A stretch of DNA of 64,000 bases, from positions 864,001-928,000 of the forward strand of contig CAVZZO010000001.1 in NCBI GenBank assembly GCA_963779755.1, in the 5' to 3' direction. A program made the position numbers and the translations under genes. Of this stretch, positions 1 through 64,000 are shown piece by piece. Source of the DNA: an uncultured Gemmatimonadales bacterium (lineage in GTDB: Bacteria > Gemmatimonadota > Gemmatimonadetes > Gemmatimonadales > GWC2-71-9). The stretch's first letter is position 1; each line of letters opens with the position of its first letter. Below the pieces are notes generated by a model. It did no database searches. It saw only the letters and a list, made by a program, of their open reading frames with translations, and was not told the origin of the DNA.

Positions 1-731
1 ATGCCCAGCTCCTCTGCCAGCGTCACGTGGCCCGCCTCGCTGAAGTTGCCGCTCACGTAGAGCCACTCGACCGGTCCGCCGTTCCCGTTGCCGCCGTTCT
101 CGTTGCCGCCGTGCCCCGCCAGGGTCGACGCTACGCACCGGTACGCATCGGCCGTCGGCAGCACGTCGACGTCGGTTCGCTGCAGCAGCCAGGGATGGTT
201 GCAGGCGACCCGCCGGATGCTCCGGTTCCGGGAATAGTCCCGGAACCGCAGCTGCAGCGACGGCCGGCGCAGGAGCCGCAGGTTCACCAGCGCCTTTTCC
301 AGATAGCGCCGGGTGCCGATGTAGAGCCCGAGTCCCTCTTCGTAGAGCACCACGTTGCGCCAGCGGGCACGGGTCTCCTGCAGCACCAGGCGGAAGAAGA
401 TCTGGTTGTCGTTGCCGGCGTAGATATCCGTGGTGCGGGGCGGCGTCTTGCCCAGCACTCGCCGGATGCAGGCCCGGGCCGGACGCAGCTCATCGATCCC
501 CCCCGGCAGCCAGGGCTTGAGCCGGCGGAACCCGGCGCAATCGTCCGGTTCGATTCCCCCGGCCAGGACCAGCCGGTCGAGCGTATCCAGCGGCCGGTCG
601 CCGTGCCAGAGCACCCGCACCTCCGGATAGCGCGGACGGATCAGCCGGGCCACCGCCTGGGCCATCACCAGCTGGTGATAGGTGCCGCAGAGCACGACGG
701 CCCGCGTGGCGCGCTCGGTCCGGCGGCTCAC
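1..731 (-). CDS. Putative nonulosonic acid/sialyl-transferase (GT38/GT52-like), 3' end runs off the window
   Basis: Not in the ORF track. Manual translation from GTG at 731 (GTGA overlap with the flippase stop) is open to base 1: MSRRTERATRAVVLCGTYHQL...IYAGND...VVLYEEGLGLY. The (D/E)(D/E)G motif is typical of bacterial sialyltransferases, and the gene lies in a NeuB operon. Confidence 0.6.
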   Translation of the reverse strand, partial: MSRRTERATRAVVLCGTYHQLVMAQAVARLIRPRYPEVRVLWHGDRPLDTLDRLVLAGGIEPDDCAGFRRLKPWLPGGIDELRPARACIRRVLGKTPPRTTDIYAGNDNQIFFRLVLQETRARWRNVVLYEEGLGLYIGTRRYLEKALVNLRLLRRPSLQLRFRDYSRNRSIRRVACNHPWLLQRTDVDVLPTADAYRCVASTLAGHGGNENGGNGNGGPVEWLYVSGNFSEAGHVTLAEELG

Positions 732-2062
732 GAGCTCACCGCCCCGGCCGCCGGCGCGACCGGCGCCGGTGCACGCCGGAGAATGCGGTGGGTGGCGCTC
801 CAGAGCATCGCGACGTACACCATCTGGGTGATGAGCGTCGCGCCCGCCACGCCGGTAATGCCGTAGCCCGCGCGCAGGGCGAGCCAGTTGAGCACGAAAT
901 CCAGCGCGAGGGCGCATACCTGCAGGCCCAGGTAAAGGCGCTGCCGGTTCACCGTATTGAGGAAGTTCCCGAACGTCCCCATGAACGAGAGGAAGAACAC
1001 CGCTACCAGGGTGAGCCGGAACGCCGGGATGCCCGGGGTGTACTGCGGCAGGAACCAGGCGATGAGCGGCGGGCCGGCCAACCACGCCAGCAGCAGCAGC
1101 GGCGTCATGACCGCAAAGAGCAGCCCCACCGGCCGGTAGACCAGCCGGCGCAGCGACGCCGCCGTGCCGGTGCGGCCGTACTCCCGGGCCATCCGGGGGT
1201 AGATCATCTGGGAGACGCTGCGGGGGATCAGCATCATGGTGCCGTAGGCCATGAACGCGAGACTGTAGAAGCCCAGCGCCTCCTTGCCCAGGAACCCGAT
1301 CACCATGAACCGGTCGAGGCTGGTCAGCATGCCGTAGGCGAACCCCACGGCCATGATGGGAAAGCCGATCTGCGCCAGGTCCACCATGCGGCGCCAGTCC
1401 CAGCGCAGCCGCGGCCGCACCGGCGCCAGCCGCATCAGCACCAGCGCTACGATGCCGTAGGTGGCGATCTGCCCCCAGAGAAAGCCCCGGAACCCGCCCA
1501 GGATGGTGAGCCCGATGACCACGGTGAGCAGCAGGAACGAGAGCAGGCCCTGCTCCAGCGCGATGGCCCGGAAGCGGGTATGCGAGCGCAGGACCAGCTC
1601 GTAGAAGACCTGGACCTGCTGCAGCAGGATGAGCAGCGCCAGCAGCCGCAGGCCCGCCGCTTCGGCGGGATCCCACGAGCCCGCCAGGCTCGCCGCCAGG
1701 CAGGCCGCCGCCAGCAGTCCCGAGCTGATGAGCGCAGTCGTGAAGCTCACATCGATGATGGCGCGGTTCTCCGCCTCTTCCCCCCGGCCGTGGTTGTAGG
1801 GGATCTCGCGGTTCATGGCGTTGAGCACCCCCAGGTGCCCGTAGCTCACCCCGTTGCTCAGAATCAGCAGCAAACCGTTCCACAGGCCGTAGAGCGTCGG
1901 CCCCAGCAGGCGCGCCACGACCAGGTAAGCGGCGAATCGCGCGCCCTGGTAGAGCACGTTGCCGCTCATGAAAGCGGCGGCGTCCACCGCCGTTTCCCGC
2001 GCGATGGACGCTCGCCGGAGACCGGCCCGGCCCAGGTCCTGTAACCAGCCGATGGCGCTCAT
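728..2062 (-). CDS. wzx: Oligosaccharide flippase (Wzx/MOP family)
   Basis: About 12-14 hydrophobic segments; ARLLGPTLYG and DRFMVIGFLGKEALGFYSLA motifs; start placed at the ATGA overlap (MSAIGW), and a later start at MSGNVL is possible. Confidence 0.85.
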   Translation of the reverse strand: MSAIGWLQDLGRAGLRRASIARETAVDAAAFMSGNVLYQGARFAAYLVVARLLGPTLYGLWNGLLLILSNGVSYGHLGVLNAMNREIPYNHGRGEEAENRAIIDVSFTTALISSGLLAAACLAASLAGSWDPAEAAGLRLLALLILLQQVQVFYELVLRSHTRFRAIALEQGLLSFLLLTVVIGLTILGGFRGFLWGQIATYGIVALVLMRLAPVRPRLRWDWRRMVDLAQIGFPIMAVGFAYGMLTSLDRFMVIGFLGKEALGFYSLAFMAYGTMMLIPRSVSQMIYPRMAREYGRTGTAASLRRLVYRPVGLLFAVMTPLLLLAWLAGPPLIAWFLPQYTPGIPAFRLTLVAVFFLSFMGTFGNFLNTVNRQRLYLGLQVCALALDFVLNWLALRAGYGITGVAGATLITQMVYVAMLWSATHRILRRAPAPVAPAAGAVSS

Positions 2063-2922
2063 GGCCCGTGCGGCGGAGGCACCACGTGGCGGGCCGGCTC
2101 CAGAAAGGCGAAGACGGTACACTTGCCGCTGGGCTCGTGCAGCCGCCCCAGCTCCAGTACCTCGAGCCGGGCGAGGCTCGCCAGCCGGCGCACCGCCTCC
2201 GGGTGATACACGGCGCAATGTTCGGCGAAGAATTCCTGCCGGTGGGTAAGGTCCCCGTGCTCCCGGGCCAGATCGCCGTCGGGCAGCTCGACATAGAGGA
2301 AGCCCCCCGGCGCCAGCAGGCGGCGGCCCTGCTCCAGCAACCGCAGCGGATCGGGGACGTGCTCCAGTACCTTGTTGAAGGCGACCACGTCGAAGCGGTG
2401 CGTATCGGGAAAGGTGTCCAGCGTGCCGGCGTGGCCCCATTCGACACCGGCGTGCTCCCGCGCATGCCGCACCGCTGCGGGGTCGGGATCGACGCAGACG
2501 CAGCGGCAGCCGTGCCGGCCCAGCTCCGCCAGGAAGACGCACAGGCCGCTTCCCACGTCCAGCACATCGGCCTCGGCCGGATCCAGTTCCCGCCGGCGCA
2601 TGAAGGCGAGCACCCGCGCCACCCGCCGCCGGTTGTCCGACTGGTCGTCCGGCAGCGAAAGGATGCGGGTGAACGGCGTGAGAAAGTCCCGCTGCCAGCT
2701 GGCCTGGTTATAGTCGCCGGTGTAGTAATCCGGGGAGAGCAGGGCATGCGCGTTCAGGTAGAGACCGCACTCCCGGCACTGGTAGATGGATCGCCGGTAC
2801 TGGCCCGGGGCCACGCCGTAGTCCTTCTCTCCGGCCGGCGGGCGGTCCAGCGAGGCGAGTAGCGCGGGATCACCGGCGCCGCAGAGCGGGCAGCGGGGTG
2901 GGGCGGCAACCGGTGCGGTCAT
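2059..2922 (-). CDS. Class I SAM-dependent methyltransferase with N-terminal Cys4 zinc site
   Basis: CPLC...CREC; VLDVGSG; VLEHVPDP; LAPGGFLYVELP. Confidence 0.85.
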   Translation of the reverse strand: MTAPVAAPPRCPLCGAGDPALLASLDRPPAGEKDYGVAPGQYRRSIYQCRECGLYLNAHALLSPDYYTGDYNQASWQRDFLTPFTRILSLPDDQSDNRRRVARVLAFMRRRELDPAEADVLDVGSGLCVFLAELGRHGCRCVCVDPDPAAVRHAREHAGVEWGHAGTLDTFPDTHRFDVVAFNKVLEHVPDPLRLLEQGRRLLAPGGFLYVELPDGDLAREHGDLTHRQEFFAEHCAVYHPEAVRRLASLARLEVLELGRLHEPSGKCTVFAFLEPARHVVPPPHGP

Positions 2923-3950
2923 GGGATGGCTCCCTCCGCTGCCGGGGCCAGGTCCTCCAGCCGGATGGGGCGCCCCCGGGCGACGGCGTGGCGCAGGGTC
3001 CGGCCCAGCAACTCGTCCTCCCGGCCGGGCGCGAGCCCGGTGCGCGGGCGCAGCCAGTCGAGATCCTCCCAGGCCACGCGCGCGCCCGCGGGTAGGTCGT
3101 GCCGCGCCACGATCGAGCGGCGTGCGGCCCCGGCCGCGGCGGCCTCCGCCGGCTGGACCCGCTTTCCCTCCTGGCCCAGCATCTGTTCCGCCTCCCGCAC
3201 CCGGCGCACCAGTTCCGCCAGCTCCGGCGGGTCGGCCGAGAGCTGGTGGTCGCGGAAACCGGACTGCTGCTTGTTCAGCGTGAAATGCTTTTCGATGATG
3301 CGGGCCCCCAGCGCTACCGCCAGCGGCGCCGCGGCCGGTCCGATGGTATGGTCGGAATAGCCCACCGTCTCCCCCAGGGAGGCCAGCGCCGGGATTCCCC
3401 GCAGGCTCGCCGCCTCGGGCGGGGTAGGATAGCTCACCACGCAGTGGAGCAGCGCCAGTTCCCCCCGCCGTCCCAGCTCCCGCCAGGTCTGGCGCAACGT
3501 GTCGCGCGAGCGGCGAATCAGATCCAGATCGGCCAGGCCGGCCGAGAGGAGGACCGGCTTCCCGGTGGCCGCCACGGCCCGCAGGAGCGGAAAGAAGTCG
3601 TTGTCGCCCGAGGCGATCTTGAAGGCGGGCACCAGCCGGTCCAGCCAGGCCACACTGTCGATGTCGAAAGGGGTGGAGAGGAAGAGCACGCCGGCCTCCG
3701 CGGCGGCGCGGCTCAGGCGCTCGAAGTCTTCCGGCGAGAGACGGAAGCGCTCCAGCTGGCGCAGCCGGTCGGTCTGGTCGGGCGCGACCAGGCGCTCGGG
3801 GACGATGGTCTGGAACTTCACGGCGTCGGCCCCCGCCTCGGCTGCCCGGCCGATCATCTCCCGCGCCAGCCGCACGTCTCCCTCGTGATTGTTACCGATC
3901 TCGGCCACAATCAGTACCCGCCGGCTGGTGTCGAACTCTCCGATCCTGAT
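2919..3950 (-). CDS. neuB: N-acetylneuraminate/nonulosonate synthase (NeuB family) with C-terminal SAF domain; probable ATC start
   Basis: AEIGNNHEG, DAVKFQT, FKIASGD, LLHCVVSYP, GYSDHT, IIEKHFT, RRSIVA. The ORF track starts at GTG 3908, but NeuB-like sequence extends to ATC at 3950, which has an AAAGGAG SD. Confidence 0.9.
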   Translation of the reverse strand: MRIGEFDTSRRVLIVAEIGNNHEGDVRLAREMIGRAAEAGADAVKFQTIVPERLVAPDQTDRLRQLERFRLSPEDFERLSRAAAEAGVLFLSTPFDIDSVAWLDRLVPAFKIASGDNDFFPLLRAVAATGKPVLLSAGLADLDLIRRSRDTLRQTWRELGRRGELALLHCVVSYPTPPEAASLRGIPALASLGETVGYSDHTIGPAAAPLAVALGARIIEKHFTLNKQQSGFRDHQLSADPPELAELVRRVREAEQMLGQEGKRVQPAEAAAAGAARRSIVARHDLPAGARVAWEDLDWLRPRTGLAPGREDELLGRTLRHAVARGRPIRLEDLAPAAEGAIP

Positions 3951-3966
3951 GGCCTGCTCCTTTCAA

Positions 3967-4992
3967 TTACCGTTCGAGGGTGACCCGGCCTTCCTGGTCG
4001 ATGGACACCCGGCCCACCTGGCGCGCCGGGTTGCCCTGCATCACGCTGTAGGGCGCCACATCGGAGGTCACCACCGTGTTGGCGCCGATGAGGCAATGGT
4101 CCCCGATGGTGACCCCCTTGGTGACGACGGCGTTGGCGCCGAGGAAGCAGCAGTGCCCGACGCGGGTGGGCGAATGGGTGATGGAGGCGCGATGGCCGCT
4201 CAGCGCCCGGGCAATGGTGTCGTGGCTGTAGATGTGCACCCCGGCGGCGATGCTGCAATAATCACCGATCTCCAGCCCACCGCTCCCATCCAGCACCGTG
4301 AACGGCCCGATGAACGTCTGCCGGCCCACCCTGACGTCGCCGAAGACGTAGGAGAGATGGGAGATATTGCTGCCCGCGCCGAACCCGAGACGCTCGGCCG
4401 CGGCCCAGCGGTCGAAGAGAATGTCCGGTGTGGGGATGGTCCGGTGCCAGCGCCGGCTGTAGGTCTCCTGTAGCCAGGCGAGGGCCTGCTTCAGGCCGGC
4501 GGCCTCGCCCGCACCCGCCCCGCCGGGGTTGTCGTCGCGCATGATGGCATGCAGCGCCTCCCAGTCCGGGTCCGGCACTTCTTCCTCATGCCGCTCCCGC
4601 CGCAACCACTCCTCCACTTCGGCTGCCCGGAGGACTCCCCGCTGCCGGATCCGGGTGGCCTCGAGGCCGTGCCGGTCCAGCAGCTCCTGCGCCTTGCGGG
4701 TCGGAGTCACCTCGGCGCTGACGGCGCTGCCAGCATCCGGCAGCGCCGCCGGATCGATCGGCTTGGCATCCAGGAACCCGATGACCTGGCCCACGCTCAC
4801 CCGGTCGCCGGGGCCCACCACCATCCAGACATGGCCCTCCTCCTCCGCATCGAGCGAGAAGGTGGCCTTGGTGGACTGCAGCAGGCAGAGGGTTTCGCCC
4901 GCGCTGCAGCGCACGTTGTTCCGGGCCCGGATCTCCACCACCTCGACCACGTCTTCGTTGGCGGTGATGCGGGGAACGGCCAGCGGTCTCAT
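3967..4992 (-). CDS. Fusion of lipoyl domain, E1/E3-binding (PSBD-like) segment and left-handed beta-helix acyltransferase
   Basis: N-terminal LCLLQSTKAT...AEEEG...GDRVSVGQVIG (lipoyl fold, Lys kept); TRKAQELLDRHGL...GVLRAAEV (PSBD-like); hexapeptide repeats IGDYCSIAAGV, VGHCCFLGANAVV, IGDHCLIGANTVVTSDV, and GNPAR; ATGA overlap. Confidence 0.8.
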   Translation of the reverse strand: MRPLAVPRITANEDVVEVVEIRARNNVRCSAGETLCLLQSTKATFSLDAEEEGHVWMVVGPGDRVSVGQVIGFLDAKPIDPAALPDAGSAVSAEVTPTRKAQELLDRHGLEATRIRQRGVLRAAEVEEWLRRERHEEEVPDPDWEALHAIMRDDNPGGAGAGEAAGLKQALAWLQETYSRRWHRTIPTPDILFDRWAAAERLGFGAGSNISHLSYVFGDVRVGRQTFIGPFTVLDGSGGLEIGDYCSIAAGVHIYSHDTIARALSGHRASITHSPTRVGHCCFLGANAVVTKGVTIGDHCLIGANTVVTSDVAPYSVMQGNPARQVGRVSIDQEGRVTLER

Positions 4993-5996
4993 AGCAGCTC
5001 CCGTGCGGCACGCAGGATGTCGGTGACCCCCGGCAGATGCGCCTGCTCCACCGGCGGGCTGGCGGGGATGGGCGCGAAGGCCGGGCCCACCATCCGAACC
5101 CGGTCGAGCGGCAGGCCGCAGCCCGCCTCGGCCAGACGTCCCAGGAGATAGGGTCCCCAGCCGGCCGCGGCGTATCCCTCCTCCACCGACACCAGCCCGC
5201 GGGCGCCGCCGGCGCAACGGGCGATGGGCGCCACGTCCAGCGGCGAGATGAGCGACGGGATGCAGAGGGTGACGGTCGCCTCGTCTTCAATGAGCAGTCG
5301 GTAGGCCGCCTCCAGGGCGTGCGCGGCCATCCCCCCATAGCAGCAGAGAACCAGATCGGCCGTTTCGGCGGGACGGGCGGTGTGAAGCAGGGTGAGCGGG
5401 AGGGCGCCGGGCTCGACTTCGCGCCGGAACCCGCGATCGGCCAGTGCCGCGTCGGTCCAGGGCTCCGCCGGGTAGTCGCTCTTGTTCTCGATGAAGAACT
5501 TGACTGCCGCGGGATGGGCGAAGGCCGCCTGCAGCAACGCCCGGGGGCTCAGGGCCAGGCTGGGCGCAATGACGGCCACCTCGGGCCAGCCGAAGTAGAG
5601 TTTCTCCAGGCTCTGGCTGTGGATAGGCCCATAGCCGCGGCGACCGCCCATGGGTGTCCGGATCAGAACCGACCCGCCGGACGTCTTGCCGCGAAGCCAG
5701 GGAAACTTGGCCGCCCCGTTGATCACGGCGTCCGCCACCAGGGTAACGAAATCGCCGAACATGATCTCGACGATGGGTCGCTGGCCGACATAGGCCAGGC
5801 CGGCCGCCAGCCCCGTGAACCCCGCTTCGGATACCGGCGTCTGCAGCACCTGGCCGGGGAACCGGGTGGAGAGTCCCTCGGTGGCCTTGAAGGCGCCGCC
5901 GTAAGGGTCGCAGATATCCTCGCCCAGGAGCAGGCTGTCGCTGTCCCGCTCCAGGATGTCGGCCAGGCCGGCGCGGATCTCCTCGACGCACCTCAT
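4989..5996 (-). CDS. ThDP-dependent 2-oxoacid dehydrogenase/transketolase-like E1 beta subunit
   Basis: LGEDICDPYGGAFK, TPVSEAG, RPIVEIMFGDF, GGRRGYGPIHSQS. Confidence 0.9.
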   Translation of the reverse strand: MRCVEEIRAGLADILERDSDSLLLGEDICDPYGGAFKATEGLSTRFPGQVLQTPVSEAGFTGLAAGLAYVGQRPIVEIMFGDFVTLVADAVINGAAKFPWLRGKTSGGSVLIRTPMGGRRGYGPIHSQSLEKLYFGWPEVAVIAPSLALSPRALLQAAFAHPAAVKFFIENKSDYPAEPWTDAALADRGFRREVEPGALPLTLLHTARPAETADLVLCCYGGMAAHALEAAYRLLIEDEATVTLCIPSLISPLDVAPIARCAGGARGLVSVEEGYAAAGWGPYLLGRLAEAGCGLPLDRVRMVGPAFAPIPASPPVEQAHLPGVTDILRAARELL

Positions 5997-6910
5997 GGCA
6001 CTTCTCCGATTCCCAGGCGCCGGACCGTCTGTTCCGCCTCCCGCCGGATGGCCGCGAACTCGGGGATCTGGCGCTCCAGCAGCAGCATCGGATCCCGGGT
6101 ACGGGCCAGAGCCAACTCCTCCTGATTGCGGCTGTCGTCTCCCTTGCTGTGGGCGCAGAGCCGCGCCGCTTCGACCACGAGTGCGGCCGGCCCCCGGCCG
6201 GAGCGGACCCGGCCCACCAGCGCCCCGGCGAGATCCAGGATCTCGAACACATCGGTGCTGTCGAGCTGCACCACCGGTATGCCCACCGCTTCGAACCGGC
6301 CGGCCGGCAGGCCGGCCAGCACCGTTTCCGTCGCCGCCGACTGGACCAGGTGGTTGTACTCCACGACAAAGAGGAGAGGCAGCGACCAGAGGGAAGCCAG
6401 GTTCAGCGCCTCATAGGCGGCGCCCTCGCACAGGGCGCCGTCGCCGGCAAAGCAGACGACGCAGGCATTCTCCTTGCGGCGCCGGAGCCCGAGCGCGATG
6501 CCCGCCGCCACCGGCAGGGTGGAGCCGAGAATGCCGTTCGACAGGAAGTGGTCGGTGGCCAGCACCTGGCTGCCGCCCCGGCCCCCGGTGACGCCCTCGG
6601 CCAGGCCCCGGAGCTCGGCATGGAGACCGGCGAGATCGCCGGTGAAGGCCAGGTAGTGCCCGTGATTGCGGTGGTTACTGACCACGAAATCGCGGCCGGG
6701 GTCGAGATGCCAGGTTACCCCCACGGCCGTGGCCTCCTGGCCGATACAGCGGTGATAGGTCCCCGCGATCTGCCCCAGCCGGAAGAGCGGGTCCAGCGAT
6801 TCCTCGAACGCGCGGATGAGAGCCACACGGCGCGCCACCGCCGCGCGTTGCAGGGGGGGCAGCGGCGCCGGGGCCGGACGGCCGGCGAGAATCGGATCGG
6901 GGAACACCAC
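5993..6910 (-). CDS. ThDP-dependent dehydrogenase E1 alpha subunit
   Basis: GQEATAVG, SNHRNHGH, GDGA..EG..YEALNLA...N ThDP motif, RLCAHSKGDD. Confidence 0.9.
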   Translation of the reverse strand: MVFPDPILAGRPAPAPLPPLQRAAVARRVALIRAFEESLDPLFRLGQIAGTYHRCIGQEATAVGVTWHLDPGRDFVVSNHRNHGHYLAFTGDLAGLHAELRGLAEGVTGGRGGSQVLATDHFLSNGILGSTLPVAAGIALGLRRRKENACVVCFAGDGALCEGAAYEALNLASLWSLPLLFVVEYNHLVQSAATETVLAGLPAGRFEAVGIPVVQLDSTDVFEILDLAGALVGRVRSGRGPAALVVEAARLCAHSKGDDSRNQEELALARTRDPMLLLERQIPEFAAIRREAEQTVRRLGIGEVP

Positions 6911-6913
6911 GGC

Positions 6914-7948
6914 TCAGGCCCCCGCCGGGGCCGGGTCCCACACCGACCGGTACCAGTTGATGTATTCCACGAAGCCTCGTTCCAGCGGCCAGTTCGGCTG
7001 GTAGCCGATGAGGCGGCGCGCCTTGTCCACCGACAGCGTGCCCCGCCGCGGCATCAGCTGGTCGCGGGGCTGGTACTGGATCGTGGCGTCGGGGAAGTGC
7101 TCCTTGAGGACGGCCGCCATCTGGGCGATGCTGCGCGACTCGCCGTAGGTGAGGTTGAAGATCTGGTCGCGCGCTTCCTCCCGGCGCAGCACCTGGGCGA
7201 CCCCGTGCACCAGGTCGCGGATGTAGGTGAAGTCGAGCCGTTCGTCGCCATCGCCCCTGATGGTGATGGGGTCGCCGCGCAGGGCGTTCTCGATGAAGAT
7301 CTGGCCCACCCGGCGGCTGATGCAGCGCTCGCCGTAGAGCGCGCTGGGCCGCACGATGGTGTATGGGAGCCCGAACACCTGGCCGTAGGCAATGACCAGC
7401 TTCTCGCCTGCGAACTTGAGCGCGCCGTAGATCCCCAAAGGATCGCAGCGCGTGTCCTCCGTGACCTCACCGTCGGTGAAGTTGCCGTAGACCATGCTGC
7501 TGGAGAAATAGACGAAGTGCCGGATCCTGAGCTTCCTGGAGCGGGAGACATCCAGCGCGTTCTCCAGGGTGCGCAGGCTGTGGTCGAAGGTGCTGTGCGG
7601 ATCCTTGTTGGAGCGGTCGGCATGGGCCACCGCGGCCAGATGGACCAGCGCGTCCGGATTGAAGTCGGCCACGGTCTGGCTCAGCAGGTGGTAGTCCCGC
7701 GAGTCCTGGACGAACAGCGGGATGTCCCGCTCCCGAAGCAGCTCCAGCCGCTGCTGGATGACCCGCAGGTACAGCTCCGGATCGATTTTGTCGGCCGTAT
7801 CCCGCCTGACGCTGTAATAGTTGTTTACCGCCAGGCTGTCGATGACGGCCACCTCGGCGCCGGCCTGCTTCAGCGCCAGCGCCAGGTGGTGTCCGATGAA
7901 CCCGGCCCCCCCGACCAGGACGATGCGGCGGTTGGTGAGGTCAGGCAT
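6914..7948 (-). CDS. NAD-dependent nucleotide-sugar epimerase/dehydratase (extended SDR)
   Basis: GGAGFIG, HLAA, SSSMVYG, YGALK, DFTYIRD. Confidence 0.9.
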   Translation of the reverse strand: MPDLTNRRIVLVGGAGFIGHHLALALKQAGAEVAVIDSLAVNNYYSVRRDTADKIDPELYLRVIQQRLELLRERDIPLFVQDSRDYHLLSQTVADFNPDALVHLAAVAHADRSNKDPHSTFDHSLRTLENALDVSRSRKLRIRHFVYFSSSMVYGNFTDGEVTEDTRCDPLGIYGALKFAGEKLVIAYGQVFGLPYTIVRPSALYGERCISRRVGQIFIENALRGDPITIRGDGDERLDFTYIRDLVHGVAQVLRREEARDQIFNLTYGESRSIAQMAAVLKEHFPDATIQYQPRDQLMPRRGTLSVDKARRLIGYQPNWPLERGFVEYINWYRSVWDPAPAGA

Positions 7949-9104
7949 GCTGCGTCACCTCCTGAATGGCGCCCTCCAGCGATTGGGCGATGAAGGCCAT
8001 GTCGTCGGGGTCGAGGTGCGGCCCCACCGGAAGGGCGATGGACGAATTACAGAGGCGGGATGCCACCGGGAAATCGCTTTCGGTGCCGCCGTAGCGCTCG
8101 CGGTAGAAGGGCATGAGTGGCACCGGGTGGGGGTAGTAGATGCTGGTCTGTACCCCGCGGCGGGTCAGCTCGCGCATGATGTCCACCCGCCGCGCCGCCA
8201 GCGCCGGCGCCAGGATGGCGGAGTGGCAGTAGTAGCTGCTCTGGAAGTCGCCGCCGCCGCCCGAAAGCAGGCTCACATCCTCCAGCTCCCGCAGGGCCGC
8301 GGTCAGCACTTCGTAGTTCTCTTTGCGGCGTGCCAGGAAGTCCGGCAGCCGGCGCATCTGCTCCACACCCAGCGCGGCGCCCAGCTCGTTCAAGCGGTAG
8401 TTGAAACCCAGCTCCTCCACTTCGTACAGGCCCGGAACCTTGCGCTCCTCCGGGACATTCCGGTCGATCCCGAAGGCCCGTTCCCGGGCAATACCGTCGG
8501 CGATAGCCTGGTCGCGGGTAATCAGCATGCCGCCCTCGGCGGTGGTGATGTGCTTCACCGGGTAGAAGGAAAAACACCCCACGTCGCCCCAGAGGCCGGT
8601 GTGCACGTCGCGGTAGGCGGCGCCGAGGGAGAGGGCGCAGTCCTCCACCACAAAGAGCCCGTGACGCTCGGCTAGCGCGCGCACCCGGCCCATGTCCACG
8701 GGCAGTCCCAGGTAATGCACCACCGAGATGCCCCTGGTCCGCGGCGTGATGAGCCCCTCGGCCTGGGTCAGGTCGAGATTGCCGGTCTCCGGCTCGGCAT
8801 CCACGAAGACGGGCGTGGCACCGCAGTATTCCACCGCATGAGCAGTGGCGGTGTGGGTCACCGCCGGGACCAGGACCTCGTCGCCGGGGCCGATGCCCCG
8901 GTGGAACCAGGCCAGATGCAGCGCGGCGGTGCAGGAGGCCAGCGCCACGGCACGGGGCGCCCCGGTGAAGGCGGCGAACGCCGATTCGAATTCCCGGACA
9001 ACCGGCCCGTGCGTCAGGACCGAGCCGTTCAGCACGGCGAGCACCGCCCGGCGCTCCTCCTCGCCGATCATGGGCCGGCCGAATGCGATGGTGCGCTGGG
9101 TCAT
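7941..9104 (-). CDS. DegT/DnrJ/EryC1/StrS PLP-dependent sugar aminotransferase
   Basis: SCTAALH, VVEDCA, FSFYPVKHITTAEGG, GFNYRL. Confidence 0.92.
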   Translation of the reverse strand: MTQRTIAFGRPMIGEEERRAVLAVLNGSVLTHGPVVREFESAFAAFTGAPRAVALASCTAALHLAWFHRGIGPGDEVLVPAVTHTATAHAVEYCGATPVFVDAEPETGNLDLTQAEGLITPRTRGISVVHYLGLPVDMGRVRALAERHGLFVVEDCALSLGAAYRDVHTGLWGDVGCFSFYPVKHITTAEGGMLITRDQAIADGIARERAFGIDRNVPEERKVPGLYEVEELGFNYRLNELGAALGVEQMRRLPDFLARRKENYEVLTAALRELEDVSLLSGGGGDFQSSYYCHSAILAPALAARRVDIMRELTRRGVQTSIYYPHPVPLMPFYRERYGGTESDFPVASRLCNSSIALPVGPHLDPDDMAFIAQSLEGAIQEVTQHA

Positions 9105-10141
9105 GCCTTCGCCTCTCCCTTTCCCGCGCCCGCCGGAGCCTGAACCGCGACGGGCGCGCCGCCCTGCTCGAGCGAATCCTCGATCGCAAAGCAGACGTCC
9201 AGCGTCTGGAAGACATCGGTCTCAGTGACGGGCGGCTCGGTACCGCGATGCAGGGCATCCACGAAGTCGCGGGCCAGCTCGGTCTTGTGGACGCCGGGAT
9301 AGGCGGCGGTGACCGGCCGGCCTACGGCCTGCCCCTCCCGCCGCTCGATGAGCGTACCTTCCGCCGGGCCGTTCACGAAGGTGGCCCGGGTACCATAGAC
9401 GGTGAGGCCGTGGAAGTGGGGATGGACGCATCCCATATTGGCCGTCACCTTGCCGATCATGCCGCTCTCGAACCGGAGCAGTGCCGCGACATAATCGGGA
9501 TAGTGGAACGCCGAATCCCGCGTCGCGATCCGGTTGCCGAAGGCGGTTACTTCCGTCACCCGGTCGCCCGTGAGCCAGAGGAGCAGGTCGACCAGGTGCA
9601 CCGCGCCGCCCAGCACGACGGAGTACCAGGGCAGCCGCCCGCGCCAGCCGTCGGTCAGCTTGTGCAGCCGGCCGTAGTTGTACTCGCCGTCGGCCGCGAA
9701 CAGCTGGCCCAGCGTGCCGCCGGCGATTTCCTCCCGCAGCCAGCGGAACCGGGGGGCGCACCGGAGGATCAGGTTGCTGCAGAGCCGCTGGCCCGGATGC
9801 CGGGCCAGCGCCGCGCGGATATCCTCGGCCTCCGCCCGGCTCTGGCAGAGCGGCTTCTCCACGAAGACGTGCTTACCCTGTTCCAGCGCCCGGACGACCT
9901 GGTCGTGATGGGCGTCGTCCCAGCTGGCCACGGAAACGAGGTCGATGCCGGGATCGTCCAGCAGGTCTTCCGCCCGGGTGGTGCGGCGCGCATCCGGGTA
10001 CTTCTCGCCCACCTCCCGCAGAACCCGGGGCGACTGGTCGCAGATCGCGACCAGCCTGGAGTGGGGGCTTCCGGCGTAGGCCTCCGCATGCCGGGCGCCC
10101 ACGCCCAGGCCGATGACCGCGGCCCGGATCGGCGCGTTCAT
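9101..10141 (-). CDS. Gfo/Idh/MocA family oxidoreductase
   Basis: AAVIGLGVG, GKHVFVEKPL, GAVHLVD; ATGA overlap. Confidence 0.9.
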   Translation of the reverse strand: MNAPIRAAVIGLGVGARHAEAYAGSPHSRLVAICDQSPRVLREVGEKYPDARRTTRAEDLLDDPGIDLVSVASWDDAHHDQVVRALEQGKHVFVEKPLCQSRAEAEDIRAALARHPGQRLCSNLILRCAPRFRWLREEIAGGTLGQLFAADGEYNYGRLHKLTDGWRGRLPWYSVVLGGAVHLVDLLLWLTGDRVTEVTAFGNRIATRDSAFHYPDYVAALLRFESGMIGKVTANMGCVHPHFHGLTVYGTRATFVNGPAEGTLIERREGQAVGRPVTAAYPGVHKTELARDFVDALHRGTEPPVTETDVFQTLDVCFAIEDSLEQGGAPVAVQAPAGAGKGEAKA

Positions 10142-10836
10142 CGCGCCACCATCCCGGCGGCGAGGGCCTCGTCCGCCAGGCTCAGGATCTCGCGCCACCC
10201 GTATTCCCAGTGGGGACGGGTCATCCGCTCCACCACCGCTTCGAACCGGGCCACATCCTCATCGGTGTCCACGGAGAGCTGCCGGGCCGAAAAGTCTCCC
10301 GGCGCGTGGAATTCGAGAACACGGTAGGGACGCCGGTAGAAGTAGCGGGTGACGTGTTCCCGGTCGGCCGGGTCGGTCATCAGGGGCAGGGCCTCGCGGA
10401 AGATGCTGGAGCCGAACACCTCGACCGACTGGCCCCGGGGGAAGCTGCGGTGCCGCACGTTGCTCACCGCCTCGGGCTGCTCGCTCCGGAAGAGGGTCAC
10501 CGCGTGGCTCACCAGCCGCTGGTCCAGCAGGGGCGCGTCGCCCGTCACCCGCACAAAGGCGTCGAAGCCGAAGCGGTCGACGACGTCGAGAAACCGCCGG
10601 GCCACGTCGTCCAGCGGCCCCCGGTGCCAGGGTATGCCCCGATCGCGGCAGAACTGCTCGATGGCGTCGTCGTCCGACTCGACCGAGGTGGCCACCACGA
10701 TGCCGTCCAGGTCGCGCGCGCGCCCCAGCCGTTCGAGCAGCCAGGCCAGCAGCGGCTGGCCGCGTACCTGATGCAGCACTTTTCCGGGGCGGCGGGTGGA
10801 GCTCATCCGCGCCTGGACGATGGCGCCGATCTTCAT
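10138..10836 (-). CDS. Cytidylyltransferase (SpsF/CMP-nonulosonate synthetase-like)
   Basis: IVQARMSSTRRPGKVL, VVATS, GPLDDVARRF, VRVTGDAPLLD, REHVT, LSVDTDED. Confidence 0.9.
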   Translation of the reverse strand: MKIGAIVQARMSSTRRPGKVLHQVRGQPLLAWLLERLGRARDLDGIVVATSVESDDDAIEQFCRDRGIPWHRGPLDDVARRFLDVVDRFGFDAFVRVTGDAPLLDQRLVSHAVTLFRSEQPEAVSNVRHRSFPRGQSVEVFGSSIFREALPLMTDPADREHVTRYFYRRPYRVLEFHAPGDFSARQLSVDTDEDVARFEAVVERMTRPHWEYGWREILSLADEALAAGMVAR

Positions 10837-12014
10837 CGTTTGCCTCCCGTGCCGCGGGCGTGCCGCGCGTGCTGCAGGGTGCGCCGGTACAGGCGCTCCA
10901 GGCTCGAGGTATAGTGCTCCACGGAAAAGCGTTGCCGCTCCTCGCGGCATCCCTGCCGCAGCTGTTCCAGGATCTGCGGCTCCTCCAGCAGGCGCCGGAG
11001 GGCACCGGCCAGCGCGCCGGCGTCGCCGGGAGGGACCAGCAGGCCGCTGCGACCCTCCCTCACCACCTCGGGCAATCCACCTTCGCGTGAGGCGACCACC
11101 GGAACCGCGGCGGCCACCCCTTCGATGGCCGAGTTGCCCAGGGCCTCTTCGATGGACGGCACGACACAGATGGTGCTGAGCGCCAGGTGAGTCACGACGT
11201 CGCGCTGGAAGCCGGCGAAGATCACCCGGTCGGAGACCCCCAGCGCGCGGGCCTGAGCGTCCAGTTCGTCGCGCAGCGGCCCGTCGCCCACCAGCAGCAG
11301 GCGCGCCTTCGGGAAGCGGTCGCTGATCCCGGCGAAGGCCGAAATCAGGAAGCGGATGCCCTTGGCGGGGTAGAAGCGGGTGATGGCGGTGATGACCGGG
11401 GTACCCTTCGGCAGGCCGTAGGCAGCGCGAAGCTTTGCGACCGCGTCGGGATCGGCGGGACGGAGCAGGTCGTCGGGTACCGGGTTGTGCAGGGTATGGA
11501 TCAGGGACGAAGGGAAGCCCATCTGCTGCATGGCGAAGCGGCGGGTGCTCTCCGAGTTGGCCACCACCGCGCTGGTATAACGAGCCAGACGACGGTAGGC
11601 GAACGCCACGTAGCTCGGATACCCGCGGCGCTGGTGCTCGCTGTGGTGGGAGCGCACATGGACCACGGCCGGAGTGCCCGTCAGGATGGCCGCCAGCCGC
11701 CCATAGGTGCAGGCGCCGAAATCCCACAGGTGCAGCAGATGAGGGCGGTGGCGGCGGATCAGTCGTACCAGGGCGAGGATCTGCAGGGGATTGAACCGAT
11801 GGTAGCCCAGGAACCGGACCGGGTTGCCTTCCGAGCGGACCGAGCGGCCCAGCGCCCCTTCCTTCTGCAGCACGACCGGGATGATCTGCACCCGGCTCGG
11901 GTCGAAGGCGGTGGCCATGGCGACCATCATGCGCCCGCTGCCGTGCAGCCGCTCGTCGTAGCCGATATGATCGCAGAGCAGCAGGACCCGCACCGGTTCC
12001 GCCGGCGCGCGCAT
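10833..12014 (-). CDS. Glycosyltransferase family 4 (alternative start at 12233)
   Basis: RFYPAKG, LVGDGPLR, FAGFQRD, PSIEEALGNSAIEG, VPVVASREGGLPE. Confidence 0.88.
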   Translation of the reverse strand: MRAPAEPVRVLLLCDHIGYDERLHGSGRMMVAMATAFDPSRVQIIPVVLQKEGALGRSVRSEGNPVRFLGYHRFNPLQILALVRLIRRHRPHLLHLWDFGACTYGRLAAILTGTPAVVHVRSHHSEHQRRGYPSYVAFAYRRLARYTSAVVANSESTRRFAMQQMGFPSSLIHTLHNPVPDDLLRPADPDAVAKLRAAYGLPKGTPVITAITRFYPAKGIRFLISAFAGISDRFPKARLLLVGDGPLRDELDAQARALGVSDRVIFAGFQRDVVTHLALSTICVVPSIEEALGNSAIEGVAAAVPVVASREGGLPEVVREGRSGLLVPPGDAGALAGALRRLLEEPQILEQLRQGCREERQRFSVEHYTSSLERLYRRTLQHARHARGTGGKR

Positions 12015-12416
12015 GGGCCGCTGCTCCGGGACGGCACGCGGGACGGCGGTGGGCGGAACGGCGGCGGTGGCAAGGGTCAGGGGCGATGGCACGGCGACCT
12101 GCAGCTGAGCGGAACTGTGGCGGCGACGGCTGGACGGCGACAGCGCGGGGAGGTGGGCAAGCAGATGGTGTGCCAACCCATGGCCGTGGCGGCCGTGACG
12201 CGGATGGTCAGGCAGCAGCACCTTGATGGTCATCTCCCCCCCGCCGAGATCGGGTCCACCTGTGGCAGTCGTGAGAGTCTGGTGTTGCACTCGTCCTGTG
12301 ACGAACGTCACCGGGGGGCGCCGGTTGCGGCGCCAGGATAGACTTATGCTACTGAGGCGGGGTACAACACACCGTGATGTGGGGCACGGGAGGGTGGGAA
12401 GGTGGAGGAGAGGAAA

Positions 12417-12466
12417 GAGAAAAGGACTGAGAGGAAGGCTTGCCCTTTCCTCTCAGTCCTTTTCTC
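12417..12466 (-). terminator. 20-bp perfect inverted repeat downstream of the desaturase (terminator/REP-like)
   Basis: GAGAAAAGGACTGAGAGGAA ... TTCCTCTCAGTCCTTTTCTC, just 3' of the desaturase stop. Confidence 0.6.
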
Positions 12467-12478
12467 TCAGTCCTGTCT

Positions 12479-13501
12479 TTATGCGCGGCGCGCGTGCCGG
12501 AAACCGACCAGTTTCCGCTCGCGCTCATCCCATAGCGCGAGGCTGATACAGCGCAGGCTCTGCCACCAGGTTATCCGGGTGACGCGGTGCAGTTCGGGGT
12601 TGCTGTCCAGCACTTCCTGCAGCCGGTAGTTGGGGATGCGGGCGTTGAGATGATGGATGTGGTGCAGCCCGATATTGCCGGTGAGCCACTGCAGCGGCCG
12701 CGGGAGATGATACCAGGAACTGCCTTCCAGCGCGGCCGCCTCGTACTGCCACTGGTCGTTGTGCTCCCAGTAGGTGGGCTCGAACTGATGCTGCACGTAG
12801 AAGAGCCACACGCCGATGGAGCAGGCCAGGACGGTATAGGGAGCCTGCACCAGCAGGAACTCGCGCCAGCCCACCAGCGTGCCGAGCAGCAGCACCACCG
12901 CGGCGAGTCCCAGGTTGGTGCCCATGATGCTCCAGCGCTCACGGGTCCAGCTTCGGGGGACGATGGTCGGCAGACGGTGCACCACCACGAAGTGCGCCAC
13001 GGCACCCACCCCGAAGAGCACAAGGGGATTGCGGTAGACCCGGTACTTGAACCGGCCCCAGGCGGAGAGCTTCCGGTATTCCTCGACCGTCAGCGTGTCG
13101 ATGTCGCCGAACCCGCGATGCTCCAGGTTGCCGCTGGTGGCATGGTGCATCGCGTGGGTCTTCTTCCAGTAGTGGTAGGGCGTCAGGGTAATGACCCCGA
13201 GGACCGATCCGACCAGGTCGGCGGCGCGGTTGGAACGGAAGAACGACCCGTGCCCGCAATCGTGCTGGATGATGAACAGCCGGATCATGAAGAAGGCGGT
13301 GGGCAGCGCCAGCGCCAGCGTGAGCCAGTAGGAAACCCGCAGGCTCAGGTACATCAGGGTCCAGGCCGCCACGAACAGGAGGGCGGTGCTGGCCAGCTGC
13401 CAGATGCTGCTCCGGAGACTCGGGTCCCGGTAGCGGGACAGGCGCGCGCTCAGGGGCTTGGTGCGGCTGACTGGCTCCAATGTGGCGGTATCCCCGCTCA
13501 T
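12479..13501 (-). CDS. Membrane fatty acid desaturase (Des-like)
   Basis: His boxes HDCGH, HAMHH, HHIHH, plus YVQHQFE. Confidence 0.93.
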   Translation of the reverse strand: MSGDTATLEPVSRTKPLSARLSRYRDPSLRSSIWQLASTALLFVAAWTLMYLSLRVSYWLTLALALPTAFFMIRLFIIQHDCGHGSFFRSNRAADLVGSVLGVITLTPYHYWKKTHAMHHATSGNLEHRGFGDIDTLTVEEYRKLSAWGRFKYRVYRNPLVLFGVGAVAHFVVVHRLPTIVPRSWTRERWSIMGTNLGLAAVVLLLGTLVGWREFLLVQAPYTVLACSIGVWLFYVQHQFEPTYWEHNDQWQYEAAALEGSSWYHLPRPLQWLTGNIGLHHIHHLNARIPNYRLQEVLDSNPELHRVTRITWWQSLRCISLALWDERERKLVGFRHARRA

Positions 13502-13569
13502 TCCGGCTCCTCGGTATGGGTCGATGCGAACACCGGAAAGATAGTCGACCGGTATGGGCTTCTCGACCC

Positions 13570-14187
13570 TCAGACAGGTTGGCCGGGTCCGGATGGGCGA
13601 AATCCCAGTACCTGGACCACCGCCGACTTCCCCCGGTGGTACGTCCCTTCGGCCACCTCGCGCTCCACCTCGCGGGCAATGGCGAGATCCAGGCCGGCCA
13701 GCTCTTCCCGCAGGGCCGGGAGAGTCATCAGCAGTTCAGCAACCGGCGGGCCACCGGTCCCGAACGTCAGCTGGCGCGGCGTATAGGCTTCCAGGACGAA
13801 GGCTCCGCCGGGGCGAAGCCCTTCCACCGCATGGCGATGTACCTGCCGCCGGAGGTCCGGCGGCAGGTGGGCGAAGATGGCCACGATACCCGCCCAGTGG
13901 TTCCGCTCGATGGCGAAATGCTCGAGATCGGCGACCTCTGTGTGAAGTCTGACTCCCCGGGCAGCCCCCAGTTCCCTGGCCCGGGCCATACCAACCGGTG
14001 ACTGATCGACCGCCGTCACTTCATGCCCCAACCGCGCCAGGAACACTGCATTGCGGCCCTGGCCCTCCGCCAGGCAGAGGACCGGACCGGCGGGAATCCG
14101 GTCCGCAACCGATGCGAGAAAGGCGTTCGGCTCGGTGCCGTAGGCATACTCCGGCGCCGCGTAGCGTTCGTCCCAGTGAGTAGGCAT
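13570..14187 (-). CDS. Class I SAM-dependent methyltransferase (TehB-like)
   Basis: WDERY...YGTEPN, LCLAEGQGRNAVFLA, LRPGG; start set at MPTHW. Confidence 0.85.
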   Translation of the reverse strand: MPTHWDERYAAPEYAYGTEPNAFLASVADRIPAGPVLCLAEGQGRNAVFLARLGHEVTAVDQSPVGMARARELGAARGVRLHTEVADLEHFAIERNHWAGIVAIFAHLPPDLRRQVHRHAVEGLRPGGAFVLEAYTPRQLTFGTGGPPVAELLMTLPALREELAGLDLAIAREVEREVAEGTYHRGKSAVVQVLGFRPSGPGQPV

Positions 14188-14286
14188 GTCCGAAATTGGT
14201 GAGTTCTCGATTCCCTCGACGCTATCGATCAACCCGTGCCTCCTTTCCGGTGAATATGGCGCCGCAACGGGGTTGCGCCAGACAGT

Positions 14287-14590
14287 CCCCCACCGCTCTC
14301 CCCACCACCCGTCGAGCCGCTCCGCCCTTCCTCTCCCCCGGTCGAGCCCCCCACACCCCTCCCCGCCCGGTCGAACCCTTCACCGCCGCCGCTCCCCGCG
14401 GTTGAAGGTCGAGCGGGCATTGCTCGAGCCGCTTGACCCGCGATGCGAGGTGGAGGCGGGGGCGCGGTTTGACCGGGGGATGGGCGGTGCGGGGCGGTTC
14501 GACCGGTGAGGTGCGGTTGGGAGGAGGGGCTCGACTGGTGGGGGGGAGGGAGTGAGGGGAGGGCTCCACCGGCGGCGGGGCGGAAGGGAA
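14287..14590. repeat. Long imperfect palindrome made of ~30-bp periodic units
   Basis: GTCGA/GTTGA cores at 14311, 14341, 14370 and 14401 with C-rich spacers; mirrored TTGAC/TCGAC/TCCAC cores at 14433, 14469, 14499, 14531 and 14565 with G-rich spacers. Confidence 0.7.
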
Positions 14591-14600
14591 GGGCCAACCG

Positions 14601-14629
14601 CAAAACCGCCCGGCAGCGGCCGGGCGGTT
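14601..14629 (-). terminator. Rho-independent terminator of the kamA operon
   Basis: Hairpin AACCGCCCGGC/GCCGGGCGGTT ending in a TTTT run on the minus strand, ~25 nt after the stop. Confidence 0.7.
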
Positions 14630-14653
14630 GTCCTGCACACCTTCGCAGCTCGA

Positions 14654-15820
14654 TCAGGCGGACTTCCGCTTCGCTGACTTCGATCGCTTCGACCGCTTCT
14701 TGAGCTCGAAGGTCGGCTGGAAGAGGTACTCGGGGTCGAGCCGCTCGGCGGCCACCCCCACCTCTTCCCGCGGCTGCCGGTAGGTATAGCGCTCGCCGCG
14801 GAAGTTCCGGAGTACCACCTCGTCCTCGTTATAGCTCTCCACGTATTCCGGCAACAGCGGGATCTTGCCGCCGCCGCCCGGGGCGTCGATGACGAAATAG
14901 GGGATGGCCAGCCCGCTGGTCCAGCCCCGCAGCGCTTTCATGATCTTGAGGCCTGTTTCCACCGAGGTGCGGAAGTGCTCCGCCCCGGCCACCTGGTCGG
15001 CCATATAGATGTAGTAGGGCCGGACCCGGGCCAGCAGCAGGCGGTGCATCAGCTCCATCATCACCTTGGGCGTGTCGTTGACGCCCTTGAGCAGCACCGT
15101 CTGGCAGCCCAGCGGGATGCCGGCATCGGCCAGCATGCCCAGGGCCTTCATCGCCGCCGGCGTCAGCTCGTCGGGGTGATTGAAATGGGTGTTGATGAAG
15201 AGCGGGTGGAACTCATGCAGCATGGCCGTGAGCTCCGGCGTCACCCGCTCCGGCAGATGGCAGGGCACCCGGCTTCCGATCCGCAGGATCTGGAGGTGCT
15301 TGATGCCCCGCAGCCGGGTGAGGATTTCCTTCAGCCGGCGGTCGGACAGCAGGAGCGGATCGCCGCCCGACATGATGACGTCGCGGATCTCGGTATGCGA
15401 TTCGAGATACTTGAAGGCCGACTCGAACTGCGACATCGGGATCTTTTCGGGGTCGCCCACTTTGCGCCGCCGGGTGCAGAAGCGGCAGTAGCTGGCGCAG
15501 ACCGGGGAGACCAGGAACAGCGCCCGGTCGGGATAGCGGTGGGTGATGTTGGGCACCGGGCTGTCGGCGTCTTCGCCCAGCGAGTCCACAATGCCGTCGA
15601 CCACCTCCAGCTCCTGTAACGTGGGGACGTACTGGCGCCAGATCGGGTCGCCCGGCTCCTTGATCAGATCCACCATCGCGGGCGAGATGCGGAACTCGAA
15701 GTTCTCGGCAGCCTGCCGCAGCTGGTCGATATGCTCGACATGCTCCGGCCCGAAGCGCTGTGCCAGCGCCTCCAGGCTGCGGATGGAGTTCTGCTTGAGC
15801 AGTTCTTGCCACGTCGCCAT
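14654..15820 (-). CDS. kamA: KamA-family radical SAM/PLP lysine 2,3-aminomutase
   Basis: THRYPDR, CASYCRFCTRRR, SGGDPL, THFNHP, QTVLLKGVND, PYYIYMAD, DAPGGGGK. Confidence 0.92.
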   Translation of the reverse strand: MATWQELLKQNSIRSLEALAQRFGPEHVEHIDQLRQAAENFEFRISPAMVDLIKEPGDPIWRQYVPTLQELEVVDGIVDSLGEDADSPVPNITHRYPDRALFLVSPVCASYCRFCTRRRKVGDPEKIPMSQFESAFKYLESHTEIRDVIMSGGDPLLLSDRRLKEILTRLRGIKHLQILRIGSRVPCHLPERVTPELTAMLHEFHPLFINTHFNHPDELTPAAMKALGMLADAGIPLGCQTVLLKGVNDTPKVMMELMHRLLLARVRPYYIYMADQVAGAEHFRTSVETGLKIMKALRGWTSGLAIPYFVIDAPGGGGKIPLLPEYVESYNEDEVVLRNFRGERYTYRQPREEVGVAAERLDPEYLFQPTFELKKRSKRSKSAKRKSA

Positions 15821-15823
15821 GAG

Positions 15824-16342
15824 CTACCTGCCTTGTGGACCGGCGGAAGAGGGACCGAGCGGCTTCGTATAGACGATCTGGTGATCGCCCGGGGCGTAGA
15901 AATCCGGAATCCGGGCCACGGCGGTGTAGCCGCAGGACCGGTAGAACGCCTGGGTGGGCGCGTAGAGGTCGCGTCCGCCCGTTTCCACCACGAGCATCCG
16001 CGCCCGGCCTGCCAGGCGGCGTTCCATCTGGGCGATGAGGGCGCGGCCCACCCCGGCACGCTGCGCGGCGGGATCCACCACGATCCAGTAGAGATCGTAG
16101 GTGCCCTCGGTGCAGGGCGTCGGCCCCCAGCAGATCCAGCCCGCCAGCGCGCCGTCGACCACGGCGCCCAGCGTCTCGTAATCCCGCTGCCCCGCCACCA
16201 GCGAGGCATCGAATACCTCCAGCGCCACCAGGACTTCCTCCTCGCGGAAGAAGCTGGTCGCCCGGACCATCCGTTCCACTGCGGGGCGATCGGCCGCGGT
16301 GAGCGGCCGCAACCCGGGCTTCAGTTCGGCGCGTGCGGTCAT
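15824..16342 (-). CDS. GNAT N-acetyltransferase
   Basis: YDLYWIVVDPAAQRAGVGRAL, FYRSCGY, DFYAPGD; ATGA overlap. Confidence 0.88.
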   Translation of the reverse strand: MTARAELKPGLRPLTAADRPAVERMVRATSFFREEEVLVALEVFDASLVAGQRDYETLGAVVDGALAGWICWGPTPCTEGTYDLYWIVVDPAAQRAGVGRALIAQMERRLAGRARMLVVETGGRDLYAPTQAFYRSCGYTAVARIPDFYAPGDHQIVYTKPLGPSSAGPQGR

Positions 16343-17343
16343 GCGCGGGGCTCCGTCAGGGTGGTGGCGGCCTGGCGCGAGGCGGCGCGGTCGAGCGTCT
16401 CCCGGATCACCTGCGCCAGCAGCTCCTCGTAATCCCAGCTCTCGGCCTGGGCCATTCGGGCCAGGCCGGCATCGACTGAAAGATCCGCGTTGGGATTTAC
16501 CTCGAGCACGAACGGCCGCCCCGCCTCGTCCACCCGCAGATCCACCCGGCCGTAACCCTCGCAATTCGTCAGCAATTCCCAGGCCCGCCGGGCCGCATCC
16601 GCAAGCCGGGCTTGGAGATCGGGGTCGATCCGCGCGGGGCAGATGGGAATGGTGCCGCGGTCTTCTTCGCTGCCCTCTTCCCACTTGGCGGAGTAGGTGA
16701 CGATGGGCCATCGGCTCGCCGGCATGGCGGCGAAATCGATTTCCGAGATGGGAAGCATCTTCCGGCCGACGAAGCCCACGTTGAATTCCCGCCCCGCCAC
16801 ATACTCCTGCACCAGCACGTCCTCCCACTGCTCGGCCATCCGGGCCACCCGGTCACGCAGCCCTTCGGCGGTGGTGCAGACCGCCCCCACGTCCACGCCC
16901 AGGCTGGCGTCTTCCGCCGCCGGCTTGACGATTGCCGGCAGGCCGACCCCGTCGGGAATGGTGTTGCCTCTCGCCAGTCCGAAGGGCGGGACCGGGATGT
17001 TTTCCGACTGAAGCAGGGCGTTCGCCACGTGTTTCCGGTGGCAGATCGCGGTGGCCCAGGCGCGGCAGCCGGTGAAGGGCACGCCGCACAGCTCCAGGGT
17101 GCCGACCACCCAGTCCTCGAACCGCGAATGGCCGTCCAGCCCCTCACAGAGGTTGAAGATCACGTCGGCCCTCCGGACGGCGGTGAGCCAGCGCCAGTCG
17201 CCCGGACGGATCGGCACCAGGGTGCAGGCGTGGCCCCGCCGGCGGAGGCAGGTCTGCACGATGCGGACGCTTTCCACCGCCGCGGCGATGTCGCGCTGAT
17301 CCCAGTGCACGCCGCCCGGATCGAACAGAATGGCGACCTTCAC
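16339..17343 (-). CDS. Ddl-like ATP-grasp ligase (second copy)
   Basis: FNLCEG, IVKPAAEDASLG, QEYVAGREFNV, TYSAKW, YGRVDLR, LEVNPN; GTGA overlap. Confidence 0.87.
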   Translation of the reverse strand: MKVAILFDPGGVHWDQRDIAAAVESVRIVQTCLRRRGHACTLVPIRPGDWRWLTAVRRADVIFNLCEGLDGHSRFEDWVVGTLELCGVPFTGCRAWATAICHRKHVANALLQSENIPVPPFGLARGNTIPDGVGLPAIVKPAAEDASLGVDVGAVCTTAEGLRDRVARMAEQWEDVLVQEYVAGREFNVGFVGRKMLPISEIDFAAMPASRWPIVTYSAKWEEGSEEDRGTIPICPARIDPDLQARLADAARRAWELLTNCEGYGRVDLRVDEAGRPFVLEVNPNADLSVDAGLARMAQAESWDYEELLAQVIRETLDRAASRQAATTLTEPRA

Positions 17344-18449
17344 GGCGCCACTCCGGCCCCGAGCGGCCGGCCGCTGATCCGCCGCCAGGCGATATCGGCG
17401 ACGGCCTGAATCAGTTCCTCGTAGCTCATCCCCGCCGCGCGCGCGGCCTTGGGGAAGCAGGAATTGTCCCTGGGGTCTGGCAGAATGCCCGGAAGCGGAT
17501 TGAGCTCCACCACCATCGGGTGCCCCGTGCCGTCGCAGCGGATGTCCACCCGGCACCAGTCGCGGCAGCCCAGGGTGCGGTAGCCGGCCAGCGCGGCGGA
17601 GCGGATCTCCGCTGCCAGCGGCTCGGGAATCCGCGCCGGGCACTCGAAGATCTCCAGCGGATTGTCCAGCGTGTCCCAGAGCCACTTCGCCTCGTAGCCG
17701 TAGACCGGAGGCGCGCCGGGCGGCAGGCAGTCGAAATTGAATCCCACCAGGGGGAGACAGCGGGCCTCGTCGCCATTGCCGATGATCGCCACGGTGAACT
17801 CGGGGCCGGGCAGCCAGGCCTCGATCAGCACCGGCTGGCTGTAAGTGGCGAGCAGATACTCCACCCGGGCCACCAGCTCGGCTCGGTTCGCGCACAGGTT
17901 GCTGATGGCGATCCCCTTGCCCGAGCCCTCCGCCACCGGCTTTACGAACAGCGGGAACGGCAGGGAGACGTTGCGGGCGTCGGCCACCGAGCGCGCCACC
18001 AGGAAGGGAGCGGTGGGCACGCCGTGGAAGCTCAGGATCTCCTTGGTCCGCCCCTTGTCCAGGGTCAGCGCCAGGGCCAGCGGGTCGGAGGCGGAGTAGG
18101 GGATGCCGAAGAACTCGCAGATGGCGGGGACGTGGCCCTCGCGGTTGGGCCCGTAGAGGCCCTCGGCGATGTTGAAGACGAAATCGGGCCGCGCCTGTGC
18201 CAGCCGGGCGGGAAACTCCCTGGTGGCTTCCAGGCGGATCACCTCGCCCACACCCAGCAGCGCCTGCTCGACCGCGGCAATGGTGGCGGGTTCGTCCCAC
18301 TCGGCGTAGAGATCGGGTTGCTCGAGATCGGTGCGGAGCGCGCGTTGCGGCGAGAGGCCGGCGGATAGAGGAGAGGACAAGTCCGCCCCGGTCGGAGTGA
18401 CCGGCGCCTCTGGCTTCTGGTTGTAGGCGAGACCTATTCGGACGCCCAA
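17340..18449 (-). CDS. Ddl-like ATP-grasp ligase (first copy)
   Basis: FNIAEG, LDKGRTK, FVKPVAEGSGKGI, GYEAKW, RVDIR, ELNPLPG; TTG start with AAGGGG SD. Confidence 0.88.
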   Translation of the reverse strand: MGVRIGLAYNQKPEAPVTPTGADLSSPLSAGLSPQRALRTDLEQPDLYAEWDEPATIAAVEQALLGVGEVIRLEATREFPARLAQARPDFVFNIAEGLYGPNREGHVPAICEFFGIPYSASDPLALALTLDKGRTKEILSFHGVPTAPFLVARSVADARNVSLPFPLFVKPVAEGSGKGIAISNLCANRAELVARVEYLLATYSQPVLIEAWLPGPEFTVAIIGNGDEARCLPLVGFNFDCLPPGAPPVYGYEAKWLWDTLDNPLEIFECPARIPEPLAAEIRSAALAGYRTLGCRDWCRVDIRCDGTGHPMVVELNPLPGILPDPRDNSCFPKAARAAGMSYEELIQAVADIAWRRISGRPLGAGVAP

Positions 18450-18541
18450 ACGGTCCCCTTTAAAAAAAGGTCGCCTCCTGCAGTGAGGCGCGGATCGTTG
18501 TTTGGCGCCAACAAATTAAGAAAAAGCCGACGCGGACACAA
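18450..18541 (-). promoter_or_regulatory. Candidate sigma70 promoter and structured leader (attenuator-like)
   Basis: TTGTGT-17 nt-TAATTT (18541-18513), then hairpin CGCCTC/GAGGCG and a T7 run directly before the SD. Confidence 0.5.
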
Positions 18542-18595
18542 TAGATTTTTCGAAAGAGTTTTCCGGATCGGGCCGGAGAGCGATCCTCAGTCCTC

Positions 18596-19102
18596 TCAGC
18601 TTTCTCTGCCTCGTCGGATGCGCTCGTAGGTGCGGAACGAAAGGTCCCATGCATTCTGCGCGTCCGCCGGATGCCGCTCTTCCGCCACCAGCCGCCAGTG
18701 ATCGGGGTTCCACTGGGGGAAATAGACCGTCCCGGGGATTTCCGCCTCGACGATGGTCAGCACCATCCGGTCGGCGCGGGGCAGGGCCAGGCGGAAGATC
18801 TCCGCCCCGCCCAGCACGAAGACCTCCGGCGCGCCCTGGACGCGCGCCAGCGCCTCCTCCAGCGAACCCGCCGTTTCGGCGCCGGGAGCGGAGAAGACCG
18901 CATCCCGGGATATGACGATGTTCTGACGCCGGGGCAGCGGCTTCCGCTCGATCGAGTCGAAGGTCCTCCGGCCCATGATGACGGGATGGCCGGTGGTGAG
19001 CTGCTTGAAATGCCGGAGATCGGCGGGGAGGTGCCAGGGGAGCTGATTGTCCCGGCCGATCACCCGGTTCCGGGCCATGGCGGCCACCAGAGTGACCGTC
19101 AT
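18596..19102 (-). CDS. folA: Dihydrofolate reductase
   Basis: [47 protein letters not shown]. Confidence 0.96.
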
Positions 19103-19893
19103 ACCGCGATGGGCGCGCGGATGCCGGGGTGCGGGTCGTACTGCTCCAGCAGGAAATCCTGATACTGGAAATCAAAGAGCGAGCGGACCTCGGGATTGAG
19201 CCGCATCCGGGGCAGCGCCCGGGGCTCGCGGGTGAGCTGGAGCCGGACCGCGTCCAGGTGGTTCAGGTAGAGATGCGCATCGCCCAGCGCCAGGATGAAC
19301 TCCCCCGCTTCCAGCCCGCTGACCTGGGCGACCATCATCGTGAGCAGGGCGTAGGAGGCGATGTTGAACGGCACCCCCAGGAAGACATCGGCGCTGCGCT
19401 GGTAGAGCTGGCAGGAGAGCCGGCCCTCGCTTACGTAGAACTGGAAGAGGGCGTGGCAGGGGGCCAGCGCCATCCGGGGGATGTCGGCCACATTCCAGGC
19501 GCTCACCACCAGGCGGCGCGAGTCGGGCCGCTCGCGGATTTCCGCCAGTACCTGGCTGATCTGGTCGATGTGCCGGCCATCCGGCGCCGGCCAGGACCGC
19601 CACTGATATCCGTAGACCGGACCCAGCTCGCCTTCGGCGTCCGCCCACTCGTTCCAGATGCTCACCCCCTGCTCGGTGAGATAGCGGATGTTGGTCTCTC
19701 CCCGCAGGAACCAGAGCAGCTCGTAGATGACCGACTTGAGGTGGACCTTCTTGGTGGTGAGGAGCGGAAACCCCGCCTGCAGGTCGAACCGCATCTGATG
19801 GCCGAAGATGCTCAGCGTGCCCGTGCCGGTGCGGTCGCTCTTCTCCCGGCCGTCCTCGAGGATGTGGCGGAGAAGAGAGAGGTAGGTCTGCAT
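19099..19893 (-). CDS. thyA: Thymidylate synthase
   Basis: [54 protein letters not shown]; 264 aa. Confidence 0.97.
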
Positions 19894-19966
19894 GGTTGCT
19901 ACTCTAAGGGGAAAGGCAACGGGGGAAAAGGGGACAGGGAAGGGACCAGGAACCAGGATTCGGGAT

Positions 19967-21667
19967 TCAGGGCCTCTCGTCGCTTCCCCCGCTTCCCTGG
20001 CTTCCACCGTTTCCCGGTTCCCTGTTCCCGTTTCCCGCTGGTGTCGCCGCCAGCTCCATCCTCCACCGCGCGTATCCCCCCGTTTTCTCGATCTCCCGCA
20101 GTGCTGCCGCGATATCCTCCGGTAGCGGCGTAGCCCCCCTGCCTACCTTCAGCCGCTCGAACGGCCCCTCGGCACCCGGCAGCTTCACCCCGGGGTTCAT
20201 GATTCCCGCCGGATCGAAGGCCTGTTTGACGCGGCGGAACAGGTCCACGACCTCCCCGCCGTAGAATTTCTCCAGCAGGCCGGGCCGGAGCCGCCCGTCT
20301 CCGTGTTCCCCCGATGCACTGCCGCCGAGTGCCCGGAGCCCCTGGCTCACGGAATGGTAAAGCCCGGCCACCTGCTGTTCCCAGCCTTCCTGCTCCACCG
20401 GCGCCAGCAGGTTGACGTGCAGATTACCGTCGCCCGCGTGACCGAAGATCACCACCGGCAGCCCTCGCTCCCCGGCCGCTTCCCGTACCAGGCGGATGTA
20501 ATCGCCCATGCGCTCCACCGGGACGGTACCGTCCTCGATCACCTGGAGGGAGCGCCGGCCGCGCGGCAGCCCGGCGATGATCGGGCTGGCCGCATGGCGC
20601 AGCGCCCAGAGCCGGCGCTCCTCTTCGGGGGTAACCGCGGTCGCCGTCTCCGCCGCCCAGGGGGCGGTGCGCCGGACCGCGTCGCCCACGGTACCCCGCA
20701 CCGTCTGCTCCGAGGCTCCCTCGAATTCCACCAGCAGCACGGCCTGGGTGTCCGGCGGCAGCCCCTGGAGCGCCGGATGCCCCGCCGGCCGGAGCAGGTC
20801 GAGGAAGGTGCGGTCCAGCAGTTCCAGGGCGCTCGGGTTCAATGGAAGCAAGGCCTCGACGGCGGCGGTCAGGTCGTCCAGCCCGCGGAGCGAGATGCGC
20901 AGTCCGGCGCGCGCGGCGGGGAGGGGGTCGAGCCGCCACTCCGTCCCGGTGATGAAACCCAGGGTGCCCTCCGCGCCGATCACCAGGTCGAGCAGGTCGC
21001 CGCTCTGGAGCCAGGCGTCGAGCGCATAGCCCGAGGAGTTCTTCCGGGTAGCGGGGAAGGCCCGGGCGACCGCCGAGGCACGTTCCCGGATGACGGGCGC
21101 CGCCTCGGATTCGAACCGCTGGACCGCCAGCACGGCCGGGTCCGGAGCGGCGCCGCGGCGCAGCCAGGTGGCCTGACCCTCGGCGGTGAGCAGCGCGCAC
21201 CCGGCCGCCCACGGGCGCACGCTCCCGTAGCGGACCGATCGCGCGCCCGATGCATTGGTAGAGAGTATCCCGCCCAACGTGGCCCAGCCGCCGCTCGAGG
21301 GATCGGGCGGCAGCCGCAACCCATGGCGCGCCGCCTCGGTATCGAGCTCCGCGAGAGTCACCGAAGGTGAGGCGCTGGCGCGCCGCCCCTCCCGGTCGAT
21401 CTCCAGCACGCGGGGCTCCAGCTGGGTCAGGTCCACGACCACGCCAGGCCCGACGCTGCTGCCGGTGACCGCGCTGCCCGCCCCGCGCGGCGTCAGTCCC
21501 GCTCCCGCTTTCGCGGCCCAGCGGACCAGCTCCGCCAGCTGCCCGGTCGTGCGCGGGACGGCCACGGCTTCGGGAATAATCCGGTAGATCCCCGCGCCCT
21601 CCGCATAGGCGGCACGGACGCGCGGGGCGTCATCAAGGAACGAGGCGAGGCTGGCGGGCGGCTTCAT
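19967..21667 (-). CDS. FAD-binding oxidoreductase (GlcD/D-lactate dehydrogenase family)
   Basis: [56 protein letters not shown]. Confidence 0.9.
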
Positions 21668-21729
21668 ACCTGGAATCTAGGGCCTTTCCCCCTTTCCCAT
21701 TTCCCCTTTCCCCCCACTAAGTTCCCCCC

Positions 21730-22554
21730 ATGGCAGACGGGACCCGCGCTCAGCTCATCCACCTGGAGGTGGACCGCAGGCTGGGGCACGAATGGGACGA
21801 ATGGGACGGCAACCCGCTTCCCAACGCGGGCAACTTCGATTCCCCGCCGTCGCTTTTCTGGCTCTGGTCGGCCGGGGCGCTGGCCGCCGGGCTGGCGCTG
21901 ACCGCGGGCGCGGTCTTCCTTTTGGCGCCCCGGGTCGGCACGCTGCATCCGGCTCTGCCCTCCCTCCTGTGGCTCGGGCTCGGCGCGGTCGCCATTGCGG
22001 CATGGCTCTGGTGGCTACTGCTGTTTCTCTCCTGGCGGCTGGCCCGGCCGATCCTGCCCGAGCGGCTGGCCGAGCGGGGGCCGTTTCTTCGCCTGATGAG
22101 CCTCACCTCCCGCCTGGCCCAGCTCCGTGGCCGGCGCGACTGGGTGGAAAACGCGGCCGTGAAGGTGTACGACGATCTGGCGTCCCGCCGCGGCCGCCGG
22201 GTGGGCAAGGGCGAGTTGCTGCTCCTCATTCCCCGCTGCCTTTCCAAGCAGACTCTGGATGGCGTTCTCAAGATCGCCGGCCGCTACGAAGTGCCCGTCT
22301 TCGTGGCCACCCGGGGGCAGCTGGCACGCCGGGTCATCCGGGAGCGGCGGCCCCGGGCGGTGGTGGCCGTCGCCTGCGAGCGGGACATGGTCACCGGCTT
22401 GCGCGATGTGGCCGGCCGGATCCCCGTCCTCGGCCTCACCATGACGCTTCCGTCGGGGCCGTGCCGCGACGCCGGACTCGACCTGCCCAAGCTGGAGAAC
22501 TGGGTCCGCACCTATCTCGGCAACGGCGACGAGCCCCTGACGCCCCCTTCCTGA
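21730..22554 (+). CDS. DUF116-like membrane protein
   Basis: Two N-terminal TM helices; IPRCL, ATRGQLAR, AVACERD, GPC. Confidence 0.7.
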   Translation: MADGTRAQLIHLEVDRRLGHEWDEWDGNPLPNAGNFDSPPSLFWLWSAGALAAGLALTAGAVFLLAPRVGTLHPALPSLLWLGLGAVAIAAWLWWLLLFLSWRLARPILPERLAERGPFLRLMSLTSRLAQLRGRRDWVENAAVKVYDDLASRRGRRVGKGELLLLIPRCLSKQTLDGVLKIAGRYEVPVFVATRGQLARRVIRERRPRAVVAVACERDMVTGLRDVAGRIPVLGLTMTLPSGPCRDAGLDLPKLENWVRTYLGNGDEPLTPPS

Positions 22555-22572
22555 TACGTCCGAGGAGCCTGC

Positions 22573-23241
22573 ATGTTTTTCCTGCTCCATGGCGGCGCTG
22601 AAGCTGCCGAGACTTTCCTTGGCTACAATCTCCCCCACTGGCACGCGCTGATCAACGATGCTCCCGCCGCGCTCCTGGTTGCGGCCGTCGGCTTCGAGCT
22701 GCTGGGGCTTGCCACCCGGCGCCGGGATTTCTTCGTCGTCAGTTTCTGGACGCTGGTGGCCGGCGTTCTTGGCGCGGCAGGGGCGGTGATCACCGGCCTC
22801 CTCGCCTCCGACGACATCGATCACGGAGAGGCGATCCACCAGATCATGGAGCGTCACGAGACCTGGGGCATCGTCACGCTCTGTGTGTTCGGGGTGCTGG
22901 CGCTCTGGCGCATATTCCGGGAGCGGAAGATGGGCTCGGGCGAGCGGATCGTCGCTTTCCTGGTCGGCATCGCCGGCACGGTTGTCCTGGTGAATACCGG
23001 ACGCATGGGGGGAGAAATGGTGCTGGATCACGCTGCGGGAACTCCGACCGCGGCATTGGAGCAGGAGGTCAGGAACCGGGCGCTGGGGCATCATCACGAG
23101 GAAGGGGAGGATGCGGACCACGACGAGATGATCCCCGCCCAGGTTCCCGATTCGACCGGTGCGGATTCGGCCAGGGCCGATTCCACCGCCCCGCCCGCCG
23201 GGCACACCCATCCGCCGGGCACGCCGCCGCATCAAGATTAG
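22573..23241 (+). CDS. DUF2231-like membrane protein with His/acidic tail
   Basis: WHALINDAP, TGLLA, ERHE, TGRMGGEMVLDH; about 4 TM; tail HHHEEGEDADHDE...HTH. Confidence 0.7.
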   Translation: MFFLLHGGAEAAETFLGYNLPHWHALINDAPAALLVAAVGFELLGLATRRRDFFVVSFWTLVAGVLGAAGAVITGLLASDDIDHGEAIHQIMERHETWGIVTLCVFGVLALWRIFRERKMGSGERIVAFLVGIAGTVVLVNTGRMGGEMVLDHAAGTPTAALEQEVRNRALGHHHEEGEDADHDEMIPAQVPDSTGADSARADSTAPPAGHTHPPGTPPHQD

Positions 23242-23295
23242 AGAAAGGGGAAAACAACTGAGGACTGAGCGCGAGTGAGACTCAGTACCTTTCTC

Positions 23296-23793
23296 TCACT
23301 CCTTTTCTCCTTTCTCTTTCCCATGCCTGGCGGCGAGGGTATCGACGATCTCCCGCACCCGTACCGCCGTCGGATGACCGGGCGGCACATCCCGCTCCAG
23401 TTCGCGCTCGGGCTCCGAGGGATCGGCCAGCGGGCGGTAGACGGTTTCCACGGTGAGATGGCTCTGGCGCGGCGGCCCCGGGTCGGCCCAGCCCCGGACC
23501 TTCACCACGCCGGCCCCGAAATGCTCTCCTCGCGCCTTGCGCTGGGTCGTGGTGTCGAACCAGGCGGTTTCCAGATAGCCGTCCCGGCTCGATGCCAGTG
23601 TTACCGGAAAGCTGTCCCGGCGCAGCGCCTCGGCCAGGAGGTCGATGGCTTCTCCCGGAGAGACCAGCAGGTCGGCCTGAACCGCACCCGGCCGGGGCAG
23701 GAACCCCGGCCGGGTGGTGTTGGGATGGCAGGCAGCAGCCGCCAGCAGCCACGCCACCCCGCCCATTCTGCCGACTCTGCCCATTCTGCCCAC
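23296..23793 (-). CDS. Hypothetical lipoprotein (start uncertain)
   Basis: Lipobox-like LAAAAC; follows hbd on the same strand; N-terminus encoded by 9-mer repeats. Confidence 0.6.
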   Translation of the reverse strand: MGRMGRVGRMGGVAWLLAAAACHPNTTRPGFLPRPGAVQADLLVSPGEAIDLLAEALRRDSFPVTLASSRDGYLETAWFDTTTQRKARGEHFGAGVVKVRGWADPGPPRQSHLTVETVYRPLADPSEPERELERDVPPGHPTAVRVREIVDTLAARHGKEKGEKE

Positions 23794-23795
23794 TC

Positions 23796-24683
23796 CTAAA
23801 GTCCCAGGCTCGAAGGCACCGGCGGGTTCTTGGAGTAGTCGTAGAACCCCTTGCCGCTCTTCCGCCCGAACATCCCGGCCAGATACATCCGCTTGAGCAG
23901 CGGGGGAGGAGCGTAGCGTGCCTCGCGGTACTCGTTGAACATGATTTCCGCGATGTGATAGGTCGTATCGTTCCCCACGAAGTCCAGCAGCGTGAACGGC
24001 CCCATGGGATAGCCGCAGCCCAGTTTCATCGCGTTGTCGATATCGGGGATGGAACCGACGCCGTGTTCCAGCGCGCGGATTGCGTCCAGCAGGTAGGGCA
24101 CCAGGAGCAGATTGACGATGAATCCGGAATTGTCCTTGGCGGCGACCGCCTCCTTGCCCAGGCTGCGGGCGAAGTTCATCGCCCGCTCGTAGGTCTCGGT
24201 GCTGGTGGTAACGGTGCGGACCACCTCCACCAGTTGCATCAGCGGCACGGGGTTGAAGAAATGCAGCCCCACGAACCGGTCCGCCCGCTTCGTGGCCGCG
24301 GCCATAGCGGCAATGGTGAGGCTCGACGTATTAGATGCAAAGATGGTTCCGGCCGGGCACAGGCCGTCGAGGTCCTGCCACAACCTGTTCTTGACCTCGA
24401 GATCTTCCGTGACCGCCTCGATTATGATGTCGCAGTCCTTCAGCGCGGCCATGTCGGTGACGAACGACAGCCGTTTCAGGGTCGCGTCGCGGTCGCCGGG
24501 GGCCAGCTTGCCCTTCTCCACGAACTTGTCGAGCGATTTGGTGATCGCCGCCTTGCCTTTGTCGAGCGGCGCCTGGGCCACTTCGCGGACGATGGTGGTA
24601 AAACCGGCGGCGGCGCAGACCTGGGCGATCCCGCTGCCCATGAGCCCGCAGCCGAGGACTCCTGCCTTCTGGATTTCAGCCAT
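23796..24683 (-). CDS. hbd: 3-hydroxybutyryl-CoA dehydrogenase
   Basis: GCGLMGSGIAQ, IEAVTE, ASNTSS, GLHFFNPVP, GYPMGP, GRKSGKGFY. Confidence 0.94.
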   Translation of the reverse strand: MAEIQKAGVLGCGLMGSGIAQVCAAAGFTTIVREVAQAPLDKGKAAITKSLDKFVEKGKLAPGDRDATLKRLSFVTDMAALKDCDIIIEAVTEDLEVKNRLWQDLDGLCPAGTIFASNTSSLTIAAMAAATKRADRFVGLHFFNPVPLMQLVEVVRTVTTSTETYERAMNFARSLGKEAVAAKDNSGFIVNLLLVPYLLDAIRALEHGVGSIPDIDNAMKLGCGYPMGPFTLLDFVGNDTTYHIAEIMFNEYREARYAPPPLLKRMYLAGMFGRKSGKGFYDYSKNPPVPSSLGL

Positions 24684-24705
24684 CCTTGATATCTCGCAGT
24701 CCAAT

Positions 24706-25539
24706 TCAGGGGTTCAGGGCTCGCCGGACGCCGTCGGCGATACTGCCGAGCAGCCCGGCCGATCGGTACGGCAACTGGGAGGACGCTCCCGGCGCCCGCC
24801 GTTCCAGGGAGTCCAGTGCCCGTTCCAGGCCGAGCTGGACGCGCTCGGCAATGGGACGATACAGGCGGGAGACCCCCCAGGCGCCGCCGGCCGCCATCGG
24901 GATGGGCGCTACCGCGAAGAACCAGAACGGCGTCATCACGGCCAGGACCGCGGCGGCGGCCAGCCCGATACTCGCCACTGCCGACGCGCCGCCGATGAAC
25001 GACGCGCGCGCCTTCCGCAGGGTGGCGGTGAGGGTAACGTTGCAGTAACCCGGCTCCAGCGGCATCACGGTGGCCGTGACCAGGCCGGCGCGGGACAGCA
25101 TGAATGGACGCCGGCCGCCGCCCAGCGCGGCGGTGGAGCGCCTGATCGCGGCCTGGAACCCGGTGAGCGGCTCCCAGGAAATCCGCCCGCTCAGGTGCCG
25201 CTGGATGGTGAGGATCTCGTGATCGCTCATCCACTGCACCAGCCCCTGCTCGATCTCTTCCTGCGACCGCTGCACTACCCGCTGGGCCATGACCACCGGC
25301 GGACCGAAGGCCCGGTCCAGCAGTCCGTGCGAGTCGGGCAGATCCGCCCGGGAGGTCTCCTCCAGCATGGCCTGGCGGAGGTAGCCCTCGGGGATCCCCA
25401 CTTCCTTGCCCAGCCGGATCACCTCCTCCGGCGTGAGGACGTCCCCGATCTCCCGGCTCCCCGTCTGCAGCTCCGCCGCCCGCTGAATGATGCGGTCGAG
25501 CGCGGCGCGATCGATCCGGGCGGGGAGGCCCTGGGGCAT
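24706..25539 (-). CDS. Hypothetical protein with two C-terminal TM helices
   Basis: Coupled to the stomatin gene (TAATG overlap); helical N-terminus IIQRAAELQ...KEVGIP. Confidence 0.7.
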   Translation of the reverse strand: MPQGLPARIDRAALDRIIQRAAELQTGSREIGDVLTPEEVIRLGKEVGIPEGYLRQAMLEETSRADLPDSHGLLDRAFGPPVVMAQRVVQRSQEEIEQGLVQWMSDHEILTIQRHLSGRISWEPLTGFQAAIRRSTAALGGGRRPFMLSRAGLVTATVMPLEPGYCNVTLTATLRKARASFIGGASAVASIGLAAAAVLAVMTPFWFFAVAPIPMAAGGAWGVSRLYRPIAERVQLGLERALDSLERRAPGASSQLPYRSAGLLGSIADGVRRALNP

Positions 25540-26396
25540 TACTTGTCCTTCCGCGGGACCGGCGCCGTCTCGAAGCGCGGCAGCATGGCCGACATGTCCG
25601 GTGTGCCCTCGGTAAGCGCCGGCGGGGCGTCGCCCTGGGCCCCGGCCCCGCGGTTTTCAAAGGCCCGCATGAAGGGCCGGAACATCTCGATCGGGATGGG
25701 GAAGATGGTGGTGGAGTTGTTTTCCGCCGCGATCTCGGTGACGGTCTGGAGGTAGCGCAGCTGGATCGCACTGGGCTCCTGCGCCAGCGTCCGCGCCGCT
25801 TCGGCCAGCGTCTGCGACGCCTGCAGCTCGCCCTGGGCGGCGATCACCTTGGCCCGCCGCTCGCGCTCGGCTTCGGCCTGACGCGCCATGGCCCGCTTCA
25901 TCTCCGTGGGCAGGTCCACGTCCTTCACTTCTACCGCCGAGACCTCGATGCCCCAGGGGTCGCTGCGCTCGTCGATGATCTTCTTCAGAATCCCGTTGAT
26001 CTTCTCCCGGTCGGCCAGCAGCTCGTCCAGCTCCACCTCGCCCAGCACCGAGCGCAATGTGGTCTGGGCCAGCTGGCTGGTGGCATAGCGGTAGTCTTCG
26101 ATTTCGATCACCGCCCGCGACGGGTCGCTGACCTTCATGTACAACACCGCGTTCACCTTGACCGAGACGTTATCCCGGGTGATGACGTCCTGCGGTGGGA
26201 TATCCAGCGCCATGATCCTGAGCGACACCCGCTTGGCATGGGCCAGGCCGCCGGGAATGAACACCAGTCCCGGGCCCTTGACGCCCCAGTAGCGGCCCAG
26301 AAAAAACGAGACCGCCCGTTCGTATTGCTTCACCACCCGCAGGCTGGCGAAGGAGTAGGCCACCACGACCGCGAGTGCTCCGATCAGGACTTCCAT
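25539..26396 (-). CDS. SPFH/band 7 (stomatin-like) protein
   Basis: [56 protein letters not shown]. Confidence 0.95.
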
Positions 26397-26411
26397 GATG
26401 TCCCTCCGTCC

Positions 26412-27617
26412 TCAGGCCGGGAATGCCTCGACGATCACCGCCGCGCCCTGGCCGCCGCCGATGCAGGCGCTGCCCAGGCCGAACCGCTTTCCCGCCTGCC
26501 GCAGCGCATGCAGTAAATGCAGGGTGATCCGGGTTCCGCTGGCCGCGAGCGGATGGCCGATGGCGATGGCACCGCCGTGGATGTTGGTCCGGGCGCGGTC
26601 CAGCCCCAGCTCCCGCTCGACCGCCAGGTACTGGGCCGAGAAGGCCTCGTTGACCTCGACCAGGTCCATCTGATCGAGCTTCATGCCCGCCCTGGCCAGC
26701 GCCTTGCGCGCCGCGGGCACCGGACCGATGCCCATGTACTTCGGCTCGACCCCGGCAATGCCCCAGGCCACCAGACGGCCCAGCGGCTTGGCGCCGGCCT
26801 TGCCGGCCGCGTCCTCGCCCGCCACTACGACGGCGGCGGCGCCGTCGCAGATCCCGGAGGCGTTCCCCGCCGTGACCACGCCGTCCTTCTTGAAGTAGGG
26901 CGGCAGCTTCGACAGGCCCGCCAGCGTGGTCTCCGGCCGCATGTGCTCGTCGGCCGCCCAGGGCTCGTCCTGTTTCGTCTTCCGGTTGCGGATCATCACC
27001 GGCACGACCTCGTCGGCGTATACGCCGGTGTCCCAGGCGGCCTTGGCCGCCTGCTGGCTGCGCAGCGCGTATTCGTCCACATCCTGGCGTGAGATCTGGT
27101 GCTTATCGGCCAGGTTCTCGGCCGTCTCGGCCATGGAAAACCCGCACTGCGGGTCCTTGAGGGATTCCCAGAGCAGATCCTCGAACGGGGGTGCCGGTCC
27201 CAGCCGCAGCCCCCAACGGGCACCCCGCACCACGTGGGGCGCCTGGCTCATGCTCTCCGCTCCGCCCGCCAGCACCACGTTGGATTCACCTAGCAGGATC
27301 TGGTACGCGCCCTGGATGATGGCCTCGAAGCCCGACCCGCAGAGCCGGTTGACGGTCAGAGCCGGCGTTTCGATCGGGAGCCCCGACTTGAGCGCGATAT
27401 GCCGGGCCAGGTAGATCGCGTCGGCCGAGGTCTGCAGCGCATTACCGAAGACGACATGATCGATGGCGGGGTTCCCGGCCCGCTGCAGGGCCTCCTTCGA
27501 CGCCACGACGCCCAGGTCGATGGCGGAGAAGCCCTTGAGTGCCCCGCCGAACCCGCCAAAACCGGTCCGGACCCCGGAGAGAAACACCACGTCCTTCTGC
27601 TGGCCCTGAGTCTTCAT
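26412..27617 (-). CDS. Acetyl-CoA C-acyltransferase (thiolase)
   Basis: NRLCGSG, GGAESMS, TAGNASG, NEAF, GGAIAIGHP, CIGGGQG. Confidence 0.95.
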   Translation of the reverse strand: MKTQGQQKDVVFLSGVRTGFGGFGGALKGFSAIDLGVVASKEALQRAGNPAIDHVVFGNALQTSADAIYLARHIALKSGLPIETPALTVNRLCGSGFEAIIQGAYQILLGESNVVLAGGAESMSQAPHVVRGARWGLRLGPAPPFEDLLWESLKDPQCGFSMAETAENLADKHQISRQDVDEYALRSQQAAKAAWDTGVYADEVVPVMIRNRKTKQDEPWAADEHMRPETTLAGLSKLPPYFKKDGVVTAGNASGICDGAAAVVVAGEDAAGKAGAKPLGRLVAWGIAGVEPKYMGIGPVPAARKALARAGMKLDQMDLVEVNEAFSAQYLAVERELGLDRARTNIHGGAIAIGHPLAASGTRITLHLLHALRQAGKRFGLGSACIGGGQGAAVIVEAFPA

Positions 27618-27746
27618 GATCTTTTCTGTCAAGAGTTTACGTGATTGGACGAGTGGGGAATATAAAAGGAAAGGCGGCCGCGGGTGAGCGGGCGTCCGCC
27701 GCGGGTGTCCGGGGGTTCGCAAGGCTCGCCGTGGCAGGCAGCCGCG

Positions 27747-27807
27747 AAAAAAAGGTCAAAGGTCAAAGGTCAGACCGGCTCCGACCTTTGACCTTCGACC
27801 TTTGACC
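27747..27807 (-). terminator. Palindrome of AAAGGTC heptamers with a T-tract
   Basis: (AAAGGTC)x3, loop, (GACCTTY)x3, ending in a T7 run on the minus strand, downstream of 27828..28286. Confidence 0.65.
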
Positions 27808-27827
27808 CTGCTTCAGCCGCCGATGGC

Positions 27828-28286
27828 CTACCGCGTCGAGTCCTCCACTTCGCCTTTCTCCTCACCCTTCTTGTGCTGCATCGGCTTCTTCACCGGCTGC
27901 TTCTCCAGCAGGCGCAGGGTGGCCGCGCCGGCCGTGGTGTTCAGCACCTTGATCTGGTAGATCGCCGTGGCGTAGGGGCGAAGCGTGTAGATCTCGCCGC
28001 CGGTGACGGACTGGCCCGGCACCGTCCGCGCGAGATACGGTGCCTGGACCGACCGGTCAATCGGATTGATCTCCAACTGCACCCCGCTCTGGTTCAATTC
28101 GGCGCGATACTGGTGTCCCTTTTCGAGCTTGAGTCGGACGAATTCGTTGGTGCCGCCGACGAAATCGTGGTCGTAGACCGGGACATACGTGCTGTCAACC
28201 TGGGTCAGGTCGGTCTGGCCGGTCTGCTGCGCTGCCAGCACCGGCGGCAGCAGCAGGAACACACCGGCAAGGATCAGTTTCTTCAT
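27828..28286 (-). CDS. Hypothetical secreted protein
   Basis: Signal peptide MKKLILAGVFLLLPPVLA; AGGAG SD; beta-rich mature region. Confidence 0.7.
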   Translation of the reverse strand: MKKLILAGVFLLLPPVLAAQQTGQTDLTQVDSTYVPVYDHDFVGGTNEFVRLKLEKGHQYRAELNQSGVQLEINPIDRSVQAPYLARTVPGQSVTGGEIYTLRPYATAIYQIKVLNTTAGAATLRLLEKQPVKKPMQHKKGEEKGEVEDSTR

Positions 28287-28306
28287 TGCAACTCCTGGGT
28301 CTGGAA

Positions 28307-29356
28307 CTATGCGGGCCTCCCCTCTACCCTCTCCAGTAATGCCCGGGCGACCTCCTGCGTCGCACCCCGGCCTCCAAGGTCCGGGGTTACCGGCCCGGAG
28401 GCCAGGACCTGGCTCACAGCCGATTCCAGGCGCCGCGCCGCGGCCGGCACGCCCAGGGTTTCCAGCAGCAGGGCGCCGGTCAGCGTCGCGGCCATGGGGT
28501 TGGCCACGCCCTTGCCCGCCAGAGGCGGCGCCGAGCCGTGCACCGGCTCGAACAGCCCGGGCCGGCCAGGATGCAGGTTGGCGCTGGCGGCGACCCCCAG
28601 GCCTCCCACCAGGCCCGCGCCCAGGTCGGAAAGGATGTCGCCGTAGAGATTTCCCGCGACGATCACCTGAAATCGGCCCGGATCCCGGACCATCTCCATC
28701 GCCAGCGCATCGACGTAGCGATGCTCCCGCTCGATCCCGGGAAAGTCTCCTCCTACTTCCTCGAAGATCCGGCCCCAGATCCGCTGAAAGGGGATAGCGT
28801 TGGATTTGTCGGTCATGGTGATCCGGGTGCGGCCGTGCTCCCGGGCCCACTCGAAGGCGGCGCGGATGATGCGCTCCACGCCCTTGCGGGTGTGGACTTC
28901 CTCGGAGACCTGCCGCTCGCCGGGGGTGCCTTCCCCCTCGCTGTGCCCCAGCGCCAGGTACTGGCCTTCGGTGTTCTCCCGGAAAATGGCGATGTCGATC
29001 ACGGGGGCGTGCGCCAGGGGAGTAAGCCGGGGATGAAGCAGGACCACCGGGCGGAAGTTGATGTAGAGGTCGAGCCGGAAGCGAAGTCCCAGCAGGATAT
29101 CGCGCGCATGCTGGTTGCCGGGGACCCGGGGATCACCCAGCGCGCCCAGGAAGATGCCGTCCACCTCGTCCCGCAGGTGGGCGAAGGCGTGGTCCGGGAG
29201 GGTTTCTCCGGTCGCGAGGTAATGCTCGGCCGAGTACGGCAGTCGCTCGCTTTCCAGCGAGACGCCTTCCAGGCTCGCTGCCCGCTCGATCACCGGCCAG
29301 GCGGCGTCCACCACCTCCGGTCCGATCCCATCGCCGGGAATGAGCGCGATCTTCAT
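28307..29356 (-). CDS. Isocitrate/isopropylmalate dehydrogenase family (LeuB-like)
   Basis: IPGDGIGPEV, LRFRLDLYINFRP, RENTEG, DKSN, NLYGDILSDL, EPVHGSAP. Confidence 0.92.
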   Translation of the reverse strand: MKIALIPGDGIGPEVVDAAWPVIERAASLEGVSLESERLPYSAEHYLATGETLPDHAFAHLRDEVDGIFLGALGDPRVPGNQHARDILLGLRFRLDLYINFRPVVLLHPRLTPLAHAPVIDIAIFRENTEGQYLALGHSEGEGTPGERQVSEEVHTRKGVERIIRAAFEWAREHGRTRITMTDKSNAIPFQRIWGRIFEEVGGDFPGIEREHRYVDALAMEMVRDPGRFQVIVAGNLYGDILSDLGAGLVGGLGVAASANLHPGRPGLFEPVHGSAPPLAGKGVANPMAATLTGALLLETLGVPAAARRLESAVSQVLASGPVTPDLGGRGATQEVARALLERVEGRPA

Positions 29357-29384
29357 ACTGCCGCTCCTGCCATTCTGCCCATGC

Positions 29385-30080
29385 TCATTCTCCCAGCGGG
29401 TGTCCGCAATTGACGCAGTGCCGCCAGCCGAGCTCCAGTTCGGCCTGGCACTCCGGGCAGCGGATGATTGTCTGGCTTTCGCCGCAGTGCGGGCAGAAAT
29501 TGACGGTCCGCCCGGCGGGGAGCAGGCCCCCGCAGTAGCCGCAACGGCCGCCGCCGTCTTCCATCTCCACCGGCTCGCTGGAGGCGGGTTCCGCATGCGC
29601 CGCGACGGGCTCGATCCGCAACCCGGAGGGTGAGGCTTCAGGCGGGACCGGGGCGGGGGGGATCGGAGGCGCAGGGGGCGGCGGTTCCGGCCGGCTGACG
29701 GTCTCCTCCGGCGGGGCGAATTCTTCCTCGTCGTCCGGGCCCAGCGCATAGGCCAGCGGCTCCGTGGCGAGGATCAGCCGCGCGTCCTTCCACGTCTGCA
29801 GCAGGGTCAGGTCCGGGTTCGTGGACGCGACTTCCTGGCGGAACATCGCCTGCGCCTCGGGTGGGTCGGTCTGGACAAATCCCCCCTCTCCCGCACAGAG
29901 TCGTAGGAGCAGCAGGTCGTAATCTTCCGCGCTGTCCACCTGCAGTGCCCGGCGATTGGCGCGATAGGGGATGATGTTCGCCAGCAGGTCTTCCAGGACG
30001 ACCGGCTGGTGCAGCCGCACCGGATCGATCGCGACGAGGTTGTCCACCAGGCGCCGGAACACGCGTTCGAGATCGGTCAT
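29385..30080 (-). CDS. Double zinc-ribbon protein with Pro-rich linker
   Basis: CGYC, FCPHCG, CPEC, HCVNCG; start MTDLER. Confidence 0.8.
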   Translation of the reverse strand: MTDLERVFRRLVDNLVAIDPVRLHQPVVLEDLLANIIPYRANRRALQVDSAEDYDLLLLRLCAGEGGFVQTDPPEAQAMFRQEVASTNPDLTLLQTWKDARLILATEPLAYALGPDDEEEFAPPEETVSRPEPPPPAPPIPPAPVPPEASPSGLRIEPVAAHAEPASSEPVEMEDGGGRCGYCGGLLPAGRTVNFCPHCGESQTIIRCPECQAELELGWRHCVNCGHPLGE

Positions 30081-30161
30081 GGCAGGAACCGGGAATCGGG
30101 AATCAGGGAAATCTGTCCGTCCCCGGCACGCAGGCCAACCCTCAACCGAGACGCGCCCGAT

Positions 30162-30893
30162 ATGCATGCCTTCCCGCCTCCCGAATCACCGCGGTCGTTC
30201 TGGCTCCGATGGGTGTTCGCCAACACCTGGAGCGAGCTGGTGGGATTGGGCGGCACGGCCGCGGTGGCGGTGGCGCTGCATCGCTTCTGGGCCGGCGGCC
30301 CGGCCCCCGGGCGTGCCATCCTGAGCGCGCTCATCGTTCTGGCCTCCGGCGCGCTGCTGGAGGGCGGCCTGGTAGGGGTGGCCCAGTGGAAGGTGCTGCA
30401 ATATCAGCTACCCCTCCTGCCGGCGCTCCCCTGGGTCCGCTCGACCATTGCCGGTGCCGCCCTGGCCTGGGCGCTGGGACTCATTCCCATCATGGCGGCG
30501 CAACTGACGCAGCCCGCGGCCGCGGCTGCTCCGGCGCCGCATGGAGGCGCGGTGCTGGCCCTCGCCCTGGCGATGGGGTTCCTGCTGGGGCCGATCCTCG
30601 CCATTCCGCAGGCCTTTGTGCTGCGGGGCTACGTTTCGGGGGCAGGTTGGTGGATTCCCGCCAACGCCCTGGCCTGGGCGCTCGGCATGGTGGTGATCTT
30701 CGCCGGCGCCTCCAGCATCCCGGCCGGCCTCGGCGTCTGGGCTCTTGCCGGCTGGATCGGCGGCACCTGTCTCGTGGCCGGCCTGGTCGTGGGCGGAGTG
30801 CACGGGGCGGCGATGGTCTGGTTGTTGGGCTCGGGAAAAAGGGAAACGGGAAGGGGTGAAACGGTGGGGTATGACGTGGGACCTGGCGCGTGA
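30162..30893 (+). CDS. Hypothetical multi-pass membrane protein
   Basis: About 6 TM with internal repeat (VAQWKVL..W / IPQAFVL..WWI). Confidence 0.7.
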   Translation: MHAFPPPESPRSFWLRWVFANTWSELVGLGGTAAVAVALHRFWAGGPAPGRAILSALIVLASGALLEGGLVGVAQWKVLQYQLPLLPALPWVRSTIAGAALAWALGLIPIMAAQLTQPAAAAAPAPHGGAVLALALAMGFLLGPILAIPQAFVLRGYVSGAGWWIPANALAWALGMVVIFAGASSIPAGLGVWALAGWIGGTCLVAGLVVGGVHGAAMVWLLGSGKRETGRGETVGYDVGPGA

Positions 30894-30900
30894 GGGGGGT

Positions 30901-31695
30901 GTGAAGGGGGGCCGGAAGCGCGGCTGGAGGCGAACCGTACTGCTGCTCGGGGGCGCCCTGCTCCTGGTTCCGGCGCCGGCCCTCCGGGCCCAGGTCAATA
31001 CGGAGCGGCTGCGCCGGAGCGTCGAGCAGCCGGGGGTCAGCGGGTCGGCCGGGCTCAATGCCCTGGTGCGCACGGGGAACGTCTCGCTGGTGCTTCTCAG
31101 CTCGAATGCCCGGGTGGACTACGATGCCGGCCGGTGGATCGTCTTCCTGGTCGGGACGGGCGACGTGGGATGGCAGGACGGCGAGCGGTTCTCCAATGCC
31201 GGCCTGCTGCACTTCCGGCAGGGCTGGCTGGCCCGCCCCTGGCTACAGCCGGAGACGTTCGAGCAGATCGACTACGATCGCTCGCGTAGCCTGTCGTTCC
31301 GGGCGCTGCTGGGGGGCGGCCCCCGGTTCAACCTTCTCCGCGGGCCGCTCTGGCACCTGTCGCTGGGAACGGCCGTCATGTTCGAGCACGAGGAGCTGGA
31401 TCTGCCTCCGGGATCGGTACATCCGCGGCAGACCGATGTTCTGCGCTGGAGCAATTATCTCACCGCCAGCGCCGGCGAGGGGCGGCGGGTCGCGGCGGTG
31501 TTTACGGTGTATGCCCAGCCGCGGTTCAGCGATTTCGGCGATGTCCACCTCCTGGCCGACGGACGGCTTGCCGTGCAGTTGACGGGGACGCTCTCGCTGA
31601 CCCAGACGCTCAATCTGCGGTACGACAGCCGCCCGCCTGACGCCACCAGGAGTCTGGACACGACCTGGCAGACGGGCCTGGCGGTCGAATGGTAG
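30901..31695 (+). CDS. DUF481-like outer-membrane beta-barrel protein
   Basis: Signal peptide ending AQVNTE; amphipathic strands; YDSRPP; terminal aromatic GLAVEW; alternative start at 30871. Confidence 0.75.
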   Translation: MKGGRKRGWRRTVLLLGGALLLVPAPALRAQVNTERLRRSVEQPGVSGSAGLNALVRTGNVSLVLLSSNARVDYDAGRWIVFLVGTGDVGWQDGERFSNAGLLHFRQGWLARPWLQPETFEQIDYDRSRSLSFRALLGGGPRFNLLRGPLWHLSLGTAVMFEHEELDLPPGSVHPRQTDVLRWSNYLTASAGEGRRVAAVFTVYAQPRFSDFGDVHLLADGRLAVQLTGTLSLTQTLNLRYDSRPPDATRSLDTTWQTGLAVEW

Positions 31696-31853
31696 ATTTC
31701 CCGAGCCGGGCGCTGCGTTGAACAAAGACCGCATTGCCGGGAGGGGGTATGGCTCACCCGGCTCGTCGAGCTGCTGCTGATGGCGGGGTACGTGTGCTAC
31801 GCGTTCAATCTCATGGCGGCGTGGATGCCGATGCAGGACGCCTTCTTCCCGTC

Positions 31854-32474
31854 CTATTCCCGGATTCCAATCTCCTCGCCCGCTCGGAGCCGCTCTTCCA
31901 GGTGCTGGAACGCGGCGTCGGGATCATAGTCTTCGTACCGGCCTCGGGTGCGCTGCGTTGCGAGCCACGACGCGAAACCCGATTCGATCGCCCCTTCGGA
32001 CGTCACCTGCCGGGTCGCGGCATCCACCGCCAGGTCGTTGGCGTATTCGTTCTTCGGATGGCCGGCATGGCCGCGGACCCAGGTCCACTGCACCTCGTGG
32101 GCTCCAGCCGAGCCGACCAGCGCCTGCCAGAGGCTGAGGTTCTCGATCTCGCCTCCCTTGCGCCGCCAGCCCCGGGCCACCCAGCCGGGGATCCACTCGC
32201 GCATGCCTTTGACCAGATACTCGGAATCGGAGACCATGAGCACGCGGAGCCGCTGGCCCTTGGCGGCGAGCAGCTGTAGCGCCGCGATGGCTCCGGCGAG
32301 CGCCATCCGGTTGTTGGTGGTCTCGGGGGCGTGAATAAAGAAGTCCCGCCGCTGGACGCCGGAGGCGGTGCGCGCCTCGATGAGTCCGCCCGCACCGCCC
32401 GGATTGGGGCCTTCCCGGCCGTTGCCGAGGCAGCTCTCGTCGAGATGAATAATGGCGATGGGAATCTTGCTCAT
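31854..32474 (-). CDS. rnhA: Ribonuclease HI (variant active site)
   Basis: DESCLGNG..GG.G, TTNNRM, SDSEY..G..W, NLSLW, WVRGHAGHPKNE. Confidence 0.9.
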   Translation of the reverse strand: MSKIPIAIIHLDESCLGNGREGPNPGGAGGLIEARTASGVQRRDFFIHAPETTNNRMALAGAIAALQLLAAKGQRLRVLMVSDSEYLVKGMREWIPGWVARGWRRKGGEIENLSLWQALVGSAGAHEVQWTWVRGHAGHPKNEYANDLAVDAATRQVTSEGAIESGFASWLATQRTRGRYEDYDPDAAFQHLEERLRAGEEIGIRE

Positions 32475-32574
32475 GACCCAAGATAGCCGGGCCCCGATCC
32501 TGGGCCATCCGCCGCCCTCTTCCCCTTCCGCACCCTCTGCTCACTCCACACCATCTGCCCACTCCGCCCACTCT

Positions 32575-35124
32575 CTAATAGAGGAACCCGATCCTGAGAT
32601 AGAATCCCCCCCGCTCGTCCGTTGCCGCCCAGGTGGCGCTCAGCGTGGCCAGCGGGTCCACGACCGATACCCAGACGCCGCCGCCCACCGACGAATGCCA
32701 GGTATCGGACCGCTGGCCCGCCACCCATACGCGGCCCGCATCGGCCAGGCCGTGCACTCCGATCGTAAGAGGAAAGAGCACGGTTGCGTGTGCCAGGGTC
32801 AGCCGCAATTCGGCGTTGCCGTACGCCGATGCGTCCCCCGCATAGCGGTCGGTGAGCACTCCCCGCACCGATTGCGCGCCGCCCAGGAACGCCGCTTCGT
32901 ACCAGGGATAGTGCCCCCAGACGCGCTTGCCTCCGGCCCGGAGCGCGAGGACGGGTGCGAACGGTAGCGGCGCGCCGAGGTAGGTCTCGACGTTGCCATG
33001 CACCTCGCCGAAGCTCCGGGTGATGTCCCAGGCGCCGGGGTAGAACGCCGCGCCCAGTTCGATCCGCGAGCCGGAGGAGGGGGCGGTGCTCCGATTCCGT
33101 TTATCCACCACCGCACCGGCCCGAAGCCCGAGTTGACCCACATCACCCGACCCGTACCTGCCGCTCCCGCTGATCAGCCGGCCGGCGACCGAGTCGGTGC
33201 GATTGTATGCCAGGACGCCGTTCAGGAAGGCCCGGAAGGAACCCTTCTCCAGCGCGATCCCCGCCTCGGCGCCGTACTGCCTGAGGCCGGCACGCGCCAC
33301 CGAATCGGGAAGATCGGGCGTGTCGTTCCCGATGCCGTAGAATCGCACCGCCTCCAGCCCGGAGAGCCGCAGCCGCGCAAACGGATACCAGCCGCCGCCC
33401 TCGCTGCGCCGGTCGCCGTCCAGCGTAACCCGGAAGGCATCGAACGCCGAGGCCCAGCTCACCCGGAGCCCGACCCGCGAGTCGTAGGGCCGCCGCAGGA
33501 ATCCATAATTGAACCGGTCGGCGCCCAGGGTGAGCTGGAACCCGAAATCGTTATCCAGGCCGGCGGTGGCATAGGGCTGAATCGACTGGCCGAAATCCTT
33601 CTTCGGCATTACCCAGACTCCCTTCTCCTCCACCAGGGGACGCCAGTCGAAGGTGGAGTCGCCGCGATAGTGCAGCGAGTCCGTCCGGCCCCGGGCGTAC
33701 AGATGGGTGGGCCGGCTGCGGCCTCCCACGATCGAGCGGTCGTCCATCCGGTTGGTGCCGTTCCCCCCGACGACCCGCAGGGTGATGCTGCGGGTCGCCT
33801 CGCCCCGGATGAGCGCCGCGTCGTTGCCTTCGTGCAGGTAGACGCGGATTTCCGACGTTTGCTCCGGCCGGAAGGTGCGATCGAACCAGGCCGTGCTGTC
33901 TCCCGGCCGCAGCAGCCGGATACGGACAGCCCCGTCCGGCTCGCGGTCGGCGACCAGCGAATCCCGCTCGTCGGTGGCGTGCACGTCCGCGTGGCTCGAC
34001 ACCTTCACGAAGAGCCCCCGGGCTGCCTCCTCCAGCCGGTCTCGTCGCGCCCGGAGCACGCGCGCAATATGATCTCCCGATCGGGCGCGCCAGGGCGCCG
34101 GCAGGCGGGCGATCGCGCCGCTGATCACCGAATCGGTGATCCGGGCCTGCACGAAGCGGGTGACTGAATCCCATGCGCTCCAAGGCAGCGATACGAGCAG
34201 GCGGCGGTCCAGGTCGCGGCCGTTGACCGTGAGCCCGGTGATCTGATAATGCGGCCCGAGGGTGACCAGCTTGGGCTGGCTGTAGCGGACGATGGCCAGG
34301 ATGAGGCCGTCGAAGTCCACCAGCGCCTGGTCGCGGTCGCGCGGAATGGGCTGCCACAGGGTATCGGGCGCCGCGCGGCCGGTCTCGGCGCCCCAGCGCC
34401 ACTGGTCTTCGTGCCGGTCCCAGTCGTTCACCAGCATGTCCACCAGCCGGACAGTGAGGAAGCGCCGGGCATCCACCCGGTTGGCGGGCGACCCGTTGAT
34501 CCGCTCGAGCAGCTTGTCGCTGCCGACGATCTTGCGGTAGCCCGCGAAGCCGGGCGTGTCGTGCGGTCCCTCATCCGGGTCTTCTTCGATTTCCCCCAGC
34601 ATGCCCGCGAACTCCTTGCGGTACTTGCCCAGTCGCGGATCATCGGGCATGACCGCCAGATGGGGGTGGGGGTGGGGCACGCCGACCGCCTCCAGCAACG
34701 GAGCGGTAACCAGCATGCCGCCGGGATGTTGGGCGCTGGTCTGGTCCCGGAGGATGTCCCGGACGAACGTCGTACGGAGCTTGGGCGGCAGGTTGGACGA
34801 AGGGTCCTTGTTGACCGAGCGGAAATCCCAGGGCCGGCCGGCGGCATCCTTCAGGTGGAGCGAGGTGGTCTGCATGCCGCCGCCCTTTTCCACCGGCTCG
34901 AGCCCGCCCCGGGCGCCCAGGTCTAGAAAGGGCACCCGGATGGTGTCGGTCCAGAGTGCGCGGTAATGGGTGCCGAAGAGCCAGCGGTGGAAGCCCCCGG
35001 CGGCGTAATGCCCGGCCACCACCGCGGTGTCCTGCGCGGCGGTGAGATCCTGGGCCGACACGGACGCGGCCGGCGCCAGCGCCAGCAGGCAGAGCAGCCC
35101 CGCTCCGGACGCGCGATATCTCAA
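32575..35124 (-). CDS. Secreted kinase-like domain fused to an Omp85/BamA-TamA-type beta-barrel
   Basis: Signal peptide; GGGMQTTSL, FRSVNKDP, DMLVNDWDRHEDQW, PRDRDQA; barrel with LGG..SVRG..DRYAGD and C-terminal FYLRIGFLY; TTGA overlap. Confidence 0.75.
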   Translation of the reverse strand: MRYRASGAGLLCLLALAPAASVSAQDLTAAQDTAVVAGHYAAGGFHRWLFGTHYRALWTDTIRVPFLDLGARGGLEPVEKGGGMQTTSLHLKDAAGRPWDFRSVNKDPSSNLPPKLRTTFVRDILRDQTSAQHPGGMLVTAPLLEAVGVPHPHPHLAVMPDDPRLGKYRKEFAGMLGEIEEDPDEGPHDTPGFAGYRKIVGSDKLLERINGSPANRVDARRFLTVRLVDMLVNDWDRHEDQWRWGAETGRAAPDTLWQPIPRDRDQALVDFDGLILAIVRYSQPKLVTLGPHYQITGLTVNGRDLDRRLLVSLPWSAWDSVTRFVQARITDSVISGAIARLPAPWRARSGDHIARVLRARRDRLEEAARGLFVKVSSHADVHATDERDSLVADREPDGAVRIRLLRPGDSTAWFDRTFRPEQTSEIRVYLHEGNDAALIRGEATRSITLRVVGGNGTNRMDDRSIVGGRSRPTHLYARGRTDSLHYRGDSTFDWRPLVEEKGVWVMPKKDFGQSIQPYATAGLDNDFGFQLTLGADRFNYGFLRRPYDSRVGLRVSWASAFDAFRVTLDGDRRSEGGGWYPFARLRLSGLEAVRFYGIGNDTPDLPDSVARAGLRQYGAEAGIALEKGSFRAFLNGVLAYNRTDSVAGRLISGSGRYGSGDVGQLGLRAGAVVDKRNRSTAPSSGSRIELGAAFYPGAWDITRSFGEVHGNVETYLGAPLPFAPVLALRAGGKRVWGHYPWYEAAFLGGAQSVRGVLTDRYAGDASAYGNAELRLTLAHATVLFPLTIGVHGLADAGRVWVAGQRSDTWHSSVGGGVWVSVVDPLATLSATWAATDERGGFYLRIGFLY

Positions 35125-36056
35125 TGGCTGCCGCCGGCCGGAGCTGGGGACGCAGCGGGGAAGCGATAGACCGCCACGATGGCGGGCAGGCGGCGCGCCT
35201 CATCGCTCAGGATGAGCAGGCCCCCCGGAGTCACCGTCACCCCTTCGCACTGTTCGTGGCCCGGCGGCAGCGGGCGGACCCAGCGAACCGCCCCCGTCGG
35301 CGTCACCAGGACCATGGCGTCTTCCAGCGCCGAAACCAGCAGATAGTCGCCCGAGGCGGGCACGACTTCGATCGCCGAGGGGTGGAACTCCTTCCAGTCC
35401 TGACCGCGGGCGATGGTCTTCTGCGGGATGGTCAGAGCCTGCAACTGATCGCGCCGGGGCCCGTGCACGGCATAGCGGTAGATCACCACGTCATCGTCGT
35501 ACTTCTTCTGATGGACGTGCTTGCAGGGGAGCAGCAGCTGTTGCCGGTCGGGATCGAAGGCCAGGCCTTCCAGTTCGCACTCGTGGCCCAGCCGGGTATC
35601 GTGGATGGTGTAGGACACATGCTCGCCATCATTGCCCTCGAAGGACTCGTAGATCTTCCCGTTGCTGGTCATGAGGTAAAGCCGGCCGCCGCCCAGGGCG
35701 ATGCCCTCGAAGTCTCCCGCCACCGGGCTGGCGCCCAGGTGAAACTGCTTGACGATCGTTCCGCGGCGGAAATCCAGCTCGTACACCGTGGCTCGCTCAT
35801 CCCCGTGCGCGAGGAGCCGGCCGTCCGGTGTGAGGGCGAGGCCCGAGATCTCCGACAGCGCCGACGGCATGATCCAGCGGGCCAGCACCGCGGTATCGGC
35901 TCCGGCCCCGCTGTCGGGACCGACCTGCAGCAGGGAATCCATGCGTGAGGCCCGCGCCGCCAGGGTGGCGGTATCCAGGCCTGGCCGGCCGCCGCCGCCG
36001 CGGCAGGCCGCGCACGCCAGCAACAGCAGCGCGACGGAGCGGCAGCCTCCTCGCAC
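35121..36056 (-). CDS. SdiA-regulated/YjiK-like beta-propeller lipoprotein
   Basis: Lipobox LACAAC; repeats EISGLAL, DFEGIAL, ELEGLAF, PSAIEV, QCEGVTV..LSDE; GTG start with GGAGAG SD. Confidence 0.75.
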   Translation of the reverse strand: MRGGCRSVALLLLACAACRGGGGRPGLDTATLAARASRMDSLLQVGPDSGAGADTAVLARWIMPSALSEISGLALTPDGRLLAHGDERATVYELDFRRGTIVKQFHLGASPVAGDFEGIALGGGRLYLMTSNGKIYESFEGNDGEHVSYTIHDTRLGHECELEGLAFDPDRQQLLLPCKHVHQKKYDDDVVIYRYAVHGPRRDQLQALTIPQKTIARGQDWKEFHPSAIEVVPASGDYLLVSALEDAMVLVTPTGAVRWVRPLPPGHEQCEGVTVTPGGLLILSDEARRLPAIVAVYRFPAASPAPAGGSH

Positions 36057-36060
36057 CGGG

Positions 36061-37140
36061 TCAACTCTCCGCGATGAAGTCGGCGCTCGCCTCCAGCTCC
36101 GCGCCGGAAATGGCGGAGCCCGCACCGGCCCGGACCGCCGTAAGCACCTCGTCCCGGGGGGTCTTCTTGCGGACCTTGATCAGGTAGTACAGCTCCGACG
36201 GCTTCCCCTCGTTGGTGATGACCTCATCCAGCCGCCAGCGTTTGGTGGTCTGCTCCAGCACCTGCTCGACCAGCCGCTGCGCCACCGAGACGTCCTCGGT
36301 GGTGACCCAGAGAACCGCGTTATAACGGCCCCGCTTCTTGCTGCTCTTGCCCATGAGCCCGCGCAGCCGCTCGAACCGGTCGGCCAGCGCGTTCGCCTTC
36401 TTCGGGTCCAGCGCCAGCATGAGGTCGCGGTCGGGAATCTCCTGGCCGTTGCCGTCGGCCAGCGTGGAGAGTGGCTCGGACCAGTGGCTGGCGGGGTGGG
36501 GCTCGAGCACGCTCCGGCCGAAGTCGCTGCGCCAGATGATCAGCAAGACGAAATTGAAGAGCATGCTGATCAGCCAGGCGACCGTCATCGCCTGTACTCC
36601 CGCCGCCAGGCCCACGCCGATGGCGAGAAAAACGAAGACCAGGTCGCGCGGATCTTTCAGCGTGTTCCGAAAGCGGACGCCCGCCATGATGCCCGCCAGG
36701 CCGAACGCCAGCGCGATGCTGTTGCGCACAATGAGGATAATGCCCGCCACGACGATCGGCAGAATGATGAGCGTCTGGACGATCGACTGCCGGTAGCCAC
36801 GGGTCTGCCGCTCCGACATGTAGACCCAGGAAACCGGCAGCATCAGCACCAGCGTGCCCAGCATCACCTCGACCGTCACGATGGCCATGTTGAGCCGGTC
36901 GGACAGCGGCAGCGCGGGAGTGGCGAATTCGGTGGAGTTGAGCCCGTCCTGCAGCAGCTTCGGTGTCGCCGTCAGCTCCCGCAGCCGTTCACCCGAGAAC
37001 ATCGGATTGAAGATTGTGGGAAAGAGCCAGAGCAGCAGCACCGTGATGCCGACGACTACCACGTAGTACGCCACCAGCCGCCGGAGCGGTGAGGACGATC
37101 CGATGGTGGCGACATCGAGTGTCTTGGAGAACCAGCGCAT
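36061..37140 (-). CDS. DUF4956-domain membrane protein
   Basis: NSIALAFGLAGIMAGVRFRNTLKDPRDLVFVFLAIGVGLAAG signature; C-terminal soluble alpha/beta domain. Confidence 0.8.
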   Translation of the reverse strand: MRWFSKTLDVATIGSSSPLRRLVAYYVVVVGITVLLLWLFPTIFNPMFSGERLRELTATPKLLQDGLNSTEFATPALPLSDRLNMAIVTVEVMLGTLVLMLPVSWVYMSERQTRGYRQSIVQTLIILPIVVAGIILIVRNSIALAFGLAGIMAGVRFRNTLKDPRDLVFVFLAIGVGLAAGVQAMTVAWLISMLFNFVLLIIWRSDFGRSVLEPHPASHWSEPLSTLADGNGQEIPDRDLMLALDPKKANALADRFERLRGLMGKSSKKRGRYNAVLWVTTEDVSVAQRLVEQVLEQTTKRWRLDEVITNEGKPSELYYLIKVRKKTPRDEVLTAVRAGAGSAISGAELEASADFIAES

Positions 37141-37347
37141 GCGATTCGGCTCCGGGTAAGTCACGCGCTCCCAACCGCTTGCGCGGAATGGGCCGGGGGC
37201 CTGCCTCGAACGTGGGGTCAACTATGAGGGGAAAACCGGGGCAGGGCTGTGACGTGGGTGACGTACCCGCTGTGGCGGGGATCCGCGGAGCTCGGGTGGT
37301 TCGAGAGGGCCGAGGGGGTCGAGAGAGTGGCTGCGAATTTCCAGTCT

Positions 37348-38274
37348 CTAGAAGGGGACCCGCTGCAGATCGTGCCCCACCAGCACCTTGCCGGTGTAGC
37401 CGCCTTGGCGCACCCCGGCTACCAGCTCGCTGTCGGATGCACCCATACGGATCAGATGGGTAAGCACCAGCATCCGGGGGTCCGCACTTTTCGCCAGCAC
37501 GCCCAGTTCGGCGTCTGAAGTGTGGAAGGAGTGCATGTACCTGGGCCACAGGTTGCCGCCCGCCCGTTCCTCGGGAGCGAGCCGGGCTGCGCTGTAGACC
37601 TCATGAACCAGGATGTCGGCGTGGCGGGCCGCCCGCACCACCGCCTCGCTGGGCCGGGTATCGCCCGAAATGACCACCCGGTGGCCGCCAGCCTCGAACA
37701 GATAGCCGTAGGCATGCGCCCAGCTCCCGTGCTCGACCGCGATGGCCATGACTCGAACGCCCGCGCTGTCGTAGACCACACCCGGCTTCACCTCGTGCAC
37801 CGCCACGCGGTAGCCCCCGGCCGGCTCCCGTTCCAGCCCTTCGGTCCGGATGGCGATGTCCTCCTTCCAGGCGGCGACGATATGGTCGGTCATCGCCCGC
37901 AGTCCGGGCGGCCCGTAGGCCTCCAGCGGCGTATGCCGGCCCATGACCCACGAGGTAAAGACCAGGTCGGGGTAGCCCAGGGTATGGTCGCTGTGCAGGT
38001 GCGTGATGAAAACGGCGCTGACGCCGTTGATCGGGAGGCCCGCGCCCGCCAGCTGGCGTTCCACCCCGGGGCCGGCGTCCACCAGGAATACCCGATCACC
38101 TATTACCACGGCCGTCGCCGGGCCCGAGGCCGCCGGATTGGGCCGGGGCATGCCGGTGCCCAGGAGCACCACCGTGCCCGTACTGGGCGGCGTCTCCTGC
38201 GCGCACGCCGCCACCGCCGTCAGCCCTCCCAGTCCCGCGAGCAGCGCAGCTCGCCACCTGCCGTTCAGGCTCAT
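37348..38274 (-). CDS. Exported MBL-fold metallo-hydrolase (RNase Z/AtsA-like)
   Basis: LLGTG.P, LVDAG, THLHSDH, ISGDT, LVHEV, FHT, LTHL; signal/lipoprotein peptide. Confidence 0.87.
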   Translation of the reverse strand: MSLNGRWRAALLAGLGGLTAVAACAQETPPSTGTVVLLGTGMPRPNPAASGPATAVVIGDRVFLVDAGPGVERQLAGAGLPINGVSAVFITHLHSDHTLGYPDLVFTSWVMGRHTPLEAYGPPGLRAMTDHIVAAWKEDIAIRTEGLEREPAGGYRVAVHEVKPGVVYDSAGVRVMAIAVEHGSWAHAYGYLFEAGGHRVVISGDTRPSEAVVRAARHADILVHEVYSAARLAPEERAGGNLWPRYMHSFHTSDAELGVLAKSADPRMLVLTHLIRMGASDSELVAGVRQGGYTGKVLVGHDLQRVPF

Positions 38275-38284
38275 CGGTTCAGCC

Positions 38285-40147
38285 TCACGTTTGTTCCAGG
38301 ATCACGCCGCCGGGCCGCGGGAACTGAAGCCGCACGACCCCGCCCGAGAAATCCAGTGGCGCGCTCGCCTGGTCGGGAGCATAGAGCTCGCTGTCCAGCC
38401 GCAGGTGCCAGCCCTCCACCCGCTCCGCCGGCGCCAGTTCGCTCGGCAGCTCCAGCAGTCCCGCCCCGCGGAGCCGTACCACCACCAGCAGCCCATGCCC
38501 CTCCGACTGCCGCCACAGGCACAGACCGTCGGAACCAAGCGGCCGGACCTCGAGCAGGGCGTCTTCCTGAAACCATGCCGCGGTTTCGCGGCGCAGGGAC
38601 AGCAGGTCGCGGTAGAGTCGCAGCAGCGACGCGTGCGGTTCCTCCGCGGCTTCATGCCAGTCGAGCCGGCTCCTCCGGAAGGTTTCCGGCGACTGAGGAT
38701 CGGGAATGCCCTCCCGCGCGGCGGGATCGGCAAAGGCCCGGAAGGACTGGAACTCCCGCCGTCGCCCTTCGGTCACCAACCGTCCCAGTTCGGGGTTGTG
38801 CTCGGTAAAATAGAGAAACGGACTGCCCGCTCCCCATTCCTGGCCCATGAAGAGAAGCGGGGTCTCCGGGGCCGTAAGCAGGAGCACGCTGGCGGCCCGC
38901 CAGGCCGCCAGATCAATACCATGGTGCAGCCGGTCGCCGCAGGCGCGATTCCCCACCTGGTCGTGATTCTGGAGGGCGATGACAAACCGGTACCGGGGGA
39001 TGCCGGCGGGATCGGTGCCCCGCGCCCTGCCGCTGCGCGGGCTCGGCTGCCCCCGGAATAGCCAGCCGGCCCGGAGCGCCGTGGCGATCTCGGCGGTGGT
39101 CCCCTCGAAATCGGCGAAGTACCCCTCCGTATCGCCCGCCAGCAGGCGGCGCACGATATGATGGAAATCGTCCGACCAGACACCGTCCAGTCCGTCGCCG
39201 CCGTCGCGGGTGGGTCGCACCAGCCGGTCGAGGTTGCGGTTGTCCTCGGCGATCATCACCACCTGGCGTCCGGACGCGGCCCGGCGCGCCGCCTCGGCTA
39301 TATCGGCCAGAATATGGCGTGGGCCGTCGTCCAGGATGGCGTGCGTGGCGTCCAGCCGCAGGCCGTCCATATGGTACTCCCGGATCCAGTGCTCCGCGTT
39401 CCCGGTGACGAACCCGCGGACCGGTCCGCTTCGGTCACCGTCATAGTTGACCGCGTCGCCCCAGGGGGTGCGGTGCCGGGAGGAGAAGTAATACGGGCTG
39501 AAGGCGCCCAGATAGTTGCCGTCCGGTCCCAGATGGTTGTAGACCACGTCCAGCAGCACGGCGAGCCCCAGCGCGTGGGCGGTGTCCACCAGCCGCCGCA
39601 AATCGTCCGGCGTGCCGTAGGTGCCGGAGGGTGCGTAGAGCGCCACGCCGTCGTAGCCCCAGTTCCGCCCGCCGGGAAAGTCCGCCACCGGCATCAGCTC
39701 CACCGCCGTGACGCCCAGGTCGTTGAGATAGGGCAGGCGTGCGGTGGCGGCGGCAAAGGTGCCCTCGGGCGTGAAGGTGCCGACATGCAGCTCGTAGACG
39801 ACCAGCCCCTGCTGCGGCCGTCCGGCCCAGTCGCCGTCGGTCCAGCGGAAGGCGGCCGGGTCCACCACCTCCGACGGACCGTGCACCCCTTCGGGCTGGT
39901 AGCGCGAGGCGGGGTCGGGGAAGGGACCCTCCCCATCCAGCCGGTAGCGGTAACGGTCGCCGGGGCGAACGCCGGGCACCAGCCCGCCGAAGTAGCCGTC
40001 GCCTCCCGGTTGCAGCGGGTACACCGCATCGGGGGCGCCGGGCACCGCGAGCAGCAACTCCACCTGCCGCCGCTCGGGCGCCCAGACGCGGAAGCGGGTA
40101 CCGCCGGATTCGGGCCGCGCGCCGACCCAGCCGGCGGTGCCGGTCAC
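38285..40147 (-). CDS. treZ: Malto-oligosyltrehalose trehalohydrolase
   Basis: [62 protein letters not shown] overlap. Confidence 0.94.
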
Positions 40148-42108
40148 CGCGGCGGCGCGCGGAACACCACCATGCCGAGCGGCGGCAGCGTCACTACGAT
40201 GGAATGTTCCTGTCCCTGCCACGCGACCGGCACCGCATCCGCGCCGCCCAGATTGCCCTGGCCGCTGCCGCCGTAGAGTGGGGCATCGCTGTTCAGGATC
40301 TCCTCCCAGGCGCCGCCGTAGGGGACGCCGATACGGTAATTATGCCGGGGGATGGGGGTGAAGTTGAGCGCCACCACCACGCGCTCCGGCCCGGTGTTGG
40401 AGCGCCGCAGGTAGAGCAGGACGCTCTGGTCGGCATCGGAGGCGTCGATCCACACAAAGCCCTCCGGGTCGCAGTCCAGTTCGTGCAGCGCCGGCAGCTC
40501 GCGGTAGCGGGTGTTCAGGTCGCGCACCCAGCGCTGGATCCCCTGGTGCCGGGGGTCCTCCAGCAGGTGCCAGTCGAGGCTGCGGTCGTGATTCCACTCC
40601 CGGCCCTGGCCGAATTCCCCGCCCATGAAGAGCAGCTTCTTGCCCGGCTGGGTATACATGTAGCCCAGCAGGAGGCGCAGATTGGCGAACTTCTGCCAGT
40701 CGTCGCCCGGCATCTTCGCCAGCAGCGAGCCCTTGCCGTGCACAACCTCATCGTGGGAGAGCGGCAGCACGAAGTTCTCGGTGAACGCGTAGATGCCGCG
40801 GAAGGTGAGCTCCCCGTGGTGGAAGCGGCGGTGGATGGGCTCGCGCGACATGTACTGCAGGGTGTCGTGCATCCAGCCCATGTCCCACTTGAAGCCGAAG
40901 CCCAGGCCGCCCAGATAGGTGGGCCGGGATACCATGGGCCAGGCGGTGGATTCCTCGGCCACGGTCAGGACCCCCTGCTCCGCCGTGTAGACCGCCTCGT
41001 TGAACTGGCGCAGAAAGCTCACTGCCTCGAGATTCTCCCGCCCGCCGTGGACATTGGGAATCCATTCCCCCGCCTTGCGGCTGTAATCCAGGTACAGCAT
41101 GCTCGCCACCGCGTCCACCCGCAGGCCGTCGGCATGGAACATCCGCAGCCAGTAGAGGGCGCTGCTCAGCAGGAAGCTGCGCACCTCATGCCGGCCGTAG
41201 TTGAAGATGAAGCTGTTCCAGTCGGGGTGGAAACCCTGCCGCGGGTCGCCGTGCTCGAACAGATGGGTGCCGTCGAAAAAGCCCAGGCCGAACTCGTCGG
41301 TGGGGAAGTGGGAGGGAACCCAGTCGAGCAGTACGCCGACCCCGGCCTGGTGGAGGCGGTCGATCAGGTACATGAAATCCTGCGGGGTGCCGAAGCGGCT
41401 GGTGGGCGCGAAGTATCCGGTGGTCTGATAGCCCCAGGAGCCGTAGAACGGGTGTTCCATCACCGGGAGGAACTCCACGTGGGTAAAGCCCATTTCATTC
41501 AGGTAGTCGGGCAGGGCATGGGCCAGCTCCCGGTAGCTGAGCGGGCGATTGTCCTCCTCCGGTATCCGCCGCCAGCTGCCGAGGTGCATCTCGTAGATGG
41601 CGCCGGGCTCGCGCAGCGGCTGCTCCATCCGGCGGCGCTCCATCCACTGCTGGTCGCCCCACTCATAATCCAGGGACCATACCCGGGAGCCGGTAAGCGG
41701 GGGTGTCTCGGTGTGCACGGCGAACGGGTCGGCCTTGTCCACTTCGTAGCCGCCGTGATGGGAGACGATGTGGTACTTGTACGTGGTGCCGGGCCCGACA
41801 TCGGGAATGAACCCCTCCCAGATGCCGGACGAGCCCCGGGCGCGCAGCTCGTGGCTGCTCTTGTTCCAGCCGTTGAACTCGCCCATCACGCTCACCCGGG
41901 CGGCCGCCGGCGCCCACACGGCGAACCAGGTGCCCCGGTGCCCTTCGACCTCGCCCGGGTGGGCGCCCAGCTTCTCCCACAGCCGGGCATGGGTGCCTTC
42001 GTTGAAGAGGTGCAGGTCCTGGTCGCCCAGGGGGGACGGCTCGTACCAGACCGGTGAGACCGTCTCGGGAGTGACGGACCGCCCGGCGGCGCGGGTGCGC
42101 TCAGCCAT
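40144..42108 (-). CDS. glgB: 1,4-alpha-glucan branching enzyme
   Basis: [52 protein letters not shown]. Confidence 0.96.
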
Positions 42109-42135
42109 GTCAAAGTCTCCTCTCTGCCGTACGGG

Positions 42136-45534
<3,399 letters not shown>

Positions 45535-45554
45535 GAGCTCGTTCGCCTCTCGGG

Positions 45555-47614
45555 TTACATGTAATAGTCGAAGTCGCGCTCGGTGCGCAGCCGCCGGCGA
45601 ATGCGGAAGACGTGGGCCGGCAGGGCCTGGGGGTCGAGCGACACGTAGTTGTGCCGGCCGTGCCAGAGATAGCGGGCCCCGCCCAGCAGGTCGTGCATCT
45701 GGTACTGGCCGTCCGCCTCGAGCCCCAGTTCCTCCAGCGGCAGCTCGATCCAGCCGGCCTGGGTGTGGTGCGGATCGAGGTTCACCACCGTCAGGATCGC
45801 GTTCCCGCCGTCCGGGGCGGTCTTGCTGTAAGCGATGATCGCGTCGTTGTCCACCGGATGGAACCGGAGCGAGTCGTTCCGGTGCAGCGCCGGGTTGTCG
45901 CGCCGGATGGCGTTCATCCGCGCGATCAGCTCCCGGATGTTCCCCGGCTGCTCCAGGTTCCAGTGCCGCAGCTGATACTTCTCCGAATCCAGGTATTCCT
46001 CCGTTCCCGCCACCGCGCGGTGTTCCAGCAGCTCGTAGGCGGGGCCGTAGATGCCGTAACTCGCCCCCAGCGTCGCCGCCAGAATCAGCCGGATCTGGAA
46101 GGCCGGGCGGCCCCCGGTCTGGAGATATTCGTGCAGGATGTCGGGCGTGTTGGTAAACAGGTTGGGCCGCATGTACTCGCGCACCGGCGTCTGCGTCAGC
46201 TCGGTGAGATATTCCTCCAGCTCACCCCGGGTGTTGCGCCAGGTGAAGTAGGTGTAAGACTGGGAGAATCCGGCCTTGGCCAGGTAGCGCATCACCTTGG
46301 GGCGGGTGAACGCCTCGGAGAGAAAGACCGTCTCCGGGTGCCGGGCGCGGACCTCGCCGATGGTCCATTCCCAGAAGGCGAAGGGCTTGGTGTGCGGGTT
46401 ATCCACCCGGAAGATGGTAACCCCATGCTCCACCCAGAACAGCACCACGTCCCGCAGCGCCTCCCAGAGCCCCTTCCAGTCGGGGTTCTCGAAGTTCAGG
46501 GGATAGATATCCTGGTACCTCTTGGGCGGGTTCTCCGCGTACTGAATGGTGCCGTCGGGCCGCCACTTGAACCACTGGGGGTGCTCCTGCACCCAGGGAT
46601 GATCCGGCGTCGCCTGAAAGGCGATGTCCAGCGCGACCTCCAGTCCCAGCCGCCCCGCTTCCTCCACCAGCCGGTCGAAGTCCTCCAGCGTACCCAGCCC
46701 CGGATGGACGGCCGTATGGCCCCCTTCGGCCGCGCCGATACCCCAGGGGCTCCCCACGTCGCCCGGCTCGGTAGTGGGGGTGTTGTTCTTCCCCTTGCGG
46801 AAGGTCGTGCCGATGGGATGGACCGGCGGGAGGTAGAGCACGTCGAACCCCATGGCGGCGACGTAGGGCAGCCGCTTGCGGCAGTCGGCGAGAGTCCCGT
46901 GGCTCCCCGGCTCGTCGGCGCAGGAGCGGGGGAACAACTCGTACCACGCGCCGTAGCGGGCCCGCTCCCGCTCCACCACCAGCGACAGGATGCGGCCATA
47001 GACGGTCGAGCGGCTCCGGTCGGGGTGCCGCGCCATCAGCAGGCCCAGATCGTCCGAGAGGGCGAGCGGGACCCGGTCGGCCTCGGGACGATCGGCGGCG
47101 AGCGCCTCGGCGCGCGCCTCCAGCCACTGGCGATCGGCTGCCTCAGCGCGCCGAGCGGCCTCCCGCACCAGTGCGGCGCCCTCCAGCAGCTCACTCCCGA
47201 CGGCCTGGCCCGCCCCGGCCTTGCGTTCCAGCCCGTGGCGCCAGCCGGCGAAGTGATCCACCCAGGCTTCGAGGGTGAACTCCCAAGGGCCCAGGGTATC
47301 GACCGTAAACCAGCCCTGCCAGCGGTCGTTTACCTGCGGGGCCAGTGGCGCCTCCTGCCAGGCGTCCTCGCCCGGGCCGCGGAAGCGGAGTACCCCGCCG
47401 ATACGGTCGTGACCTTCGGTGAAGATGTCGGCTTCTACCCGGACCAGATCTCCCTCGACCCGTTTGGCCGGGAAGCGGCCGGCGTCCACCTCCGGCGTCA
47501 CGCCTTCGATCACCACGCGGGCGGGAGCTGGGGGAGCGGCACGGGGGGCCGCGCCGCCCTCCGGGGCGGGAGCGGTGGTCGGGCCGGCCGGGCGTCCGGT
47601 TGTTGCGCTTCGGG

Positions 47615-47618
<4 letters not shown>
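45555..47618 (-). CDS. glgE: Alpha-1,4-glucan:maltose-1-phosphate maltosyltransferase
   Basis: [56 protein letters not shown]. Confidence 0.95.
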
Positions 47619-49774
<2,156 letters not shown>

Positions 49775-49848
49775 GCGTCGTGCAATCTCCCTTGCTTGAC
49801 GTCTCGGCTTTCTCGACTCTGGTGACCTTCGCGATTCTTTCGGCCGCC

Positions 49849-52740
49849 CTACACCGGCCGCAACAGCGCGAACGGCAGCTCGGCGAATGCCGCATCCAGT
49901 GCCAGTACGCCGCCCTCGCCGGCGGAGAGCGTCCGACCGCTGAAGGCATCCTCCCAGGGCCCGGTGCCGAGGCGGCCCGGCAGGGCGACGCGGTTGCCGC
50001 TCCAGGCGGCTCCCGCGGGGACGGCCCGATCGGCGCCCAGCGTGAGGTGGAAACGGGTGCCCAACGCCAGGCAGCTGTCCCCGCCCAGGGAGCGGGCGAA
50101 CGCCAGCACGTGGCGCGCCCGGGGGCCCTCCGCCCCCAGCGCCAGATACTCGCCGTCCTGGAACAGGGCGGGGAACCGCCGGCGTGCGTCCAGCGCCCGG
50201 GCGGTCACGTAGAGTTTGAGCCGGTCGTCTTCGGGATTCCCGGCCAGCCGGCGCACCAGTTCAAGTCGTCCCGACGCTTCCTCCCTCGCCAGGCTGTCGA
50301 GCAGGGCGCGGCGGCGATCGTAGTCCACCGGCTGCCGATTGTCGGGATCGACCAGCGTGAAGGTCCACAGCTCGGTGCCCTGATAGAAGTCCGGTAACCC
50401 GGGCGCGGCGGCCTTCAACACGACCTGGCAGAGCGAAGTCCACAACCCGGGCCTGACCAGGCGCCTCTGCAGGGCCAGCAGGTCGGGCAGAAAGGTGTTG
50501 CCCGGCTCCGGGTCCAGCGCGGCGCTGATGAAGGCCGCCACGGCCTGCTCGTAGCGCTCGTTGGGATTGATCCAGCTGGTGTGGGCCTTGGCTTCCCGCA
50601 GGGCCTTCTGCATATAGGCCTGGATGCGCCGCGAAAAGGCGGGGAGGTCCAGTTCCGCCAGGGGCCAGGCGCCGGCCAGCGTCTGGTACAGCAGGTATTC
50701 CTCGTTGGCGTCGGGCGCCTCGCCGCCGTCGGGCAGGAGCAGGCGGCGGTCCTGGTTCATCTCCCGCCAGCGCAGCACGGCCTGCTCCCATTCCTCCGGC
50801 ATCTCGGCCAGGCCGGCCAGCCGCGCGCGGACATCCTCTCCCCGCTTGGTATCGTGCGTGCTGGTGGCAAGCAGCGTATGGGGCCAGGCCTGCTGCCGCT
50901 CACGATTGGCCGCGTGGAACGCGGCCGGCGAGGCGGCCAGGGCCGCGGGCCCTCCTCCGACTTCGTTCAGCGAGGCCAGCGGGTAGTAGCGGTAGAACGC
51001 GGTGTCTTCCAGTCCCTTGGCCATGACCGGCGCGGTGAGCTGCTGGAAGCGCAGAACGAAGTCCCGCCGGGCCTCCCGCTGCGCGTCGTCCAGCCCCTCC
51101 GGGTCGCGCAGCAGGAGCACGTCGCCGATGAAGCGGAAGATCGAGGCGCTCATGGCCGGATTGCGCCGGATGGCGTCCTCGACCGCCCGCTCGATCACCT
51201 GCTGGTCGCCCGGCTGCACCTGATCGTCGCCGGGGCCTACGTAGGTGCGGTAGACCGGGAATGCGGCAATGATCTCCCGGAGCGCATGCCGCAGCGTGTT
51301 CAGGGTGAAGTCACGGGAGAAGCGGTGCTGCTCGGAAATCCGGTCCAGCCGGCGCGACAGCACCGTGAGCTCGCTCGACATCGAGACCTGCAGCACCAGC
51401 CGCCGCGCGCCGGAGAGCAGGTCGGCGAAAGACTCGGTCTGCCCCGTCAGACGGCGGTAGCCCAGGCGCACCGCCTCGAGCCCGTCCGGATCGGTGAAGA
51501 CGCCATTCAGGAGCGCCAGGAATTCATAGCCGGTGGTGCCCGCCGTGGGCCAGTCGGGGCGCAGGCGTTCGTCGCCGGTGAGAATCTTCTCCACCACCAG
51601 GTAGAACGGCCGGCCGCCCGGACCGGCCAGCTCCCGCTGCACCGCCTCCAGGTACCCCGCCGGATCCAGCAGGCCGTCGATATGATCGATCCGCAAGCCG
51701 GTGACCAGCCCTTCCCGTGCCAGCCGGAAGCTCAGCTCGTGCACCGCGGCGAAGACTTCCGGCTCTTCCACCCGGGTCGCGGCCAGCTCGTTGATGTCGA
51801 AGAACCGGCGATAGTTGATCTCATCGGTGGCCACCCGCCAGAAGGCGAGCCGGTAGGCCTGTTCCGCGAGCACCGCCTCCAGCCGGTCGAAGCTGCGCGG
51901 CTCTCCCCGGCGGCCGTTGATCCGGCGCAGCGAGGCCGCCAGCGCCCGGCCCACCTCAGGCTCGCCGGCGAGCGCCTCCAGCCGCTGTTTGATGATCTCT
52001 TTTTCGCGCTGCCGCTCCCGTACCCGGGCAGCGTTGGTCTCGGCCCGGGGCGGCAGGTTGCGGATGGCGGTAAGAATGCTCTCCAGTTCCAGTACCCGGC
52101 TGTCCGCATCGCCCAGGCGCGTCCGGAGCTCGGCTGCGACGGGCTGCAGGAGACTGGACCAGGTCTTGGGCGCCAGGGGCAGCTCCCTGTCCCAATAGCG
52201 CACTGAAAACGCGCCGTCGCGATATTCCACCTGCAGTTCGCCGCTCTCCAGAATGCGGCCGTACTGGTCGCCCAGAATGGGAAGCAGAACCTTGTCGGCC
52301 AGGTCGGGCTTGGGCGGCCGCCAGTCGATATCGAAAAACCGGGCATAGGGCGAGCTGGGGCCGTTCTCCAGCACGTCGGCCCACCACTGGTTGCCCGGAT
52401 CGGCGATGCACATGTGGTTGGGAACCACATCGAGTATCAGCCCCATTCCCCGTTCCCGGAGGGCCCGGGCCAGCTCGTGCAGCGCCTGTTCGGTGCCGAT
52501 CTCCGGGTTGATCCGGCCGTGGTCCACCACATCGTATCCATGCAGGCTGCCGGGACGGGCGGTCAGCAGCGGCGAGGCGTAGACGTCGCTGATGCCCAGC
52601 CGGTCGAGATAGGCGAGGATCTCCCCCGCCGCGGCGAGGGTGAAGTCCCGATTGAATTGCAGGCGGTAGGTGGCGCCCGGTACCCGGAGCGGCCGCCGGG
52701 CGGCGGCGTGAGGACGTTCCAGCGCGGCAGGCGCGATCAC
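49849..52740 (-). CDS. treY: Malto-oligosyltrehalose synthase
   Basis: [65 protein letters not shown]; start set at GTG 52740. Confidence 0.94.
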
Positions 52741-52986
52741 GCGTCCGCCCCGTCGGGGCAGGCGAGAGGAGGTAGCCGGAAAGCGCCGGTGTACGCCGGC
52801 GGCTGAACTGCCAGGCACATAGCGGATCGCGAACTCCGAAATGATGGGGCGGCCGAAAAACAGGTCCCTTTCAATAGTACACCCCTCGAGGGGCGGGAAT
52901 GCGTGCGGCAGCGCACATTTGATGCAAACGACTGACTGGCAATATCTTGGGATGGTCCTGCCCCGGCCCGCTCCACCGGAGATCAC

Positions 52987-54639
52987 ATGGCCCGAGCCCG
53001 CCCCGCCGCCGCCCTCATGCTGGGTGTCGCCCTCGCGCTGGCAGCCTATCTGGCGCGGCTCGATTCGCTCAATATCCCTTCGATCGGCGATGAGCCGCTC
53101 TATCTGCAGATCACCCGCGTCACCGCCAACAGCGGGTATTGGCTGCCCCTGCGCTCCGAGGCCGGCATCAACGACACCAAGCCGCCTCTCCTCTTCTGGC
53201 AGGGGATCGTGGCTACCGGCGGTGGTCGGCACTGGAACCTCTGGCGGCTCCGGCTGCCCATCGTGCTCTACTCGCTGCTCACCGCCCTGGCCGCCGGGGT
53301 CCTGGCCGCCCGCCTCTCCGGCAGGGCGAGCCGGGGAGTGCTGGCGGGCCTCATCTTCCTCGGCGCGTTTTCCACCTTTCAGCAGGGCCGGCCGGTCCTG
53401 ACCAATGCGCCCGAGACATTCTTCCTCTTCCTGCCGCTGGTGTTCCTGCTCCAGGCCGGCCGGTGGAGTTGGGGCCTCGCCCTGACGGCCGGGCTTCTGG
53501 CCGGCATCGCCGCGCTCTACAAGTCGTTCTTTCTCATTGTCCCCCTCACCCTTGCCCTGGCCCTCATCCTGTGGAGCCGGCGGGAGAGCGCCCCGGAGTT
53601 CTTCCGGCGGGAGGTGCCACGCCTTGCCGTCGCGGCGCTCCTCGGCCTGGGAATCTTCGGGCTGTGGTTCCTGCTCGATCCCCGCCCCGGCCTCATCCTG
53701 CGTTCGTTCGTCCTGGGCGAGAACGCCGGCAAATTCCGGCTGAGCGGATATCCCGCCGGTCTTTTCGGCGGCACCTATCCGCTGACCCGGATCTGGCTGG
53801 GCGATTTCCTGAACCTGGGCTTCTACGCGTTCGTGCTGGCGGGACTGGTCTGGGTGGCGCTGCGCTACTGGCGCCGGCCGCCGGAAGCGGAAGGCCTGAG
53901 CCGGGAAGAAAAGGACCTCTGGCGTTATGTGCTGGCTTTTCTGTTGGTATACAGCCTGCCGAGCCAGCGGCAGGAGAACTACATCCTGCCCACGGTGGCC
54001 GCGCTGGCCGTGCTGCTGGCGCTGCGGTGGGAGCGGATCCCCCCGATCTGGCACCGCCTGACGCTTGCGGCCGCCGGGCTGGGCCTGGTGCTGGCGTTCT
54101 GGGCCATGATCGGAATCGGGCGCACCGTGCCGGACGCGGGCTATTCGGCGGGAGACTACCTGCTGGTGGGCTCACTGCTGGCGCTGGCCGTCTTCGGGTT
54201 GACCTCGATCGAGCGGACCCGGGCGCTCACTCCCGCGGTGGTCTGCGGTATGCTGGTCACCATCGGTGTGGCCCTGACTCCCTTCGACCAACCCTTCCGT
54301 CCCGTGGCCGGCGGCCCCGGGCTGGCGCCGCTGGCGGGACGGACCGTCTTCGTCCCTTCCAACTTCGCGGCCCGGGAAGAACGCTTCCGCTTCCTGCTTC
54401 CCGGGGTGGAGATCCAGCCCTACAACAGCCGTGAGCCTGGGAGGGGAGAGGAGCTGTTCCGCCAGGGTAAGACCGTAGCCCGGATCCTGCCGCCCGGCGC
54501 CCCCCCCGATACCGGGGCGACGGCCTTCGGCGAGAAATACGAAATCCGGACCCGCCGGCCCAATGCGGAGATCCGCCGGATCATCTTCGGAGGGGAGTGG
54601 AACCTGCTGGCGGGGAAGCTGGTGATCGAACAGCGGTGA
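52987..54639 (+). CDS. ArnT/PMT-like (GT-C) membrane glycosyltransferase
   Basis: First loop [31 protein letters not shown]; more than 10 TM. Confidence 0.8.
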
Positions 54640-54691
54640 ATAGCGGTAAGGGGTCAGGTGTGAGGCGTAAGGCGGCGTGCAGGACCACGCC

Positions 54692-54910
54692 TTACGCCTC
54701 GCTTTCCAGGACCTTCCGGGCTTCGTCGGCGTCCTCCGCCCGCACGGCGAGTTTCACTTCCTGCAGGAAATCGAGGGACGGCAGCATGCCTCCGGCGTCG
54801 TCGCGGATCAGGATGGCGTCGATACCGTTGGACTGCAGCACCGCCTGCGCCACCTGGGCCTCGTGTTCCCACCCGTAGCGGCCGACCACCACGATGCCTT
54901 CGTTGCTCAC
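54692..54910 (-). CDS. DUF2007-like small protein
   Basis: EAQVAQAVLQSNGI...DDAGG...VKLAVRAEDADEARKVL. Confidence 0.75.
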   Translation of the reverse strand: MSNEGIVVVGRYGWEHEAQVAQAVLQSNGIDAILIRDDAGGMLPSLDFLQEVKLAVRAEDADEARKVLESEA

Positions 54911-55126
54911 GCGTCCTCGCTTCCCTGTTCAGCGTCGGGGAGCCGGCCACACTGCCGGTTGGGCCTTACGGCGAATATCAGCCCGTGAAGTATATCATGG
55001 CCCGGGTGCAGGAGGATTCCCGAGAGGCCAGGTGCCGGCGGGGTGCGGCCGGAGGAATGCTTCCACCCCTTGCTGCAGCGACCTGCACGGTCGATACTCC
55101 AGCCTTTCCTCCCCGGGATTCCACCG

Positions 55127-56776
55127 ATGCTTCGACCGGCTCTTTGCGGGCTGCTGCTCCTCGCTCCGGGCGTTCTTCTGGCCCAGGACACCACGACCTA
55201 CACCCACGCGGACTCGCTGCGCGGGTCCCTGACCAGCCCGGCGCGGACCTGGTGGGACGTGACCTTCTACGATCTCCAGGTGCGCATCAACCCGGCCGAC
55301 AGCAGCATCGCGGGCTCCAACGCCATCAGTTACCGGGTGCAGGGCCGCCCCCGGGAGATGCAGATCGACCTGCAGGAGCCGTTGGTGGTGGACAGCATGG
55401 TGCAGGACGGCAGGGCGGTACGCTACCGGCGCGACGGCAATGCCTTCTTGGCCGCCGTCACCTCACGCCAGCGGGTGGGAGAGGTGCGGACCATTACGGT
55501 GTACTACCACGGGCGCCCGCGGGTGGCGAAGCGGCCGCCCTGGGACGGTGGCTTCAGCTGGGGCCGGGACAGCCTGGGCACCCCCTGGATCGTCACTACC
55601 GACCAGGGGCTCGGCGCCAGCGTCTGGTGGCCCAACAAGGACGTGCAGGCCGACGAGCCGGACAGCCAGCGCATTGCGCTCACCCTGCCCGATCCGCTGG
55701 TGGATGTTTCCAACGGGCGCCTGCGCGCCGTCGAACCGCACCCCGACGGGACCACCACCTGGGAATGGTTCGTCACCAATCCGATCAACAACTACGCCAT
55801 CGCGGTGGCCGCGGGTGATTACACCCATTACAGCGGGATCTACCGGGGTGAACGGGGGCCGCTCACTCTCGACTTCTGGCCCCTCTCTTACCATCTCACC
55901 GCCGCCCGGCACCAGTGGGCCCAGGTTCCGGCCATGCTGCAGTGCTTCGAACACTGGTTCGGCCCCTACCCCTGGTACGAAGACGGCTACAAGCTGGTCG
56001 AGGTCTCCAACAACGGCATGGAGCATCAGAGCGCCGTGGCCTACGGCAACGGGTTCTCCAACGGGTACCGGGGCGCCGACTGGTCGCGCACCGGGCTGGG
56101 CATGCTCTGGGATTTCATCATCGTGCACGAGAGTGCCCACGAATGGTTCGGCAACAACATCACCGCGAAGGACAATGCCGACATGTGGGTGCACGAGGGG
56201 TTCGCCAACTACGCAGAAGGGCTCTACGTGGAATGCCGGTTCGGGAAGGAAGCGGGCGCGCGCTACATCCGGGGGAACCGCAACTGGATCAAGAATGACA
56301 CGCCTATCGTGCCCGCCTACGGCGTGAACGGCAGCGGCTCCGGCGACATGTACCCCAAGGGCGGGAACATGCTGCATACCATCCGGCAGATCGTAGGGAA
56401 CGACTCCACCTGGCGCGCCACCCTGCGGGGGCTGAACCACACCTTCTGGCATCAGACGGTGACCGGCCGGCAGGTGGAGGACTACCTGAGCAAACAGGCT
56501 GGAGTGGCTCTGAGCAGGGTGTTCCAGCAGTATCTCACGACCACCATGGTGCCGGTGCTGGAATACCGGATTGGCGGCGATTCGCTGGCCTACCGCTGGG
56601 CCGACGTCGTGCCGGGCTTCGACATGCCGCTGGATGTGACCACCAGCGGAGATTCCACCTACACCACCCGGCTCCATCCGACGGAGAACTGGCAGTCGCT
56701 GCGTGTGACCCTGACCGACCCGACGCGGTTCAGGGTGGATCCGGATTACTACGTGAAGGCCAAGGCGGTGAACTAG
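55127..56776 (+). CDS. Secreted M1 family zinc aminopeptidase
   Basis: Signal peptide; GMEHQS, HESAHEWFGN, WVHEGFANY, YPKGG. Confidence 0.92.
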   Translation: MLRPALCGLLLLAPGVLLAQDTTTYTHADSLRGSLTSPARTWWDVTFYDLQVRINPADSSIAGSNAISYRVQGRPREMQIDLQEPLVVDSMVQDGRAVRYRRDGNAFLAAVTSRQRVGEVRTITVYYHGRPRVAKRPPWDGGFSWGRDSLGTPWIVTTDQGLGASVWWPNKDVQADEPDSQRIALTLPDPLVDVSNGRLRAVEPHPDGTTTWEWFVTNPINNYAIAVAAGDYTHYSGIYRGERGPLTLDFWPLSYHLTAARHQWAQVPAMLQCFEHWFGPYPWYEDGYKLVEVSNNGMEHQSAVAYGNGFSNGYRGADWSRTGLGMLWDFIIVHESAHEWFGNNITAKDNADMWVHEGFANYAEGLYVECRFGKEAGARYIRGNRNWIKNDTPIVPAYGVNGSGSGDMYPKGGNMLHTIRQIVGNDSTWRATLRGLNHTFWHQTVTGRQVEDYLSKQAGVALSRVFQQYLTTTMVPVLEYRIGGDSLAYRWADVVPGFDMPLDVTTSGDSTYTTRLHPTENWQSLRVTLTDPTRFRVDPDYYVKAKAVN

Positions 56777-56846
56777 GAGACCGGCCTACCCCCGGACCCC
56801 GGCAGTCATCGTGACAGCATTCTCCGGCTCCGGCCGCGGGAAACGG

Positions 56847-57197
56847 TCAGGCCAGCACCCGCCAGATCAGAACCAGCCCCGCCAGCACCAGGGCCGCCAC
56901 CATCCACACGACCCATCCCCGCATCCCCCGCCCCAGCTGCTTTCCCAGGCCGCCAACCTCGGCCACCCCCGCCGCCGTCAGGGCGTAGCGCCGGCCCTCA
57001 CCCGGAAAGGGCTCGATCCAGCCGGCGCCGTGCCAGGCCGCCTGCACCACCCGGTCCTGCCGCGCGATCTCGGAGCCGAGAAAGAGATCGCCGAAGAGCG
57101 GCTCCAGGTTCACCGGCAATCCGGGAGCCAGGGGGCGCCCGCTCCGGCGGAGAGCCTCCGCCATGTAGTCCACCACATCACGCGGCGTCTCGAGCAT
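56847..57197 (-). CDS. Hypothetical protein with a C-terminal TM helix
   Basis: 3 nt downstream of 57201..57416 on the same strand. Confidence 0.55.
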   Translation of the reverse strand: MLETPRDVVDYMAEALRRSGRPLAPGLPVNLEPLFGDLFLGSEIARQDRVVQAAWHGAGWIEPFPGEGRRYALTAAGVAEVGGLGKQLGRGMRGWVVWMVAALVLAGLVLIWRVLA

Positions 57198-57200
57198 GAC

Positions 57201-57416
57201 CTATTCCACGATCTGAAACTGTTCCAGCTCGTCGAGCACGAACGTCAGCTCCTCGCCCGTCATCGGCAGCACCCCCACCACGGCGTCGCGCCGGTTGACC
57301 GATGTCATCCGCACCGGCGTCACCACATACTCCGTCCCCCGGCGATACAGCGCGATCCGCCGCCGCTGCCGTATGGCACGCTCCAGTTGATCTATCCGGG
57401 TGACGGTCCAGCGCAT
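57201..57416 (-). CDS. Small hypothetical protein (SH3/WYL-like beta pattern)
   Basis: LERAIRQRRRIAL...EYVVTP...FVLDEL; GC3-biased codons. Confidence 0.6.
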   Translation of the reverse strand: MRWTVTRIDQLERAIRQRRRIALYRRGTEYVVTPVRMTSVNRRDAVVGVLPMTGEELTFVLDELEQFQIVE

Positions 57417-57515
57417 ACGGGGAGTCAGGATTCAGGAGTCAGGAGTCAGGGGACCACCCTGAGTTCAACCTTCGACCTTCGACCTTGACCGACGACGGCG
57501 ATTCCCGACTCGCGA

Positions 57516-58571
57516 CTAGCGACTCACCACCACCGCACTCCCTGCCGTCACCGTCCCGATCACCGCCCGGGCCGGCGTGCGCTCCGCCTCCAGCCTCTCC
57601 AGCAGCTCGTCCAGCCGCTCCGGCGCAACCGCCAGCAGCAGGCCGCCCGAGGTCTGGGCGTCGGTGAGCAGGAGTCGCTCGGGTTCGGTGATCTCGGGGG
57701 ACCAGGTCACCTCCTCTGCCGCAGTGTAATTGCGGCGGGTGCCCCCCGGAACCGCGTCCCGGGCCGCCAGGTCCAGGGCCCCCGGCAACAGCGGCACGTC
57801 CCGCTGGTGTATCTCCGCGCCGGTGCCGCTGGCGCGGAGAATGTTGCCCAGGTGCCCCAGCAGCCCGAACCCGGTGATGTCCGTTGCGCAGCGCACGCCG
57901 CAGGCCAGGGCCGCCCGCATGGCGCCGTCGTTCAGCGCGCGCATACTTGCCACCGCTGCCGCCAGGCCCGCCTCGTCGATCAGGTCGCGCTTGAAGGCCG
58001 TGGCCAGAATGCCGGTTCCCAGCGGCTTGGTGAGCACCAGCCGGTCGCCCGGACGTGCGCCTGCGTTGGTCAGCAGCCGCGCCGGGTGCGCCTCCCCGAT
58101 CACGCAGAGGCCGAATTTGGGCTCGGGATCGTCCACCGAGTGGCCGCCCAGGACCAGGCAGCCGGCCTGCCGGCAGACGGCGCCCGCGCCCTGCAGCACC
58201 TCGCCCAGCAGGTCCAGCGGGAGGACGTCGCGCGGCCAGCCCACCAGGTTGAGGGCCAGCAGGGGAGTGCCGCCCATGGCGTAGATATCGCTCAGCGCGT
58301 TGGCCGCCGCGATGGCGCCCCACGCCGAGGGGTCGTCCACGATGGGCGTGAAGAAATCCACCGTCGCGATGAGCGCGCGGTCGTCGCTCAGCTGGAAGAC
58401 GGCCGCATCATCGTGCGTGGCGGCATCCACCAGCACTCTCGGATCCACCGAGCCGGGGACATGGCGCAGGACCTGCGCCAGCTCGGCGGCGCCGAGCTTG
58501 CACGCTCAGCCCGCGCCGTGCGAAAGCGAGCTGAGCCGGATGCGGGGACGGGCGTCGGAGGTCGAGTCCAT
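57516..58571 (-). CDS. selD: Selenide, water dikinase containing selenocysteine (TGA codon 22)
   Basis: MDSTSDARPRIRLSSLSHGAG-TGA-ACKLG continues in frame into DDAAV, TVDFFTP, ANALSDIYAMGG, GGHS, LTKPLGTG, TDITGFGLLGH, DAQTSGGLL. Confidence 0.95.
58462..58498 (-). promoter_or_regulatory. Candidate bacterial SECIS element
   Basis: 3' of the UGA: hairpin AGCUCGGC/GCCGAGCU, then UGGCGCAG-GUC-CUGCGCCA. Confidence 0.65.
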
Positions 58572-58602
58572 GTTCTCTGGGAGATCGAAGGAGTAGCTTC
58601 TT

Positions 58603-58687
58603 GTCCTGCCGTCCTGCCGTCCTGCCGTCCTGCCGTCCTGCCGTCCTGCCGTCCTGCCGTCCTGCCGTCCTGCCGTCCTGCCGTCCT
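58603..58687. repeat. Perfect 8-bp tandem repeat (GTCCTGCC)x10.6
   Basis: Counted directly; lies between the upstream gene stop and the selD start. Confidence 0.97.
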
Positions 58688-59309
58688 ATTCAGGAAACGC
58701 CACCGCCGATTCGATTGTGGTCGGTTTTTCCGCCGCCTCCGACTCCACCGTGAGGCGGAAGAGGAGCCGTTTACGGGCCGCATCCATGGACCGGATGGTG
58801 GTGCGGTAGGCCGCAGCCCCCCGAACGGTGAAGGGCGTCGGCGCCAGGCGGCGCGCCGTCCGCTGCCGCAGGTCGAGGGCCCAGAGTCCGCCGTCAGCGC
58901 CGCGGGACGAGGTGCCGACGAACAGCAGGCGCCGGTCGGGCGACCAGCAGAGGCTGGTGACGTTGCCGCCCCAGGTGGAGTCGCGCCACCAGCGGTTCGA
59001 GCGGCTCCAGGAGGCGGTTTCGGAGTCGGGACTGAGCGGCGCCACGTATCCCACCATCATGGGCGTGCCGTATCCCGTGGCGTTGGGCGTCACCACCACT
59101 CCGAAGGGCCCGCCGGGTTGCCGGAACAGCACTGGTGCCTTTGGCTGTACCAGGCAGTGCCGCTGCGCGGCCAGCGGTGCCGCGGCCAGAAAAAGAAGCG
59201 TCAGGCCAGTCCCGGCAGGCCGAAAAAGCCGGCTCCCGGCGACGACGCGAAGGGTGCCACGAATACCCGCCCCTGCAGGCACCGGTGATTTCCGGAGCGG
59301 GGAAGCCAT
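58686..59309 (-). CDS. Hypothetical secreted protein (start uncertain)
   Basis: Hydrophobic LTLLFLAAAPLAA signal; VTSLCWSPDRRLLFV propeller-blade-like motif. Confidence 0.55.
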   Translation of the reverse strand: MASPLRKSPVPAGAGIRGTLRVVAGSRLFRPAGTGLTLLFLAAAPLAAQRHCLVQPKAPVLFRQPGGPFGVVVTPNATGYGTPMMVGYVAPLSPDSETASWSRSNRWWRDSTWGGNVTSLCWSPDRRLLFVGTSSRGADGGLWALDLRQRTARRLAPTPFTVRGAAAYRTTIRSMDAARKRLLFRLTVESEAAEKPTTIESAVAFPE

Positions 59310-59395
59310 GTTCCGGCCGATGTGGTTCCGAGATTCCCTCGACGGCATTGATTCCTCGCGTCCTTCGCGTCGTTCGCGTCTTTGCGGTGAGTGCG

Positions 59396-59764
59396 TCATC
59401 CCAGCCTCCAGGCCAGCAGCCCGCCGGCTGCAATGATCCGTCCCGTCCCCAGCAGGATTCCCAGCACCGTGCGCCAGGTTCTGCGGGGCCGGAGCGCGCC
59501 GGCCCGGAAGCGCGCACTGACCTCGACCAGCGCACCCAGCAGAGCGAAGAGGAGCACCCACCCGCCGTGGCCCAGGCTGGCGAACCAGAGCGCTGCCAGC
59601 AGAGTAAACAGCAGCGCCTCGGTAAGGCAGGCGCCGACCGGCGCGGCCAGGAACGGTTGTTCCGCTTCGGTGCGGCCCCGGCCGATGCGCGCGCTGCCCG
59701 CGGCCCAGAGCAGGAACCAGCCCGCCACCAGCGCCCAGCCGATCCCCAGCCGGATGAGGGTCAC
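59396..59764 (-). CDS. Hypothetical 4-TM membrane protein
   Basis: GTGA overlap with the amidohydrolase-like gene; hydrophobic helices. Confidence 0.65.
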   Translation of the reverse strand: MTLIRLGIGWALVAGWFLLWAAGSARIGRGRTEAEQPFLAAPVGACLTEALLFTLLAALWFASLGHGGWVLLFALLGALVEVSARFRAGALRPRRTWRTVLGILLGTGRIIAAGGLLAWRLG

Positions 59765-61122
59765 GGCGACGGCCACGCGGCCCGGATGGAGTCGGCGTCG
59801 AACAGCCGGCCCCGAAGCACCACGGCGTCGACCGCGCGCGCGTTCCGGATGTCCTGCAGGGGGTCGGCGGTGAGGATCACCAGGTCTGCCGCCTTTCCGG
59901 GGGCGATCCGCCCCAGCGAGTCCGCGGCGAGGAGCGCGGCCCCATTGCGGGTGGCGGCCTCCAGCGCCTGTCCCGGCGTGAGCCCCGCCGCAACCAGGTG
60001 CTCCATCTCCTGGTGCACCGCCGCGCCCGGCACCATCATGAAGTCGCCCCCGGCTCCTCCGGCCGCGACCACCCCGCCGGCGCGCACGAAGGCGCGGACG
60101 AACAGGTCCTGGTTCGCTCGTCCGCGCCGGAATGTGTCGAGGTCGGCGGGAGACCAGCCGCGCCGCTGCATCCAGGCAGCCCCGTCCCACTGGCTGCGAA
60201 TCTCCGCCGGCACCGTCGCCAGATCGGCGGCCGGCACCGCGGAAGGATCGTCCAGCCGGCTCCAGACCTCATGACGGGCCAGTGCCGGTACCAGGATCAC
60301 TCGCCGCTGCGCCAGCCGCTGCGCCACGGCGGTCAGTGCGGCGGAGTCGAGCGCGGCCCAGCTCTGCTCCTGCGCGGTCCAGCCGTCCCAGTAGGATCGC
60401 CGGAAGCCGGTAAAGATGGGGGCGGCATCGGCGGCGGCGGACTGGGGAACCCCGCCCAGGTTTTCCTGTATCAGCAGGCCCAGCTCCGCGGCGCCGGTGG
60501 CATCGGTGAGCCCGAGGTTGGCCGAAACCCGCAGGTTGAGCCGCCGGGCTTCGTCCAGCAGCGGGCGCAACAGGCCGGAGCTCAGGCCGGCCCAGGCCTC
60601 GACGTAGTCGGCGGCCGAGAGCGCGGCCTGATCTACCGCTTTTCTGGCGTCGACATCGCCGGTGACGGCCGTCATCCCGGGCTGCGCCGCCGGGCTGCCG
60701 TCCACCGCGGGCCCCGAGGCGAACATCCGTGGGCCCGGGATGGCGCCGAGGTTCAGCTCGTCGCGCCGCGCCAGGGACGAGTCGCCGCCCGACTCCCGGA
60801 GGGAGGTCACGCCCGCCGCCAGTTGGCGCGAGCTGCTCCAGCGGTCCACGTGGGCCAGGGCGTTGATCAGGCCGGGAATGATCCAGTGGTGAGAAACGTC
60901 GATGGTCCGGGCCGAACGCGGGATCTTGAACCCGGCCCGCGGCGCGACCGTCTCGATGTGTCCCTGATAAATCACCACCACCGCATCCGGGATCGGCCTG
61001 GCGTCGTCCCCGATCACCGTCCCGCCCACCAGGGCAAGGCGGTCCTTTCTGGTGGGGAGGCATCCGGCCGCCAGCAGGGCGGCCAGGACCACGCTAGCGC
61101 GGATCGCTCGAGGAATGGTCAT
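59761..61122 (-). CDS. Amidohydrolase-fold lipoprotein with degenerate metal site
   Basis: LAAGC lipobox; IIPGLIN, AAGVTSLRE, GPRMFASGP, AGLTPGQALEAATRNGA, GRIAPGKAADLVIL..DPL.DI. Confidence 0.85.
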   Translation of the reverse strand: MTIPRAIRASVVLAALLAAGCLPTRKDRLALVGGTVIGDDARPIPDAVVVIYQGHIETVAPRAGFKIPRSARTIDVSHHWIIPGLINALAHVDRWSSSRQLAAGVTSLRESGGDSSLARRDELNLGAIPGPRMFASGPAVDGSPAAQPGMTAVTGDVDARKAVDQAALSAADYVEAWAGLSSGLLRPLLDEARRLNLRVSANLGLTDATGAAELGLLIQENLGGVPQSAAADAAPIFTGFRRSYWDGWTAQEQSWAALDSAALTAVAQRLAQRRVILVPALARHEVWSRLDDPSAVPAADLATVPAEIRSQWDGAAWMQRRGWSPADLDTFRRGRANQDLFVRAFVRAGGVVAAGGAGGDFMMVPGAAVHQEMEHLVAAGLTPGQALEAATRNGAALLAADSLGRIAPGKAADLVILTADPLQDIRNARAVDAVVLRGRLFDADSIRAAWPSP

Positions 61123-61570
61123 GGAGAATCTTCCAGCCTTGGGCCTGGTGCTGCATCAGCAGCGTGAAGGGGCCGCTGGCGGTCACGGAATCGCCGCGGA
61201 ACAGGATGAACCTGGCGGTGATGAGCGCCAGGTCGGCCGTGAGGGGACGGACGTGGAATTGCTCGAACCGCAGGCTGTCGCGCTGCGCGCCGGGCTCGAA
61301 GAGGGGCGCGTAGTTGGCCCGGATCCAGTCGTGGCCCCGCTGCAGGTGCCCGCGGGAGATGAACGTGGGCAGCGTGTCCGCCGCATAGTCGGAGACGAAG
61401 GCGTCGAGATCGCCCCGGTTCCAGGCGTCGGCCGAGCGCTGGAACTGAGCTTCGAACTGCCGCGTAAGGAGCGCCGCATCGGGCACCGGCCGGGCCGGCG
61501 GCGCGGCCGGCCGGCAGGCCGAGAGCACCACCGCCCCGGCAAAGATGATCCGCACCAGAGACTCTTTCAT
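61094..61570 (-). CDS. NTF2-like (DUF4440/SnoaL) lipoprotein
   Basis: LSAC lipobox; AWNRGDLDAF, GPFTL, GWKILHDHSS. Confidence 0.85.
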   Translation of the reverse strand: MKESLVRIIFAGAVVLSACRPAAPPARPVPDAALLTRQFEAQFQRSADAWNRGDLDAFVSDYAADTLPTFISRGHLQRGHDWIRANYAPLFEPGAQRDSLRFEQFHVRPLTADLALITARFILFRGDSVTASGPFTLLMQHQAQGWKILHDHSSSDPR

Positions 61571-61669
61571 CCGGTTACTCCGTCGGTCGATGAATCTGCG
61601 TGATCAGCGTCATCGGTGCCATCTGTGCGATCTGTGCCATCTGTGTCATCTGTGGATAGATTGCCTGCT

Positions 61670-63145
61670 ATGGATTCCTCGAATCGAAAATTACCCTTTG
61701 AGCGCCGCGGCGATGAAGCCTTTGTGCTGGTGAGCAACCGGGAGCCCTTCGAACACCAGCAGGGGCCCCGGGGTGAGATCGTCGTCAATCGCCCGGCGGG
61801 CGGGCTTACCTCTGCGCTGCAGCCGCTGATGGAGTCCACCGGCGGCACCTGGGTCGCCTGGGGGAGCGGCACCGCCGATTTCGATGTCGTGGATGAGCAC
61901 GATACCGTCCAGGTACCGCCCGAGGACCCCCGTTACCGCCTGCATCGCGTCCGGCTCTCCCCCGACGAGGTGCAATCCTATTACGTCGAAAGCGCCAACC
62001 GCGCGCTCTGGCCGCTCTGCCATCTCCAGTTCCAGTATTTCGCCTTCGATTACTCGCACTGGCAGGTCTATCGCCGGGTCAATCACCGCTTCGCGCATGC
62101 CACGCTCGAGTCCGTCGGCGGCCGGCCCGCGCTGATCTGGGTGCACGACTATCACCTCGCCTACGTGCCGGGCATCCTGCGCCTGCGCCGGGGGCACCCG
62201 CTCTTCGTGCACCAGTTCTGGCATATTCCCTGGCCGCCTGCCGACGTCCTGCGGGCGCTGCCGGTAGCCCACCGCCTGATGCGTGGCCTGCTGGGTAACG
62301 ATCTGCTGGTGTTCCAGACCGACCGCTATGTCGTCAATTTCCTCGCCTGTGTCGCCGAGTTCCTGCCCGACGCCGATGTGGATCTGGAGCACAATACGGT
62401 CCGCTATCACAATCACACCACCACGCTCGCCGCCCACGCCATTTCCATCGACGTCGAGGCCTTCGAACGGCTGGCCGATTCGGCCCCCGTGCGCCAGGCG
62501 GCGGAACGGATCCGCCGGGAGCACGTCCGCGGCGGGCAGATCGTGCTGGGGGTGGACCGGATCGATTACAGCAAGGGGATTCCCGAGCGGCTCGAGGCCT
62601 TTACCCGGCTGCTGGAGCAGCACCCCGAGCTGCACGAGAAGGTCTCGTTCATTCAGATTGCCGTCCCCTCGCGCCTCGCCATCCAGTCCTACCGGCAGCT
62701 GGAACGTTCGGTGGTGCAGATCGCGTCCAGCATCAACCGGCGCTACGGCACTCCCCGCTGGAAGCCGGTCACCCTGATTCGCGACAACCTGGACCGGGAA
62801 CAGCTGGCCGGTTACTACCGCGCGGCCCACATCGCCATGGTCTCCTCGCTGCAGGACGGTATGAACCTCGTCGCCAAGGAATTCATCGCCTGTCAGCACG
62901 ATGCCGACGGGATCCTCATGCTGAGCCGCTTCGCCGGCGCCGCCGAGGAAATGGACGGCGCCATGCTGATCAATCCCTACGATGTGCGAGCCGTGGCCCA
63001 CGCCCTGTATGACGCGCTCCGCATGAGCGACCGGGAGCGCCGCGTGCGCCTCGCCGCCATGCGCCGGCAGCTGCACGCCGCCACCATCTACGACTGGATG
63101 GACGACATCTTCGCCGACGTCGAGCGGCTGCGCTCCACCGGCTGA
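61670..63145 (+). CDS. otsA: Trehalose-6-phosphate synthase
   Basis: VSNREP, AGGLTSAL, LWPLCH, WVHDYHL, HIPWP, VDRIDYSKG, DGMNLVAKE, LSRFAGAA. Confidence 0.95.
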   Translation: MDSSNRKLPFERRGDEAFVLVSNREPFEHQQGPRGEIVVNRPAGGLTSALQPLMESTGGTWVAWGSGTADFDVVDEHDTVQVPPEDPRYRLHRVRLSPDEVQSYYVESANRALWPLCHLQFQYFAFDYSHWQVYRRVNHRFAHATLESVGGRPALIWVHDYHLAYVPGILRLRRGHPLFVHQFWHIPWPPADVLRALPVAHRLMRGLLGNDLLVFQTDRYVVNFLACVAEFLPDADVDLEHNTVRYHNHTTTLAAHAISIDVEAFERLADSAPVRQAAERIRREHVRGGQIVLGVDRIDYSKGIPERLEAFTRLLEQHPELHEKVSFIQIAVPSRLAIQSYRQLERSVVQIASSINRRYGTPRWKPVTLIRDNLDREQLAGYYRAAHIAMVSSLQDGMNLVAKEFIACQHDADGILMLSRFAGAAEEMDGAMLINPYDVRAVAHALYDALRMSDRERRVRLAAMRRQLHAATIYDWMDDIFADVERLRSTG

Positions 63146-63915
63146 TGCTGCCCCTCTCCGGCGCCGCCGGCCGGCGCGCCGCCCGGCGGCTGGCGGCCGC
63201 GCCCCACCCCGTGCTCTTCCTCGACGTCGACGGCACCCTGGCTCCCATCGTGCCGGTGCCGTCCCGGGCCCGGGTCCCCGCGTCCACCCGGCGCATCCTG
63301 AAGCGGCTGGTTCAGAGCGGCGCCCGCGTCGTGCTGGTCTCGGGCCGCGCCGCCCGCGATGCCCGCCGGGTGGCGGGCACCGGCAGCCATCCGGTTCTGG
63401 GCAACCACGGGGTTGAGCTGCTCGAAGCGGGCGCCCTGCGCCAGTGGACCGGTCTGAGCCGCCGGCGGATGCAACAGGTGGAGCGGAAGCTCCGACGCCT
63501 GGTCTCCCGCGCCTGGCCCGGGGTGCGCCTCGAGGGCAAAGGCTTTTCGGTGGCGCTGCACCACCGGCTCGGCGCCGGAAAGCTGCGCCGGCTCCTCGCC
63601 GAGACGCGCGCGACGGTCGGCCCCGGCATTCTGGCCCTCCCCGGTCGGCGGGTCATCGACGTGCGGGCCGAAGGCGCCGACAAGGGGCAGGCGGTGCTCC
63701 GCTGGCTCGATCGCCGGGCGCCCGGAACTCCGTGGCCCGAGGTACTCTACGCCGGCGACGATACGACCGACCAGGACGCCTTCCGGGCGCTCGGCCGGCA
63801 GGCGGTAACCATCGCCGTCGGGCGCCGCCCGCAGGGCGCCCGGTTCCACTCGGCCGGGCCCGCCGCCTTTGCCCGCTGGCTGGAACGGTTGGCGGCCGTC
63901 CGGGAAGAGGTCTAA
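63145..63915 (+). CDS. otsB: Trehalose-6-phosphate phosphatase
   Basis: FLDVDGTLAPI, VSGR, GNHG, DKGQAV, AGDDTTDQDAF; TGATG overlap. Confidence 0.93.
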   Translation: MLPLSGAAGRRAARRLAAAPHPVLFLDVDGTLAPIVPVPSRARVPASTRRILKRLVQSGARVVLVSGRAARDARRVAGTGSHPVLGNHGVELLEAGALRQWTGLSRRRMQQVERKLRRLVSRAWPGVRLEGKGFSVALHHRLGAGKLRRLLAETRATVGPGILALPGRRVIDVRAEGADKGQAVLRWLDRRAPGTPWPEVLYAGDDTTDQDAFRALGRQAVTIAVGRRPQGARFHSAGPAAFARWLERLAAVREEV

Positions 63916-63925
63916 TGCCTTGATA

Positions 63926-63998
63926 CTCTCGACCCCCTCCACCCTCTCGACCACCTGGGCAGGTCGAGGGAGTCGAGGGGGTCGAGAAGGTCGAGGGG
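63926..63998. repeat. Palindrome of degenerate 9-mers after otsB
   Basis: CTCTCGACC CCCTCCACC CTCTCGACC ... GGTCGAGGG/AGTCGAGGG/GGTCGAGAA/GGTCGAGGG. Confidence 0.8.
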
Positions 63999-64000
63999 CG

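What the first reader, a model, noticed from the sequence alone, without database searches (positions are those of the whole stretch)
3967..6910. Dedicated ThDP/lipoyl relay that may acylate a surface sugar without CoA (candidate N-glycolyl or other N-acyl nonulosonic acid pathway)
Seen: E1alpha and E1beta genes are translationally coupled to a protein that starts like an E2 subunit (lipoyl domain with Lys in QSTKAT, then a PSBD-like helix pair). The E2 CAT-like catalytic domain is replaced by a left-handed beta-helix sugar acyltransferase, and the trio sits between an aminotransferase/dehydratase and neuB. Established: LbH enzymes (PglD/NeuD/WlbB types) acylate amino sugars using acyl-CoA. 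In naphthyridinomycin/quinocarcin biosynthesis, E1-like ThDP enzymes move a glycolaldehyde unit from ketoses onto a lipoyl arm to give a glycolyl thioester. Inference: E1 loads a C2/acyl unit onto the lipoyl arm, and the fused LbH domain passes it directly to the NDP-amino sugar, with E3 borrowed via the PSBD (no E3 gene in the window). This would be an unusual route to a glycolylated or otherwise acylated sialic-acid-like sugar.
Basis: partly seen in the sequence, partly recalled or inferred. Interest (0 to 1): 0.87.

Follow-up and report, generated by a model that had tools for sequence, protein, structure and literature searches.

The report
Lipoyl-arm sugar acyltransferase with own E1
A surface-sugar operon holds a thiamine-dependent E1 enzyme pair coupled to a protein whose front half is the swinging lipoyl arm of a 2-oxo-acid dehydrogenase E2 subunit and whose back half is a sugar N-acyltransferase, which suggests that an acyl group made from a 2-oxo acid goes to an amino sugar without coenzyme A.

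Summary
On the minus strand, E1alpha (5993-6910), E1beta (4989-5996) and a 341-aa fusion protein (3967-4992) are chained by 4-base overlaps. They sit inside a 12-gene glycan operon, between an aminotransferase/SDR pair and neuB. The fusion has a lipoyl domain (Lys42), a PSBD-like helix pair and a left-handed beta-helix (LbH) domain. The LbH domain is 44% identical to the solved sugar N-acetyltransferase Pcryo_0619. The lipoyl and PSBD-like parts match those of short genuine E2 proteins (hhalign probability 99.9). The lysine is kept in 36 of 36 family members. The family's E1beta partners fall in one group of an E1beta tree. The same gene set recurs in a Pelagibacteraceae genome. The best reading is that E1 loads an acyl group from a 2-oxo acid onto the lipoyl arm, and the fused LbH passes it to an amino sugar. 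No step of this was shown biochemically. The E1 is of the 2-oxo-acid dehydrogenase type, not the transketolase type, so the Nap/Qnc analogy is loose. The acyl group and the acceptor sugar remain open. Ten literature searches found no description. The lipoyl+LbH architecture is widespread but unnamed.

The parts
5993..6910 (-). E1alpha-like ThDP subunit (305 aa)
   Evidence: Pfam E1_dh 7.7e-43. NCBIfam PDH_E1_alph_y scores 188.1 bits against a cut-off of 393.85. The GDG...N motif and the His in RLCAHSKGDD are kept against human PDH E1alpha and in the Pelagibacteraceae copy.
4989..5996 (-). E1beta-like subunit (335 aa); 4-base overlap with E1alpha
   Evidence: Transket_pyr 6.9e-21 and Transketolase_C 1.5e-10. 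E57 and H126 are invariant in 32 aligned relatives. It lies in the 43-row side of the E1beta tree that holds all 15 fusion-linked rows.
3967..4992 (-). Fusion protein P0001 (341 aa): lipoyl domain, PSBD-like domain, helical cap, LbH acyltransferase. Its ATG overlaps the E1beta stop (ATGA).
4768..4992 (-). Lipoyl domain, residues 1-75; K42 codon at 4867-4869
   Evidence: Biotin_lipoyl 3.7e-5. 35 of 36 family members hit it. The family profile hits the three E. coli E2p lipoyl domains at 1.7e-5 to 5.7e-4. K42 is invariant in 36 of 36 and in 146 of 147 representatives. The model shows a beta barrel.
4591..4710 (-). PSBD-like helix pair, residues 95-134
   Evidence: hhalign to short E2s runs through this region. 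Helices 99-107, 112-115 and 123-134 appear in the model. Atlas look-alikes of residues 1-140 include about 150-aa clusters with E3_binding on 81-100% of members (lead only). No direct Pfam or PDB hit.
3970..4569 (-). Helical cap plus left-handed beta-helix acyltransferase, residues 142-341
   Evidence: Hexapep 1.5e-15. The profile hits 8vr6_A at 1.6e-66 over positions 170-333. Foldseek top hits are Pcryo_0619 N-acetyltransferase chains, 44% identity, target TM 0.86. H257 is invariant.
6914..7948 (-). SDR epimerase/dehydratase (context)
   Evidence: Epimerase 7.7e-47. 50% identical to the L001 copy. The family is very conserved and some members are fused to a GNAT.
7941..9104 (-). DegT/PseC-like sugar aminotransferase (context)
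   Evidence: DegT_DnrJ_EryC1 9e-107. PseC model 302.5 bits, cut-off 423.5.
9101..10141 (-). Gfo/Idh/MocA oxidoreductase (context); start taken at the ATG at 10141
   Evidence: A copy lies next to E1alpha in L001.
10138..10836 (-). CTP_transf_3 cytidylyltransferase (context)
   Evidence: CTP_transf_3 5.9e-24. Start at 10836.
10833..12311 (-). GT4 glycosyltransferase (context; true start uncertain)
   Evidence: Glycos_transf_1 2.4e-36.
2919..3950 (-). NeuB-family nonulosonic acid synthase (context); the only in-frame start is ATC
   Evidence: NeuB 2e-63 and SAF 6.4e-9. ATC start.
2059..2922 (-). Methyltransferase (context)
   Evidence: Methyltransf_23 3.5e-23.
728..2062 (-). Wzx-type flippase (context)
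   Evidence: Polysacc_synt_3 1.8e-19. Start at 2062.
3..731 (-). Partial ORF, possible nonulosonic acid transferase (runs off the window)
   Evidence: Only a weak A-2_8-polyST hit, E 0.42. The YEEGLG and NHP motifs are recalled as sialyltransferase-like and were not tested.

Best explanation
The three genes encode a small, self-contained relative of a 2-oxo-acid dehydrogenase complex. In it, the E2 catalytic core has been replaced by a sugar N-acyltransferase.

Proposed cycle (every chemical step is inferred; none was shown here):
1. E1alpha/beta (ThDP) decarboxylates a 2-oxo acid.
2. E1 reductively transfers the resulting acyl group to lipoyl-Lys42 of the fusion protein.
3. The PSBD-like domain keeps the fusion protein attached to E1 and/or to the cell's E3.
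4. The acyl-dihydrolipoyl arm swings into the active site of the LbH domain, which is trimeric in its solved relatives. There it takes the place of acyl-CoA.
5. The acyl group goes to the amino group that the neighbouring aminotransferase put on a nucleotide sugar.
6. The housekeeping E3 re-oxidises the arm.

The product is an N-acylated amino sugar of a glycan that contains a nonulosonic acid. The acyl group may be plain acetyl from pyruvate, or a group for which the cell has no CoA thioester pool. I cannot choose between these. The acceptor is most likely the 4-amino hexose precursor of the nonulosonic acid (the acyl group would then end up on N7), but this is open.
For: Architecture
- Lipoyl domain, PSBD-like region and LbH lie in one chain, and no CAT-like domain is present.
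- The N-terminal 141 residues are homologous to the same part of 39 short proteins that carry a true 2-oxoacid_dh domain (hhalign probability 99.9).

The arm is kept
- K42 is invariant in 36 of 36 family members.
- The aligned lysine is present in 146 of 147 representative hits and in 35 of 35 Hexapep-bearing ones.

E1 looks competent
- GDG...N is intact and the alpha-subunit His is kept.
- Beta E57 and H126 are invariant in 32 sequences.

Linkage
- 4-base overlaps join E1alpha, E1beta and the fusion. The same order and overlaps occur in L001.
- 13 of 35 fusion homologs share the exact longest-contig length and source with one of the 119 best E1beta hits. The control, stand-alone LbH proteins, gave 0 of 83.
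- All 15 linked E1beta rows lie on one 43-row side of a branch with support 99, and 0 of 78 lie on the other side.
- One representative (P0294) carries E1beta, lipoyl, PSBD-like and a hexapeptide-like tail in one reading frame.

Sugar link
- The LbH is 44% identical to the Pcryo_0619 sugar N-acetyltransferase and 45-60% identical to about 190-aa stand-alone LbH proteins. The stand-alone homologs in four of five fetched loci (L003-L006) have aminotransferase genes nearby, and L004 and L005 also have neuB.
- L001 repeats the set Gfo, E1alpha, E1beta, fusion, aminotransferase, SDR, NeuB.

Old and maintained
- 35 of 36 fused LbH domains form one side of a branch with support 96, against 83 stand-alone ones.

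Independent recurrence
- The same lipoyl module is also fused to PglD_N-type LbH acyltransferases. That is 11 Hexapep-bearing proteins among the 90 scanned, plus 3 fragments, and several Atlas clusters.
Against: - No biochemical step was tested.
- The closest solved relative of the LbH domain binds acetyl-CoA and CoA. The fused LbH keeps nearly all residues conserved in the CoA-using stand-alone group, so it may still use acyl-CoA.
- The PSBD assignment is indirect: no Pfam or PDB hit.
- Neither the window nor L001 holds an E3 or a lipoate ligase.
- Only two loci could be read in full. The contig-length argument is a proxy, and chance equalities do occur (1159 and 1750).
- 28 of the 43 rows in the E1beta group have no evidence of linkage either way.
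- No NeuC- or PseG-type enzyme was seen in the 12 genes or in L001, so the path to the NeuB substrate is incomplete in what I could read.
- The SDR neighbour belongs to a large family that mostly occurs without the fusion.
Confidence: 0.58

Rival explanations
1. The LbH domain works like its relatives, with acetyl-CoA. The E1 pair does something else in the sugar pathway, for example attaching a two-carbon branch to a keto sugar, as recalled for E1-like pairs in branched-sugar antibiotic pathways. The lipoyl and PSBD part would then only dock the proteins together.
For: The closest solved relative was crystallised with acetyl-CoA and CoA. The conserved core of fused and stand-alone LbH is nearly the same. 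An SDR and a Gfo oxidoreductase that could make keto sugars lie in the operon.
Against: A docking remnant would not need the lysine, yet it is invariant in 36 of 36 and 146 of 147. The alpha and beta histidines that I recall serve reductive acylation of lipoamide are kept. The module comes from real E2 proteins. I held no sequences of the branching enzymes to compare.
Confidence: 0.15
2. The trio is a catabolic or central 2-oxo-acid (pyruvate- or acetoin-type) dehydrogenase. The LbH domain acts as an odd E2 that passes the acyl group to CoA. Its place in a glycan operon would serve only to supply acyl-CoA locally, or be chance.
For: Automatic names of related E1beta proteins read pyruvate/2-oxoglutarate/acetoin dehydrogenase E1. 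The nearest solved E1 relatives are pyruvate dehydrogenases.
Against: The LbH is 44% identical to a sugar N-acetyltransferase and groups with glycan-locus LbH proteins. Both E1 subunits score far below the PDH equivalog cut-offs. The operon is chained by start/stop overlaps through twelve glycan genes, and the set recurs with neuB in L001.
Confidence: 0.07
3. The N-terminal barrel is not lipoylated. It is either biotinylated or unmodified, and has a structural role.
For: The Pfam family covers both biotinyl and lipoyl domains, and the hit is weak (23.9 bits). The residue before the lysine is Thr, not the Asp I recall as usual in E2 proteins.
Against: The motif is E/Q-S/T-S/T-K-A/S/T, unlike the Met-Lys-Met that I recall for biotin carriers. 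The module is homologous to that of proteins with a true E2 catalytic domain and to E. coli E2p lipoyl domains. Its partner is an E1, not a carboxylase.
Confidence: 0.05

Closest known systems
2-oxo-acid dehydrogenase complexes with heterotetrameric E1 (pyruvate and branched-chain types; solved examples 1w85, 3exe, 1um9)
   Same: Both have an E1alpha/E1beta pair with ThDP motifs, and a lipoyl domain followed by a small helical binding domain on the next gene product.
   Different: The CAT-like E2 core is absent and an LbH sugar N-acyltransferase takes its place. E1 scores are about half the PDH equivalog cut-offs. There is no E3 gene nearby. The genes sit in a glycan operon.
Pcryo_0619 N-acetyltransferase of Psychrobacter cryohalolentis K5 (PDB 8vr6, 8vr7, 8vrm)
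   Same: The helical cap and LbH fold are shared: 44% identity, target TM 0.86, profile E 1.6e-66.
   Different: Pcryo_0619 is a stand-alone protein of about 180 aa, crystallised with acetyl-CoA or CoA. It has no lipoyl or PSBD part. I could not find its paper, so its substrate is unknown to me.
Short E2 proteins (about 360-430 aa) with the same divergent lipoyl and PSBD module (set A2)
   Same: The N-terminal 141 residues are shared, including the lysine hairpin and the T-x-K-A...G-x-x-x-x-D-V helix pair.
   Different: They keep the 2-oxoacid_dh catalytic domain with its D-H-R motif. Their function and gene context are unknown to me.
NapB/NapD and QncN/QncL with a lipoyl carrier in naphthyridinomycin and quinocarcin biosynthesis (recalled, not read here)
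   Same: The logic is shared: a ThDP enzyme loads an acyl unit on a lipoyl arm, and the unit goes to an acceptor other than CoA.
   Different: As I recall, those are split transketolases that use ketose phosphates and an ACP acceptor. Here the alpha subunit is an E1_dh protein (147 bits, against 19.4 bits for Transketolase_N) and the presumed acceptor is an amino sugar.
PglD, PseH, LegH and NeuD N-acetyltransferases of nonulosonic acid and bacillosamine pathways
   Same: They acylate the amino group of a nucleotide sugar next to a DegT aminotransferase and NeuB. Other members of the wider lipoyl-fusion set do carry PglD_N.
   Different: The window protein lacks PglD_N and scores 61.2 bits on NeuD_NnaD, against a cut-off of 160.8. 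Those enzymes use acetyl-CoA.

Membership tests
2-oxo-acid dehydrogenase E1 (alpha2beta2 type) | Alpha subunit with an E1_dh domain and the GDG...N ThDP/Mg motif | tested here: met
   E1_dh 7.7e-43. The motif aligns with human PDH E1alpha and is kept in L001.
2-oxo-acid dehydrogenase E1 (alpha2beta2 type) | Beta subunit with Transket_pyr and Transketolase_C, a cofactor-activating Glu and an active-site His (residue roles recalled) | tested here: met
   E57 and H126 are invariant in 32 sequences.
Housekeeping pyruvate dehydrogenase E1 (NCBIfam equivalogs) | Score above the curated cut-off | tested here: not met
   Alpha scores 188.1 against 393.85. Beta scores 131.4 against 321.
2-oxo-acid dehydrogenase E1 (alpha2beta2 type) | Reductive acylation of a lipoyl domain | not testable with these tools
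   Needs an enzyme assay.
E2 dihydrolipoamide acyltransferase | Lipoyl domain with the lysine at the hairpin tip | tested here: met
E2 dihydrolipoamide acyltransferase | Peripheral-subunit-binding domain | tested here: inconclusive
   There is no E3_binding hit and no PDB hit. However, the region is homologous to the same region of true E2s, 7 of 39 of which hit E3_binding weakly. The model shows a helix pair.
E2 dihydrolipoamide acyltransferase | CAT-like 2-oxoacid_dh catalytic domain | tested here: not met
   Absent at E<=10. 0 of 36 family members list it among the 25 families shown.
LbH sugar N-acetyltransferase of the Pcryo_0619 kind | Helical cap plus hexapeptide beta-helix with the conserved Y-x-H-D loop | tested here: met
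LbH sugar N-acetyltransferase of the Pcryo_0619 kind | Use of acetyl-CoA as donor | not testable with these tools
   This is the point at issue and needs an assay.
NeuD/PglB/VioB family | PglD_N nucleotide-sugar-binding domain and a score above cut-off | tested here: not met
   61.2 bits against 160.8, covering the LbH part only. No PglD_N.
Split-transketolase acyl loaders (Nap/Qnc kind, recalled) | Alpha-like subunit of Transketolase_N type | tested here: not met
   Transketolase_N scores 19.4 bits, below its cut-off of 22, while E1_dh scores 147 bits. There was no direct comparison because I held no Nap/Qnc sequences.
Nonulosonic acid biosynthesis locus | NeuB-type synthase and a cytidylyltransferase | tested here: met
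   NeuB 2e-63 and CTP_transf_3 5.9e-24.
Nonulosonic acid biosynthesis locus | An enzyme that frees the hexose from its nucleotide (NeuC, LegG or PseG kind) | tested here: not met
   None was found among the 12 operon genes or in L001. The window cuts the operon at its left edge and L001 is cut at both ends.

The most novel reading that the evidence does not exclude
Lipoyl arms may serve as acyl donors outside central metabolism. A dedicated E1 would turn a 2-oxo acid into an acyl-lipoyl thioester, and a fused sugar N-acyltransferase would use it directly. This would give bacteria, marine Pelagibacteraceae among them, a CoA-free route to unusual N-acyl groups (glycolyl, formyl or others) on sialic-acid-like surface sugars. 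The same lipoyl module is fused to two unrelated kinds of LbH acyltransferase, and in single sequences to a KAS III and to E1beta itself. That would make this a general, unrecognised design: a 2-oxo-acid dehydrogenase with exchangeable acceptor modules.
Probability: 0.4. Interest if true: 0.88.

Novelty: new variant of a known kind. Interest (0 to 1): 0.78.

Why it matters
If the relay works as proposed, the known use of the lipoyl swinging arm would extend from making acyl-CoA to decorating cell-surface sugars directly. It would also tie the N-acyl pattern of a surface glycan to the 2-oxo-acid pool. It could explain how bacteria install N-acyl groups for which no CoA thioester is at hand; N-glycolyl and N-glyceroyl nonulosonic acids are reported in Tannerella forsythia (passages of PMC5420450). 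The architecture is common in sequence databases: nine Atlas clusters were shown, of 56 to 232 members each, under names no more specific than 'biotin/lipoyl-containing protein' or a generic acyltransferase label. One experiment could therefore annotate a large family. The enzymes would also be useful for making N-acyl sugar variants from cheap 2-oxo acids.

Tried and rejected
Complex prediction
- Complex prediction (two E1beta chains plus the PSBD-like segment, residues 93-137) never ran. The queue was full or there was no usable answer. Binding of the PSBD-like domain to E1 is therefore untested.
- Alignment A5 was meant to fold the natural E1beta-lipoyl fusion P0294. MAFFT misaligned it, so I did not use it.

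Searches that gave nothing or could not be made
The contigs of the other 35 fusion homologs could not be read, and I used equal contig lengths as a proxy.
- The plasmid search found 1311 records, none covering 80% of the protein.
- The PSBD-like segment alone found nothing in the PDB.
- Rfam and tRNA scans of the window were empty.

Analyses that did not settle the question
- I could not make a phylogeny of the E1 pair against characterised PDH, AcoAB, Nap/Qnc or branching enzymes, because I held none of their sequences.
- The SDR homolog search did not help to link the fusion to glycan genes.
- PDB searches with the SDR and the Gfo protein did not name the sugar.
- A comparison of fused and stand-alone LbH found group-specific residues (S211/Y, F227/W, R262/W). 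Without coordinates I could not place them relative to the CoA site.

Literature
- Ten searches found no paper on an E1 or lipoyl protein in a nonulosonic acid locus.
- PMC4875605 uses 'lipoyl' to mean fatty acyl (passages).
- PMC8040287 (passages) does not mention Pcryo_0619.
- Subscription journals were not covered.

Full report
**What is there**

The window has 66-72% G+C. Its first 12.3 kb hold one minus-strand operon. In order of transcription the genes are:

| Gene | Coordinates |
|---|---|
| GT4 glycosyltransferase | 10833-12311 |
| CTP_transf_3 cytidylyltransferase | 10138-10836 |
| Gfo/Idh/MocA oxidoreductase | 9101-10141 |
| DegT aminotransferase | 7941-9104 |
| SDR epimerase/dehydratase | 6914-7948 |
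| E1alpha | 5993-6910 |
| E1beta | 4989-5996 |
| Fusion protein | 3967-4992 |
| NeuB | 2919-3950 |
| Methyltransferase | 2059-2922 |
| Wzx flippase | 728-2062 |
| Partial ORF, runs off the window | 3-731 |

These assignments rest. Most junctions are 4-base ATGA or GTGA overlaps. This includes E1alpha/E1beta and E1beta/fusion.

**The fusion protein**

P0001 has 341 residues.
- Pfam finds Biotin_lipoyl at residues 14-71 (3.7e-5) and Hexapep (1.5e-15). It finds no 2-oxoacid_dh and no E3_binding, even at E<=10.
- The AlphaFold2 model, built on 36 sequences, has mean pLDDT 88.3. It shows a beta barrel (residues 1-75), a low-confidence linker (76-94), three short helices (99-107, 112-115, 123-134), a helical cap (142-201) and a beta helix (215-340).
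- Foldseek puts the Pcryo_0619 N-acetyltransferase of Psychrobacter cryohalolentis K5 first: 8vr6, 8vr7 and 8vrm, 44% identity, target TM 0.86, crystallised with acetyl-CoA or CoA. Maltose O-acetyltransferases and AntD follow far behind.
- The family profile hits 8vr6_A at 1.6e-66. It hits the three lipoyl domains of E. coli E2p at 1.7e-5 to 5.7e-4 each.

**The family**

The word-indexed search found 958 proteins at E<=0.001 among 8000 scored candidates, and listed 120. Of the 120:
- 36, including the query, are full-length fusions of 341-388 aa;
- one is a 228-aa fragment;
- 83 are stand-alone LbH proteins of 187-219 aa, 45-60% identical to the C-terminal half.

In the alignment of the 36 fusions, K42 is invariant within an E/Q-S/T-S/T-K-A/S/T motif. 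The middle region reads T-x-K-A-x-x-L-L...G-V-I-K-x-S-D-V-E-x-x-L. 35 of the 36 hit Biotin_lipoyl.

In a tree of the LbH parts, 35 of 36 fused domains lie on one side of a branch with support 96, against the 83 stand-alone ones. The 36th sits on a long branch. One origin of the fusion is not ruled out.

**Origin of the front half**

A full phmmer scan with residues 1-150 against 1.84 billion representatives gave 509 hits at E<=0.001 and 18 at E<=1e-10. I scanned 90 of the 147 new proteins among the 150 listed against Pfam at E<=1e-6. I left out 51 proteins shorter than 300 aa and 6 of 469-1715 aa with multi-stretch matches. My count:

| Group | Number |
|---|---|
| Hexapep (11 of them also PglD_N) | 35 |
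| PglD_N only, fragments | 3 |
| True 2-oxoacid_dh domain, mostly 360-430 aa | 42 |
| Lipoyl only or nothing | 7 |
| Lipoyl plus KAS III | 1 |
| E1beta plus lipoyl | 1 |
| Lipoyl plus a tRNA-synthetase piece | 1 |

I aligned 39 of the 42 short E2s, leaving out three truncated or two-lipoyl ones. hhalign against the fusion family gave probability 99.9 and E 8.4e-35 over residues 1-141. So the lipoyl domain and the helix pair together come from E2 proteins. 7 of the 39 hit Pfam E3_binding at E<=1, best 0.0023. Atlas look-alikes of residues 1-140 include about 150-aa clusters with E3_binding on 81-100% of members (lead only). The lysine column holds K in 146 of 147 representatives and in 35 of 35 Hexapep-bearing ones.

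**The E1 pair**

- E1alpha matches E1_dh at 147 bits and Transketolase_N at only 19.4 bits, below its cut-off.
- Both subunits score about half the NCBIfam PDH cut-offs.
- The nearest solved relatives are human PDH E1alpha (3.3e-33) and Pyrobaculum and human E1beta (8.4e-32 and 2.6e-28).
- The GDG...N motif and the His in RLCAHSKGDD are kept between the window and the Pelagibacteraceae copy, which are 46% identical.
- Beta E57 and H126 are invariant in 32 relatives.
- The catalytic roles of these residues are recalled, not tested.

**Linkage of E1 to the fusion**

Only one other full locus could be fetched. L001, from a Pelagibacteraceae single-cell genome, reads: Gfo, E1alpha, E1beta, fusion, DegT, SDR, NeuB, then AsnB-like, HisH-like and HisF-like genes. 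The E1alpha/E1beta and E1beta/fusion junctions overlap there too.

The five loci with stand-alone LbH homologs have no E1. Four of them (L003-L006) carry aminotransferase genes; the query set found no other neighbour in L002. L003 and L006 also carry Gfo and SDR genes, and L004 and L005 carry neuB.

As a proxy for the unreadable contigs, I compared the listed longest-contig lengths. 13 of 35 fusion homologs share length and source with one of the 119 best E1beta hits, against 0 of 83 stand-alone LbH proteins. Chance equalities do occur elsewhere: 1159 and 1750.

In a tree of 121 E1beta rows, all 15 linked rows fall on a 43-row side of a branch with support 99, and none falls among the other 78. 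For 28 of the 43 I have no information. The L001 E1beta is identical to a cluster seen on 16 contigs, including Tara data.

P0294 joins E1beta (36% identity to the window's), the lipoyl and PSBD-like parts (30% identity) and a hexapeptide-like tail in one frame. It could be a true fusion or a sequencing or annotation error.

**Mechanism**

The simplest reading has four steps, all inferred:
1. E1 decarboxylates a 2-oxo acid and acylates the arm.
2. The arm delivers the acyl group to the LbH active site in place of acyl-CoA.
3. The amino sugar made by the neighbouring aminotransferase is acylated.
4. A housekeeping E3 re-oxidises the arm.

What is shown is the architecture, the conservation and the linkage.

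Points against:
- The LbH's closest relative binds acetyl-CoA.
- The fused LbH differs from stand-alone ones at only a handful of conserved positions.
- No E3 or lipoate ligase lies in the window or in L001.
- The PSBD call is indirect.

I could not run the E1beta/PSBD complex prediction.

**Acyl group and acceptor**

Nothing here names the acyl group. A dedicated three-gene route, even in a Pelagibacteraceae genome, argues weakly for a group other than acetyl. That is inference.

The acceptor is also open. The aminotransferase is PseC-like (302.5 bits, below the cut-off). The SDR resembles 4,6-dehydratases, 4-epimerases and UDP-glucuronate decarboxylases about equally. The Gfo protein resembles sugar 3-dehydrogenases. 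No NeuC- or PseG-type gene was seen.

The O-antigen of P. cryohalolentis K5 holds di- and triacetamido sugars (abstract and passages of PMC8040287). The substrate of Pcryo_0619 is unknown to me.

**Novelty**

Ten literature searches found nothing on this arrangement. Subscription papers were not covered.

The Atlas shows nine clusters of Biotin_lipoyl plus Hexapep proteins, of 56-232 members each. The commonest phyla are Planctomycetota, Actinomycetota, Chloroflexota and Pseudomonadota, and the names are only generic. The architecture is therefore common but, as far as I could see, unexplained.

I rate it a new variant of a known kind: a 2-oxo-acid dehydrogenase design with the E2 core exchanged for a sugar N-acyltransferase.

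Noticed in passing
window 3930-3966 (minus strand), start of neuB: No ATG, GTG or TTG lies upstream of the conserved NeuB N-terminus. The only in-frame start is ATC at 3950, six bases after aaaggag. This suggests a rare ATC start or translation coupled to the fusion gene 14 bases upstream.
   Followed up: partly
window 3-12311 (minus strand): The twelve glycan genes are almost all chained by 4-base ATGA or GTGA overlaps, or by gaps of a few bases. This points to one tightly coupled operon.
   Followed up: yes
window 3-731 (minus strand): A partial ORF after wzx carries YEEGLG and NHP motifs, which I recall from bacterial sialyltransferases. It gives only a weak polysialyltransferase hit (E 0.42) and may be the nonulosonic acid transferase.
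   Followed up: partly
window 6914-7948 (minus strand): The SDR belongs to an unusually conserved family: 63-89% identity over the 119 hits listed. Some members are fused to a GNAT acetyltransferase (601 aa). This is another case of this SDR being tied to an N-acyltransferase.
   Followed up: no
proteins P0310 and P0294: One representative joins the lipoyl module to a KAS III domain. Another joins E1beta, lipoyl, PSBD-like and a hexapeptide-like tail in one frame. Each is a single sequence and could be an assembly or annotation error.
   Followed up: partly
L001 6704-9897: In the Pelagibacteraceae locus, AsnB-like, HisH-like and HisF-like genes follow neuB. I recall this trio as making acetamidino groups on sugars.
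   Followed up: no
window 38285-54171 and 61604-63915: A large alpha-glucan and trehalose gene set is present: GlgE-like, maltokinase-fused amylase, branching and debranching enzymes, then OtsA- and OtsB-like genes. It is unrelated to the finding.
   Followed up: no
window 14654-18515 (minus strand): A lysine-2,3-aminomutase-like radical SAM gene lies near a D-Ala-D-Ala-ligase-type ATP-grasp gene, just beyond the glycan operon and a fatty acid desaturase.
   Followed up: no

What the first reader, a model, noticed from the sequence alone, without database searches (positions are those of the whole stretch)
14654..18449. Compact beta-lysine peptide biosynthesis operon: two ATP-grasp ligases, a GNAT and lysine 2,3-aminomutase
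Seen: four coupled genes with their own candidate promoter and terminator. The aminomutase keeps HRYPDR, the PLP lysine (GGGGK) and both aspartates (YMAD, IDAP). Established: in Clostridium LAM these aspartates bind the lysine side-chain amine and are replaced in glutamate 2,3-aminomutase; KamA plus GNAT alone (AblAB) makes the osmolyte N-epsilon-acetyl-beta-lysine. Both ligases lack the N-terminal GG.S.E D-Ala site of true Ddl and differ from each other (ELNPLPG versus EVNPNAD). No lysine-fermentation or efp/epmA genes are adjacent. Inference: the product is an acetylated beta-lysine (or beta-Arg) di/tripeptide or conjugate (osmolyte, cell-wall or protein modifier), possibly made by a ligase heterodimer. 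I know of no characterised product for this arrangement, but cannot check the literature here.
Basis: partly seen in the sequence, partly recalled or inferred. Interest (0 to 1): 0.75.

Follow-up and report, generated by a model that had tools for sequence, protein, structure and literature searches.

The report
Conserved beta-lysine twin-ligase acetyltransferase operon
Four tightly packed genes (a lysine-to-beta-lysine enzyme, two different amide-bond ligases derived from the cell-wall D-Ala-D-Ala ligase, and a small acetyltransferase) form a unit found in thousands of bacteria that probably builds a still unidentified acetylated beta-lysine compound, and the same unit sits in a genetically tractable laboratory bacterium where it can now be tested.

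Summary
On the minus strand lie Lig1 (17340-18449), Lig2 (16339-17343), a GNAT (15824-16342) and a KamA-family aminomutase (14654-15820), joined by GTGA and ATGA overlaps and a 3-nt gap. The host is a Gemmatimonadales MAG.

Neither ligase reaches any D-Ala-D-Ala ligase cut-off, and a true Ddl lies elsewhere in the genome. The aminomutase keeps the radical-SAM cysteines, the PLP lysine and both lysine-binding aspartates.

The set recurs at 28-57% identity in metagenome contigs, mostly as KamA-Lig1-Lig2-GNAT, with no other conserved neighbour. KamA-Lig1 and Lig2-GNAT fusions exist. A model supports a Lig1-Lig2 dimer.

New here: the GNAT is an orthologue of PDB 2R7H (Dde_3044) of Desulfovibrio alaskensis G20. 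There Dde_3041-3044 carry the matching annotations in the same order. In published fitness tables, KamA and ligase mutants are neutral, also at 800 mM NaCl. GNAT mutants are mildly sick in salt, low pH and H2O2.

Best reading (0.55): a small N-acetylated beta-lysine amide or peptide whose unacetylated precursor may be harmful. The product is unknown, and my literature searches found nothing on it. This scan has already flagged the cassette on other DNA (142 notes hold the search words).

The parts
17340..18449 (-). Lig1: Ddl-like ATP-grasp ligase, 369 aa, TTG start. It keeps the Ddl-type Ser150, Lys215, Arg255, Asp257, Glu270, Asn272, Gly276 and Ser281 equivalents. The N-terminal GG.S.E motif is replaced by a conserved AE(W/F)D..T motif.
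   Evidence: Pfam Dala_Dala_lig_C 110.6 bits. Best NCBIfam hit PRK01372 at 173.8 bits against a cut-off of 243. Aligned to Pseudomonas aeruginosa DdlB 8EVY and to the genome's own Ddl. Family invariants from 48 sequences. Forms a supported clade of 48 rows in a quick tree.
16339..17343 (-). Lig2: second, different Ddl-like ATP-grasp ligase, 334 aa, GTG start overlapping the Lig1 stop (GTGA). The acceptor-site residues differ from Ddl: Ser150 to Ala, Gly276 to Asp, Ser281 to Ala, Leu282 to Gly, Tyr216 to Trp.
   Evidence: Pfam 81.5 bits. Best NCBIfam hit 132 bits against a cut-off of 243. Aligned to E. coli DdlB 1IOV/2DLN. AlphaFold model pLDDT 93.2; nearest folds are Ddl at 19-26% identity. 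Start fixed by alignment with 10 orthologues and by sequence.
15824..16342 (-). Small GNAT acetyltransferase, 172 aa, ATG overlapping the Lig2 stop (ATGA). Orthologue of PDB 2R7H (Dde_3044).
   Evidence: Pfam Acetyltransf_1 and Acetyltransf_7. No AblB match at E<=0.01. phmmer against 2R7H E 1.1e-33. Foldseek 41% identity, TM 0.85-0.92, rmsd 1.5 A. Model pLDDT 91.7. Family invariants from 53 sequences.
14654..15820 (-). KamA-family PLP/radical-SAM 2,3-aminomutase, 388 aa. It has C108/C112/C115, PLP Lys319 and the substrate aspartates D275 and D312.
   Evidence: TIGR00238 270 bits (cut-off 199). AblA 426 bits (cut-off 525). 2A5H E 3e-109 with D293, D330 and K337 aligned. These residues are invariant in 40 cassette aminomutases. 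It is the only KamA-family gene in the genome.
14604..14629 (-). Candidate intrinsic terminator after KamA: 11-bp perfect stem, 4-nt loop, then TTTTG.
   Evidence: pair I12. Not flagged by the consensus scan because the T-run is short.
18450..18595 (-). 146-nt folA-Lig1 spacer. It holds a terminator-like hairpin (18490-18472) 22 nt before the Lig1 start and a purine-rich AAAGGGGA just upstream of the TTG. No consensus promoter was found.
   Evidence: No Rfam family in 14000-19200.

Best explanation
The four genes encode a self-contained cytoplasmic pathway to a small N-acetylated amide or peptide that contains beta-lysine.

Step 1. The KamA-family enzyme converts L-lysine to beta-lysine (3,6-diaminohexanoate). 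This is inferred from conserved residues.

Step 2. Lig1 takes the beta-lysine directly and makes a first amide bond through an acyl-phosphate. Lig1 is fused to the aminomutase in other lineages, and it keeps the Ddl residues that hold an amino-acid carboxylate.

Step 3. Lig2 probably sits with Lig1 in a Ddl-like heterodimer, and its acceptor pocket is rebuilt with acidic residues. It makes a second amide bond.

Step 4. The GNAT is fused to Lig2 in about a third of family representatives. It acetylates a remaining free amine.

The unacetylated intermediate would be a polycation. Published G20 mutant data suggest that it is harmful under stress, so acetylation both finishes and detoxifies the product.

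What is shown: gene structure, family membership, conservation, fusions, and the published mutant phenotypes. What is inferred: the substrates other than lysine, the order of steps 2-4, and the physiological role (a stress-related solute is my first guess).
For: Gene structure
- The genes are translationally coupled.

Aminomutase
- It keeps the CxxxCxxC cysteines, the PLP lysine and both lysine-binding aspartates. These are invariant in 40 of 40 cassette aminomutases aligned.

Conservation in Gemmatimonadales
- 11 of 11 same-family loci keep Lig1-Lig2-GNAT, and 8 of 11 are followed by KamA.
- Of 80 loci, 53 have the KamA orthologue after the GNAT, 7 have a divergent KamA paralogue there, 14 have none within at least 1.9 kb, and 6 end too early to tell.
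- 5 of 5 genomes tested from those 14 carry the divergent paralogue elsewhere. In 3 of them it lies 14-19 kb away, apparently on the same contig.

Conservation outside the phylum
- In 80 metagenome loci the set recurs at 28-57% identity. 26 loci read KamA-Lig1-Lig2-GNAT; most of the rest read as cut-off parts of that order or as variants: 10 KamA-Lig1-Lig2 without a GNAT hit, 3 in the window's order, a few irregular.
- No other gene family is shared by more than 5 of the 40 loci of at least 6 kb.

Fusions
- 16 of the 120 listed long Lig1 relatives are KamA-Lig1 fusions by Pfam content.
- 46 of the 150 best GNAT-family representatives carry Dala_Dala_lig_C in front of the GNAT.
- 13 of 57 adjacent Lig2-GNAT pairs in the loci share one ORF.
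- One true Lig1-Lig2 fusion was seen.

Ligase pair
- Complex model: median score 0.63, best of 3 controls 0.00. The runs agree in at least 89% of contacts and the partner's pLDDT is at least 83. The tool's mark was reached by 116 of 157 solved complexes and by 2 of 215 mismatched pairs.

Not Ddl
- Both ligases fall below all NCBIfam cut-offs.
- The genome has its own Ddl with the GG.S.E motif.

D. alaskensis G20
- Dde_3041 (KamA family), Dde_3042 and Dde_3043 (Ddl-like) and Dde_3044 (GNAT, PDB 2R7H) lie in that order on one strand. All four are classed 'Dispensable'.
- Gene-level fitness at 800 mM NaCl (chip 440) is -0.15, -0.08 and -0.06 for the first three and -0.77 for the GNAT.
- Two GNAT mutant strains score -1.63 and -1.00 in the second NaCl experiment, -1.02 and -0.86 on the 'pH' chip, -1.01 and -0.77 at pH 6.0, and -1.09 and -0.37 in 200 uM H2O2.
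Against: - No product, substrate or activity has been measured anywhere that I could find.
- The G20 phenotypes are mild. I did not assess their significance.
- My mapping of the last 32 strain-level columns assumes that they follow the order of the gene-level header. This holds for the columns that could be checked.
- A GNAT-only phenotype could also mean that the GNAT has a second, unrelated substrate.
- Only the sequence of Dde_3044 was compared. Dde_3041-3043 are matched by annotation and gene order alone.
- Neutral KamA and ligase mutants at 800 mM NaCl do not support an important osmolyte role in G20, which also has an annotated ablA, Dde_0189.
- 14 of 74 informative Gemmatimonadales loci lack an adjacent aminomutase.
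- About 10 metagenome loci replace the GNAT by a Cys-rich DUF3109-like protein. The acetylation step is therefore not universal.
- In the quick tree the window's Lig2 does not fall inside the large metagenome Lig2 clade. Strict orthology of Lig2 across phyla is not shown.
- The heterodimer model may reflect memory of solved Ddl homodimers. No homodimer comparison was run.
Confidence: 0.55

Rival explanations
1. The product is a secreted or bioactive beta-lysine compound (antibiotic-like polycation, chelator or signal). The GNAT is a self-protection or pro-form step, and deacetylation activates the compound.
For: - In G20 only the GNAT mutants are sick, while the upstream mutants are neutral. 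This is the pattern expected of a self-protection gene.
- 5 loci (a sixth is cut off) insert a histone-deacetylase-family enzyme, with a weak GNAT-like N terminus, between Lig2 and the GNAT.
- 2 of the 150 best GNAT representatives are HDAC-GNAT fusions.
- Recalled, not tested: streptothricin resistance GNATs acetylate the beta-amino group of a beta-lysine moiety.
Against: - No transporter, regulator or resistance gene is conserved beside the cassette.
- The cassette is very widespread (903 50%-identity representatives of the GNAT family at E<=1e-30) and, within Gemmatimonadales, mostly sits at the same locus. This is more typical of physiology than of a specialised antibiotic.
- The GNAT is fused to a biosynthetic ligase in about a third of representatives.
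Confidence: 0.15
2. The ligases attach beta-lysine, or a beta-lysyl peptide, to a protein. This would be an ATP-grasp analogue of EF-P beta-lysylation or of RimK-type tailing, with the GNAT capping the added amine.
For: - The only KamA-family gene of the genome is in this operon.
- No EpmA is found over the cut-off.
- Some Lig2-like Atlas clusters carry weak TTL-family Pfam hits (27-74% of members).
- The GNAT's nearest characterised structural neighbours are RimI protein acetyltransferases at 23-24% identity.
Against: - EF-P of this genome has no lysine at the loop tip; it reads HRTPGNLRAF. The position of the modified lysine in E. coli is recalled.
- No candidate target gene is conserved beside the cassette.
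- Both ligases have the Ddl fold, whose known members join small molecules.
- Lig1 keeps the residues that hold a free amino-acid carboxylate.
Confidence: 0.12
3. The pair makes an alternative dipeptide for peptidoglycan or another envelope polymer, as the Van ligases do. Beta-lysine would be one building block.
For: - Nearest family and fold are Ddl and Van ligases.
- Lig1 keeps the Ddl acceptor-site Ser and Gly.
- The depositors named 2R7H a 'putative D-alanine N-acetyltransferase'.
Against: - No Mur-ligase, racemase or carboxypeptidase gene travels with the cassette.
- All four G20 genes are dispensable. The three biosynthetic ones are neutral in every one of the 74-82 conditions I could read.
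- The N-terminal D-Ala1 motif is absent from both ligases.
Confidence: 0.05
4. The aminomutase acts on a basic amino acid other than lysine (arginine or ornithine), so the product is built on beta-arginine or beta-ornithine. This rival concerns step 1 only and is compatible with any of the roles above.
For: - The protein misses the AblA equivalog cut-off (426 bits against 525).
- It lacks the zinc-site Cys268 (Thr in the alignment) and has no Cys in its C-terminal tail. The identity of the zinc ligands is recalled.
- Part of the Gemmatimonadales use a 27-30% identical paralogue instead.
Against: - AblA is the best-scoring family. Arginine 2,3-aminomutase scores 308 bits against a cut-off of 600.
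- Both aspartates that bind the lysine side-chain amine are invariant.
Confidence: 0.1

Closest known systems
AblA/AblB pathway to N-epsilon-acetyl-beta-lysine (methanogens and some bacteria; seen cited in passages of PMC3543383)
   Same: A KamA-family lysine 2,3-aminomutase is encoded next to a GNAT. Beta-lysine is made and an amine is acetylated.
   Different: - Two ATP-grasp ligases stand between the two enzymes.
- The GNAT gives no AblB (TIGR03827) match at E<=0.01, and the aminomutase is under the AblA cut-off.
- D. alaskensis G20 has a separately annotated ablA (Dde_0189) besides the cassette aminomutase Dde_3041.
D-alanine--D-alanine ligase (Ddl) and the Van ligases
   Same: Same fold, and same ATP-grasp catalytic Lys, Arg, Asp, Glu and Asn. 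The predicted dimer uses the Ddl-type interface region.
   Different: - Both ligases score under every NCBIfam cut-off.
- The N-terminal GG.S.E site is absent, and the omega-loop Tyr is Trp.
- The Lig2 acceptor site is rebuilt.
- A true Ddl is elsewhere in the genome.
- The G20 genes annotated as Ddl-like, in the same order, are dispensable.
PDB 2R7H, Dde_3044 of Desulfovibrio alaskensis (desulfuricans) G20, a structural-genomics GNAT of unknown function
   Same: Orthologue of the window's GNAT: E 1.1e-33, 41% identity, TM 0.85-0.92. It sits behind genes annotated as a KamA-family enzyme and two Ddl-like ligases.
   Different: The gene order there is KamA-Lig1-Lig2-GNAT, with a sigma-54 regulator gene upstream. 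Its deposited name, 'putative D-alanine N-acetyltransferase', is a guess from context.
Ngg/AsnO pathway to N-acetylglutaminylglutamine amide, and mammalian NAT8L plus RIMKLA/B making N-acetyl-aspartyl-glutamate (both recalled, not tested here)
   Same: The logic is the same: a GNAT and an ATP-grasp ligase, fused in Ngg, together make a small N-acetylated peptide.
   Different: As I recall, those ligases are RimK-like, not Ddl-like. There is no aminomutase and no beta-amino acid.
EpmB/EpmA beta-lysylation of EF-P
   Same: A KamA-family enzyme supplies beta-lysine to a ligase.
   Different: - The ligase there is a LysRS paralogue, and none is found here over the cut-off.
- EF-P here has no lysine at the loop tip.
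- EpmB is the lowest-scoring KamA subfamily for this protein (227 bits against a cut-off of 369).

Membership tests
KamA family / lysine 2,3-aminomutase | Score over the family cut-off (TIGR00238) | tested here: met
   270.3 bits against a cut-off of 199.2.
KamA family / lysine 2,3-aminomutase | CxxxCxxC radical-SAM cluster and PLP-binding lysine | tested here: met
   C108, C112, C115 and K319 align with the 2A5H motif and K337. The three Cys are invariant and K319 is nearly invariant in 40 sequences.
KamA family / lysine 2,3-aminomutase | Two aspartates that bind the lysine epsilon-amine (D293 and D330 of 2A5H) | tested here: met
   D275 and D312 align with them and are invariant in 40 of 40 sequences.
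KamA family / lysine 2,3-aminomutase | AblA/KamA equivalog score (TIGR03820) | tested here: not met
   426.4 bits against a cut-off of 525.4.
KamA family / lysine 2,3-aminomutase | Conversion of L-lysine to beta-lysine | not testable with these tools
   Needs an enzyme assay.
D-alanine--D-alanine ligase (Ddl) | Score over any NCBIfam Ddl or Van cut-off | tested here: not met
   Lig1 best 173.8 bits against 243. Lig2 best 132.1 bits against 243.
D-alanine--D-alanine ligase (Ddl) | N-terminal GG.S.E motif of the first D-Ala site | tested here: not met
   The genome's own Ddl has GGTSSERDVS. Lig1 has AEWDEPATI there, and Lig2 has no equivalent.
D-alanine--D-alanine ligase (Ddl) | ATP-grasp catalytic residues (K144, K215, R255, D257, E270 and N272 of E. 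coli DdlB) | tested here: met
   All align in Lig1 and in Lig2.
D-alanine--D-alanine ligase (Ddl) | Second D-Ala site (S150, Y216, G276, S281, L282) | tested here: inconclusive
   Lig1 keeps the S150, G276 and S281 equivalents, with Y216 to W and L282 to C. Lig2 has A, W, D, A and G at these positions.
AblB beta-lysine acetyltransferase | Match to the AblB model (TIGR03827; accession recalled) | tested here: not met
   The model is not among the NCBIfam hits at E<=0.01. The best hit is RimI at 40.6 bits against a cut-off of 86.4.
GNAT superfamily | Pfam GNAT domain over the cut-off, and GNAT fold | tested here: met
   Acetyltransf_1 42.4 bits against 20.7. Model pLDDT 91.7, and the top folds are all GNATs.
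EpmA/EpmB EF-P beta-lysylation | EpmA ligase present, and lysine at the EF-P loop tip | tested here: not met
   The best genX hit is 246 bits against a cut-off of 286.9, in a 742-aa frame that I read as LysRS (not checked). The EF-P loop reads HRTPGNLRAF.

The most novel reading that the evidence does not exclude
The cassette makes a previously unknown class of beta-lysine-based metabolite that is common to thousands of soil, sediment and anaerobic bacteria. Its free-amine form is harmful to the producer, and the cell manages it by an acetylation/deacetylation switch: the GNAT is fused to the ligase, and in some lineages an HDAC-type deacetylase is fused to the GNAT. This would be a stress-triggered polycation or prodrug-like compound rather than a passive osmolyte.
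Probability: 0.25. Interest if true: 0.8.

Novelty: new variant of a known kind. Interest (0 to 1): 0.62.

Why it matters
Size of the gap. The cassette-type GNAT family alone has 903 representatives at 50% identity (E<=1e-30). At least 5,967 clusters at 90% identity match its profile. A Lig1 orthologue is present in 136 of 301 Gemmatimonadota genomes sampled. Named taxa with the GNAT include Planctomycetota, Acidobacteriota and KSB1; by the Atlas, also Thermodesulfobacteriota. The searches I could run found no product or phenotype attached to it. A widespread four-enzyme pathway with an unknown metabolite is a real gap in bacterial metabolism.

The gap is now directly testable.
- The GNAT's orthologue has a solved structure (2R7H).
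- Genes with the matching annotations, in cassette order, lie in Desulfovibrio alaskensis G20.
- Mapped transposon mutants of all four G20 genes exist.
- Published fitness tables already hint at a stress-dependent cost of losing only the acetyltransferase.

Tried and rejected
- RNA evidence: no RNA holder was listed for the stretch, so nothing was laid.
- Rfam: nothing credible in 14000-19200 (two hits, E 0.23 and 0.36, both under gathering score). The hairpin before Lig1 therefore matches no known leader or riboswitch.
- Promoter scan: 0 sigma-70-like sites. Gemmatimonadota promoters may differ from that consensus.
- Conserved extra genes: none shared by more than 5 of the 40 metagenome loci of at least 6 kb.
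  - In Gemmatimonadales a GlcD-like FAD oxidase is usually upstream. I treat that as local synteny.
- Tree of the ligases: only the quick tree finished. It supports a Lig1 clade but leaves the window's Lig2 unresolved, so I make no claim about Lig2 orthology or about the order of duplication.
- Myxococcota and Bdellovibrionota proteins of about 700 aa, which I first took for Lig1-Lig2 fusions, are two Lig1-like halves (checked on P0071 and P0044). I could not see their context and do not count them.
- Other G20 data sets:
  - Phosphate limitation shows no phenotype for Dde_3041-3044.
  - The high-pressure paper's held supplements do not mention the genes.
  - The copper paper mentions only Dde_3047, a phosphatase outside the cassette.
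  - The main text of the D. vulgaris fitness paper has none of my search terms.
- Iyer et al. 2009 (amidoligases, Mol Biosyst; PMC3268129) may discuss such systems. It is not held and I saw none of it.
- bioRxiv supplements were not consulted.
- Literature searches that found nothing on this arrangement. I read search listings and abstracts only, except for the passages named above.
- Not tried: complex models of Lig1-Lig1, Lig2-Lig2 or Lig2-GNAT (the cap was one job).

Full report
WHAT IS THERE

The window is part of contig C1 of a 4.23-Mb genome that is 97% complete. The closest public loci are all Gemmatimonadales MAGs. G+C content is about 65-72% around the operon.

Four ORFs lie head to tail on the minus strand.
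- Lig1: 17340-18449, 369 aa.
- Lig2: 16339-17343, 334 aa. Its GTG start was fixed by alignment with 10 orthologues.
- GNAT: 15824-16342, 172 aa.
- KamA-family aminomutase: 14654-15820, 388 aa.

The junctions are a GTGA overlap, an ATGA overlap and a 3-nt gap. This is the usual signature of translational coupling.

Upstream lie folA, thyA and a GlcD-like FAD oxidase. Downstream lie a SAM methyltransferase and a fatty-acid desaturase.

A perfect 11-bp hairpin followed by TTTTG comes after the KamA stop. No sigma-70-type promoter was found. The one terminator-like site flagged next to the operon lies 22 nt before the Lig1 start, behind folA; a second flagged site lies inside Lig1. The operon may therefore be read through from folA or controlled at that hairpin. 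Rfam knows no element there.

WHAT THE PROTEINS ARE

Ligases.
- Both ligases have the Ddl C-terminal domain, but they miss every NCBIfam Ddl or Van cut-off by a wide margin.
- The genome has a real Ddl elsewhere (172 bits to the Pfam model). It carries the GGTSSERDVS motif, which neither ligase has.
- Residue numbers below were counted on the printed alignments to P. aeruginosa DdlB and E. coli DdlB.
- Lig1 keeps the ATP-grasp catalytic residues and the Ser150, Gly276 and Ser281 equivalents that hold the second substrate.
- Lig2 keeps the catalytic residues but has Ala, Asp and Ala at those three positions, and Gly for Leu282. In both ligases the omega-loop Tyr is Trp.
- Across 48 Lig1 and 47 Lig2 sequences from several phyla, separate sets of residues are invariant. 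In Lig1 these include an N-terminal Glu, Asp and Thr where Ddl has its first D-Ala site.
- The AlphaFold model of Lig2 is confident (pLDDT 93.2). Its nearest solved folds are Ddl enzymes at 19-26% identity.

Aminomutase.
- It passes the KamA family cut-off and scores best against AblA-type lysine 2,3-aminomutase, but under that equivalog's cut-off.
- It aligns to the Clostridium structure 2A5H at E 3e-109.
- These residues are invariant in 40 cassette aminomutases.
- It is the only KamA-family gene in this genome.

GNAT.
- It is a plain small GNAT with no AblB match.

IS IT A UNIT?

Within the family of the host genome:
- 11 of 11 loci keep Lig1-Lig2-GNAT.
- 8 of 11 continue with the aminomutase at 82-85% identity.
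- The other 3 have about 1 kb after the GNAT without it.

Among 80 public Gemmatimonadales loci:
- 53 have the orthologous aminomutase after the GNAT.
- 7 have instead a full-length KamA-family paralogue that is only 27-30% identical.
- 14 have none within at least 1.9 kb.
- 6 end too early to tell.

In 5 of 5 genomes tested from the 14, the divergent paralogue is present. In 3 of them it lies 14-19 kb away, apparently on the same contig. So every genome examined that has the ligase pair also has a KamA-family gene, but linkage is not absolute.

In the phylum, a Lig1 orthologue (E<=1e-50) was found in 136 of 301 genomes sampled. It is concentrated in two families (102 of 124 and 30 of 70). It was found in 3 of the remaining 106. 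That tally includes the unpublished genomes G086, G178 and G203. The tally includes the unpublished G014.

Outside the phylum, I scanned metagenome contigs with an alignment of fused Lig2-GNAT proteins. This query biases the sample towards such forms. It returned 80 loci in which the four families recur at 43-57% (KamA), 36-47% (Lig1; one partial hit at 61%), 27-41% (Lig2) and 32-48% (GNAT) identity.
- The commonest full arrangement is KamA-Lig1-Lig2-GNAT (26 loci).
- Most of the rest read as cut-off parts of that order or as variants: 10 are KamA-Lig1-Lig2 without a GNAT hit, and a few are irregular.
- 3 have the window's order.
- Among the 40 loci of at least 6 kb, no other gene family is shared by more than 5.

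The set therefore moves as a self-contained module, and its internal order can be permuted.

FUSIONS AND CONTACTS

- 16 of the 120 best long relatives of Lig1 combine LAM_C, Radical_SAM and Dala_Dala_lig_C. These are KamA-Lig1 fusions, and one is labelled archaeal by its source.
- Of the 150 best representatives of the GNAT family, 49 are at least 430 aa long. Of those, 46 carry Dala_Dala_lig_C in front of the GNAT, 2 carry a histone-deacetylase domain, and 1 carries MazG.
- One protein is a true Lig1-Lig2 fusion.
- The fusion pattern matches the usual gene order. It suggests the sequence aminomutase, then Lig1, then Lig2, then or together with the GNAT.
- A complex model of Lig1 with Lig2 scored 0.63 (median of three runs) against a best control of 0.00. 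The runs agree in at least 89% of contacts, and the partner's pLDDT is at least 83. The tool's mark was reached by 116 of 157 solved complexes and by 2 of 215 mismatched pairs.
- Because Ddl homodimers are solved, this pass shows that the pair can be modelled as a Ddl-like dimer. It does not show that they bind in the cell.

THE LINK TO A MODEL ORGANISM

The GNAT's nearest solved structure is 2R7H. This is Dde_3044 of Desulfovibrio alaskensis (desulfuricans) G20, a structural-genomics entry without a function. The match is 41% identity, TM 0.85-0.92, rmsd 1.5 A, and phmmer E 1.1e-33. It shares the motifs that are invariant in the family.

I searched the supplementary gene tables of Kuehl et al. 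2014 (PMC4045070), not the whole paper. They list the following genes consecutively on the plus strand:
- Dde_3040, a sigma-54-specific regulator, just upstream
- Dde_3042, D-alanine--D-alanine ligase
- Dde_3043, Ddl domain protein
- Dde_3044, GNAT

Dde_3041-3044 all have mapped transposon insertions and are classed 'Dispensable'. G20 also has two further KamA-family genes, one of them annotated ablA. The cassette enzyme is therefore not that organism's AblA.

I read single rows and the header of the fitness tables of Price et al. 2014 (PMC4215793).
- The three upstream genes are neutral in every one of the 74-82 conditions visible in each row (the largest gene-level values I could read are about 0.5).
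- At 800 mM NaCl (chip 440) the gene-level values are -0.15 (KamA), -0.08 (Lig1), -0.06 (Lig2) and -0.77 (GNAT).
- Two independent GNAT strains have their lowest values in the second NaCl experiment (-1.63 and -1.00), on the 'pH' chip (-1.02 and -0.86), at pH 6.0 (-1.01 and -0.77) and in 200 uM H2O2 (-1.09 and -0.37).

Caveats:
- The effects are mild, and I did not assess their significance.
- The header of the last 32 strain-level columns was taken from the gene-level file.
- Only the sequence of Dde_3044 was compared with the window.

Phosphate limitation gave no phenotype.

HOW IT MOST LIKELY WORKS

Shown: a coupled operon of a lysine-type aminomutase, two different Ddl-derived ligases and a GNAT. 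The set is conserved as a module, with KamA-Lig1 and Lig2-GNAT fusions.

Inferred:
- Lysine is turned into beta-lysine.
- Lig1 activates a carboxylate as an acyl-phosphate and joins beta-lysine to a partner that bears a free carboxylate. Its Ddl-type Arg, Ser and Gly are kept. The two invariant N-terminal acidic residues could hold the two ammonium groups of beta-lysine.
- Lig2 has a pocket that is more acidic and lacks the carboxylate-binding Ser. It adds a second amide bond to a cationic acceptor.
- The GNAT acetylates a remaining amine.

The G20 pattern (upstream mutants neutral, GNAT mutants sick under stress) is what one expects if the pathway runs under those stresses and the unacetylated intermediate is harmful. 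It also fits a GNAT with a second job.

I put 0.55 on 'small N-acetylated beta-lysine amide or peptide'. I put much less on any particular role. The neutral salt phenotype of the biosynthetic mutants does not support an important osmolyte in G20, although redundancy with AblA-type solutes could hide it.

RIVALS

- A secreted or bioactive compound with acetylation as self-protection (0.15). This is helped by the GNAT-only phenotype and by the deacetylase variants. It is hurt by the absence of any transporter and by the cassette's breadth.
- Protein modification (0.12). This is hurt by the lysine-less EF-P loop, the absence of a target gene, and the small-molecule pedigree of the fold.
- Envelope dipeptide (0.05).
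- Another basic amino acid as substrate (0.10, concerning step 1 only).

VARIANTS WORTH KNOWING

- In 5 metagenome loci (a sixth, L147, is cut off after 81 residues) a protein of about 600 aa lies between Lig2 and the GNAT. It has a weak GNAT-like N terminus and a histone-deacetylase-family domain.
- In about 10 loci the GNAT is replaced by a 200-aa Cys-rich protein with a weak DUF3109 match. In 5 of them a threonine-dehydratase-like PLP enzyme lies downstream (directly adjacent in 3).

COMPARISON AND NOVELTY

The pathway works like a cross between two known routes. One is AblAB: beta-lysine supply plus acetylation. The other is the GNAT plus ATP-grasp route to N-acetylated dipeptides (NAGGN and NAAG, recalled). 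It is a member of neither. The ligases are Ddl-derived, the GNAT is not AblB, and the aminomutase misses the AblA cut-off.

My searches of the held literature found no paper on this arrangement. The one review likely to bear on it (Iyer et al. 2009) is not held.

This scan has flagged the same cassette on other DNA many times. 142 earlier notes hold the search words, and the eight I read have the same reading. None mentions 2R7H or D. alaskensis. I class the finding as a new variant of a known kind.

Noticed in passing
window 14284-14560: The 420-nt spacer between KamA and the downstream methyltransferase is a long imperfect inverted repeat. A C-rich arm and a G-rich arm give pairs of 51-57 nt at 74-75% complementarity, with recurring GGTCGA(A/G)CC-like words. 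One 23-nt word from it occurs only once in the window.
   Followed up: partly
window 18472-18490: A terminator-like hairpin with a 7-T run lies only 22 nt before the Lig1 start codon, behind folA. It may end the thyA-folA transcript or act as a leader or attenuator for the operon. No Rfam family matches.
   Followed up: partly
G000 contig C1 near 265 kb, 1227 kb and 1611 kb (loci L004, L005, L006): The genome has three further Ddl-like ATP-grasp paralogues. Each lies directly beside a gene with a Peptidase_Mx (putative zinc metallopeptidase) domain, and one of those also has zinc ribbons. This recurring ligase-peptidase pair looks like a separate uncharacterised module.
   Followed up: partly
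L040:7480-8988, L088:7600-8900 and loci L182-L186: Part of the Gemmatimonadales carry a divergent KamA-family paralogue (27-30% identical, 154-180 bits to TIGR00238, under the cut-off). It keeps the cluster cysteines and both aspartates. It lies either right after the GNAT or 14-19 kb away, in place of the window-type aminomutase.
   Followed up: partly
L175:6886-8730 and L159, L160, L168, L178; proteins P0283, P0346: Some cassettes hold a histone-deacetylase-family enzyme with a weak GNAT-like N terminus between Lig2 and the GNAT. In two representatives it is fused to the cassette GNAT, so an acetyltransferase and a deacetylase share one chain.
   Followed up: partly
L177:6163-6777 and eight aligned relatives in L155, L158, L162, L167, L169, L171, L176, L179 (a further match in L166): In one group of cassettes the GNAT is replaced by a 200-aa protein with nine invariant cysteines (pattern CxxCxxCxxxCC near the N terminus) and a weak DUF3109 match. 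In 5 of them a threonine-dehydratase-like PLP enzyme lies downstream (directly adjacent in 3).
   Followed up: partly
proteins P0071 and P0044, and many others: Myxococcota (Corallococcus, Anaeromyxobacteraceae) and Bdellovibrionales encode proteins of about 700 aa. The two that I checked (P0071, P0044) are made of two Lig1-like ATP-grasp halves, and in P0071 both halves carry the AE(F/Y)D..T motif. Their genomic context was not seen.
   Followed up: partly
L191:1495-2055 (G000 contig C3, efp): EF-P of this genome reads HRTPGNLRAF at the loop that carries the modified lysine or arginine in other bacteria (position recalled). This suggests an unmodified or differently modified EF-P.
   Followed up: no
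window 18596-21667 and loci L022-L101: In most Gemmatimonadales loci the GlcD-like FAD oxidase lies directly upstream of Lig1. The thyA-folA pair stands between them only in the window and in 5 of the 80 loci (L022, L023, L024, L098, L101).
   Followed up: no
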